The translations under genes were made by a program, and so were the position numbers. A stretch of 64,000 bases of DNA from assembly GCA_000934665.2 (NCBI GenBank), contig KZ538016.1, positions 1 through 64,000 of the forward strand. The letters are read 5' to 3'. Position 1 is the first letter of the stretch; each line of letters opens with the position of its first letter. This stretch comes from Catajapyx aquilonaris. Taxonomy: Eukaryota. Positions 1 to 64,000 of this stretch are shown piece after piece. The notes under the pieces are model-generated. The model was not told the DNA's origin and did not search any database. It worked only from the letters and a program-made list of their open reading frames with translations.

Positions 1-894
1 ATAAAGCGCCAAACATAACATTTGCTCTTTCCTTGATAACCAGATGTAATTCATATTCCATAAAACTTTTCTACACTATCCTTTGGTCTTTTGTTGTATT
101 TGCAAAAGGCCTTTAATTCATTTTTCCAACACCATTCACTCAGCTCAAGTGATGGTTCGAATAATATTTTTTGACACAATCTGCAGCATGCGCATCAACA
201 TGTGCTTCACCTGCAAGTGTAACCATGCAGCAATGCCCCAGAACATTATCATCGAGGAATCCACCAACTTCCAAACAGGCTAATAACCAAAAGCCTGTTA
301 AGTACATTCACATAACTGGGAATTTTTCATCACATTTGAAGTTACCCCTGGATCTCATAGGTGATGTGATGAAAGAGAAAGTTACATGATGAAAAATACG
401 AGTGGCTAAAAACAAACAGTAGTCATAATATTATGCTGTTCTTGTTAATACATGCAGAACTAAAAAGGAAGCTGCGTAAAATGCAGATGCTCAAGTGCTC
501 TTGACCAGCAGAACACATTTGGTCAAAAGGTTTTGAACAGATACATTAACAAAGTCAATATTGGCTTCACATAAGGCTCACAGCAAGAGAAATGGGCAGT
601 TTAGGGATTGAATGTCCATGGGAGGGCAGCCGGTAAAAGACACTAATGAAGCAGCCGGGTAGCGAAAAATGCCGATCTTGTAATATCCATTACCTTCAAT
701 ATGCAACAGATATGTACAGCAATAAGATGTCATACAAATCCCATTAATGTTGCAGAGGACTATTATTTTGATGCATAAAGGTGCAGATCGAGTTTTAAAA
801 AAAGCATGCACTACTAGAAATATCTTGTACAAAGCGCCTGTAATTGAACCAGCGATTAGCCAGCAAGCGCACAAGCTTTGCTCTAGGGCCCCTA

Positions 895-1008
895 GTCTGA
901 TGACCCCGGGTAAGCTATCCCGGGGGCAATCACCATGACAGCATATGTAAAAGGATAGCAGTAAACAACCAGTTACCCCAGGGGGCAAGCTACCCCGGTT
1001 CACCAGAC
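895..1008. mobile_element. Small TA-flanked MITE (Tc1/mariner-type, non-autonomous) in an ARMC9 intron
   Basis: Left end TA-GTCTGATGACCCCGGGTAAGCTATCCCGGGGG; reverse complement of the right end TA-GTCTGGTGAACCGGGGTAGCTTGCCCCCTGGGG. Imperfect ~35 bp terminal inverted repeats, with TA on both sides (893-894 and 1009-1010). Confidence 0.6.
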
Positions 1009-1101
1009 TATATACCTAAACCAAGTAAATGAATACATAAGAGACCGTTGCCTTACTTCCACTACTTATTTTCTCATTTCCTTGCTCTGATCATATTTTA
1101 C

Positions 1102-4100
1102 CTGAACAGCTTCTCGGAGCTGTCCCCACACCCAGGCAGAGAGGCAACACTCGGAGTGGTTGGGTATAATGTCGTGCAATCCTGCAGGCGGGGGGTGGTA
1201 GGTCGAGTCAGGGGCTCACTACATGCGAAGGTTGACACCACAGAGGTGCGCACCACGTCTGGATAGGTTTGGGGTGGCAAATTTGTGTGAGAAGAATGTG
1301 TGAGTAGAGGAGTTTTATGAAGAGAAACAAATACATGTGACTGAAGTACACTGATTAAGGCCTAGACATACTGTTAGGTATGACATACAACAACAGAAAG
1401 AGGGGGGTGTTTCATTGGCTGCTGATCTTGAGGCAAGAAATATTATGGTCAAATTCCTGCCTCAAAATAACCACTGAAAGCAAGTGCTATAAAGGCTAAT
1501 CTATTCGTATGCATTGTACCTGCAGGTGAGAGCCTGAAGAGCACATTCAGCAACTCCTCGCCAACGAGTTCGCCAGATTCAGCCTTGACTGGGTCATCCG
1601 CATCTAACTCCTCCTCCATGAAATCAACTTCTTCCTGCAGAATATTTGACGCAGACTTTTAAAAACTGTATTTAAAAATTCTCCTGCAGTCACACAGAAA
1701 TAAAGAGATGACCAACGCGTTATTTAGTAATTCTCTACTCCTGACTGCAACTACCTGTCACTTAGATTGCAACCATTCCAGTTGGTCAAATATGACATTA
1801 CAATTTCTAACTGCATATTCTAATAATGTATTGCAAAAGCACATATCAATAGTTATTTGAAAAATACAGGCTGACCGTTTCAGTGTCAACACCATCATCT
1901 GCTTTCCCTCCTTTCTTCTCATCAACTTTCTCTCTGGTATGGAGCTGCAATATATAATTGAGTTGCCTGCCAACATCCGGAGGACTCAGCTCCATTTGCT
2001 GGATCAGTTTCTCCTTAAAGTCCATCATGACAGCCACTTGGTTGATCTCCTCAACGTCCAACAGACTGTAAAGAGTCCCATTGATGTAAGGCACTATCTG
2101 CCGAGTGGGAGAGCCAAGCAGTTCTGTCAGTATCCCAAGCAACTTCTCGGCCAGAGGGACGCAGCGGCTTTTCCCAACAGCGTTCAGGCACAGGTTCATC
2201 AGGAGAGCTGTGGAGTACTCAAGTGTGTATGGGTCCATGTTCTCGTGGCCACTCAGGAACTCCACCAGCCACTCTATCATGCCGTCTTCTATCATGCGCA
2301 CACGTTGGCTGTGCCTGAAATAGATAACGGTGTTGTAAACCCATCAAGACCTGTAACTACAATGAGAAATTTTTTGGCAAACGACAAGAAGGTAGATTGA
2401 GTGTGCCCAATGTTCCTATTCTCACTACACAATCGTGGAAGATTTATGCGATTAGAACCCCTGGAAAGATTGCAGGAACATATAAGTTTGCAGTAGGCAA
2501 AAATGTCGGCCATAAGGAAATGTGAGCACAGGACACTTGCCATTATCAACTCTTCGGGTCCCAAGTAAACAATGAAGGCAGTACCAACCTCAAGCTCAAT
2601 TTCTGCAAGGTTGCTATCACCATATCCCTCGTCAATTGGCTATTCCTGTCTGGATCATCTCCGGACCCTCCTCCGTCCCCTTCCTCTTCACCTTGGTTAG
2701 GGTCGTGCTTTATTAGCGCCAGTAAAGCTTCAATCAGTTGTGTACCGCATGCAAGATAGTCCCTCCCAGCTCTCAGAGATGCTATTGTGTTGATCAGTCG
2801 GGCAACCTGCTGCTGCACTGCTCCAGCATGCTTGTACTTCCTGCCGCCCTTGGTGACGGGGCACAAGTGACGCAAAACCACGTCCGTGTATATGGTGGGC
2901 GTGGAGAGGCCAAGGAGGTCGTTTCTTATGTATGATGCAATTACAGACTCTCGGTCCTCCAGTCCTATCTTGGTCACATGCCATCGAAGGGCCTGAAGAA
3001 GAAGCAGCTTGGAGCGGAGAGTGCCCGATGACACAATATTTTTGATATGCTGGTAATCCAGGTCATGGTTGCTTGGGGACAGGAGCTCCTGGATGCCTAC
3101 TTGAAATGACCTGCGCAAGATCTCGCCAGCAGTGACCTGTTCGGGGGATGGGTCAGGTAAGTGCTGGGAAAGAGGGGAGAATCACAGCAGACGCCATAGA
3201 CATGCTTTGCAAAGCTTTCATGCTTAGCAATAATTTCATGCCTCTTTCTCTAAGTCTGATAAGAAGAAGGAAAACTACAGGAATTAGGGAAACAAAACTA
3301 AGGGAATGGGGGGGAAAAAAAGTAAGACAAAATAATGAACACATGATAAATAATGCTTTAACAACATACATGCACAAATAAATACTGTCCTTTATTTCAT
3401 TTTGACTAATTGTGAGTGTTGCTATAACGAGCTTCTAGATAAGGAAACCTAATGTTGCATGCAGTTCTCATGCATCAGTAATTTGTAAATAATTGGTTAC
3501 AAAATTCTCCTTGTCAAAAACAACCGACAGAATTATTGGAATGCTTGAACTCTACTGATAATAATATTCATACAACTCACCTGGGGGTCTTCTTCTATAA
3601 GTGACACCTGCGTAAACAATTCTGGAAAAATCTGCATGCAATTCTCGAGGGTGAGTTCCAGGTCAAGATTTTCACTTCTAACGGCAGACTCTAGTGCTTT
3701 GGTGAGCTCGGCTGTCACACCTATTAAGGGACCGCATTGTGCTTTTTTTGAAAATAAACCGAGACGTTTCGGTATAAACTCAGCCCCCCCGATGCAAGCC
3801 TACCGATCAACTTGTTGTATGCTGCTTTGAGTCCCAACAGCTGGCGCTTGAGGCCCTTGTACCCCTTCTCAGTCTCGAGCAGGCGTCGCTGGCAGTCTTG
3901 CAGGCAGTGGTTCTCAATCTGTTTGCTAAGCTTGTGCTGCGAATTGACCAGGGTCACCAGACGTGGGGCCTCAGGAGTCTCCTTCTTGTGCATGGACAGA
4001 AATTGCTGAAGATTGGACCGCAACTTGTTCAGCCAGCTGTCCTGGAATTTATAAGAAGGCAGTGGAATCAGTGGTGACTGCAAGAAATTTTGAAAAATAG

Positions 4101-5073
4101 TGTGTGTCCAACAAACTTGATAGACAGCAGTCAAAGGGAACCTCCCACGTTTCAAATTTCCATGGAGACGCCCTTGTACGACAATAGGAGTAACCAGTGT
4201 TCATTTGTAGTGTGAGGGCATCTCCATGTAAACGGAAAAGTGGAAAGTTCCAGAAGTGCGTTCTCAAATGTCTGTGGACTATAGGAGACTACTTGTGAAG
4301 AAATGAGATGATTTTCACTGCTTATTACGAAATAAATAAGGACCAATCTGAACATGTTAACATGGCAAAACACATGCCTGGAAGAGGTCCTTGAAGGACG
4401 ACAACTGGCTTGGATTGTTTGCAAATGGCAGTGCAAAAAGCCTAAGGCACTCCGCCTCCTCCATCAACTCCTTCCCTTTGCTTTCAAGGAAGGTCCTGAG
4501 CCCCTGCATGGCTTGCACCGACTTGTCATCTGGCGGCTCCCCCTCACTGGGAGGCTCCTTACTAGCCGCCTCCCGGAATGGGAATATCGCAAAGTGGATC
4601 TGGAGGAAGAAAGCCAGCTTCTTCAGCTGGAGGGAGTTTCCATCTGCCAGTGGCATCACATCGCTCTCCCACAGCTGCACAACGAAACAAAATCGTGAGG
4701 CAACGAACATGAACCCCAACGGGAAGCAAACCTTTGTAAACTTCTCTCCGGCGCCAGCATTGAAATATTCCAGAAGCAACTCGACCTGCTTATCATCCAG
4801 CATTTCCTTCTTGTTCTCCTCATCCGGAAACGGATCCCCCTTCTCTTTGCACTCCATCACTAACGCCTCAGACGTCTTTTTAAAATTATTCATATCAAGG
4901 TACTGAAATTAAACACATCATGTCACATTATTGTTATATGATTACTACAGTATTGCTATTATGATTATTCTGCGTGGCCTGACCAGCCACTAGAGGGTTC
5001 ATTGTATCGGTCAAACGAGATGGCCATCACTGGTCATCACCCCTTAATGGGACCAAGGTCGTGACGAATAGCG

Positions 5074-5118
<45 letters not shown>

Positions 5119-5316
5119 GTTATTGTTATTATGGAACAGTCAAAATGGGGCACACCAGATAAGAGATTTGACGGCCTCTTCACAAAACCTTCCCTTTTCC
5201 ACCCACGCCACCCACTCCAAACCACAAAAGAACTTCAATTCCACTACTTTTTTCCCTCCACTTGACAAACTCACTTCCTTGATGAGGCCATTCAAGTCGT
5301 CCTCTTTGTCGCTCAT
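1102..5316 (-). CDS. ARMC9: LisH domain / armadillo-repeat ciliary protein ARMC9 ortholog (multi-exon; 3' end not resolved)
   Basis: Phase-consistent exons (minus): 5316-5275, 4902-4732, 4674-4378, 4041-3804, 3720-3581, 3136-2589, 2314-1876, 1634-1520, 1258-1102, giving about 715 aa. N-terminal LisH (LNGLIKEYLDMNNFKKTSEAL). ARMC9-typical segments: FALPFANNP..SFKDLFQDSW, YNKLIGVTAEL, LLLQALRW, YIRNDLL, LQKLSLR, YTLEYSTALLMNLCL, YINGTLYSLL, EPLTRPTTP. All introns are GT-AG except 4377-4042 (GC-AG). Exon 9 ends at a phase-2 donor, so at least one further exon is expected. Confidence 0.9.
5074..5130 (+). repeat. (ATT)n microsatellite, possibly the tail of a truncated retroposon (~4970-5130), in ARMC9 intron 1
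   Basis: Direct run of ATT units, preceded by ~100 bp of GC-richer sequence inside AT-rich intron; same tail type as the SINE at 12196. Confidence 0.75.
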
Positions 5317-6003
5317 AGCCGTTGCCTTGGATATGGAACAAACACACTCTTGTGCGCCTCGCCCTCGTTCCACTTTCAACCGACTCAAGACATGCCGACC
5401 CAACCTTGGGAAGGAGCCAGTTAAATAGAAGGATAAAGGAAGTGGAAGAAAAGAAAAAGAAAAAAAAAATGCGAATTTCGTGCTGAAGGACTCTCTCCGC
5501 TGAAAAATCAATCCGCCGCCATTTTGAATCACAGAACAGCAGTGGAGCCAACCACCTTTTGGCACACACACGAATTATTAATTAAAATTGTTACGCAGCA
5601 GCAGTTGTTGCCATGATTTATCACCATTTAAATTATTTGGGTGTTAAATGAATTGCCGGGTGGTTCGAGCTTCCCTGGCGTGAAGCTGGAAGGTTCTTTC
5701 ACCTGTCAACAATGGCCGAACTGGTCGCTTGTTCTCTCCTTTTTTGTGTGTGTTCCATTTTTCATTCCGATCCGTGTTTCCCCTACAAGATTTAATTGGA
5801 ATTAGTTCAAATGCGGTTGGATTAGATCCGGCTAGTTGGGTGGATAATTAGGTGAGTTTTGGGGGTCGTGTCATGGTCATGAGTCAAGCTGGCGTGTCCA
5901 GAAGACTTTGGGGGGGAGCTACCCAGCCATGAAGTACATTACACCTTTAGAGAGAGGCTGGCCATATTGTGCTCATTTCTGTTCCCGTTTTATTTTCGAA
6001 GGA
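5317..6003. promoter_or_regulatory. Bidirectional promoter/5'UTR region shared by ARMC9 (-) and the C2H2 ZNF gene (+), with X-box-like motifs
   Basis: Divergent start codons (5316 and 6004) lie under 700 bp apart. GTTGCCTTGGATAT at 5321-5334 and GTTGCCATG at 5607 resemble RFX X-boxes. Probable ZNF 5'UTR intron 5852-6001 (AG|GTGAGT ... TTTTCGAAG). Confidence 0.6.
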
Positions 6004-8031
6004 ATGGCCAGCAACAGCGAGGAGAGCAGCGGTGTGGGGGACGACCAGTCTTCTGAGGATTGGAATGGGGCGGAGAGTGAGGACAACCAGAACGGGGATG
6101 ACAGCGGCGGGGAGGAGTTCGATCCCATGTCGTACACCGCGACTGAGCTGGCCGACGGGGAGGATGATGCGATAATGGTGGACATACCAGGCACGAACGA
6201 CGACGATACCGAAGAGGAAGATGCGGATGAACCGGAAGAACTGCATCCGGAAGATATGGTGGCGGTCGACTACGCTTCTAACGAAGACAATGCCGAAGAG
6301 AACCAAACGATGCAGCCTCGTCACACATGCCGCTATTGTGGGAAGCACTTTACGTCCAAGTCTTACCTGCATACCCACGAGGACATCCATGCAGGTCGTA
6401 AGCCGCATCGGTGTCCGCAGTGCGATTGGAGCTTCACGCATCGAGCCTCGCTGGTGCGTCATCTCAAGCTGCATCGATCGGGCGAGTCGCATCGTTGTCG
6501 GGTGTGTGGGCGACATTTCACTTGCAATGCAGATCTGTCCATCCATATGCGGATCCACACTGGGGAAAAGCCGTACCACTGTGGGCGATGTGGGAAGCGG
6601 TTCAACCAGAAAGGGAGCTTCAATCGACATCTGCGTACTCATCAGGAGGGGGATGCTGAAATTGAGCTGATACCGGAAAACACGTATGCCTGCACAATTT
6701 GCAACGAGACGTTTGCTGACATTCCTTCGCTGGAGACGCATGTTCGGGCGCATGATGGGATCAAGACCATCGGAGGGGGTAATGCCAGTTCGGCAGCTCA
6801 ACCGTACGAGTGTGGCGTCTGTTTTAGAAGATTCAGCCAGAGATCAAGCCTCAAGCGCCACCAGCGCATATTCCAACATCGGTCTGGCGATCCCAAGCCA
6901 GCAGAACTGACAATAGAACCAGCACCGCCACCACCAGTGAACGAACCAGCCGGGCCCTACCAGTGTGCACATTGTCCGAAGCGATTTGTTGCTCGTCGCT
7001 CGCTTAAAATACATGAGCGATCTCATTTGGGTGATCGTCCATATCCTTGCATGTATTGTGGGAAGTGCTTCTTCCGTGCATCATATTTGCAGTCGCACGA
7101 GCGCATACACACTGGTGAGCGTCCATATGAATGCCAGGTGTGTCACCTCACGTTCAACCAACGTTCCAGCTTGTACCGGCATCGGCGGCGTCACAAACAC
7201 AATATTCCGCCGCCAGCACCTGAGCCGGAGATCGAACCACCACCAGGGTCACCTTCTGAAGGTCCTGTCTACATGTGCAAGATGTGTCCAGAGCAGTTCA
7301 GCAGCAGCATGGAGTTGTTGTCCCACTGGCGTTGTCACCAAAACAGTGCCAACGACAGCACCGGTGGTCCCACCGAGGCCGGAGCAGCAGGGGAGAAGCC
7401 TTTCCGATGCGGATTCTGTGGGAAGAGCTTCAGTCGACGGTGTGACTTGATTCCACACGAACGGATTCATACGGGGGAACGTCCGTTTCAGTGTGACATA
7501 TGTTTGCGTACATTCAACCAGAAGAGTTCGTTCCGCCGCCACCAGAAGACACACCTGAACGAACAAGTTGACAACGACACACTGTGGAGCGTTGGCGGGC
7601 GTGACCTCGTCTCTGAACTGATGCAGGTTGGAGCCAGGATAGACCCAATGAACTTTTGCAATCTGAACATGGAAGTGAAGCCAGAAGTGGCAGAGGATGA
7701 ATCTAAGGCGTACATGTGCGAGAGGTGTGACATCGCATTTGATACAGAGGCTGACCTAGAGTCCCACCTTCAGTCGCATGACCTGACATGCGGCGAGTGT
7801 GGGAAGTCATTCCGCAATCTCCAAAGCCTCCGCACTCACGCCCTTTCACATGTGGGAGACAAACCATTCCAGTGCGACCTGTGCCCCAAAGCATTTAAGC
7901 TGAAGTCACTCCTCCGAGAGCATCGGAGGAATCATGCAGGCGGGAGGCCGTACACCTGCGGAAGATGTGGGAAGGGGTATGAACGTGTGTTTGACTTACG
8001 CATTCATGAGCGTGTCCATCTCAAGCGATGA
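6004..8031 (+). CDS. Multi-C2H2 (Kruppel-type) zinc-finger protein, 16 fingers, acidic N-terminus, ~675 aa
   Basis: Uninterrupted ORF with 16 CxxC...HxxxH units (one has a longer His spacing) and TGEKPY/TGERPF linkers. Asp/Glu-rich first ~105 aa and Pro-rich spacers. ATG 6004 is preferred because it follows a probable acceptor at 6001 (ORF track starts at 5908). AATAAA at 8156-8161. Confidence 0.92.
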
Positions 8032-8250
8032 GTTGTCTTCTGTGGATCATGTCTTTTTAAAATGTGCGAGTGTTAGTGGTAGGTTTATAATGGTTGTATG
8101 CGAGAAATACGCTTTGGTATTACGTTCTACTTAACGTAGGTGTATCAGGGAATGAAATAAAATGTTCGGAAATTAATGTACAAAATGTTTACTGTCTACT
8201 AGTGTATGTCCATGAATAAATTAAATGCATGTACAGTACAGCTACATTCT

Positions 8251-10387
<2,137 letters not shown>

Positions 10388-10444
10388 TGTCCCACGAAAC
10401 TGGAAACTATACTATCGACACCTGACTACTCACTACTGAGATAT

Positions 10445-10452
10445 TATCGATA
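10445..10452. promoter_or_regulatory. DRE (TATCGATA) housekeeping-promoter element upstream of DDX28
   Basis: Perfect TATCGATA palindrome ~58 bp upstream of the DDX28 ATG; related TATCGACA at ~10413 and ATCGATCGATAG at ~10658. Confidence 0.55.
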
Positions 10453-11559
10453 GCATCAGGTAGCAGCTACGTGCTATTACTGTGAAGAGAATAACTAATA
10501 TCTGGGAAAGCTGGTATTAGTTTCATTGATAACATATTGCGTTTCAACAAACTTATTTTTTAAAACATATCATGTATACATCAGTCTTTTGCAGCCTGGA
10601 TGGTTCCTCAGGTATCCAGGAGTCGTCCCCTCTGAGGTAGATTCGGTAGATCAGTCGATCGATCGATAGCCATGGCGCATAGCTGGCCGGTCAGGGCGAA
10701 CCAGTCAATATACCCAGGTAGCTGCTAGTTAAATATAGCCGTTATGGAGTTGTAAGCTTCGTTAGCAGCTTGTAGTAGCGATGTCAAGGACCGCACGAAA
10801 AGTGCCGCTGCGCTGTGTCACAGGCCACGGCGAGGGTCACCAAACCTACACCAAACACTTTCCTACTTCCACTGCGGCGGTGCCCAGTCGGGCGAGGAGC
10901 TCGACGACCCGATCCATGCTGCTATAAGGCGAAAATGCCGAAAAAAATTTAAAATCCGCTGTATTTATACCCCCCCTCGCCGGCTCCCGCGCTGCGCAGA
11001 AGATGTGCGCAGTGCCTCAGGGCAACTCCGTGACATATCGACCAGACATTGCCACTTCACCTACTCCTATTTTTATAAAATTTAGCACATACGTTACGAA
11101 CGACATCAGGAGAATGTGTAATAGTGGAAATAATTTCAAATATCAGAGATCAATATATCAGGAGAAATAAAATGACAAAGAAAAGGTACGGTGACAATAT
11201 TTTTGGCTTATATCTCCACATGTATGCATGTTTGGAGTGTTAGCAATATGTCATTTTATGCCTAACAATATGTGTATTTTACCACATACCTTTATTGATT
11301 TCTGTAACGTAAACTACGTACAAAAATTGGGAGGACAGTCATATGACCTCATATTACCTTCTGAATTTTTCAGTGTGACTAATGGAAGAAATATTTAAAA
11401 AATTTCACCTGTACCTGTACGCAATTTATGAAGACAAAAAAAGTTTCAGTCTGATAAAATATTTTCTTTTTTAGAAAATAATCCTGAAACATGACCCAAA
11501 CCGTCCTATTCCTCCCCCGATCACGTATCCTGCAAGGCGGTAGCGAAGATCTTGCAGAC

Positions 11560-11594
11560 TTGCAGCTCTAGCTAGTTAGTAGCTAGAGCTGCAA
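11560..11594. repeat. Inverted repeat / hairpin, 15-bp perfect stem with 5-nt loop
   Basis: TTGCAGCTCTAGCTA-GTTAG-TAGCTAGAGCTGCAA. Confidence 0.8.
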
Positions 11595-11849
11595 TTCGTG
11601 CTTAGTAGCTCAGATACTGTCCGGCAATCGTCATACTCACGCACACAGTTTACCAGAAACATTAAGAAGCAATAATACAGAATGCAAAACAACTTCTCGA
11701 AAAGAAAATAATATGCAGATTATGACAAGGAAAGATTCCCTTCAGAAATTAACGAATTCATATTTTTGTCACGGGACTTGTTCTCAATAATATTTTAAAA
11801 ATTGAAACTATTTTTTTTTCAATAACATGCCTCAATAGCTGTTTCCTGA

Positions 11850-11927
11850 GTTATGAAAATGTGGCATTCAAACAGCTGAATTTGCCAGCACACTGGCAAA
11901 TTCAATTGAATGCCACATTTTCATAAC
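11850..11927. repeat. Long hairpin-forming inverted repeat (78 nt)
   Basis: Outer 22-bp stem GTTATGAAAATGTGGCATTCAA/TTGAATGCCACATTTTCATAAC plus inner 12-bp stem TGAATTTGCCAG/CTGGCAAATTCA around a CACA loop. Confidence 0.85.
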
Positions 11928-11933
11928 ACTTCA

Positions 11934-12005
11934 TAGCACTTTCTGAGGTAATTTCAATGATGAAAAGTATACTTTTCATCATTGAAATGACCTCAGAAAG
12001 TGCTA
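11934..12005. repeat. 72-nt near-perfect palindrome (35/36 bp paired, no loop), starting and ending in TA
   Basis: TAGCACTTTCTGAGGTAATTTCAATGATGAAAAGTA|TACTTTTCATCATTGAAATGACCTCAGAAAGTGCTA. Confidence 0.88.
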
Positions 12006-12195
12006 GGCACCTCATCCTTACTGTGCCAACATTCGTCAACATGGTAGTGTTGGGACAGGAAGGGCAGGAAATCACAGGTGAGGAGCCCTATCAGCTACAG
12101 GGGCCCGAAGAACATGTGCTCAGACCGGCTCTGGTGGTTTTTCAATAATTGAGACAGGGAAAATTGTTTCAACTTGTATTAATTACTGATTAATA

Positions 12196-12510
12196 ACCGA
12201 AGCAGTAGTGGTGTAGTGGTAAGGTGTCCAACTGCTAATCGGGAGGTCCCGGGTTCGAATCCCGGAGGCCGGCGACCCTGACCATGGTTTTCTGTGGTCT
12301 CCCATGGTCCTTGCAGGATAATTCCGGGGTCGTTACCGTAATATAGGCCACAGCCGCTTCCTTCCTTCCCTTTCCCTGCTTCATTCCGAAGATGAGAAAA
12401 ATAGTAAAAAATGGAAGAGTTCCAGACAAAAAAAAATGGGAGAAATCCCCCCCTAGGAAGGCCCGTAGGCTGATAATGGGGTATCAAATTATTATTATTA
12501 TTATTATTAT
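12196..12510 (+). mobile_element. Full-length tRNA-derived SINE with (ATT)n tail and 16-bp target-site duplication
   Basis: Pol III A box TGGTGTAGTGG (12209-12219) and B box GGTTCGAATCC (12252-12262). Body GGTTTTCTGTGGTCTCCC...GGCCACAGCCGCTTCCTTCC resembles Lm1-type insect SINE cores (from recall). (ATT)n tail. TSD TAATTACTGATTAATA at 12180-12195 and 12511-12526. Confidence 0.88.
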
Positions 12511-15500
12511 TAATTACTGATTAATACATATATGTCATGAAATGTATACATTAATTGTTGTTCTCCAGTCTTCTGCACCCAGCTGGACATGACAGTTCCT
12601 CAACTGCTGCTACCAGTTGAGCTCTGATCAAGTCCCTCATAATCAAGATCCAGGAGTCGCCCACTCGGTAGATCAGTTGTCTGCAGGAGACAAGGTGTTG
12701 TTGTATTCTGCCTGGAATTGGCGGAACCGTTGAAGCAAGAATGTGCAGGACTGCAGAAAGCGGGCCATTGCATCGCACGTCATGGAGAGGGCCAGGAAGA
12801 ATTTACCCACTGCAGCTGCTGAGGAGTCCAGTAGGTGAAGGAGATCGATGACACGACCATGTTGCCGTATGGATGCCCACACATCTTCGATGCCCATTTA
12901 TAGCCGAGTACAATGGACATTTAGAAATAAACTCTGCACATTTTGTTCACCAGGCATATAGGCTACTGCATGTGTATTTCTTTCAGCTAGCGCGTTGCAT
13001 CAAGAAGGATTTTTCACAGGTTCCTCATCATTTGCATACAAAATAGGCTCTGTTATGTTTGCAAATCTTATTATGATTTTTACTCCCTTACATTCACATA
13101 ATATTCTGCATAATTCCAAACATGATTGTGAAGACCTGAATATCAATTTATATCTCTCATTTAAATATGTAACTATTACAGTATGCTTTTGAATAAAACA
13201 ACATGCACATACGCACCTTAGTCATGTTCCAGGCAGCAAGTCGGGAAAAATTGGGTAATTCTCCCGGTTTGGACATAATTTTGCTACAATATCTGAGGAC
13301 GATGCCAATAGGCAGCTTTATTTACACTAATAGAATCAAATATATCAAAATCAATGTTCTCGCAATGTTCAAAAAATCGGAGGTGGAAGGGGCAGGGGGA
13401 AAATAAAGGATTGGGGGGCAGGGGGAGCAAAATGACGAAAAAAATAATCAGCTTGAATATCACAATAATATCACTCTTCAGCCTCGTTACAACTTCCTTC
13501 CCTTTCTGCAGGGCGAGGCCCATTTAATCAACACCATTTTTCTTATCCTTTTCTTAAAAACATGCCATATTTTTTTTAGTTTCTTCTCACTTTTCCTCCT
13601 GCAATACCACCAACGGGTACTTATCTCAACTCTAAGTATCATTAGGGCACTGGTTGTCAAAAAAGAGAGAAGGGGGCCATAATAATAGTAGCTACGTATC
13701 CAAGCATGTAAAAAGCGCGGGCTGCAACTAATGATATGCAGTCATCAACTCAAACTGTTTTCTTATTTCTCCCCTTTTCTGCAGGAGAGAAAAAAAATAG
13801 CATTTCATTGCAAATATGTTGAAACAAAAATGTCACAAGGTGCATCCATCTCAAATCAGCAACAAGCAAGGAAATTAATACAGTGATGCAGTGAATGAGT
13901 CGACATGAGTATCTGTATGTGCTCATTACGCTCATCTGATGGCAGCGTCAGATATTCTTTTCCTTCCTAGCCTCGTGGACTTAACATAGTCATGTCTTGC
14001 TTGATTGAAGATGGATTGCGCCTGAAAATTTAAAACATGTACCTTTCACATGAGTACAGTCTGCATGGACCTATGTACAGGACGACCTTTTTCATTATTA
14101 CTATTGTTATTATTATAATTATTATATTATTATATTATCATCATCCCCAAATCCTTCCCACCAGCAGCAAAAAACCACACCATAACCGAACATATCTTCA
14201 AGATTAAAAATATAAAAATATAAAATCACATCTAAAACACAGACCTTTTTAAATATCCCCAGATGTATTCTTTTTTTTTTCTTAAATGTCACTGTTCAAG
14301 TTTAAATATTTTTTGTTTCCTTTTTTTCTGAGTGGACCACGTGAGAGGACAAGGGACTCTGAAATCCTCTTTTAAATGCTCAGAAACACACGATTGGGAC
14401 TTTTTATTGGGGGCGCTCGTTTCTTCTCTGAATCAGGCAAAGAAGCCAGCAGCTCATATTTTGAATAACTACATCCTCTGGTTTTTATTAAGGTCAAGCC
14501 CTAGCTATGTACAACAAGTCTCAGTGCAGTTTTTTTGCAGGAGTACAGTCCCACTAAATTTTCTTCTTTTGTATGGAACACTCCCCAATTAAACCATAAC
14601 CGTAAAAAAAAAAAAAGAAAATATGGTTCGTACTCTCACGCATCCTCACATCTTACTCTCACACATGCACTCAAAAAACATTTTTTCGCTCTTAAATTAT
14701 CTTTTTCCTCACAACGCACATAGTATTTCAACTGGTACTGTACAGCACACACTGAATACTTGGTTAAGGACCAATTGGGGGGGGGGGGGGGNTTTTTTAA
14801 ATGATGTTGTGGCGAAAAAGGACATTGTTTCAGTTTTTCTTCTCCATGTTCTATGTTACTAGCTACACTTAATTGAGCATGTGCATGTTTTTTTTTTTGC
14901 ATTCTAAGTCAAACAAAAAAATTGTATTGAGACACAAAAAAGTAATAAGACCAGGATCTGCTGCAGCAGTTTACAAAAAAAAAAAAAAAAAACGAACACG
15001 AGCAAGTGATTCGAAAAATAACGACATAACATAATTTGAACACATTGCGACAGAACATTATCCATTTCTCTTTTTCCTCTTTTTTTTGTTTCGTATTAAG
15101 GTCATGGAACACAAATGTCTACCCTAACATTCAGCTTTTACCCCCACCCGTCGTCTTCTTTTTCAAACATTTTTGTTTAGCAATATTACATGGTAGCTGC
15201 AAAAAGTTGGGTCATGAACAGGAGATGTAGAATAGATACGCACTTATTCACCTATGAAAAAACAACTTCGTATTTTTTTTTTGAGTGGTCACACAAGTTC
15301 TGTACAGATATATGGGGAGGAGGGTAATGTGCATCATACAAAAACAGTTGTGTAAGGGGGGGATTGTTTGCGTGGAAAAAGTCCAACAATTTTTTTTTGC
15401 CTACCCGGAAAAAAAAAGAATTGTTTCGGGAGGGAGGAAAAAACTCGTGCTTTGTACTGTCAATCTGACCGGTTTCGATTAGGATATTTGACTTGTTCTG

Positions 15501-18500
15501 GGAGAAAACCATTCAAATTCCAAACGCCAAGTAAATAAATATACATTTTAAACAGGGAGGGGATTTGTACTTGCGCACTACCAAACTTCAAACCAGAACA
15601 AACGTAACGCATGCCATAAGTAAAAAATTTCTTGTCCGTGACAAAAAAACAGGCCCTCCCAGAACCATGCTTATTTTCATTTTGTAAAAAAAACAAAACA
15701 TAATAAATAAATGGCACGAAGTGACTCATGATATAAAAATCATGAGCCACAATTTTTTCCTGTCCTAAACTCTTTCGCACCATTACTTATTGCTTTTTCT
15801 CTCTCTTGATTTCCTCGCGATTTTAATCGTAACTTGTTGACCAAAAAACCAAAACCTCCCTCTGGAAGACTAGAAGTAACCACACAGCAAAAACTAAACC
15901 ATCTTTGACTAAATAATTTTTTTCTTTCTTTCTTACTTTCTCCCAAAAAATGCTTAGGCTGGTAGCAACAGGGGATAGAGGGGATTGGAGAAAAAAAAAA
16001 TGGCATAGATGGCAACCAGGTAACTAAGCGTATGTTCCAAAACAAGTGCAAGTAAAATTCACTGGTACGTTTTTTTCTTCTTCTTCGTTTCTGAAAGATT
16101 GTTATCGACTTGCTGTAATCAAAGTTGCTTCTAGTCACTTATGAATATTTTTGTGGCTAAACTGGTCGGAGTTTTTGTCTTTCTTCAATACCATGTGGAA
16201 AAAAATGGTTTTGAAAGAAATGCGACCACTGATATGTGTGAAATGTCATTCCCCATTCGTGTGTAAGTGTACTGTACATATGTGCTGTTTGTTGCGTTGG
16301 GACGTCAGACTTGGCACAAAACAAAAGGGAGCACCTACACAAAATGATGACATAAGAAGAAACTCGGTTTTTAAAAAATGGCAAAAAATAGTTCAAGTAA
16401 AAAAAACACAGGCAGTTAGGTATATATACAAAAACAACAAGAGTCACAATAGCACCATTTAAAAATATCGTACCCGTCTTTTTTTACTCTCTCTCTCTCT
16501 CTCCCTCTTCTTTCCAAGCCGGTCTTGAAGTCCGCACTTCCGTAAACTCAATCTTTCACATGCCCGAAAAACTTCCAAATTATCTCATGCACTTAAAACT
16601 GCCTCGAAGGTGTGGGGAGGGGGGGACTGCAAACATTGAAAAATGTACAGGCTACAAACAGGGGGGTGGAAACATGTTGCTTAAAGGAAAGCTGGCACCA
16701 AAAACAGAAATAAAGAAAAAAAAACAACACAAGCACAGCTTCCATTCAAAGTTTGTACTCATCCTAAGGGAGACCAAAAATATTCATTTGCCAGTAGTTG
16801 CAAGATCTAGTTTTTTTCTTCTTCTTCTCTCTCAATCGCTCCTCTTTTGTGTAGTGTAGATATTGGTTGGGGGCGGAGTGGAGGGGATGGGAAGGGAAGG
16901 GCATGGCTCTTTGAAAGTCCGAATTTCTCCTCATTTACCTCTCCTTGGGTATATAATATTTATATTATATATTTTAACTACCGCTAATAGCACAGCTTTA
17001 ACTTGAACACAGGCACTGTATGAAACTCAAAATTGGTTCCTGATACTCTCCCCGTGATGAGTAAAAGGAACTTTATACAGTATATCATGAAACGATAGTT
17101 TACTGAATGCCAATCAAAAGTAGCGCAAATCATTGAAGAGAATAAAATAATTTAAACCTTTCACCGGTAGCAGTTGTCAAAGATATTCATCATCTTATAA
17201 AACATTATTTAATCCGAAAGTCAGCATTTGTCAATTAAAATTGTTGGCAGGTTTCAGGTGTTGGCAATAATTTTTTTTTGCACTGGGCTGGCATCCTTAA
17301 AATGGCAACAATGGTTTAAGCCTCAATAATAATACAGTAATAATAACATGTGCCTTCAGGTCGAAAATAATAATCTCGTCACTATGCAGGTGAACACTCA
17401 TCAGCAACTGCTTTGGTGTCTATCTGAACCCACCTTAGGCAACACTGGTTATTTACTGTCAGTACACGCAAGTAAATAGCACTGGCTGCTGGCAAACAGT
17501 TGTATGTGTGTGTGTGTGTGTATGTGTGTTTAAGAAGATATGAGGTCAAGTAATCCGAGGATTGGGGGGGCTAGTTTTTAGAAATATCATGGCCATGGTA
17601 AAACATCTTATGACGAGTCCCCTGCATGCTTGCACGGCATACGTTTCAGAAAAAGGCACACGCGTAACCAACTGTCTCTCTCTCTCTCTTCTCTCTCTAG
17701 CAGCCTTCAATAGAAATTGTGCAGTTCAATAGATTTCTTTTCTTAAAAAGGATAGGACTAGGAAAAAGGTAAAAGAGATGGTAGTTTTACACTCTGCAAA
17801 ATCATGCAGATCACTGGATCACTTGGGCGAACTGGGTATTTCTAGCACCGGGACAAATAGACAGGCATCATACTTTTCTCTCTCTTAAGTTTTTTTTTTT
17901 TTCACAGCGAGTTTAAGCTGCAGGGGACCCTCACATACAACACGCATGCATTCTCACGCCACTTTCAGTCGTTCTCTCCCATTAAATTCCCCAAAATAAA
18001 AAGCTAACTGTCACAAGCCCAATCAAAGGGGGCAGGAAAGGACGATAAAAGAAAAGGCGCACAACTGGGGAGAAGGCCAAAAACAAACTGAATCATACAG
18101 TTTAACCAGCTCCTCAATGAGCAACCTACAAGGGACGTTTCATGTACAACTGGAACTTTGCATGCCATCTGATGGTCACCTAGGCACTTGCAAAAAAGTA
18201 TGTCGTGTTGGGAACTTCAAGCAAAGTACCATGAGGCTGTCAACAGGATAAAGTGTGCAGCCCATACGATTCCAGTTGCAAAGAAAATTTGACCTGATAA
18301 CAAAAAAGACAGCAGTACTTTTTGAAACCAGGTGATCACATATTGGGGTTTTTCTTCCCTCCTCTCATCTACCTAACCTCCTCATCTCTTTCTGATTTAC
18401 ACACTTTTCATACTTCTTGCCTGGAGACATACAGATAAGGGAGGAAGGCAGAGTGAGGGAGGGAGAGGAATTTTTGAAAAAACAAAGAAGACTAAAGCAA

Positions 18501-18536
18501 GTATCGGCCATCCCTGGACATGGCTGCTAGTGTAAG

Positions 18537-21387
18537 TCATTGCGTAGGAGAAGGCATGGCCTCCATCTTAATAGTTGGAGGCGAAGTAGTGATCACAGAG
18601 ACGTGGCTGCTGCTCAGTCTCATCTCCTTCACCTTTTGTCTGTAAAGCCTTGCCTGGTGATCCTTTTGCAGGGCATGGAACTTTTCTTCCGCTATGCTAT
18701 CTTCCAAAATGATTCCATTTTGCTGTGGAACGTTTAAACAGGATTAGTCAACAATCATGAATAATTTAAGGACATGCCTCAGAATGTACCAGTTATGACT
18801 TGGCTTATAGGTCTAATGATTTTCAATCATGTCAAATAATAATAATTGGAAGTATATAATCATGGGAATAATTGCAACACGCTATTCTTACTTGGTCAAG
18901 TGCTGTCCATGGCAAACACCAAGCTCACCTTTTCTCTACACTGCCTGAATGGTTCAAGTTCCAGAGTGAGCCTTTGGTTGTGTGCCATGGTCTGCTCTAG
19001 TTCTTGCTGCACCCTCTCCAGTTTGGCCACTGCGTACGTTCGTCTCCTCTCTGCCAACACGAGCTTCCCATGGAGCTTCAGGAAGGCACCCCGCAGCTTC
19101 TCCCTGGACTCCTCATCCAGACTGTCCAGCACACTCTGGCAATCAGCCAGCTCAGGAAGTTTCGTCACATCTACCTCCTGCTGGCCTTCCTCAGTTCCTG
19201 GTCATGAAACAATACTGCTTAGTTAAGGATGCTTTGGAAATTAATACAGTTTACTCTGGATATAAGAGGCCTCAGATACAAGCAACCCTCAAGCACAGCG
19301 AACTCGAAGGGCTGGTCCTGACATACTTCCATATTTGGCCTGCGTATCTGGATATAGGAAACCTCAGTTATAGGATACAGATTTCCCCAGTCCCTTGAAG
19401 TCTCTTTTATCCAGAGTAGGACTGTATTATGAAAACTGGAAAGGACATAGGCTACTCACTGGTTTATTTACAAGAACATGCTAATCAAATCAAATGCCCA
19501 GAATTTAACCACGTGAACAGTTACAGATGCTTCATTAAATTTAAAGTCTAGTTCAGTTGCACTGGTTTTACTTCCCAAAGTCCCACTGATATGTTATTGA
19601 TTGCCTTTGCCCTCAGTTTCATCCTGAAAGTCAGGCAACTCCAAAGTGTCGTTTCAAAGTCTAGAGTTCGGGAGATAATTTAACTCCTACTTTGCCAACA
19701 AGAGAAAAAACAACATACTGTTCAGAGGGGTCAGAACTGCGTCACTCAGAGTTGATGTTGCAGTTACTTTTAAAATTACATAATACTTATAATATTAATA
19801 CATTAAGAGATTAAATAAATGTTTATACCACTGGAGGTAATTATTTATTAAGAAGTGCCTTCTTATTTTTCTGCTGATATAATTATTAACAGCAATATAA
19901 CATATTTACTCCAGTAATAGTGACACAATTATTGAAACTGCATGAAGGAAAACTCTCAATTACATGGCTTATTACATTCAAGCTAATTTATTAAAGGTTT
20001 TTCAAAACATACCTGATAAAAATTAATACACATTTTCATACCTGCATCTCCATTGATGTCTGAACATGTCTCATCTGTATCAGATGACAGCTCAAACTCA
20101 GAGTTGTATGTCGGTCCTTTCAGGCTATCAATGTGTCTAGCCCTTATGCAACTCTCAGCTGTTGTTTTGTGCACATGTGAAGCTGCCTGTATCTTTCCAG
20201 GTGCCACTTTTGCCTGGAAAAATAAACAAAGCATGAGAACGGAGTACACTAATGTTCAAAGTTTGATCAAGGATAACAGATAGGTAACAGCAGAGCTCAA
20301 TTTTAAAAATTATGAAATCAAACATTTTAAAGTCACTATTGACGTAAAGTGAGTGCAGTGAAACTGGCCTATGCCAAACCCTGGATTCAGCTGTAACATG
20401 TCAATTATGGCATTTCTGTTGAGTTCCTCTGGAGATCGCAAATAATGAAAGGCTGTTCAGTGTGAAAATTTTTCACAGAACAGAGTGAGCTTCCACTGTA
20501 GACAGGTTTCACCGGGTTTCACTGTGCACAGGGTATTGTTCTCACCTGCTCTCCATTAACTTCTGCATGCTGCTGAGCTTTTTGTTGCTGTGACGGAGGT
20601 GCAAGAGCCACATTGGGCTGGTAGCTGCTTTCAAATCGTTCACTGTCTGCCAAAGGGACCACTCTCTCCGGGTTCAGCAGCACTGGTGGGCTGTGGCTCA
20701 AGTACGGAGGCAGTGATGGTGCCACACTACAATAGCAATTTTTTTTTTGGCTATGATCACACTAAACTATATGCCTAAAACTATTCTGTCTGACCAAAAC
20801 ATTAGAATAATGAAACATGACATAAAATTCCAAATCGCATGTCACCGTAGTAGTTTAAATGCAATTAATTAAGCAGAAATGCATATTTTATGCCCAGCGC
20901 CATGTAAAAGACCACAGTTTTTTTCCACAGCGTACTCAGTTCTCTCCCGGTATGCCCTACGATGATGACACTCATTCTTTGGTTGAATCAATAGTAGAAT
21001 GTAGGCCCTACATTCTACTATTTATTCAACTAAATAATGACAGTGTCATCATCTTTAATTGCTTGTTTCATTGTTGACACCGATGAAAGTAATTCTTCAG
21101 TAGAATCACTTACATTGTGCAGCTCCATTGCAGCTTCCCTTAGATGCTTGTACACATTATTACCTTTCCCGAAACAGATGTGGAGGGGGCGGTGGGTGCG
21201 CTTGAAGCACCTTTCCTTCTTTGCTGGCTACATGTGGGGACCACGGCCTGATTGCAGTGTAGCGACCCCATGGCAGGGGGTACAAGTACATGTATGGGTC
21301 AGCATACACGTAAGGGGCGGGTGAGTAGGTGTCCTCGTACTTGCTCCTCTTCGGCAGTTCCTCCTTTGTCACCACTTCAGACTCCAA
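18537..21387 (-). CDS. Snoo: Ski/SnoN 3' exon cluster (exons 3-7: RPWSP motif, [11 protein letters not shown]...YQPNVAL segment, coiled coil, stop)
   Basis: Exons 21387-21164, 20726-20546, 20213-20042, 19197-18929, 18722-18537 with canonical splice sites and one continuous frame ending ...[14 protein letters not shown]. Confidence 0.8.
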
Positions 21388-21645
21388 CTGCAAGAGAAAT
21401 TTGTCCAATCAATGCACATGCCAACTATATAAATTACATACGGTACACAATGCCCCAGCCTTGGGGTTACACATTACATCCTTTGCACCATATGTAATCT
21501 GCTGCTTTACTACTCGACCCTCACACTCATTCATAAAATGAAAAATGGGACCCACGTGGGTCTGGTCGAGCCACCCTTACAAAGACAGTCGCCTGGCGTC
21601 CCCCCAATCCCACCCTTAACCCCCCAAGATTTCGCGACTTGAAAA

Positions 21646-21679
<34 letters not shown>

Positions 21680-24600
21680 NCCCCCCCCCAATCTCCTGAA
21701 TGGGAGGCTGCACTCTCCAGAATCCCAATGACCCCCCCCACATCGATCCCTGATTTTTTTTCTCTCTTCCTTTTCCATGTGTCCCAGCCCGGATGTCCCG
21801 GACAAGCTCCAAAACTTAGCTCACTCTTATTCCATCGCCCTCGCAGCCATGAAGACGTCAATAGCAACATTTCTATTCGCTGCAAATAAACAAAAAAACG
21901 GGCCAAATGGTGTCCAGGAGCGATCGACTTTGGCCTGGAGTGGCTTATATTCTGGACAGGCGGTCGCCCCTGGCAACCAATTACGTCGTTCGGGGAACCA
22001 CTCAAGAAACCAGCTGAGTCGTCCCAAAAGGATTCTTCCCCCATTGCCTTAAAGGCACCCTACCAATTGCCCAAATTTTGCTGAAATTTCCACGACCGAA
22101 AAATGGAGGTGTCTCCCTGAAAATATCCCCTTTAACACCGCCGAAATCGATCGACGAGGCCTTGGCTGCGGACACACACCAAAAAACACAGGGTTTGAAC
22201 ACCCCCTCCCTCCCTCCTTCATCCGGTGTACATACGAGCCCCCCCTGAAAATCTGAAGACTACTGCCGAAATTAATTATTCATTTATGGCCCCCATAGTA
22301 GGGTTCCTGACTCGCGTGCACGATGTGGCCGCCTGCAAAATTAAGCCCATTTACCAACTTTAATTTCCTGGGGGGGTCCCCAGAGGATCCCGCCAGCCAC
22401 CGAATACACGACAGTCCCAAAATTCCTGGCCGCAAAATCTGAACGTAAAGCCTTTCTTCGTTTTTTTTTTCTTCCAAATATTTTTTTATCTATCTTATAA
22501 TGCAGGCAACTTGAGGCTCAGACCACGTCGGCCCGGATGGCGAGACAGCGGTACGTGACGAGTGTCGAAATATTCATCTGCCGCTTTAATGTTGTGTCCG
22601 GCACCTCCTGTTGGGGTCGCCCATCTAATGATTCCACTACATATGCATTAGGAATGACCAGTCTGCCCAATTTTTTCCGTTTTAAACACACCCTATACAC
22701 CGGACCAGTTCCTATAGTACAGTGAACCTTGCAGTGTTTTTTGGACGATGGTTCGCACCATGTGCAATACCAAGGGCGGCTCCCTATAGTTGGGGGGCAG
22801 CTAGGTCAGGAATGCCGCGCCCTGACAGCCAACGAGACAAATGCAAAGGCAAACATGGCGGCCCATTAGCGAGCGGCATACCAGCACATATAAATTAGCC
22901 AGGTAAACCGGCAGGGTGCACGACCCCGGCCGGAATTATATTGCAGGATCACGTAAGTGGGTCAGCCCCTATAACAGCAGAGATACACAAAGTGTAACAT
23001 TTTTCCAAACCAAAAGGAGCAGCAGTTTGGTTTCGCTTGACCGGGTGCAGCCCATCCTGTTCCTCTTCCCACACCCGCCATGTAATACTCATTGCACCAG
23101 GGAACTAAGTACCTCAAGTCACTGCCGTCGGCTCTAATTAACCCGGCCTCACCTCAACGCTGTCCTTCCCTTTACCCCCTCAAAGACATGTGTGCAACGG
23201 CATGTGTGAACCGCCAGGACAGCGTTACAAGTACCGGTTGCAAGTCGGTGTTATGTTCATCCCATCCAGACTATTTGGTCTGGGTTATTCCCCCAAAAAC
23301 CGGTCCGCAATCAGGACGAATTGACAACTTCTTGGTGGTGGTGGTGGTGGTGAGGGGGCGTCTAGAGCTGCCCAATCCAATTAGATCGAGTGGTAGGATC
23401 GGAGCAAAAGAAACGCGATACTCTACACCTTCATCAGCAAAAGGCGACGGGTGTGATGGAGGGAGAGGGGGACATTCCGGTATCAATCAGCCGGAGTTAT
23501 TTGGCACGGGGAAAGACATCCTCTTGGGCAAGGTGAAGGTGGAGGACGTGGCTCACATGATAATATTTCATCCCCCTTACCCCACCCTTCTTCATGACCT
23601 ACCCCACCGCAAGAAGCCGTCAATTCTATCAGGGTCGTAAAATCATTTTTTATATATAAACTCCAATCCCTTGCCACCCATCAATTGCTCAAATTAATTT
23701 TATGCAAACGTAATGGCTCGGAATGTATGCAATTTTTTTTTTCTCGGGCCCTTCCTTGCCCCAGGTTCCAATCTTGCGACTGGTTATTAGAAGGAGACAA
23801 AAAAAAAAGTGGAAATCAGACCGGTTGGCTGGAGGCCTGGTTGCAGGGAAGTGAGGTTGAGTCCAGGAGAGGTCCTGTGTGAGTGTCACCTTGTGACCCC
23901 TGCACCGGTCCTTCTTACTTGTGAAGCAAAGTGTATATTTAAAAAATTTATGGGCTATAAAATATGGTAGAAGAAAAATTATTTAGTGGACGTGAAAGTC
24001 AAGGGCGCCAGTATGTATACAGTGAAAGCATGGGAACGAATCAGGAAGCTTTGAGCCAATTAGCAACAATCCGGCCGATCTGCAAACAATGGATTTTTTT
24101 TTTTGCCAGTAATAGTGAAAATGCAGATCGCTTCCAGAGTAATCAACCTGCACTATGCAGATAATGCGATTAACGCACTCGTTACAAAAAAAAAAGCACA
24201 ATAATTATTGATGGTCCATTTTTTGTTGGGGGAAGTAAAGCACCAAAGTTCGGATGAGCTGCTGATTCACAACTCAATTTAGCTCCGCATCATAAACACC
24301 CATTTTATGGCCTATAAGAATTACGCTCGAGTGCCAATGAACTTATTCGACTTCACTGGTATACATTTTAAAACCTCGCCTACAAAATCTGAGTGTCCAT
24401 CAATCATGCACAGGCCACAATTGGGAATTACCTGTAAATTCACTCTATAATTGTTGAAATATTGGCTCTGAATTGAATTGTCACTTGTGCTCCCAATAGC
24501 TTGAAAATTGGCAATTAATTAATTAAATAAAATCCTTCGCTGTATGACTTAGGCTTCCGATTGGCCCGCCGTATATTGTTTGCGCGGCGCTTCCGATTGG

Positions 24601-27600
24601 CCCTCGTTCTGCGCCTGCGCAATGGGGAGGCAGCGCCTCTGGTGGATGGGAGGAGGAACTATAGTAATTAATTAAATAGTCACTCGAGCAGTAAGGGTGC
24701 ATCTACGTTAATGTGACGTAATTTTCCTCAAGCGGTGTGGCATTCCCTATTACATGTTCGTTTGCACACATTTTTTCCAAAAAAAATTTAATTAACATAG
24801 TTCCAGCCCCCATTTTTTCTATAGTTTGCTGTTTTTTTCCCCACCACTCTTGCCTGGTGCCTCCAACCCAGCGTAAAAGTTTGAAATGAATCTCTGGACA
24901 TGGCTCCCCGTTGCTGCCTGTGCCTGTTCTCTCATCTCATCGTCGAGGCCGAACCTCCTGAGGCCGGTGCTTGCCGTTGACGGCGGCTATTTTCGACCAG
25001 GCTCTCCGTGGCAGCAGCACAAGAATGTTTCCGTACCGAAATATCAAATCGAGAAAACGGCGCGCCCAAACTGGCCCAGGGGAAAAACGGTTGGGTAAAA
25101 AGAATCCAGAAGGATGCTGGAGGTACACACACACACACTGTGTCACACAACCCCATTCAGCATAATGGAGCCGGTCCTTCTGAGAAAAACCGCCTTATTC
25201 AATCTCCGGTATGGCGCCGTACCTTGCGTTGTCATCAGGAAACATCACGGGTATTTCTGTCAGTACGGTTGTGCAAGATTCTGGGGGGACTATACAGCAT
25301 GCAAAACACGCGCATTTTTCAACCGAGATCAAAATATTTTAGGCCTGACTGATCTAGCGGTTGTTTTGTTTATCCCACCTTTCAGCACGGGTTTACGTCC
25401 GCATCATAGTTTGAGGCTAACCAAAAGAAAATGGGGGTAGATACCAGGAACATCGGATCTGACAGCCAGTTTGGGTCGGTGCCAAGGCCTCCTAAATATT
25501 GGTCAACCCCCCAGCAACTCTTCTGTTTGGGTCACTCCAGCAAGCATGTAAAAGAAAAACGCCCATTTTTTTTGTCCTTTTTTTGACTTTTTGACCCCGA
25601 GTCTGGTGTGAGAGGAACGAGCTCGTGACAGTTAGGTTTGGTCTTTGTGACGAGGATGTGGAACCTGATTGTACCGAGGCATCAGGGTCGTCCGCATGAA
25701 GAGCGTGCGACACAGAACCAGCTGTTGACTCACGCGCCCCGGACATCATACGTATATCCGACATAAAATATTTATTTTCCAGTTTAACACTAACACCGAG
25801 CGTTGATTCTCCCAGGACGATGCAGAGGACCCAGCTCAAACAGGCAACCCACATAAAAGTGTGCTGCTGTGCTGAACAAGTGCAGCAGCCTCCACGCTCG
25901 ATGAATGACCGGGCACCATACAGGCCCCCCCTTTTCCCCACAGGGTTCATTTGGCGCTCAACTTGTCCCGAATTGCATGAATGCCCATATCTCCGCATCA
26001 AATTAACCTACTATATTGGCACGATGTGCAACAAAAATCGTTGCAGCGCTGCACAAAAAATGTGCATGCACATAATAACTGAGGGAAGATAAATAAACAA
26101 ATAAAGTCGTACATGCACATACTGCACTGTAATAACATGGAGTGAAAATAGCCGATTGTACAAGCGACGAAAACACTGCAGCACAAGGGTGCAATTGTTA
26201 CGTATTCTGAATTCTGCAGGGTATTGTGTAATTACCGGCAGTACAGTTGTGGAAATTAATAGCTTTTCCTTTACATGATTTCCTTTAACACGAAGCAGCT
26301 TCGCCAGGCGGCGATACTTGTGGAAATCCATTAATTTTCACCACTGCACTGTACAGCACCTACCTCCAACTAAGATTACAGAAATTGCGGAACTGTTACA
26401 TAACATTGCGTGCAATTTTTCAAACTAAAAATAACAGGTTACATCGAGTTATGCGGAATCCTAGTGCTCAAAACAGCTCATCAACACCAGACGGTCTGGG
26501 TTCCAAGGAAGGTTTGTAAACGCACCGCAACGATACTATAAAAGTTGTATCCCCCTATAGAAGTTGTCTGCCTCCTAAACACGTGCCATAAAAGTGACAA
26601 GTGCAACATTCCATATGCTGTCCCACACACACTCAATAACTACTCATTGTGCCTTCTTCAAGTCCTTGGCTCCAGTCAAATAAACACTCTCGAACTGGAA
26701 GGATAAAAAAAAAATCAGCAAAGACTGCTCATGTTTTTTAAAGGCGAGCACTCCGTCTGAAGCAGACGGGTTTGTTTTTGCCCCCGGGGCGGCGCCGGCG
26801 TCGATGCTCGGCGCCATCACTCGTAAAAGAGAAGGAGCAGTAAGCAAGCAGTGGGCGCCCCGAGGACTTTGGCCTGTCCTTCCTAGCGTCGCGGAACGTC
26901 GACGGAGGGGATGAGGAGGAGGAGGGGGTTAAAACCTGATGGGCGTCACGACGAACGGCGGTTGCCAAAGGAGGTCCCTGCTTGCTTGCCCATTAGAATA
27001 ATATTATGCCCCTCCCCGGCAGCTAGCTAAAGCAGCATCTGCGTCGCCAATCCAACAGGGCGAAGTACCCGTCCAAGGACGTGGAAGGACCACCGGATTT
27101 TTTTTGAGCATTTAAACTTCCCGCAAAAAACGCGCATTTGGAGGCAATCCGCAATGACGAAATATCGATGGGGATGCATCCATGCTACGGCCAGTACATA
27201 AAATGCATCGGGATAATATTTTGGTCAAAATTAGATCGTTATGTAACCGAGTCCTTGAAAGCATTTTTATGATGGTCAAGGCCAATCGCAGAGAAATGCT
27301 GGAAAAACTACCTCATGCAATCTTCAAACCTTACTACAAGCTAAAATACTAACAGATAAAGGTGTTTAAAAATCGATAACTTAAATTGAATCACTGTTAT
27401 TAAATCCTGACGTCATCTGTGCTTGATCTATAATGTCTTCATTCTGGATATTAAAAAGTGGACTAGTGCACGCTTCCATATGCGAGTGAGTGGCCAGTTT
27501 AGAAGAGTTGTCTGCGGCCTATATTTCAAAAATAGTATGGCAAGTCCTCGACTATTACAAGGGCCGCACGTCATAGAGCCCATTTAAAAACCAGTAATAA

Positions 27601-30600
27601 CAAAATGTCACACAGAGCGTTAACAGCTGCACCTATATGTAACTGTCAGGAACCAAAAAATTGTTGGCCAGCGTTTCGCGCACGTTCCCATAGTCCCTGT
27701 CGAAGAAATCCTTGGATGGGAAAAAATATGTATGAAATTGCCTGTTCGAGGCCAGCACGTCTACAAGGTGTTTCATAATTTTTCAGTGTTGTGTTTGAAG
27801 GCTATTAGTTCAATAACGAGGCAGATGAGAGCAAACATCTCGACTACACAAAATGATCTGGTGTCCACGAGTTTACTTGAATCGTGATGAAACCGCCATG
27901 TATAATAATAGCGCGTTTTCACCTGACATTCTTCCGTCCTTCTACCCACCCCAAAAGCGGCCTCCGTGGTGATTAAATGCCGCGAGCGTCAGCAGCTGCC
28001 AGAAAGGTTAAGAGACAGGAACGACGACACACGTGTGCCAAGCCCATGACACGTGTCGCCTCATCTTTGTCAATTGATTCCACGGGAGCAAAAGACTGGC
28101 AGCGTCTGTGCTGCCTTATTCATTTTCATTTCTAAGGAGCTGCCCAAAAAATTGAATTCTTCCAAGTCAACAGGTTTCTCCCCCGATCAAATAAATAAAA
28201 AAAATAAAATAAAAATCCGCGTCCTACATATTGATACGATTTTTCCGCGGCGATAATGATCACATTAAGGACAAGAGCGAGGCAGACTGGCGTGGTCCCG
28301 TGCCAAGAAACCTGCCCACGCTACTCATGCATTGCTAATCCGGTCAGGTCACGATGTTGGCACCACCTTCTGACCGAACCCGCCGGTGCCAAGCCTACAT
28401 TTCGCCGTGCCATCCTTTTCTTGCTCGCAGCCAAACAACTGTCTTTGCCCTCCCCAACCAACCAACCAACCAACCAAACCCACCCACTGAGAGAAAGAGT
28501 GGCCCCGAAGAAGTTGAGGGCAGCAAGTCCTTCTGGTATATGGTGTGGCCGAGGACGTCTCCAGTCTAGACGAGGGCCGCGGCCTTGCTGTAGGTGCTGC
28601 TGGGAATGCGGCTGCAACATCATGGGAAGGAAGGTGCATGCAACTGAACAATCGACACAGCGCAACACCCTGTACCGTATAATAATGCCCCCATTATTCG
28701 AGCGCAATTAATTTTCGAGCACATAACAGGTTCGCTTCCCCACGGTGATAAGATGTAGTGTGAGTGTGTGTGTGTGTGTGCTGAGGGTTAAAGGTCTCGT
28801 AGCTGGCGACGTCCCAGGGATCTAAACAAGCCATTGGCCACTTCCGCATTCAATACCTACGCTTCCAAATGTGTCTGAGAAAATGAGACCGGTCTGAGAA
28901 AATAGACGTAAGTTAATATTCACCACCTGCAAGTCGGCAGGTGCCGGTTCAAAAAATGCGGCGCAGTTTTTAGCTGTTTCTCCACCAGTTATGTTATAGA
29001 TTAGGCCTGGAGGGCCACGTGCCGCGATCAGGCGCAAAAACCCAGGTCCAGCACGTGTACAGAGTGACTCAAAACGATAGGGCATATGGCGTCCAGGGTC
29101 AGAAGGCGGACCGGGATCAGACTAGTCTCCCCTTGGAAGACCTTGGGGAATTCCTCGCACATTTTTTTAAAAAACTTATACACTCTGGATACGACCTTGT
29201 GTTTACACGGGCGAAACACTCGACGTGTATGGCGACTATGGATATTACGTCCTGCGCAGTTCGATAATTGACGGTGCTAACGTCCTCTCGACACGTGCTG
29301 GTTATCTGCACCGGATGCCTCCCAGAGAAAACTGCTTTCACCAATAAATGGTAGAGGGGGGAGAAGCTTTTTGGATGGGTAAGGTGGAAATGCTCGACAT
29401 CCGCCACACGGAAAATCCAAAAGAGGAGAGGGTTTTTTTTTCCTGTCGAGTCTGCACTTTCGTGGGGGGTGGAGGCTGTTGACACCAGGGGATGCCTAAC
29501 GAGCTCCTCAACTTTCCGATCTCATTTTTATCGCAATTTACGTCCGCAGAGTCATCAGCTACCCCCTGCAGACCTCATCAGACCCCGCATTGTCCTCCCA
29601 GTGTATGCAACCAAAATATATGAAAATGCTGACTAACGATCCCTCTATATAACTTCAAACTTGTAATAATTTGCCTCCAGGATTTATGACTCTTCGATCC
29701 CCTTCCCTGGACGGTCCTGATTATGCCTAAAATTGAGACTTTGAATTATGTGACAATCAACATGATGTTGACCCCCCGCCCCGGGCACTCTGGGCATGTT
29801 TTAGGGAGTTAACCTCATTCGAACTGAATGACATTGCTGCACTTCTAGATGGGGAAGGGAATCCGAAATTGGCCAACCGTGGATATGGTTTCACAGTGGG
29901 TTCATTTAACTTTATCCATCCCAGGCTTTAATCCAGAGGGAGCCTGGCTTGGAATATTGGCGGACGGGTAAGATTGGCGCCATGTCAAGCCAATTCCAAG
30001 CCCTGTAAGTTTGTTGGGGCATAAACACACGGTGTGGATGATCATAATAGTTGACGGGGGTCGTGCCCCTGATGCAGTACCGCGGCAGCGTTATGAAAGT
30101 GCTTTCTATATTTGCACAGGGTGTGTATCTACCAGGATTGTGGAACCAGCAGAAACTCACTTTCAGGGTGGGGAAGGGGGTTAGATGAGAGTTGAGGGTG
30201 GTGGAAAGGCATTTGCTTCTGCTCGACTGCCAACGATTGGGGAGAATATTAACAAAGTCGGGAGGCCAGAAAATCAGGTTTTGCACGAAAGTTTGGAGGT
30301 TAAAATTACCATTCATGACGTGGCTCTCCCCATCGTGATAAAGCAAACTAGAGGGGGGGACCCCAGCAGAAAACCCACCCACCCACACCAGTACTCGAGT
30401 CCACCCAAGCATATCGATCACAAAGAGATTGTTGCCCGCGAAATGTCAATGGAATTAGATGCTCTAGTCACAGACGAATTGTCAGGGCTCCTTGTTAAAA
30501 TGAACCAAGTTGCGCCATTTCCTATAGTCTCATACTAAATTTATTACAAATCAAAACTTTGTCGCTCATATAAATGTTTCATTGCTCATTTTCGCTTCGG

Positions 30601-33600
30601 TGTTTAATGTACTGTACGTGGTGCGGTGCAAAGTTTTTTCTGTTGGAAAGTTCACTGTAATCCAATCAATTCGGGCTAGTTTCTGCCAGCACTAATTCAA
30701 AATTGAGTTTGTTCGGCCTGAAGCGAAATAAATATTCTACCGGAGTACCTCAGTGTGATCAATGCGGTTATCACTCATATTTTTACAGCATCCCACTTGC
30801 AGAAATTTTGAAACCATGTCATTGTTGTACTGTACTGCCACCTTGTTTACAACCGTGAGCCTATATACTGCATATTCTATATTACGACAGTTTTTCCCCC
30901 TCTCTCGCAGATACTGTACGCACAGTATCTATTTCTGTCAAAGCGTAGCCATACTGTACGATAAAATATAGACTCCTGATCTAATAATAACCGATGTCAG
31001 TGTTATTCAGCAACGTTCCCTTGGAAACTCTAATAGGCTTCTCCGCAGGTCCCTTCACTATATACAATAGACTGCTGGAAAAGCAAAACAACATCCGTTT
31101 CCAGCAGCAACATTTTGACTATACTGTACGTCCAAAATTGGCTTCGTCAGGCGTATAGCTCATTACTAATAAATACTTTGCGCACTGAGCAGTGCAAACA
31201 CACTCAGACACTATTGACATTAATAATAAACAGCCTCTCACTTCGAACGGTAACTGAGTCGTTCTATAGACTTGGCTGGATGGGTGCATCACAGTGATGG
31301 GCAGAAAAAAAAAGAAGTCTGCGACTGTTGTGGGTTGGCTGGTTGGAAGAGAAAACGGGACAGGAGGAGTCTTGTTATGAAAGTCACGATGGTGCCACAA
31401 ATCAGCTGGGGCCTCCGCCGCCATGCTGTTCACTATATAGCTTCTTCCAACCCTCCCTTCTTTGATGCCAGCAGCATGCACGCTCGCATGAGGTCGGGTC
31501 AGTGAAGACTTTTCCTCGCGCACGACCTCCGAGGAGCCTTCCTCTTCAATTTCGGATTTTCATGGTCATACCTGCCCGAATGTACGTGCAATCCGGACTG
31601 GATATGATCGGAATCAGTTCTAACCAAGCTGGAGCACATACTATACATGTAGGCCCACTTAAATTCATTGAGGTCGACATTATTGTCGTTTTAGGCGAGT
31701 TATTCAGTTGAAATTACACTTCCTGCAGATGCTTTGCTCATAAAAGAGCCATAATACTTACTGCTAGAGTGACTCTGCCAGTGGAATCGCTTACCTGCAA
31801 AGAGAGAAAAAAATGGGGGTAATTACTTCCTGATACCAACAACACAGATCGTTATCAGAATAATGGCAGGACATAGTTGAAGGGCTTGATCTTCAAGTGG
31901 CGGATGCTTCAATGAGAAAAGTTGGGACATGGCAAAAATGCATTTCATTACGGTTCAAGTCCGGCTTAGGCTAGATTCCTGTGCGCACACACACGACAAG
32001 AGGCGGGAAAATAATGTCTACATCAAGCATGGCCTTTTCCACGTAGCTGACGTCAACTGGGAGATGATGACGGCAGTTTCGCGCCTTCCAGATTCCAAAC
32101 TTGTTCATCCAGCCCTCGAGATCCCACCCTCTTACTTTTTCACTCCCCGGCTTCACCTCTTTTCTTTGGGAACAAAACCTGGGGAATTAATTTCACCCAG
32201 ACCATTTGTCTGGCTCGCACGTCATCAAATGAATGCATCTCATCATGCTATATCAGGCACACAGGTGCTGCCTGCTGCACAACTCACACTCGTCCCAAGC
32301 ATAATTAACAGCGACCCTCAACTTATACCCAGAATTATATATTAAATCAATCCGGACACAATTTTTTGATATAACCAAGCACCAACATGTTACGTCACGG
32401 TCATTATTCAAGAGATTGACTATAAAGCGTCAACTTGTAATCTTTCCCGTGTTATGACTGGACGTTTCGGCCGTGACGATGTTTTGATAGTAAACCACAA
32501 CGGTGATGAGTCTGAGCCAATACTGATAAGCCTCACTGGGATAATAATGCCCTGCCGACGTATTTATTGTCCTTTTGCCCTGTTATCTTTACACCACACT
32601 ATTCAATTGCACTAACGTGTGTACCAGATACCCCTATAGTTGCACATTTTAAAAAAAATATCGAGATACACTGAACCCACGCCTTGTAAATAACCGGGTA
32701 ATAATGACAAAAATAAATTCGCCACCGTCTGAGTTTATGGTTCTCCCTGTCAAGCAAAGCCATCGTTATCCCCAACAATTAAGGGCACACCCCATTTTTT
32801 CCCCCTCGAGTCGATTTTTTTTTTTTGTCACGCTCGGAACAGATTATTTCCTTTTCGCTTCTCCACGTGCCTGGCTCATTCCGCACACAAGTGGTCAAAT
32901 AAACAAATGAGATGGCTTGTTGATTCGCTGGGGTATTATGACCTAACAGGGGTCCCTTTTATAACAAAGCAAAAAAAAATCAGGTGCAATTTGCTCACGC
33001 CTCTCGATTTTTTTTAACGTAGTTCTACCGCCACATTCCTCGTCCGATTCCATCATGTATTAGATGGCCAAGTGCGATATGGATGGGAAGTTACGAGTTC
33101 GTTAGAGGCAGGGCGGATATCTGCTTCTCTTTTGTTTCGGCCTGGAATGCTCGTAATTTGGCGTGTTTCAGCAGACTGAAAAAAATTGGGGGGGAGGGCA
33201 GAGCGGCCTGGTGAAAACTCTTCATGGTTATTATACTCGTCTCATGCACAAATGCTGGGGGGTTTGAATATTACGCGAAACGATTATAAGTACTGGTTTT
33301 TGCCATGATTCAATAGCTAATTGCTGGTCTCCAAATACTGATTAAGCCCCTAAATCGCAGGCTCCTGGCTCCGAAATTACACTAGGTGCCGGAAAATGTC
33401 CTCTTGTAAATCATAAAAATGGTAGTACCCGTTTTCACGTGCGCTGCTGTTAATCGATCGACTAAAAGCATGGGGAGTAACCCTGGCTCAATTAATAATC
33501 CAGCCAAGATGGCGCTTTATAAATGATTTTTTTTTTCTCTCTAACAATGCAGCAGGTGAGGTTAGGTGTTAAAATTTGTCCGGACCCAATTAGTGTCCCC

Positions 33601-36600
33601 GTCATTTAATTTTGAAAAGCCATGCAGGCGTGCTTGCGCAGATTTTAGGTCAAATCTTATCGGCTTCTAAATCTGCACTCTTACTATATTTTCTGTTAGT
33701 GCCGAGGAAGATGCCAGCTCACGCCCTCCTTAGCCACTTCCATTTGCCTTGTTTCCTTCCCAAGAACAACATTTGCAGCGTTCTGTGTACATTTTCCAGC
33801 AGGATATGCCGTACAGGCCCTGCCTCCACTCACAGCAGGATGTGGAAGAAATCAATAACTCCAGGGACGTCTCAACTAAAGACAATCCATCGCAAACCAA
33901 ATTTTTAATGAAGCCTCCCATATCAACATACCAATCGCGCCCAAAACGATATATACAATATATTTCGCCTGCTGAGGCGGCAATATTAATCCGACATTGT
34001 GGCAGGGTGAGTCAATATACGATTGCTCAAGATGTACAGGATGTTAATTCGATATGCTTGAAATACTTATATGTAAGGGTACACCCTTTTCTAATGAAGC
34101 ACTTTGAAGGCGACGGGTCAGCGTTTCAGCAAGTGCTACAAAAATACAGATAGCGTGACAGAAACAAACATGGCCGGGCACACACACGTGTGAGCTTCTT
34201 CAACCCTCCCCCACCCTCTCTCTCTCTCACTCTTTTCTACACATACACACGTTGGAGTACACACCACTTTGGAGGTGGGGGGGATTTACTACAGCTCGTG
34301 GGTAAAAATACCAGTCCCCATGGCAGGGTGCCCATTGAGGCGGACATGAGCCAGCATCTCTTCCGCCTGCGGAATATTTCATGGGATTTTTGCGGTGGGT
34401 CGCGAGGGTGCCATAAATTGCATTAGTTCGCCTCCACTGTAATGAAAATAAGGGTCCCGGTACATTGTGCGCAACGGAGTATGTACTCTTCGGGGCCAAT
34501 GCACGCTGTCGAGCCGTGTGTGAATGGTGGACACCCCCTATACCCAGTCATCACCTGCCCTCTTTCCATGCAGCCGTGTTGTGTACTAAGGTGATGAACC
34601 ACAGGCCCAGACTTTGCGCAGACTAAACAGCTAAGCCGGGGAGTTGACGCCATATTGGCAGAGCAGTAAAAGTCGCTAACGAATCGGCACCAACTATAAA
34701 CACAATCCGCAAGAGCAAATTTTTGCCTGCCCCAATATTGTCGGATATGACAACCTATTATAATACGACTGCTGGAAGAGGAAGCGTGTCTGTTCTGCCG
34801 GTTGCAAAGGGGTCGCAACATGCACGTACGCAATCGATACTGTCTGTCCGTTTGAAAAAGAAATAAAACAGGTCGTCGAACATTTTGCGAGGTAGACCTT
34901 GCATGTACTACTGTCAGACTGGGGGAAGTCTCGCGACCGCTCGCGACAAGCGAGTCAATTAAAGGCAGAATCCGCAGGATTGGGAAACGTGTCGCGCGCT
35001 GGCGTAAACTCTGTATACAGCTGGGACTTGAACTCGGACAAGACGTTGAATTATATCCTCTTGAAATGGAGGCTGGACTCCTTTGCTCTGGGGCCAACCC
35101 CTCCCCAATCGATCTTCCAGCAGCAACCGGCAGCAACCTCCGATTGTTTGTCTCCACTGTCGCAAGCCTCCAGGATTCAGAGAGATAACCTTTTATTATG
35201 CTGCGACCGGGCCCAAATTTCAGTGGCTCAGTATGTGGTTGCCACGATGTGGCACAAAAAGGTCTGATGTATGTGCAGGGGGGGTTGCTGATCAAATAAG
35301 GCTTCCTGAAAAAAAAAATCGATGCAGCCCTGTCCTCCCACCAAATACTGTCCTGAACGAATAACGTCACAGCAGCGTCTAGAATCGAAGGCACTGGGCT
35401 GTTTGTTTACACATTCCGCCGCTTCTGACTAGATCCAGCCAGTCGGATCCGCCGAATGGATTTCTGCCAAATTCATACACTGCACAAGTCTCCATCAGTA
35501 CCCGCAACAATCAGTGGCCACATATTAAATCTCCGTGCGGAAAATTTCTAAAACATTATAGCAATCGCATTACGCAATTTTCATCTAACGTACCGGAGCC
35601 GTGGATTATACTTCCCGTATTGTGTACCGACAATGCTGAAATAATCCCTGGAGGGTTCGTACTCTTTTCTAAATGAGAAAATCTGGCTCCCTCGGCCCGC
35701 ATTTCCGTGGATATTCGATCCGATGTAACAGAATAGACCAGGAGGAAATGCTGGGTCCCCTCCTCTGCGGTCACGTATAGTTAAGAGAACCCGATGTAAA
35801 TTGACCAGGTGAAATTTAGTCCTCACCCGATATTCCGCATAATTATGGATGAGCAGGGATAGCAAATTGACCCAGTATTTTTAGACTCGATCAAACTTGT
35901 TCTAAATAACAGATGGTTTACACAAAGGCGACGGGGAAATTAATCAGGCCACATTCCCCAGCAAACACTGTTTACAACACGCGCATTCCAGAAAAAGCTG
36001 CACACGTCGGATTGTGTTCCCTATACGCGGTCAGGAGCTGTTACCAACACCATATTCCCCCAAAAAGCCAGGCCCGCAGAGAGCAACGCCTGCAAAAACC
36101 CAAATTCCATCCTCATGCTGGGAGAGTTTTTTTTTAAATAATAAAAAAAGAGGAGGGCATAATTCGACCCAGACAGGGCGTGTGTGTGCCAGTACGAAAA
36201 AAATTTGGAAAGAAGGATAAGCGTATGGTAGCACGGAATGCGTACGTTACAAGGTGGGGTAAGCTAAAAGATTCGGTGGCGTCAGTCAGAAATATAGGCG
36301 CCATTGCACGCCAACCTCTCTCGATCACCTCTAGCTGACCTCGGCCTCAAAAACCGCGTGTCCACCGCACGCGAAAGCGCCTTCCTTCCAAGGACGCTTT
36401 TCCACACATTTCATCCTACGAGAGAGGTACTCTCTCTTACTAACACGACCCATACAGGCCATTAAGCCGATCAAAAAATTCGGGAATGTCCCAAATTTCG
36501 GCAAAGTGACAAGTTTTGTTCAACGCTAACACGCACAAGTCAGTGAATACTTCTATATAGGCTACATTTTAAAAAAAATACAGCACCTGTGGGTGGTGAA

Positions 36601-39600
36601 TTCACAAACTGAGCTACGAAATGTATAGGAATAAAATGTGGCATTTGGTTCGTCACTATCCCAAAACCCTGACGAGAGTGGTGGTCTCATCCTCCAAGGA
36701 CGGCTGGGATTGGAAACTGATCTCTTACAATCCTTTTTCTTCCCCCTTCCCATTTTTCTTGGCGTCGTCACGACAGCACCATATGTGGCAGGGGTTCAAA
36801 CGCATTTGCCCAACAATAACAGGGGACGTCGAGTCATGCCGGGGTCGCACACGATGTAGGCCAGGCGAATTTGTCCAGTTGTACCGCAATTACTGGTATC
36901 CAATTGGGGCTAATTCTTGCTGGCGTCGTCAACCCTCCCCTCCAGAAGGAGTGTTAGGTCCCCATTAGGCTATTAGTTAGAAAGGAACGTTTTGTGGAGG
37001 GGACTCCTCAGACCATTGCAGCACAATGCTTGCCAAAATTGCCTCCATCCCATACTCAAAATTGCGGGCAGACCCCGGGGTAATCGGCACCGTAACTGTG
37101 TAGAGGAGCAGCAAATGCCGTCTGTGTACGGTGCAGGCAAGGGTAATTGGAACGAGAGGACTAAGGAGGATTCCGGGATCATGCTGGTACAAGTAAAAAC
37201 ACATTTCTACCTGCAGTTCTGGCTGGACGAGCCTCTCCTGCCTCAGTCGAATTCCGACGCAATTTCCTATACGATTTATCGCCTGGTATCTCCGGCCTAT
37301 ATGCTGCTCCCCCTTCCAGACAGAAGAATGGTGCACCTTCAAAGGTCCCTGGAATTTGATTTCCCACGAACACGTTTGCTCCCTAAATCGATAACAGAAC
37401 CGGATTATCTGAATCGGAGACTAGAAGCCTGCTGATCAGCCAGGTGCCACGCACACAATAAAAATAGATTCGCCCGATTATTCCGCGGTCCTATTTTGAC
37501 CACGGGGCACACCAGTATGTGACAAGGTTTAAAGGTGACAAGCTGTTGCTCTCTACGGAATCGATTCTGGAAGCTGTGGTCTCCAGACGGATGACCCAGT
37601 CAAATGATCCGTGAAGGCAATGTTCCTCCGAATGTTTTAAGTTATATCCATAGTTGGCGAGTGGCGCCCGGCACCCACTTTTTTTAAAGGAAAAAAGGGG
37701 TGGTGACAGGTTGATGAATCGGGCCCAGGCCGTCGTGGAAGTTCGCAAAAGCCGTCTGAGCTGGGTGGCAGCACGCCGTCTTCCCAGGCAGACCGCTAGG
37801 AATAGAGATTCGACCATGGGAGACATGCAACGCAAGAGACGCATTCGGCCCACTACCGGGGGCCAAAGTTGGGCAGACGATGGTGGGGCAGTTTTTTTTT
37901 TTTCGTTTAATTTTCCCGAGGAGCTAGCTACGCGCATATCCGGACCTGGAAGCTGCTGTTACACGCCACGTTCACAGAATATTGCACAAAAATTAAAATG
38001 CCGCCGGGCTATTTGCTATGTCCTGGAATTACACCGCGCAAGAACTAAAACTGTGGCAATGCGACTCGCGTTCTAGAATTTCATACGATGCAAAAATTGT
38101 GCCGTGTGGGCCGAAATGCCTAATTTGCTGGAAGACAACTTTTGCTATCTGGTCCCGTTTGAAGAGGTCGTGGCAAGTTGGACATGAAACGGAATAGGTC
38201 GCACAAAGCCATCGGGTGTTGTCACTCACTCGCTGAAACCTAATCAGGCCTCCCTCTGATAAACTTGTGGATGATGCGCTCATCTTACATAAGCGAGTTG
38301 GCAGCAGAGCGCGGCCAACAAAGAGGGTCTTTGACCACCACCTAGGCCAGACGGTGGAGCAGACGAGGATTTGTCGAGGTGTGCAGATCACGCATGCGGC
38401 TTGTTTCTTTCTTTTCTTTTCTTACTAAAAAAAACACACCCCCGGTGATTCTTGCCACGCGCGATTCACAGCAGCATGCGTGGCTTGCAAGACCCGGCTG
38501 CCTGCACACACGCTATATATTATGGCCACCCCACCACTCCACCATTTCCGTGCCTTTTTAAAACTCAAAAGAGTGCCAGTCTCGCAGGAAACCTTGTCTT
38601 ATCTCCCTTGCCGCAGCCTTACAGCCCAAACACATCACTCAGCGATCGCAATCGGCCCAGACCAATAACTGCGGAATTACGATAACACCCATGTATGGTA
38701 CCGATGATTTTTGCTTAAATAGTCCGTAGAGTAATGTGCAATTAATTACACCTGGCATCGGGTGGGACGTTTTGAAAGTCTGGGGGGTATCGATTGCTCT
38801 GCGGCAACCATCACATGGATAGGGTTTTATACTAGACGTCTTACTCTTATTTTATATACCCCCCTCTATATACCCCTCTCCTAAAGTCTTGAGTCGGTCT
38901 GGCCTTCAGCCAATTGAGCTTGACGCTTCGAAGGTGCCTGGTCAATCCCCTCTTGAAAGTACCGCACTCTCAAGCACACGCACCTCAGGAATTTCTACTC
39001 CGGTAGAGAGGGCAGGGCCATTGTTGGGGCCTCGCAAAAACCAGCCACAGACGACCCACACCTGCCCTGATGCGCCTCGGAATACTAATCAGGGTGACAT
39101 CGATGATTGAAATATATATTTTTTTAAAAATGGTCCGCACCCGCACTGCTGGTATTGAACAGCATCAAATATTAAAAGCGCAATTTGGATTCCCGGCCGA
39201 TTATGTGCGATGAAAATCGTGATCCACAGGCCATGGATTGGTGCGCACTGGGCGCTTCATGCACTCGAATCAACTCTATTATTGTAGCAAAAACTAATGG
39301 GATTTAGGCTCGTATCAGTTCTTTCCTCCGACTTTGTCCTATTCAAACATAGCTGCATAAAACTGGACACGGGAATCGTGACTGTTTGAAGTTAGTGTCT
39401 CTATTTGCATTCGCAGGCAAAACCTGCCCTCGATGGAATACCAATTCGCAATTATGAGGGCCGGGGAGCGCCGCGCTTAATAATTGGGAATTTTGCACCT
39501 TTCAAACCCAATCAGGATTACAATTTAAACTATTGCGACAGCCGCCGGAGCGGGGGACCGGTAATGCTGAACAGGCTGAAAATTTCCCAATCCCCGACTG

Positions 39601-42600
39601 CTTCCACAGACTTGGGGAGGTCTGGGGCTTGCCGTAGAAAGTGCAATATATCAGGCCGTCCAGACGAACCACGGCCTGAAATTTGCATGGCCGGAGCCAG
39701 GCCGCATAATTAATTCCCCCCGCCATTGTCCCCAAAAACAAACCAGGAGAACAAACCCCCCCTGGTTCCTCTCTTTTCCTCCCCAACCCAGACTTTTATT
39801 GGTAGAAATGAAGAATGACCCTTCTGCCATGCGACCCAACCGCAGCTTCCGAAAATGAACCCGATAACTTATCGACAATGCGCGCATGGGACAACAAGCC
39901 ATTATGTATCCAACTGATATAGCGAAAAAAAATATAGGGAGCGAAAATATTGCTGATTTCTGCAGTACCCGTCAAGCAAGCCGCATTCCGAAGGAAAATT
40001 TCGGGGCCTTATCTTTTGTCTGGCTCTGTTGGAGCGGAGAAAGCAAGGTGGGCGGGGGTTGGTTTTTTTTTTCTTCTTGCTTTTATACCTTTTACCCCTC
40101 TCCCCGAAAGGAGAGTTGTATGCAAGAAGGGGGCAAGGACGAGAGAGTTGGTCCGAACCCATGCCTGGAAAAACAGGTGTGTCCGGAGGGACGCAAAAGA
40201 TCGCCATGTCATCTTTACGAGGTTTCGGGTATACCCGCTTTTTTCTTCTTCCCATGGCACCTCTATGCCGGCGAACGTCTTGAGTCGCGCTCATTAAGGT
40301 GGGCTTTTGTTGCCCTCGGGCCCAGATGGCCACTCGGCCTTCCAAGGTGACTTGCTAAGGAATACGCTTGGAAATAACAACAGTTCTTACACCTCAACAC
40401 ATATGACTCGATATTACAAAAAAATTTGCACAAAAATATTAGTGCAATAGTAACAACGGCAATAAAATTACTGGAATGTTTTGTAGGCGCCAGACAAATG
40501 CTCTGCGCAACAGATATGATATGGGCACACACTCCCACGGAATATTTCTAAATGTACGTATCTGTAAACAGGGGGGGGATCGTGAAAAGAAGACCTTGAC
40601 CCAAATCTGAATGCATCGATTGCTCTCGGTAACATTACTTCCCCCCCCCCCCCCNNNNNNNNNNNNNNNNNNNNNNNNNNNNNNNNNNNNNNNNNNNNAT
40701 AGAGGCCCCGCGGTTAATATGTCACTACTATTTCAAAAATTATCGAGGAAACACACTTATAGGCACTTCCTGTGTAACTTTTGAGCAAGCTCAAGGTGGA
40801 GGCCAGAAAATATCCACCGCCGTTAGAAGTTATTTGTTGCAATTTTCCACAGTGGAACCGCTGTAATTTCGAGCCAGAAAACGGGCACACCGGTACCATA
40901 ATGAATCATAACTGACCTTACCGCCCCATAAGTGTGTTGTGTATTTATCACACAAACTATCAAAACCGCATCAAAACGGTAATTACGCACTAATTTGCTT
41001 ATTTATCGAGGTTTGCGTGCTGACTTTCAGCTGCAAAGGTGGAGCATTTACCATGTGCATCGCGGAGATACATGTAAATAAATCAGGTGTACAGTACAGC
41101 AGCACTACGCAGCAGCAGTGGCCTCGGAAAAATAACACTAAAAATAGCATTACCACTATAACAATAGCTAATAATAATTTTCTAGATGATAATTCTACGC
41201 GTACCTTCTTCCCAATGATGATGTCACCTGAGGAGCGTCATTTAGAAAAAAAGACATCATCAGTCTGGCTGTCAACTCAACTGGACATACAAATAATGGA
41301 GGGGGGGAAAACAAGTGCACCTGGGGAGGGCCTTGCCCAGTGACAGACGATGCAGTTTTTTTTTTTCAAATTATTACTGGCACGTCATATTCTCATTGAG
41401 GCCTCCAAATATATCTTCGAGTCTGCGATGTGGTATATTGTGCTGAACCCCAACCCTTCCCTTATATACCTGTCCTGGCATTTCTTCAATTTTTCCATAC
41501 TCTCACATTCTTTTCCACACCTACACAACACGAGTGTGGGATGAAAAGTGCAACGCAGACACTTGTAACCAGTGATATATGCGAGCATGATAAAGAATGA
41601 ATGGTCTAAAAAAACAGACTTCCACGAGGAAACCATATGGGCTATCTTCTTCCCACTCTCAACCATAAAAGAGCAAACCCTATAGCCTATATGCAACGCA
41701 GTGTTTCGAATAACCTCGCCTTTTCAATGTCCCCCAAATTGATGGCTCTTCTCTCAAGCTCGAGTGTATATCAATTTCGGGGACGTGAACCTCGCATTCC
41801 TGACGCGATAAAACCAGTTCCAGTCTGCAACCTGACAATGGTCCTGCTCCGACATGACAATCCCCCCAGAAAATAAATGTTTGACTTTCGATACATCTGT
41901 GGCTATCCAAGCAGCCAGAGAGTCCATGACCTCCCCAGCATTCTTCGCCTGGTTAAAAACCAGTTCCAGACCCAGCCCTGATGGAGTGGTCATAAAGTGA
42001 GTCCGAGTTGTTTAGCCGAGGAAAGTGATGTGGAGGGGGGGAGGGCAGCCAGCAGCAAGGCAAGGCAGGCAGGCATGCAAGATGGGCGTCTGCAGAAAAA
42101 GAAGAAGATGAGGAGGGCAGCGTCCGGAGGAAGGCCGAAGCACAGGCGCCGGTCCGGCCCCGCCAGAACAGGTCATCTCACCTGGCCCCACCGGTTCTCT
42201 CTCTTTCTATACCCCAGGCAGCCCACGGGCAACCACACCTTTTGTATATGCGACTGCAGCCAGCCGCACACCCGACACCACCACGCATTTCCTGTCATTC
42301 ACACAAAACCCACGTGCACAGAAATGCAATAAAATGTCCCTAGTTGCAGCTCGGAATTTTGCTGGTGGGTGGACTCAGTTTCTCTCTCTATATTTGTTGT
42401 TTTTTTAAAAACGTACATGAGATGCATCACATGCAACCTAAACGAGGCCTCTCTCATCCGGTTAGACGCCGTGCAGCTGCATGCGCTGCACTCTCTATAG
42501 CCGTGTCTACTATATACCGCAGGGGTCATTCACACACTGACCGTGACTTGTGCCGCAGTAAACAAGGCGCCATCCCTCCCCAGAGGGGGCGAGCTTCCAA

Positions 42601-44521
42601 GAAACACCCCCCCCCCCCCTCAGCATCACCTCATCCTCCTACGTCACACACTAAATAACTCTATATCAACTTCCTCATCCTGGTACACTATACCCTCAAA
42701 ACTTGCACTTGNCCCCAAAAAAAAAATGCCACCGCAGACTCCGAGGCTAATTAGCATTAAATTACGATGATTGGGGAGGAGTATAACTGCCCGGTGATTA
42801 CCCGTGCAAGAAGGTGAGGATTGTACTTTCCAGCTGGAAATGATCTCATGTAAATTACCTGCCAGACCAGTTCTCCTCGCTCGCCCGGACATAAAATTAA
42901 TATGAATTATGGCCGGAGCCAGTCAATTAAAATTACTTTAGGCAGAAGCCACGAATGATTTAGATTCGCCATGAAGTCTCGGAACTTTTTTAATAAACCT
43001 ATTTTCTATCCTGTATCACCGTGGTTACGGGGCGGGAAGCTGGATAGGAAAACAAAACAAAACAAAACAAAAAAAATAGGGTCAAATTTCTCCAAAACCC
43101 CTGCTGGGGGGATCTACAGTGTATATAACGTGATTAGAAACCAGATGAAAAATAATAAAAAACGGCATCTAGAAGCAAAGGAAAAATAGTATAATATAGG
43201 AAATCGCACAAGTTTGTATTGAGGTTTCCAGTACATCGATGACCCTCCGCAGATAACAACCTTAATTAGCGAAATTCTGCGATTGCCACGATAAGAGTGA
43301 GCCATTTTCTCGGCACTCTATAGAGGCGTCAATGTCACACTCCAGCTTGATGGGCCTCACTAACTCTCAATTAAACATGCAGACAACCAGCTACCAGTCT
43401 ACTGAACATAATATCCTGACACATTCTGAAAAGACTTGCCGTCAAAATCAGATTTTGTCCACCGGTTACCCCCGAGATCAGGAAGAAGCTGCATCATTAT
43501 GAGGGTATACCGGGGTATATGGCTGCTGCACATAAAGTGCAGTACCTCGTGGCCGGTATGGATTTCACACAACCAAGGTCCAATCGTTACCGCAGGCTTC
43601 GGTTCCATCGGATAGATGAAGGCTCCATCGGTTATTGACTGGATGGTGTTTATACATGGGTTCGCCACCGCGCATACTGTACACACAAAGTGTCGTCGTC
43701 AATCACGGACCGAAATTGATGGGGGCCGTTTATTAGATTAAGGAAATAAATTCTGTCGTTTTCAGCGGCAGCTGCAGGCATTCGCTTCCATGTAGCCCAT
43801 TACATGCAGGGGTGATTCTGTGAATGCCTTCGCACTGCTCAAATACCAGCATGGTCGGCTATCATGGGCGTTGTCAATTTTTCAAAAAAAAAAATAAGCC
43901 CATTTTTCGACGCGACCGTTACTCTCGATAAATCTTTTCAGACAAGATATCATGTAAGGACCCCCTCTCTGTGCATGGCCATAAAAATCGGGGTCATCCC
44001 CTCTCAAAAAGTTTCTTGCTAGCAAAACCGGGGCATGCATACACTATATCTCACTTGATGGCATTCAACCCCTCCCCCCCCCTANCTCACTATATAGCCC
44101 AAGTGCGTTGATGGCGTCCGTCATCGAGTAGCCAAATGGTCGCCGTAAACGTCGTATGGGAATCAAGGGAGGGGATGACATGTGTGCAGCAGTTCGAGCT
44201 GACTCCGCCTCGTGGTGTCAATGACCAGTGTCCCATTACTGCGCGGGAAAATGGGCGGCAGAAAATCTAGTCCCAACTACTTTGGACTATTACTCCCCTC
44301 CCCACCCATCTAGCAAAAGTAGTTGAATAATGCAAGGAACAGCCCCTGTTGCAGCACATTAAGCCGGCTCAATATTGCAACTCGTATAAAGATCCGGCAG
44401 CCACTTGAAACGGAGCCGGGGAAATGTCTCCTACATAGGCCTATCATTTATCCTTCTTCCCCCGGAGTGGGCCGACGTGCAGACAAAATCCTATTGGACC
44501 TCGCTGGATGAAAACTATATA

Positions 44522-44585
<64 letters not shown>

Positions 44586-47500
44586 CCGGCAAAGCTATAG
44601 CCAGGGTAGTCCCTTGTCGCAATGGTGCAGTCTGAGTCGTAAAGGCGGCGCCGGAGGTTCTACTTGCCATCCATCTGCAAGCCCGACGCCGCCGGCGCCT
44701 ATCAGCCACACGAAGAAGCCTATACACACACCCAGGGAGAGAAAAAAAAGACTATTTGTTGCACATGGGAGAGGAGGATATTAATTCCAGTGGGCAGGTG
44801 TGTTGCACCGATAGTGTGCATTGTGTACTGCGCACCAGAGTCCTTGAACCCTGCATTAAAGCTGCACCAGGCGATTGTTCCTAGACAATATCGAACTGTA
44901 TTGACTTTCTGTCTGCATGCATAACGCACAAGGCACAGCCAGGATTCTATTCCCAGTTTATACACACTCTGAGACCGAGTGTCCTTGTTAAGAAATAACG
45001 AGTATAGAGTACAGGTCATACCGTCACAATGAAAACTGAACCCGGATTTCGTTACATATATTGGCTGTGTACTACATGTGAGTGTTTGAAGCCAAACTAT
45101 ACAACGGAGAGGGGTCTAGACACCTGTCCAACCGCAAACAGGTTTCACTGTGCCCTTTTTCTCCCCACCTAATGGAATTAAGGCACACCTCCTCTTTAAA
45201 GCCAAGGTTAAAACAGACGGAAACACGCTTCGCCGGCAATGGATTCCACGCAAAACGTGTAACCTGCCCGTGTTCACATTATCCACACGAAGCGACACAT
45301 GTTCCATGAAAAAAGAATAACGAAATGAGCACTTTTTCGACTCTACAGAGATATTTCACGGGGAGACTTTTTGGGGGGGTTTCAGACACGATCACGCTAA
45401 GTCAGTTCTGTGGAAAAAGACTGAGAAAAAAACGCAATGAAGCGATCCGGGAAAGAGACCGGTAGGGCAGAACAGTAAAAAATGAACAAAAAAATTATTG
45501 TTAAAAATCCCTTGCCGATATATACGTTTCTGTTCGAACGACTGCTTTGTACAAAAAAAAAAATCGCCACACACCCTGAGGGAGTTGACCTCTGTTGTAC
45601 CCCCATTTCCGCTTGTGTCATTGGTGATGATCGCGTGACACCACACTTTATCCATGCATATACGAGCCGCAACAATGCTGCATTTCCATACACCCATTTT
45701 TTCCCTGTTCCTCTGGTGTCTAACCCAACACGTGTTCCAGCTTTCCACATTCTGGCCCACCCTCATCCACATTATCCCTTTTAAAATTGTTTGAAATGCA
45801 CAGCAAGATGATGGCGATTGCCCAGGATAGTGCACAGTTCAAGATCAGGCAACCATTTGGAGTAACAACCATTAACTTGTGCTTGTCGCTTATCTGGTTG
45901 CCGCAGAAACAATTTTCATATTCCCTTCTCTTTTGGACTGTGGATTATGCACTCTTGACATGCTATACCAATGCGCCTTCCAAGGCCTGTTCGATATATA
46001 CCCAAAATTTAATATCGAAAATCGATATGGTAAACAAGTCTGACGAAGTATCAAAAAATCGCAAATAGCCAAATCAGGAAGTGATCTTCCAAATATCGAT
46101 CTGTTGCCTATTTACCAGCCTATACCGTCAGTTTTCAAGAACATCCGATAGCAAAGGCGATACATAAAAAAAAGTTGCCAACCATATATAGTGGGTGTAT
46201 TACAAGCCCTTCTTACTTGCAATAAGCTTAGACCTTATTAAGTTGATTACCTAATAAGGAGCTCATGAGTTCTGATTTTAGACGCCATCAAGACATTAGC
46301 TTCTAATATTAGGTCGCATAACGACATCATTGCAGACCATGAATCGAAATGAATTTCCGAGTTTAAGACATTAGGCATGTTCCCCATTTTCAGGTCAAAC
46401 TGCTAAACTCCCGCCGGGTCTTCAGCACCCATTCAAAATAATACAAGAAGCTAATGTCGCCAACCACTAGACACAAATCGATATTATAATCCGACATTTT
46501 TGCTTAAATTGGATTATGTCCTCTGCCAGCACCATCAAGTGTTGGGTTGCATTCTGACAAAACGGCGAACACATGGGACAAAGTGGCGTCAGAGTTTGAA
46601 CTGGAAATTAAAAGGGCATCCTATATATACGTATTTGTATACAGGTTTGCAGGTATGTTTTGGCTCTCCTGTATAAAATTATGAAAATTCGTCATTTTCT
46701 CAGATCAATTTTTGCATAGAATAGGCCTATCCTTTTCCCTGATCCCAAACACGTGTTGAACCAGTTGGGTAGTTTCGCTCCATTCGACCAGTCCATCCTG
46801 CTGAGTGAACCAGGTCAACCAATTGACGGGTCAGTGCTGGGGGAGAGGGCAGTAAAATGCATGTCGAGAGAAGAACTGGAACATGTGGTTGGGGCGGCTC
46901 TCAAGTGATGGGGAGTGGGGGGGTTGAACATGGAACTCCTCTCTTTTTCTCACCCCCTCTCTCTCTCTCTCTCTCGCCCCCATCTCTTCCTACGGCACAA
47001 GAGGCGACGTGCAGTGCTGGATGGGCGGAGTGGAGAAGGTCGCCGGCCTAGCCCCTAGTGCTGCCAGATCAATACGGCCCGGATCAGGCTGCCTCGGGCC
47101 AACCCCCGCCCCCCACCAGTCCGCCCCCGGCTGGCGCGCGGCCAGCTCAAAAGACACCCCCCCACCGCCCCCTCAAACCGATTTCACCCAACTCCCCCAA
47201 AATATACCTTATTCTGACCCTACAAGGTGCAGACATGACAACCCCAGGTAGGAAATTAGTAAAGCTCCGACATATATTTTTCACCATGTTTTTGCAAGAT
47301 GCACTGTCGGTATTCTTATTGACCCGCCAGGAGCCGCAGTGTACTCGTGCTTTTACAAATACCCTGCGTTATTCATGTAGCAACGTCCTCCCACTCCGGC
47401 CAACCCTTTATATATTCCCGCGCAATTACTCTCACAGTGCATATAACATTATACGGGACACCCCACACATACCCAGCTTGATAAGCAAGGATCGATTCGC

Positions 47501-50500
47501 CATGCAACCACACACGTACACTCCATATTAAAGAGCAGTGCCGCATATCTCGGTATGTACTGGACAAAAAAAGGTCGCTCCATAGCGCATAATTGACGTG
47601 ACCTGCAGGTCACGGAAGCAGTTTTCATACCACTGGAAGATGCTGCGGGTCCGGTTTCCCGGAACGCCCACATAAATTTTTGTACGGAAAAAAAAGGCAC
47701 ATGATCAGGAGCGAATCCGGGCAAGCTTGTGAAGAAGCCCCTCCGATCTTTTGCTAACGTGAGCACTCCGGTGGGAGCCCTTCTTCTGGCCGCTTACACG
47801 CGCCCGGATTAGGCTCCGGGTAACAGCCTTCCCCACATCTCGTGGATCTATCTTCGGTCCTCATCAACAGGGGCCAGGCCGGACAAAAGCACCCCCCCGA
47901 TCTTATCCTACCCGACCAGCAACCCATGCGCCTCTTTCGCTCCTCACGTTTCTGGATCTGCAGGGGCAAAAATCCCACCCGAATAAAAACCCTATCGACC
48001 CTGCCTCCGGACTATGCAAGCTGCTGCATTTCACAAGCTTCCAATTGAAAATGGAGAGAGAAAAAAATTGTTTACTCCAGAAGCAACCTATCACGTGATA
48101 AATATATACGTTTCAAAAAGTACCGGATTTTTCCAGCCGGAATCCGGATATAACAAGACAGAAAGCTCCGGGCTACACCTTTTGTTGCGAGGCGGGGATC
48201 ATTTTCCTTACTAATGACAGTATATGTCAGCGGGCCTTGCAACTAATCCGTCCTTTTTGTATTTGCAGCCCGCTTGGCTTCCTGGAACATGTCTCCAGTT
48301 CCCCTTTTATCCCCCCTCGACGTCCAACCTGCGGGATAAGCCAGATCAAGGGGGCTAAAATTGCTCCGGACCGGTCGACCAGAATAATAACTGTACAGTA
48401 CATCAAAAGTTGCCTTGGATACGTTCCCGATTGGGCTTCCGGAGAGAGCGACTGCCAAAGTATTCGCGACAAGGAAGAGAACAAGTTGCGAATGTTTCTT
48501 TGCATCAATCGGCAAGTATAAATATTACGGTAATGAAAATTGATTTACAAAAATTGCTACCAATCGGAGCAGCATGGTCGAAATCGATCCTGAGCTATTT
48601 TTGGCCGAGCTGCCACTGGGTTAGATCCGAATGATATGAGTGACAGGGTTGCCACCAGGTGGGCATTGCGGGGATTCCCAGACAGCCTGCCCGTATATTT
48701 TTTTAAAAAAGTTTGCAATTTTCCGGAGCTTCTGACGAGCTTGATGACATACACATTGCAGCGGTGGGAACAATTTCAATTATTTTTATGCCTCTCCAGC
48801 CGCGACTGGCGGATTGATGTGCGTGAGCGGATGGCTCTTAAGTGGGCCTCAAGAATGCTACGACTCATTTTGCACATATAGACAGTGGGGGTGGCATCAT
48901 AATATATGTGGGATTGGCCTCGATTAATAGGCTACAGCCATCTTGACGAAAGGGGACAGTCCGAGGGGCGCGTGACTAAAATCAACCCAACAGACGTCGC
49001 TTTGGCTGCAATCATGACGCATTATTTATACACGCACCCGGTCGCCCGATTTGCTTTTCAGCCAGACGCTCATACGTAATGCGCGTCCTTGGGTGCATGG
49101 CATGCGCAGACTTAATTCCCGATCGTACTTTGCACAACCTCTCCTTTCAAAACAACACACAGCCAGTACTAACTACAGGGTGAGCCACAACTTGCTCCGT
49201 GCACCACCCTGTAGAAACAACTCAAACACTCAATTTGGGCCCGAGACTTGGCTAATGTATGATCCGTCACAAAGCTCTAAGGATCAGATCGCGAAAAGCT
49301 GCAGACCCCGCTCGCACAATTTGCATATCCTTTAATGACTTGGACCGCCGTGCAATTCTTCAATGTCCCAGCTCTGAATAGACGGAATGCTGCCTGCCAA
49401 TCCCAGAAAACCAGCTTTGCCCCCTTTCACAAAGTGCATGAAAACACTTCCCCCTTACTCGATGGCCCTTTCTGACTTTGTCACGGGATTTAGACCAGGG
49501 GCCAACCCTTGCCGTGACTCACGACGATTTTAATATATTGTCGTCGACTTCATCATCTTAATTTTTTTTTTTTTCCTCCATGTAACCCCCAGGGGGTTGG
49601 TATAATCTGGGCCAGACGGATCAGGAACTCCAAGGCTTCATTAGTGGCTGTGTATCTCTGGGAGGCGGTCCAAAACGGATGTGGCAGCCGAGTGTGCTTA
49701 ATTTTTGGGGATGCGGGCCGGGAATCCAAAAAGTCGTTCCAGTGCCGCCACATCAAAGAAATTCCCGCGGCGGTGTAATCTTAACTCCCGGAGGCTCTTC
49801 GTGGGGGGACTCCAAACCTCCACGCAAACTCAACCCTAATCACTGCCCAGTACATCGAGGAAAAACCCACACAAATTTAGGTGACACTCCGAAACTGAAG
49901 ATCGAACCTAATTGCACTTGAAAAGGAGAAATATATTTATGGGCTTCATTTTCTTCCGACTCATCAGAGGCTTAAAGCACTAGGTCGGCTTTAACGAACC
50001 AGATCATTACATATACATAACCTGCGGATGGAGCCCCTTTTGTGAATTGCCACCTACAAAAAAAGGTGGAAAGAACAAAAAAGGGAGCCTAAATGAAAAC
50101 AAATGGTTATGGTGCTCAATTGCATCCTTGAGCACCGAATTACGGTACAGAGTAACATTTATAGCCATTTTTGAACGTAGAAAAAAAACAGGACAAAAAG
50201 TATATGCTGCAGAAGGCTTAATTAAAAATGACTGGAAGTTGGCACATTTCACTCGAGAGCCTCTAGGGCACGCCTTGACGGACTACACTCGATTTGTCTC
50301 CATAAATTAGTGACACTTTGCATGGATAAATTGCCACACGTGTTTCGAATGAAGACGTAAAAAAAAGGAGGTTCTGCCCACAACTATTGCCCACGCAATG
50401 TGATAGCCAGGTCCGGTTAGTCATTCTCGCATGGTTCAAGCCCATTCACATTATAACTTTTGGCCAAAATGTATATGTCAGAAGCGAATATATGTGACCT

Positions 50501-53500
50501 GTTGCTTCACTAATGTGGTAACAATGCGCATGGCTGCCTTAAAGTGAACAGTTTAACCTGGCTGGAAACTACCACTGATGATAGGCTAAATTCGTGCTCA
50601 AACGGACTGGAAAAATAAAGCAGTCGGGTGTTTACCTTGCTGGAACTCAATGGGGAGATAAATCTGGATGCCTAAAGACCCCCTCGGTGGCCATTAGCCA
50701 ATCCCAAAGCACGCATCCGCAGACTCCTCGGAGCGTGTGGAGCCCATCTTCCGTGTCTGGACATGAGGTTTTTTTTTTGTGTGTGTGTGTGATGTCCCAG
50801 GTTGCGAATCACCTTTTTTTTCCTTGGCTCGTTTTTTTTCGTGAGGGTTCATCCATTTGGAAACCCAGCCAGGTGGGTGCGTCTCCAGCACAGACAGCAG
50901 CGACTATATTGGCCGCAGTGAGTCACACTCTCTTTTTTTCTTGAGGAGCAGGACACTTTCACCCCCACAGAATTAGACACAAGTCCGCGACTCTCTCAAG
51001 GTTAGGTCCATCCGGGTGTCCACACAATTATGTCATATTCCAACCTGACATAACAATGGCGGCTTTTGTCAGTTCGTGCCTCCCACAACTACGCCACCGC
51101 GTAATTCACCGCTGCAGAACAGCGGCATTAAAATGGCACTAAAACCCTCCCATTTATGCGCTATCCTTATAATTATATGCCCCGGTGCTATAACATTTAT
51201 TGTCCTTCCCCCACACCGGTCATTCTGGAATTATACGGCTTGGTAGCGGCTAGTAGATTTATTATTTCTAAACATAATTTTCCTAGGGGTGTGTGCGCAG
51301 ACTGCTGGTTGTGTCCTCTGCGAAACCTTGACGGGGGGTTTTAACCTCTCGCGACGGCAAAAATAGGCGGCAGTGCGCCGTCGCCAGCCAGGGGCAGACA
51401 CTATTGCGCGACTAGACTATTCTATGGCCTGACCTACCCCAACAGGATATATCAACTGCGCAGTATGCGAAATAGGGGCAAGGTGAAATCACCCCCCGCC
51501 AATTGCCGGCCATCAATCACGCATCTCGAACCCCCCCACACCACAATGGCACATTTAGTCAATCGCCAGCAGGTTTCGACTGTAAACTTATATCGACGAC
51601 GTTACGCAATATGCGGGTCATGCACAATGCCACAATTGAACAAACGGCCCCTTTTTTTTCTCTATATTGTCGCAATCGATTTCTGAAACAGGTCGCAGAT
51701 GGTGCAGCCTCGCACGTAAACAATATAATATTCATGGTGCGACACATTATGGAAAGTGCAATTGGCATTCATCCAGCATTTTGGGTATGCTGGAAATAGC
51801 CTTGAGAGAGGTGGCAAGCCCCCCACCAGACCAAGGGAGGAATCCCCGACCTCTACTCAAGGTTACCAGATATTGACAAATGGGCCTCCCACCCCCATCG
51901 TTCCGTCGGCGTCGCCGGGCGCCGGCGTCTCTCTCTCTCTCTCTTTCTCTCTCCCCCAACGGCTTCACTTCTGTATGCACAAATGCACTTGCAACCAAGC
52001 CCATAAAACCGCGCTTTTCAACGCTGTGCTCAAGGTGTATAATCCCCCACGATGCATATGTTTAAGAGAAATCGATACTCCAAATGAGATGTAACTGGCT
52101 TACTACGAAGCAGGCGGATCTTTGCCTCTATACTATAGTCCTCTCGATTTTAGCCAGGGTTTTGCCACAGTCAGCCGTCGCAGCTGTGTTGGTTCAATCC
52201 TGCTGAAAAATGCACTTCGCAGAATCCCGACTTCGCCACCGGAATTTACACCCGCGTTTTGCCTTAATTTCCACCAGTCGCTATGATGCAGTTGTAAATG
52301 GTAGCCGGCTCAGGGAATCCCTACTGATTTTTCAAAAAAACATTTGAATTCAGCTACAAAAATTTTCGAGCTAGACTCCAACATGAGATCGCCATATTTA
52401 AATTAATCCTGCCCAGCAATTCAGTCACCTGCCTGCCCCATATACTGGACATGTAACGTGTTTGAGGATTAGTACCCCTTCCCAACGTAAATCCGAGGGT
52501 CAAGAATGGACTGGATCTGTCAACATGATCAACATGCGCGGATTAAATAGATCTGGGAGGAGCCATTTTTTGTGTGTCATATTGGAACTTGTCCAGGGGC
52601 AGTTCCCTCCCCTCTACTCCGCCTTTCCCAGCGGCACAACCAAGAAGAAACAACATCAGCCAACGGATCCGAGAAAAGAGTAGGTTCAAGGTGAGGGTGA
52701 GAAAAGAGCAGAGAGCATCGCGCACAGGTCATTTTCTGGCCGACATGACATGCAGAGCCAGCTCCCCCAGAGCGAAGGACTCTCGAGCCCCACAAGGCCA
52801 GACTTATCAACGCATCTACTACTATATGTGTACCAGTCCATCACTCTTTTGCTGCCGCAGAGGAAACATGGGAATGAATGAGGGGGGCTGTTACGCGATG
52901 TGTGACTTCATCTCACCTTGTCACTCTTCGGCCTACCCTACATACTAATGTGCTCGCATCATGCTAACGAACGTCCTTTAGTTCGGAGGGAGAAAAAAAT
53001 CATTACATGGAGAGTGACAGCGTCAAATTACATTTTAAACGCACTTAGTGTAATGTGCGTGAAGATAGAATTGCGGTTAATAAAGGACCAACGGTGAACG
53101 CATAAATTATATGGAGTAGTCTCCACGTGTCCAATTACGAGTAATTGTTACGTCGATTTGCTTCAATATTTTATGCAGATTCACGAAAAATTGGTTCAAA
53201 AAGTAAGCCGGTTGAGAAATTACATTTTACTCAAACGGAATCAGTTGGCTCCTGAAAATAACTATACATCCTCGTAGAGGCCAGCCAGAGTTGGCTACAC
53301 ATTAATAACTCGATGCGTATCATTCCTTCAATGTGCGTAACTCGTGCGCATTAGAGAAAACACTCGGTATCTCTCTAGAACGGGAGGAATGACCAGCGGT
53401 TGATCCTTGATATTTCCAGGTCAGCTCTACAATGATAATACACAAGGCCTTTGAGTACTTTATTGGCCAATCTGCCTTGGCACTCGTACACACATCTGAC

Positions 53501-56500
53501 TCCCGCAGCTTCCATTCACCTTTAGAGGCCCTAATTCCAGCCAAGAAGTTTCCATCTGCTACAATGTACACATGTGCGACACTGCTGTCCACTCGCGCAG
53601 ATATTCCCACACCATGTTAATGAAACACAGTCGCAAGCAGATGCTGCATGCCTGCCCGCGAGAAAACCAAAGTAAAAAAGAAACAACTCGGGGACTTGCA
53701 GGCAAAAAGCTGGCTCTCCGCCCTTGGCCCCTTCTTGCACTTGGGCGCGCCAGACAATAACGCTGCATGGGCAGGCCTAGCTGATCATGCAAGCGAAATA
53801 TCTGCAGACTGCAGGGTGGCCTTGGACCTAGCCTAGTGCTTCAAGAAATGACGGGGCAGGCAGGCAGGCAGGCAAGCACGAACGAGGTAAGAGGAGGGTG
53901 GGTTTTAAGATCAAGAATAGTCGCCGCAAGGCGCTTTCGGGAGACAAAGTCTGGCCAGCCCCAAGAGATGAGGCTAACCTTGAATCAAAACGATGGAGAG
54001 CACCTTTTGCAGGGGCCCCCACTCTTCTTTTTTCCACATCTTATTCCAAAGACCGGACCTACAACTCGCCCGGGCAGTTTGTTGTCTCCATTGTCGACCA
54101 CCCCTCAGCTCTTAGCACCCGAGGCTGGCCTTCAGGCATTGCCACCGGGTTCTTGGCCGGCCCCAAGACTGGTTACATCATGTGCTCCAGAACCAGCTCG
54201 CATGCTGCTAAAACATCAGTACAAAATATTGCTAATTTCATCGCCGAATATTCATGAAAGAACTCATTTAACTGGTGGGAAGGTCGGGTTACGACCCAAT
54301 TCTAAATGGAGTAGAGGTCAGTACTGACCCCCCACAAAGGTCAGTATTTATCTATAACTTCAAGGACCCTTTTTTTGAACTATCTTCACATACCGAATCT
54401 GTAACTGTATACATGCTAGGAAGTGGTCCAAAAACTGGTCTGCGCCATGTTCCCAAATTTCATTGTGCGGGCTCGTAAAACACGGTGCGTGCACGTCCCG
54501 ATGACTTCCTAGAAAACACCGGAATGGGCAACCCCAAATGGCTCCCAGCAAATGGGCGCTACATAAACTACACCTCATCAAGGGAGTGACCACAAAAATG
54601 GGCAATTTCCCTGCCGGCATGCCGTCTTCCCCATCAAATGGCTCGGATGCTTTAACTACTCCTTTTTCTTCCCCCAGCAGCTAGTTGCTCCAGACGTAAT
54701 CATTCTTTTTCTTCCCTCCGGTGCCTTCCTTCACAATTAGCACCGGGGGGAAGCAGGCACAGTGCACATGTCTCCAAAAACCACGCAGCATTCCACCGCT
54801 TTTCTTCTTCCAAAAGCTCCAAAGGGCTTCTAGTGACAAGGGCACGACTTTGGGGCCTCGTAAACAAAACCATAACTCATCGTTTGGAATTGTGGGTAGG
54901 CCCCCAGAAAGATGGGAATAGGTAATGTGTCATTAAACTTGGGGACCCTCTTTCTCTCGTCCATTTTTTTTTTCGGGGACCAAACGAATTGGTTCTTAAC
55001 CGGCACCGGCTTGTATAGGCATTCCCTCTGCGTTATTACAGCAAAATAAACGGGGCTGGTGTGGGAACAAGGCGTGACGTAGTTCCGGAGCCCGTAAGTG
55101 TTTGGGTGGCAATATTTTGCCTGCAATTCGCCTTAAATGACACACCGCGAGCACTTTCGTCGATTCGAAGCTGGGGTAAATGCGTGATATATCGCTACAC
55201 ATATCCGCCCATCATAACAATTTGTCACACTTGGACGGCCTTGCGCCTTGGAATTTAGCCACCGACCCGCGGCATAATGGCTACGAGAGCAGCTCCCCCA
55301 AATAAAAACAGGAGGGTGATAAAAGTACAAGGTCCCAGTAGGATTCAAGATGATGCAAGTCAACGTCACGAAAAAGCCATTCCTCGACCAATCGATTGCC
55401 TAAATCTTTGATTATATTAATCAGGTAAGTGATCCAATTAGGGCTAATGAGCGAAAAACGAGTCCACTGGTTACGTTCTCACCGCCATTTTTCTTCCGGT
55501 CGCGGGGAAAACGTAGCGGTAATGGATGGATGTATCGGCACGAATTAATTGCTAAGCATTATATCTGGTGTCAAGGTGAGCGCCGGCCTAATGAAACGCG
55601 GACAGGTATCCACCTCATTAGTCACACAGGAGGCCTGTCCGACCCGATTTTTTTTCCGTTCTTCAACACGGGAACAAATTTATGGCTACCATATCTCAAA
55701 AGGCGGTGATACCACTTCCAAATCTACCAATTTTTTTTATTATTCTTCTTGGGCTTCCTATACTGGCAGTATCCGCCCCTCTTTTTTTAAAAAAATTGAG
55801 CTGGCTGCCGATTGGACACATGTAATAAGGAAACCGGCAGGCCGTTTCTCAACACTTGATTATTATTGTGTCGATGGCAAAGATTGCGACTATCCGTTAC
55901 TGTCCCCCTCCCCGATGCCAGCAGGCTGTTGTGTTATCACCGCTGTTCTGGGTCCTGTTTTCTGCCGTGCCCTGTGACGACGGGTATTACTCACGACGAG
56001 AGCCCCTGCTGCTGGCCATAGGAGAGGACCAGCCGGACGTGCGCTTAATTCTGACAATCTATCAATGCCAAATAGATTCCTATTCCTCCGCCGGCTGCCT
56101 GCACCGTTAGCCTCAATGCTGTGGTATACGCAGCAGCCAGCCCATAATAGATATTCCCGTACTGTGAAATGTACGCATTGATATGGGGAAGATTATTCCC
56201 GGAGAGTCCGGCTTCCAATCAATATACCTAATGGCCTTCCGCGACCATACCCAACAACACAGACTGGCCCCCTCCCTGCTGGACAACCTTGTTGGTTAAG
56301 TACAGTAGCAGGTTGGCAGACAGGAGAAGAATAGAGGTGGGGGGGAAATCGCCTCGCCTTCTTTCCTTACCACTCATTTGTCTTTCCTGTACTCTCTAGT
56401 CATCCGTGACACTTTCATTACTATGAAATAAATTACGAGGGGGGGGGGGGNNNGGGGGGGCTTGAAAATGTAGGCAACGCTTCGGGTCGGTCAAGAACCA

Positions 56501-57548
56501 CCCAGGGGCGGATGCCATTTTTTTTTCCTTGGCGAATCTAGATCACCTTGGATGCAGGGTGCGAATTGCCAACTAGCTGTACCGGGTTGGTTCATTTGGC
56601 GCCCCTATGTAATCAGTAGGCGAGTATAGATAAATGGGAGCAGAGTTGAAAAAAAAAGGGCGGTAAAAAAATACGTTGTTCGCCATAACACGTCAGATAT
56701 GGTATCTGGCACTATACAGATGACTTTCGTCTGAGACGACTTGATAAATTCTGCACCCTGTTGTCTAACACGTAAGAGAGCATGTGAGAATGAGTCGCGA
56801 AGGAGAGAAAACCATGTTTTTTCCCCTGCGTGTTAGACGTTGACTATGGACTCGCCAGAGATGACATGGGGTCAGAAAATTATGAGTATATGAAGCGGCA
56901 TGTTCAATGGAGTGTGACAGAAGCTGCTTCAGAATTATTATGTCAATCAAGTTCTGCAGGTTGTGATGTCATACAAGATCATGCATTGGCAAGTGAGTTT
57001 GCTGTGTCATATCGGCTTGGATGGTTGATTGGCTCAAGGACGTGCCGCAAGGTTTAAGTTTCTAATTCATGCCTTGTGGACAAGGTGTACATATTTGTAG
57101 CACCCTACATAATTCACACACACACAGCCTTCTTCGCAACTGTGTTTTTTCTGTGTTACTGTACAATATATAAGCGGCTAAAACAATGTGGAGCAAGAAC
57201 GAGGCTACCATACAATTCAAACTATGCACAGGACTCCCTAAATCAACTGCAGGACAAGAATCTAATATCCTTGGCTGTCATCGATACTGTGCACTTTGTG
57301 AAGCTCTACTATTGAACTAGGCCTCAAATGACAGTATTCTCCTTCTGAATAGAAAAAAAGGGCCAAACGTCGATGAGATTTGACTTTTTCCGTGAGCCAA
57401 GGTATTACCGTCAAGTAAGTCATTCATGTGCATTTTTCCAGACGACGAAAGTAGTGGTGGGTTTACCGTAAAAGAAATCTTTTAATGATGTGTCCCAACT
57501 TCTTGCAATAAAAGAATTCAATATGCCTGTTCCTGCTATATACTTGCT

Positions 57549-57618
<70 letters not shown>

Positions 57619-60600
57619 TGATTGGCACTTTCAATTACAAAACAAGCAGTGGGTATAATGGCAACAGACACCTTACCTTTCGCTTAGTCGAAGACCCAGC
57701 GTCAAACCGCTGCTTGAACTCCTCCAGCACCTTGACCAGCTTGTCATAGTCCTCCTGATCTTTGGCCAAGAGCAGGTAGGCCCTCCAGTGGTCTGAATCA
57801 AACCCCCAGTGGCAAGTCCGATGCTCCAACGCCCTGTGGGCATGGCAGACAAACTTCTGTGGTGAGAACACGCCATGGCACTCTAAACACTCGATGCACC
57901 GCGACCCCGAGTGTGAGTAAATGTCTGGCAGGCATACACCCTGGCACTTGCCGAAGCACTCATGGTACACCTTGAAACTGAACCCCGGATTGCCACTGCA
58001 CTTGAGCTGCGACAACCTCGGTGCGCTCCGGTGCAGAAGCGCACTACACAGTCTTTCAGCATCTGTCTTTGTGATAAGTCCACAAGAAGGTGCTGTCATG
58101 GGCAGCACCTTTGTCACCTTCAGCACCTCAAGCTGATCAGGATTGCAGCGAGAACAAAATATCTGCAGCTCATCACACACCTGGTTGATCTGTGCAAGTG
58201 TGAAATCTTGCAGCACACTGTTCAATATTTGGGGGAGACATAGGCGACGCTCACCTCCCACTATGAAGCAGGAGATGGCCTCGCCTTCTAAGACCGTCTC
58301 GCATCGCTCACTGCGAGACTGGTCTGGAGCTGTCAAGATGGGCAGCTGCTGGATGGGAAATGGTGGAGGGGTAAGGAACGGCTCATACTCGCTTGATGTC
58401 TCCGTTGTGACTGGTACAGAAGAGCTAGTCACAGCTGCACAGTTGTTGCTGGCACTCGACGTGCTGGCATTCGAGATTGTGCTGCTGGTGGTCGTTGACG
58501 GCTTGGAGGACCCACCACTTGTGGATGTCGCTTCTTTCACTGGGGATTCCACTGGGCAACTCACTGGTAGCCTGAAAAATGAGACAGAAATGTGGGGCAT
58601 TACATAAAAGATGGTTTTAGATAACGTTTCTTGGCACAATTCATTGGCCCGAGTCAATCATTCTCAGAATTTTCACACGAACGTTGAAATTGTGGCAACA
58701 TCCTCGTCCCTGGCAAAAATAGATAAAGATGCTCCTTGCTCATTCAGTCTAAAGTGTTGTAACTACCCATGTATGGAATGACAATCTCCTCATTCACCCT
58801 CACATTTCCAAAAAGAATGGGACGTCTCACACTGGTTCTCAGGGACAAAAATTGCCCAGATAAATGCAGTATTACGAGATGATACTATTTTACAGTGCTT
58901 TATGTAATCTCCAGGGACTACACAGTACATTTTCATGTTATCAGTGATATACTAACTTCAGTGGTTAGTATCAACATGTCCAGCCTTAGTGCATGTCAAT
59001 ATAAAGTGCAGTGTTGTTACAGGGGGCTTTTTTGCTTGCAAATCGTTAATATGTAAGCCAATTAGCCGATGGACCGTGGATGTAAAGGGTGGAGTCTTAC
59101 ATCCGGGCTGTTAGGCAGCCCCGCCGAACAAATAGGTCCGCCTGGTTGCTATAAAGAGCTAGGATAAACCCATCCGATGAATTTTATCGCACCCTGTTGC
59201 CAAGGGAGTACAAACCACACGAGAAAAGAAGGTTCCCTCTGAAGTTGTAATTAGAACACAGAGGCCTAGATGAACCTCTTTTGACAAGCACTTCACAACC
59301 CGACATTTACCACCCCAGTTGAAAAACCCATAACTCAAATTTCATAAGGACATGTCGAGTAGTAAGAGGGGTGACTTAATTCTGTGCAATCCTTACAAAT
59401 TATACTGATGCGCCTTATAAAATTTCCATCAACACCTGCTGCTATACTATTCCGGAGCACAAACAATGTAAATATATCGTCAGCTTAGTCCGGACACAAT
59501 GGCTAGACTGCAGGAATGTAATAATACAACACAACAAGAGTCCGCTCAAAAAAAGATGACGAGCCACGTACGTATCACACCGAGAAGGGAACGGTAACGA
59601 CTTGTTTACAAAACACTGCGGATACAATAACCCGCCAGAATCGGGTTAAAACCAGACTTCTTCGGCACGGACGGATATAATCTTACGCATTCTCAGCTTA
59701 CTAATGATGTAACGAAGAATCAATTTGCGATTAACCAGCACTCTTTTTTAGGCCAACCAGCAGGTTGAAAACAGACACCAACCAAATGGGACCCAACATC
59801 TTCACTGTAATTATGAAAGGCTTAAAACGTTGAGGATAACAATCTGAACTTGTGAAAACGTGCAGAATTATTATATTGAAATTCAGTTGTAATTTACGTG
59901 CTTTTATGCACGATTTATGGATTTTGACAGTTTACGACTGATGCGGATTTATATGAAAACAAAGACAGATTTTCACAAATGTGCCGGATTTACAGATATG
60001 TTTTCCTCTCGCCAAAACGTCTCCTGTTTTTTTTTACACGTACTCGACACGCAGACTGGCAGACACATGTTTGCGAAAAAACGAATGGTTTCCTGGAAGT
60101 TGCAACTAACACCCTCCCAGTCTCAGCACCTGCCTTTCGACTTCCAACTAGTCTGGCCCTGCTAAAACGCCCTTCGAAGGTCAATGGTATCTCTGTCCAC
60201 GCAGGCAGCCAAACCATTGTTGAATATTGCAGCTCATCGACCCCATTCCCCGGTGACAGCACGTGCCTATGGGTGTGTCACCACCTCCTTTTAATTGCAA
60301 CCCCCGCAGATTATGTGGTCTATTTCCAACCCCTCTTTGAATATGGCAGATTTATAGAAAATCGGTGATCGTATTATTAATATTATCCCCTCCTACTATT
60401 GCAACCTCCTGTCTCATATATAGTGTTACAAGTTGGCGATCGATTTTGCGGACTCGGTACTGGCAACACGCCCACACCCTTCCGAATGTTAAAAAACAAA
60501 AAACACATACAGTGCAGGTTGGTTCACGACCCTGGTCGTCCCCATTTTTTTTTTTCTTTCTCAATGTATATTCCTCTGGTCCTTCTTCTCACGCCACAAC

Positions 60601-61432
60601 TCAAGATCGTTACACTTGCCGTCCTCCGGTAACTACCTCCTGTCTCTCTACAACCCATGTGGCGTACCACGGAGATGCGAAAAAAATTAATTTTATGAGC
60701 ACCTTGTACGTACAGTGGATCGCCTTGGAAGTCATTTATACATCAACACGAATTACGTGATTGCGCTAAGTACAACTCGGTCAAACGAGACTGGTTGCAC
60801 CATTGAATCTGCACAAACTGGCGGTTAGCTAACGGTAGTTTATATCATATCAGTTGAGTTCGCCTGAAGGGTTTGTCCTTGTTAATCGGTTCGGCTCATT
60901 GTTGCCAGCAAATAACAAGGACATGCCTAGTTGCGCAATTGTCTGTAACAATTACCCGCAAAAATATGTGCGATGGTGCACCTCGCGATATTGAGGTGGG
61001 AATTTTCGTGCCACTGCTAGTTACTGCTAACTTGGCAGTACCACTGCTAAATTAGCAGTAACTAGCAGTGATAAGAAAATTACACTCATTGTTTATTGCA
61101 AGCAGTTTACTCGCGTAATCACCTTACAGGGTTCAGGTGGATTGTTCGCAAACACATGTGCGTATAACAACCGGAGTGATGACACGGGGTGTATTGTACC
61201 TGTTTCCGTCTGCTCCTCCTGTGGATGTACCGGCGACCGGAGTAGGGGTGGAGGGAGGCTCCTTCTTGACCTGTTCTGGGTCTAGCAGCCTCCTATCGTC
61301 GACCAAGAGGCAGCTGGGTCCTGACAGACTGTTCCCGGCCGTCAACTGGTAGCTCTTGAGCACCTTCTTCAGGTGCGGGCTGTACGGCTGCTTCTTCTTG
61401 TCCTGTTGCTGCAACTGCACGGCCGTATCCAT
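18537..61432 (-). CDS. Snoo: Ski/SnoN family TGF-beta/Smad co-repressor (Sno oncogene ortholog), 7 core exons, ~719 aa
   Basis: Exons (minus): 61432-61200, 58571-57677, 21387-21164, 20726-20546, 20213-20042, 19197-18929, 18722-18537. All GT-AG, with phases 2,0,2,0,1,0 consistent. N-terminal R-Smad-binding motif [17 protein letters not shown], Ski/Sno/Dac domain, SAND-like Smad4-binding domain, AIRPWSP motif, C-terminal coiled coil. Confidence 0.9.
19247..19424. mobile_element. TA-flanked MITE (pogo/Tigger-like CAGT ends) in a Ski intron
   Basis: TA-CAGTTTACTCTGGATATAAGAG ... CTCTTTTATCCAGAGTAGGACTG-TA: ~22 bp imperfect TIRs with TA duplication; 178 bp. Confidence 0.75.
31762..31794 (-). CDS. 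Candidate 33-nt Ski microexon / recursive-splicing exon ([11 protein letters not shown])
   Basis: Minus strand reads TTTTTTTCTCTCTTTGCAG|GTAAGCGATTCCACTGGCAGAGTCACTCTAGCA|GTAAGT: phase 0/0, matching the host intron, with no stop codon. Confidence 0.6.
40655..40698. other. Assembly gap (run of N) next to a poly-C tract
   Basis: 44 N after a C14 run. Shorter Ns also occur next to G/C runs (14792, 21680, 42712, 44085, 56451-56453). Confidence 0.95.
44526..44583 (+). repeat. (CT)n microsatellite
   Basis: Direct dinucleotide run; similar runs at ~21650-21679 and ~57550-57616. Confidence 0.9.
57550..57616 (+). repeat. (CT)n/(GA)n microsatellite ~60 bp inside the Ski exon-2 donor
   Basis: Direct dinucleotide run. 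Confidence 0.9.
57677..58571 (-). CDS. Snoo: Ski/SnoN exon 2: Ski/Sno/Dac homology domain plus SAND-like Smad4-binding domain
   Basis: [30 protein letters not shown]...[13 protein letters not shown]...[14 protein letters not shown], then [13 protein letters not shown]...[21 protein letters not shown]...TCHWGFDS. Acceptor TTTTTCAG, donor AAG|GTAAGG. Confidence 0.95.
61012..61070. repeat. Hairpin-forming inverted repeat (19-bp perfect arms) in Ski intron 1
   Basis: CACTGCTAGTTACTGCTAA ... TTAGCAGTAACTAGCAGTG, with an inner partial stem TTGGCAGT/ACTGCTAA. Confidence 0.8.
61200..61432 (-). CDS. Snoo: Ski/SnoN coding exon 1 (R-Smad-binding N-terminus)
   Basis: [39 protein letters not shown]...VKKEP. 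Donor AG|GTACAA at 61200 is phase 2, matching the exon-2 acceptor. Confidence 0.85.
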
Positions 61433-61899
61433 CACGCGCACTACTGGGTCTCACACTCACACACACTCAACTGGATGGTCAGTCCATGGCCAGCCCTTGG
61501 GGCGACCTCCAGCGACGCCTGGCCCGCATAGGACTGCAGCGTCGCATCACCGTCTTCTTGTCCTCCTCACCATCGTTATAACTAGGCCTAGCTCCTCCGA
61601 CCTCCTGATACCTACTACGCCCGCCCCTGGCGAGTGTCTGCGGTGGGAGCCCCTCTCCTCGGCACCCTCCACCGCCCCTCAACCCCCGCACACAGCCAAC
61701 CGTCTAGTCCCGACGGTGCTGCCCTCACACGACGCACGCGGGCGGCGACGGGCGTCAAACGGGCTGGATCGCAAACGCACCACCCTACGCCCTACAAGCC
61801 AGCCTTTCAGTAGTACACTTCGCCCGGGTCATGACGGTGGGGGACCGGCCACCAGCGGAAAGTCCGGGGTTGTCTGGCCTGCGTCTGGGGCTAGCTTGG

Positions 61900-62230
61900 A
61901 AGTTTTTGGAGGTGGCGGGGCGGGCGATGGAGGGAGAGAGGCTGTGACGTCAGGCGACGCAGCAGGACCCGCCGTCAAAATGCGACTCAGGCCGGGTGGG
62001 GTCAAAACGCGGTCTCACCCAATAGGGTGGCAGGATTGAATTGACAGCCAATAGCATGGCTGGATTGAATTGACAGTAAATAGCATAGCTGGATCAAAAC
62101 TGACAGCCAATAGCATAGCTGGATCAAAACTGACAGCCAATAGCGATTTAGTAGTCAATCGACCAATAGGAAAAGGCCTACTGTCGTCATTTGGCAATTG
62201 GGCTTGTGACGTCACGACCATTCACGTAAT
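61900..62230 (-). promoter_or_regulatory. Putative Ski/SnoN promoter: GC boxes, two CRE palindromes and multiple CCAAT boxes
   Basis: TGACGTCA at 61945-61952 and 62207-62214; GGCGGGGCGGGCG at ~61914-61926; CCAAT at ~62019, inside the tandem repeat, and at ~62163; GC-rich leader running down to the ATG. Confidence 0.55.
62033..62144 (+). repeat. Tandem repeat, ~3.8 x 29-30 bp, each unit carrying TGACAG followed by CCAAT (or a variant)
   Basis: Units start at 62033, 62062, 62091 and 62121: GGATTGAATTGACAGCCAATAGCATGGCT / GGATTGAATTGACAGTAAATAGCATAGCT / GGATCAAAACTGACAGCCAATAGCATAGCT / GGATCAAAACTGACAGCCAATAGC. Confidence 0.9.
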
Positions 62231-64000
62231 GAGTGATGGCGAGTGTGTCCTCATTTTCTCCAGTGTTCGGGGCCATTCAGAGCCAAGTATGAGCAGTCGG
62301 GTTGAGGAAATGAATTCCGTTGAAGGACGTAGACTACTGGAGACGAGGACGGGTGGGTACCGTGGGGGGAGATCCGTCTGCGGTTGCGCTGCGCCTAAAT
62401 AAACAAGCGAGTCAATGTTTACATCATGTCTAACCATGCAGGGTGTCGATGAATCACGTATCCTGGATGGAATGCAGACTATACACTCAGCATTGCTCCA
62501 CATTGACAACTGGTAAGAAAGGACACGGCCGCTCCCCCCGGCACACAGATGGCCAACAAGCCAGGAAATTCGGCCCATTAGGCCCGCAGTTTGTAGCCTT
62601 TTGCCGAGCATAAAATATCCGAAGCAGAACCCCCCATCCCAACCAATGCCATCTGCAGTTTGGCTCGTATATATAGCTCCCCATGCTATGGGAACACACA
62701 CGACACACTGACCCTGCCCACCTATGACAGAGGGGGGGTTCCCTTTCCAATGTTGATGCTGCAAATATTTGCATAGCCTTTCAATTTGCATAAACACCAG
62801 GACCCCCAAGTTCTGACACGCCGTTCGATCTGAGTGTCATGGTTACATCTGCAAAATGTCGATCGGCCCCCGTAAAGTGTGACGCACAACCCGCATTTCG
62901 CCATCTCTCCTTTTTTCCCCGAGACAATCGGAATCGAAGGTTATCTGCAGGAGAAGATCTGTCCTTTGGCAGGGAGAGAAATATAATAATATAGGGGCTT
63001 GCATCTGACATCGATCCTGTGTCTAAAAATGGCGTTCCTAGAAGCAGCAGCCGGGTGTGTTATGTCAACTGGTATATATGGTCATGCCTCGATTGGCTCC
63101 ATGATATTAAATGCGCCTTCTATCTGAATAAACACTGCTTGGATAGGTCGAAATGTGACTAGTTGTGCCAGTACATATCAAAGTCCAACTGGTCGGATTC
63201 ATTTGTAAACATGATTCGGCCTCGAAGGTCACCGGTTTGACGCCGTACCGTCAAGAGGACACGTGAACTGGTTTGGTGGAAAATTGATCAGCCGAGAAGC
63301 TGGATGGGAGATAAGTCTTTTCATCTGACCAAAAGACTTCCGGGTAGGATTCGCTTCTCTGACAGTGAAAAAGTGCGTCTGTCCGATGTAAATGAGGTCA
63401 GGATTGAGAAACAACACGGACGGAGTGGGGCACGTACTGTATCGGCAGCGAGCGAGAAGCCCAAAACGTGCCCCGATAGCGCAAACCCGGCGACAAAAAA
63501 GTGCTTATGTGCAACAAATTCCTCCAGTCGGCAGCAGGAAAAGCCAGCCTCAACTGGTATCAATGTGCAAAAACTGCAAACCGACATACAGTCGCCTCTC
63601 GCACAGCAATGTGCCACGCTGTAAATGTACAGCACGCTGCACCTGCCTGATCATCGGCATGCAATAAAACGACGATTTGTCACTGACAGACAGGCCTCTT
63701 CAACTTGGGGCGATAACCTGCAGGGACTATGATCCGGCCCTGAATAGGTGGTGGAATAGAGTCTAGAGATAGAGAATAAATAGGGGGGGGGGGGGGGGGA
63801 ATAAGCTGACTCTCTGATCTTTCGACTGTCTGATTACTTCAGTGTTCCCGTCTGCTGTACATGGATAAGAAAATGTACGATGATTGCATATTACGGCACT
63901 ATTTTAAGAGACGGACTTCACCCGACGTAATCTGTGATGTGGCAGCACTAATTTGGAAGGGACAAACCTGGAGTCCTGGTTATAATTATCTGGGAGAAAA

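Follow-up and report, generated by a model that had tools for sequence, protein, structure and literature searches.

A candidate recursive splice site with a 33-nt mini-exon in the long intron of the Catajapyx aquilonaris Ski/Sno gene

A Ski/Sno gene of Catajapyx aquilonaris has an intron of more than 36 kb in which a strong splice acceptor directly abuts a donor sequence, and a second donor follows a short distance behind. We believe the best explanation is an intronic ratchet point of the Drosophila type with a short RS-exon, and we hold this reading to be somewhat probable. Taken as a whole, the site is a good but unproven candidate for recursive splicing. The preliminary description knew of no such site in this gene, which needs correcting: the Drosophila Snoo intron, inferred to be orthologous, is already listed in S1 Table of Pai et al. 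2018. Recursive sites in the intron of this gene are thus already known in the fly, and the Catajapyx site is a further case of a known phenomenon.

The host gene and its long intron

The host is an arthropod-like Ski/Sno gene, and its long intron is placed after the exon for the SMAD4-binding domain. Pfam finds both the Ski_Sno DHD (PF02437, 2.5e-46) and the c-SKI SMAD4-binding domain (PF08782, 1.5e-38), so the identity first proposed for it, Ski/SnoN, is sound. RNA evidence comes from run X1 (kind unrecorded, share 0.22), whose assembled contigs were compared with 18500-38499. The window is the whole 64-kb stretch of DNA that was analysed, and the relevant parts of the gene lie in it as follows.

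57677..58440, minus strand: exon 2 of Ski/Sno, 5' border approximate (Pfam, tblastn with 11 homologues, sequence)
21388..57676, minus strand: long intron, phase 0, 36,289 nt (read from sequence)
21164..21387, minus strand: exon 3 (...AIRPWSP...), from tblastn and an X1 spliced contig (joint 20726>21164, piece 21164-21389)
18500..20726, minus strand: exons 4-7, at ~20546-20726, 20042-20213, 18929-19197 and up to 18722 (GT..AG joints in X1, tblastn)

The product of exon 2 contains the Dachshund-homology and SMAD4-binding domains; its last residues are ...STKRK and its last codon is AAG. The long intron opens with the 5' splice site AAG|GTAAGG at 57677|57676 and closes with the 3' splice site TTCTCTTGCAG|TT, where the acceptor ttgcag precedes position 21387 and exon 3 starts with TTGGAG (LESE...). 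The sequence bears out the borders and the phase that had been given for this intron. The 3' end of exon 3 had been put at 21166, and the spliced contigs place it at 21164 instead. X1 also includes a 234-nt contig derived from the intron, at 21762-21995, so some intronic RNA is present in this run.

An intron position after KRK(Q) is common to most homologues, and many short gene models continue with KRKQ+V.... Protein searches with exon 2 gave a best identity of 66-74%, with the best identities (72-74%) to insects, and a protein search with the exon 3 peptide gave 0 matches. The exon 2 protein also found 22 loci in metagenome contigs of up to 14.6 kb (best identity 72%), none of them useful for the site. 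A search of metagenome contigs with the 27-nt core pattern returned 0 matches.

The site and what chance would produce

Read on the minus strand, the site has the layout ...acccccatttttttctctctttgcag|gtaagcgattccactggcagagtcactctagca|gtaagtat..., and its parts are these.

31822..31826, minus strand: candidate branch point GUAAU; the putative branch A is 31823 and lies 29 nt upstream of the splice point
31799..31819, minus strand: pyrimidine tract CCCCC-A-TTTTTTTCTCTCTTT, with 15 uninterrupted pyrimidines at 31813-31799 and TT at -6/-5
31789..31798, minus strand: ratchet-point core GCAG|GTAAGC (read from sequence), in which the regenerated donor would begin at 31794
31762..31794, minus strand: putative RS-exon of 33 nt, in frame, phase 0, 11 residues, free of stops by translation
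31754..31761, minus strand: donor of the putative RS-exon, GCA|GTAAGTAT, with GTAAGT at 31761-31756 and 8 contiguous positions complementary to the 5' end of U1

The acceptor AG (31796-31795) adjoins the first GT (31794-31793), which puts the splice point at 31795|31794. Between the candidate branch point and this AG there is no other AG. The core, TTTGCAG|GTAAGC, contains the sole AGGTAAG on the sense strand of the long intron, and none of the five verified acceptors of the Ski/Sno gene is as strong as the one here. Counted by hand, complementarity to U1 runs over 7 contiguous positions (-2..+5) at the ratchet-point donor and 8 (+1..+8) at the RS-exon donor. Joining this point to exon 2, which ends in AAG, would recreate the donor AAG|GTAAGC. 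The predicted segments are 25.9 kb (first) and 10.4 kb (last), with the site at 71% of the intron. If translation were carried on beyond the second donor, a stop would come after 7 further codons. All of the elements on which the preliminary description rested are therefore in place: the strong acceptor abutting GTAAGC, the GCA|GTAAGT exactly 33 nt on, the frame and phase of the segment between them, and the donor that ligation to exon 2 is predicted to regenerate.

Rfam gave 0 matches across the window, the site region has no repeat copy within it, and a fold of the 141 nt around the site showed no notable structure (z = -0.04). A second AG|GT with a good pyrimidine tract lies at 50054; we rejected it as a ratchet point because the donor there would read AAG|GTGGCA.

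The argument that all of this is a chance juxtaposition deserves the most attention among the alternatives. It says that a T- or CT-rich run happens to stand before CAGGTAAG with GTAAGT 33 nt further on, that the site is ignored or barely used, and that the intron leaves in a single step. The site was picked by eye from 64 kb, and this was one among very many windows scanned. Exons of 33 nt are hard to define. To be in frame and free of stops has by itself a probability of ~0.2 (1/3 x (61/64)^11). A loose pattern (6 Y, NCAG, GTRAGT, 1 mismatch allowed) matches once on both strands of the window against 0.49 expected, and 41/100 shuffles had at least one match.

The actual site is much stronger than the loose pattern, and at its real strength the numbers look different. 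The window has 21 AG|GTRAG sites, counting both strands, and this is the only one with 14/14 pyrimidines at -17..-4, the others having 3-10. The sense strand of the long intron was shuffled 800 times with its dinucleotides preserved, and we asked how often YAG|GTRAG appeared with a comparable tract: at least 12/14 pyrimidines were found in 14/800, at least 13 in 2/800 and all 14 in 0/800. A laxer site (at least 11 pyrimidines) with GTRAGT 15-120 nt downstream occurred in 1/800. For the site alone, an estimate that retains the natural pyrimidine runs takes 7 acceptor-like sites (at least 13/14 Y plus YAG), multiplied by a GTRAG frequency of 50/36,289, which yields ~0.01 expected per intron. The sense strand of the intron contains a single GTAAGT against 6.8±2.6 expected, and 0/400 shuffles had one or fewer; the antisense strand has 6. 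That single copy is the RS-exon donor, and by position it had a chance of about 0.3% of falling in the 105-nt window behind the site. The combination of acceptor and donors is rare, and signals of such strength would probably be used with or without selection for them. For these reasons we consider chance juxtaposition unlikely.

Recursive splicing and the other explanations

Intronic ratchet points and RS-exons were reportedly described in Drosophila by Hatton in 1998, Burnette in 2005 and Joseph in 2018. Five sequence features of fly ratchet points are present here: the core, the pyrimidine tract with its TT, a long host intron, a donor that ligation would regenerate, and a mini-exon closed by its own donor. 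The claim of a ratchet architecture stands up well, since the published design of a ratchet point with a short RS-exon is matched exactly and the match is statistically unusual.

Because a ratchet-like signal and a 33-nt mini-exon are present together, we think removal of the intron in two steps is probable, as in the fly counterpart. During transcription of the 36.3-kb intron the spliceosome would define a 33-nt unit by its strong acceptor (branch point at about -29, 15-nt pyrimidine tract, TTGCAG) and by the GTAAGT donor downstream. Exon 2 would then be joined to 31794, which would remove the first 25.9 kb, and the joined RNA would read on into GTAAGCGATT. The strong donor recreated at this junction would outcompete, or at least match, the donor of the RS-exon and be spliced to exon 3. 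This second step would take out the 33 nt along with the last 10.4 kb. The usual mRNA would be exon 2-exon 3, the same as the product of one-step removal, because the RS-exon would leave with the last segment. Efficient skipping is not guaranteed, because U1 pairing at the RS-exon donor is no poorer than at the regenerated one.

This competition leads to the second alternative, an expressed cassette micro-exon like mI and mII of Ubx, in which the downstream donor would win in some tissues or stages and the SMAD4-binding domain and C-terminal region would have 11 extra residues between them. It draws strength from the segment being in frame and stop-free and from an RS-exon donor that is fully consensus at +1..+8. 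In the fly, inclusion has been shown to result in some cases from donor competition and exonic elements (PMC8605326). There is also a precedent at the protein level: the locust Schistocerca piceifrons has an X2 form (P0036) with a 39-aa insert at exactly the same junction, relative to S. gregaria (P0028, P0029), so alternative exons in the ancient Ski/Sno intron do occur in arthropods.

The RNA and the homologues point the other way. Record 5 of X1 (682 nt) runs through exon 4 and exon 3 and then has two more letters, AG, at 21389-21388. Exon 2, which ends in ..AAG, would supply these two letters, and the mini-exon, which ends in ..GCA, would not, so the contig fits a direct join of exon 2 to exon 3. 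A further 419 letters of this record, upstream of exon 3, fall outside the stretch compared. It is the sole X1 contig at the start of exon 3, and the switch between isoforms differing by 11 residues, as the preliminary description had proposed it, finds no support in it. The X1 contigs give no cover at 31173-31839, a gap that says nothing on use of the site since contigs drop rare forms and are unable to reveal scarce intermediates, lariats or a saw-tooth. A 5-mer search of the mini-exon peptide found it at the junction in 0/240 Ski/Sno homologues, none of which is closer than 74% identity. One stray 5-mer, RVTLA, matched at residue 73 of P0142, away from the junction, and the exon 3 word LESEV was matched in P0037 at residue 160. 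The planthopper P0032 and the oyster P0062 read KRKQVSDS..., which recalls the VSDS of the mini-exon; we judged this a coincidence of four residues in the acidic, serine-rich stretch with which exon 3 starts in both. Expressed RS-exons are in any case the minority in flies, numbering fewer than 50, whereas the cryptic ones exceed 500 (PMC8605326). An expressed cassette exon therefore seems to us decidedly unlikely. A wider proposal would combine an expressed recursive micro-exon with recursive removal of one ancient intron as a trait common to flies and a distant arthropod lineage. Through Ubx-like donor competition, acting here on a co-repressor of the TGF-beta pathway, the animal would make a pair of Ski/Sno proteins, one of them with 11 more residues directly behind the SMAD4-binding domain. 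The proposal as a whole we find very doubtful.

The last alternative, some other exon-like unit (an exonised mobile-element fragment, an exon belonging to some unannotated transcript that overlaps here, or a decoy that only slows or regulates splicing), can point to the intronic RNA in the contig at 21762-21995, yet the region lacks a repeat copy within the window, Pfam finds no transposon or other domain in the five ORFs within ~3.5 kb of the site, and an exon starting with GTAAG is a specific prediction of recursive splicing, so it is highly improbable.

Comparison with known systems

Among the closest known systems is the fly orthologue. FBgn0085450 was checked to be Snoo, with human orthologue SKI, and its 78.4-kb intron (2L:7896754-7975188:-) has 3 high-confidence recursive sites and 1 of medium confidence (Pai et al. 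2018, S1 and S5 Tables). The high-confidence sites have 27-84 junction reads per time point (Pai et al. 2018). Fly and Catajapyx introns probably go back to a single ancient intron behind the Ski/Sno-homology exon, an orthology that is inferred and not aligned. The fly locus comprises dSno (CG7233, 333 aa) plus CG7093, and 5.6 kb separate the 3' splice site from the poly(A) site. Fly site 7918069 has the same core, CTTTGCAG|GTAAGC, as the site described here; this is a family consensus, so sharing it is not evidence that the two sites are orthologous. The fly intron has 3-4 sites, whereas the Catajapyx intron has a single strong one, and the fly sites are backed by nascent-RNA junction reads and a saw-tooth pattern, whereas ours is backed by sequence alone. 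Full-text searches turned up no main text on Snoo recursive splicing and none with FBgn0085450; the tables of Duff 2015, Burnette 2005 and Joseph 2018 and the bioRxiv supplements may list Snoo sites.

Fly ratchet points in general (Duff 2015, Joseph 2021, Pai 2018; PMC8605326 and PMC6110457) resemble the Catajapyx site in having AG|GT, a strong pyrimidine tract, TT at -6/-5, G at -4 and CAG|GTAAG. The Duff preprint reports TT at -5/-6 in 196/197 fly ratchet points against 44% of ordinary introns, together with a more prominent pyrimidine tract. It also gives recursive introns of 11.3-132.7 kb with segments of 2.6-63.6 kb; our 36.3-kb intron and its predicted segments of 25.9 and 10.4 kb lie within these ranges. 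Only 6% of introns longer than 11.3 kb are recursive in the Duff data. The two would also share a short exon downstream that has a donor of its own, and a donor regenerated by ligation. True ratchet points are further marked by conservation of the acceptor|donor core among related species.

The differences are also clear. The host is not a fly. Fly RS-exons are short and variable, at ~50 nt, with their own donor, and cryptic ones are generally out of frame (PMC8605326), whereas ours has 33 nt and is in frame. The ratchet-point donor in flies is generally stronger than the RS-exon donor; here the RS-exon donor is not clearly weaker. Single fly sites tend towards the midpoint of the intron, and the Catajapyx site is well past it at 71%. 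Elsewhere among insects, the locust has one predicted recursive site with indirect support.

If confirmed, this would join the small number of recursive splice sites on record beyond Drosophila and vertebrates, and two distant arthropods would be seen to process recursively the long intron that follows the Ski/Sno homology exon. Such a result would bear on whether recursive splicing is old and intron-specific or arises anew wherever introns lengthen. With the in-frame mini-exon, donor competition could be tested in a simple way, and in practice it supplies a design for RT-PCR or a minigene that is ready for use. Our understanding of the mechanism of recursive splicing is unchanged by the candidate.

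Two further systems can be compared. The mI and mII exons of Ubx are 51 nt long, ultraconserved even at wobble positions, and shown to be included (PMC8605326), which distinguishes them from the mini-exon described here. Like the mini-exon, they are short in-frame exons that open with donor sequence within a long intron, and for that reason an exon of this kind can be either included or re-spliced out. Vertebrate RS-exons (Sibley 2015; Blazquez 2018) are mostly annotated and are included via the exon junction complex, whereas the single Catajapyx contig fits skipping. They would still be alike in how the unit works, since an RS-exon is first defined as an exon and then either the regenerated donor or the downstream one is chosen (PMC8605326 and PMC6224609).

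The candidate ratchet point and its host gene

The minus strand across the site reads ...GGAAGTAATTACCCCCATTTTTTTCTCTCTTTGCAG|GTAAGCGATTCCACTGGCAGAGTCACTCTAGCA|GTAAGTATTATGG... and is laid out as follows.

Features of the site, read from the sequence
31796-31795, minus strand: acceptor AG
from 31794, minus strand: first donor
31794-31762, minus strand: enclosed segment of 33 nt (candidate RS-exon)
31761-31756, minus strand: second donor, GTAAGT

We reread the acceptor, both donors, the 33 nt and the stop-free translation, and everything the preliminary description had said about the sequence of the site is correct. The RS-exon translates into 11 residues, and the frame continued beyond the second donor runs into a stop after seven codons. 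GUAAU, with its A at 31823, would be a plausible branch point, lying 29 nt upstream of the site with no AG between.

The open reading frame that ends at 57677 encodes a Ski/Sno Dachshund-homology domain (2.5e-46) as well as a c-SKI SMAD4-binding domain (1.5e-38). Its top protein identities, 72-74% to insects and 70% to a centipede, point to an arthropod without a near relative among the proteins searched. Exons were placed by tblastn with 11 homologues as queries.

Exons of the Ski/Sno gene
near 61387-61238, minus strand: exon 1 (tblastn)
near 58440-57677, minus strand: exon 2 (tblastn), ending AAG|GTAAGG
21387-21164, minus strand: exon 3 (tblastn and X1 contigs), preceded by TTCTCTTGCAG
near 20728-20540, minus strand: further exon (tblastn)
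near 20219-20034, minus strand: further exon (tblastn)
near 19135-19022, minus strand: further exon (tblastn)

The assembled contigs of sequencing run X1 are spliced, with GT..AG joints at 20726>21164, 20212>20545, 19196>20041 and 18722>18929 and exon pieces free of mismatches, so X1 is derived from RNA of the same organism as the window. The joints also fix exon 3 at 21387-21164. The host intron is in phase 0 and 36,289 nt long. The residues at its position are nearly always KRK(Q) among 240 fetched homologues, and many short homologue gene models have KRKQ+V... there, which means that these models read into a GT. The position of the long intron is therefore ancient.

The Q that follows KRK almost universally in the 240 homologues is missing here, exon 2 ending ...TKRK and exon 3 beginning LESE (57677-57688, minus strand). 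A long (GA)n microsatellite of about 30 sense-strand units (57560-57625, minus strand) closely follows the exon 2 donor, starting only some 55 nt into the 36-kb intron. One 487-aa database protein (P0001) has KRKQ and then a second copy of the mid Ski homology region, which probably reflects either a tandem duplication or a misassembly in the source. Neighbouring genes lie downstream of Ski.

Neighbouring features
4360-4908, minus strand: Armc9 CTLH-like exon
5848-8028, plus strand: open frame of 727 aa encoding 10 or more C2H2 zinc fingers
9174-9908, minus strand: DEAD-box helicase exon

Is the site beyond chance?

The loose pattern YYYYYYNCAGGTRAGT, with one mismatch allowed, is not beyond chance (0.49 expected per window; at least one match in 41 of 100 shuffles), but the real site is far stronger than this pattern. 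Among the 21 AG|GTRAG on both strands of the window it alone has 14 of 14 pyrimidines at -17..-4; the others have 3-10. Its acceptor exceeds each of the gene's five verified acceptors in strength. The sense strand of the intron holds 7 acceptor-like sites (at least 13/14 Y plus YAG) and 50 GTRAG in 36,289 nt, so about 0.01 such juxtapositions are expected. In 800 dinucleotide-preserving shuffles of the intron, YAG|GTRAG appeared with at least 12/14 Y in 14, with at least 13 in 2 and with 14 in none, and only one shuffle combined a site of at least 11 Y with a GTRAGT 15-120 nt downstream. We consider coincidence unlikely.

The donor 33 nt behind the site is the only sense-strand GTAAGT of the intron, against 6.8±2.6 in 400 shuffles (none with one or fewer) and 6 on the antisense strand. 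This is the expectation if strong cryptic donors were purged from the sense strand except where needed. Stretches of 14 pyrimidines number 82 on the minus strand of the window and 343 on the plus, and together these asymmetries suggest that cryptic splice signals have been purged from the strand that is transcribed.

A second AG|GT, at 50054 (minus strand), lies 7.6 kb into the intron with a 13/14 pyrimidine tract and TT at -6/-5, but its donor, GTGGCA, is poor and it is unlikely to be a ratchet point. The site region has no repeat within the window, the scanned ORFs near it hold no Pfam domain, and it has no Rfam match and no unusual fold around it.

RNA contigs and the weighing of readings

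The RNA evidence is thin. Record 5 of X1 (682 nt, depth 3.5) covers 38 nt of exon 4 followed by exon 3, and its alignment reaches two letters beyond, to 21389, so the next letters are AG; the alignment spanned 18500-38499, and the other 419 letters of the record fall outside it. Exon 2 ends in these letters (..AAG) and the RS-exon does not (..GCA), which is consistent with a direct join of exons 2 and 3. Such a join is the product of both one-step splicing and recursive splicing with a skipped RS-exon, so the contig speaks against constitutive inclusion and does not otherwise discriminate. That the RS-exon is an expressed in-frame micro-exon we regard as rather improbable, and some other origin of the site as very improbable.

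We lean towards a ratchet point whose RS-exon is mostly skipped. A functional unit recognised by the spliceosome is favoured because the combination is rare, because there is a prior from flies that includes the same gene, and because signals of this strength, once there, will probably be used. Motifs, gene model and contig are shown directly; the steps of the mechanism we infer.

Another X1 contig (21762-21995, 234 nt, depth 3.3, no mismatches) is wholly intronic, 375-608 nt upstream of exon 3, and may stem from pre-mRNA, from an exon not yet annotated or from a different transcript. An X1 contig is also one base short in the C-run of exon 3 at 21190, which would shift the frame. In the window itself the frame passes intact into exon 4, so the missing base is probably either a variant or an error in a contig of low depth.

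In Schistocerca piceifrons isoform X2 (P0036) a 39-residue insert stands right after KRKQ and is absent from the S. gregaria isoforms (P0028/P0029); it would be an alternative cassette exon in the orthologous locust intron. Some spider sequences (P0037 and P0045 versus P0085) differ by about 14 residues at the KRKQ junction.

Comparison with Drosophila

The preliminary description knew of no such report for this gene, but recursive removal of the long fly Snoo intron is already in the supplementary tables of Pai et al. 2018. Their S1 Table gives, for the FBgn0085450 intron 2L:7896754-7975188(-), recursive sites at 7958713, 7942832 and 7918069 (method 'both', high_confidence 1, in_duff 0; at each labelling time 27-84 reads across the junction) and a medium-confidence site at 7966809. 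A full-text literature search for 'recursive splicing' with 'Snoo' returned nothing relevant; the fly record stands only in supplementary tables. FBgn0085450 is Snoo ('Sno oncogene'), with human orthologue SKI, and 2L:7,900,140-7,914,724 is Snoo intron (PMC9668334 supplements). dSno combines CG7093 with CG7233, the latter being the 333-aa dSnoI isoform (PMC2905394), and the 78-kb intron has its 3' splice site 5.6 kb from the poly(A) site (Pai et al. 2018, S5 Table). From these points we infer that the fly intron is probably the counterpart of the present one, behind the homology exon. Snoo site 7918069 and the present site share CTTTGCAG|GTAAGC, which is the family consensus and no proof of orthology.

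Fly ratchet points are described as acceptor and donor motifs that abut within long introns and require a cryptic RS-exon, short (~50 nt, variable) and carrying a donor of its own; this exon is then skipped, as the regenerated donor prevails (PMC8605326). In Duff et al. (preprint), 130 introns of 11.3-132.7 kb hold 197 sites; the segments measure 2.6-63.6 kb, the Y tract is more prominent, and TT stands at -5/-6 in 196/197 sites versus 44% of ordinary introns. Pai et al. 2018 report that most fly introns >40 kb contain recursive sites, which tend to lie near the middle of the intron. The present site resembles these in its AG|GT juxtaposition, Y tract and TT at -6/-5, in its 36-kb intron with segments of 25.9 and 10.4 kb, and in the AAG|GTAAGC that ligation would regenerate and the downstream donor. 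It departs from the fly type in four respects: the RS-exon is 33 nt long, it keeps the frame, U1 pairing spans 8 contiguous positions at its donor versus 7 at the regenerated one (counted by hand), and the site stands 71% of the way into the intron. It would belong to a known class, here in a non-model organism.
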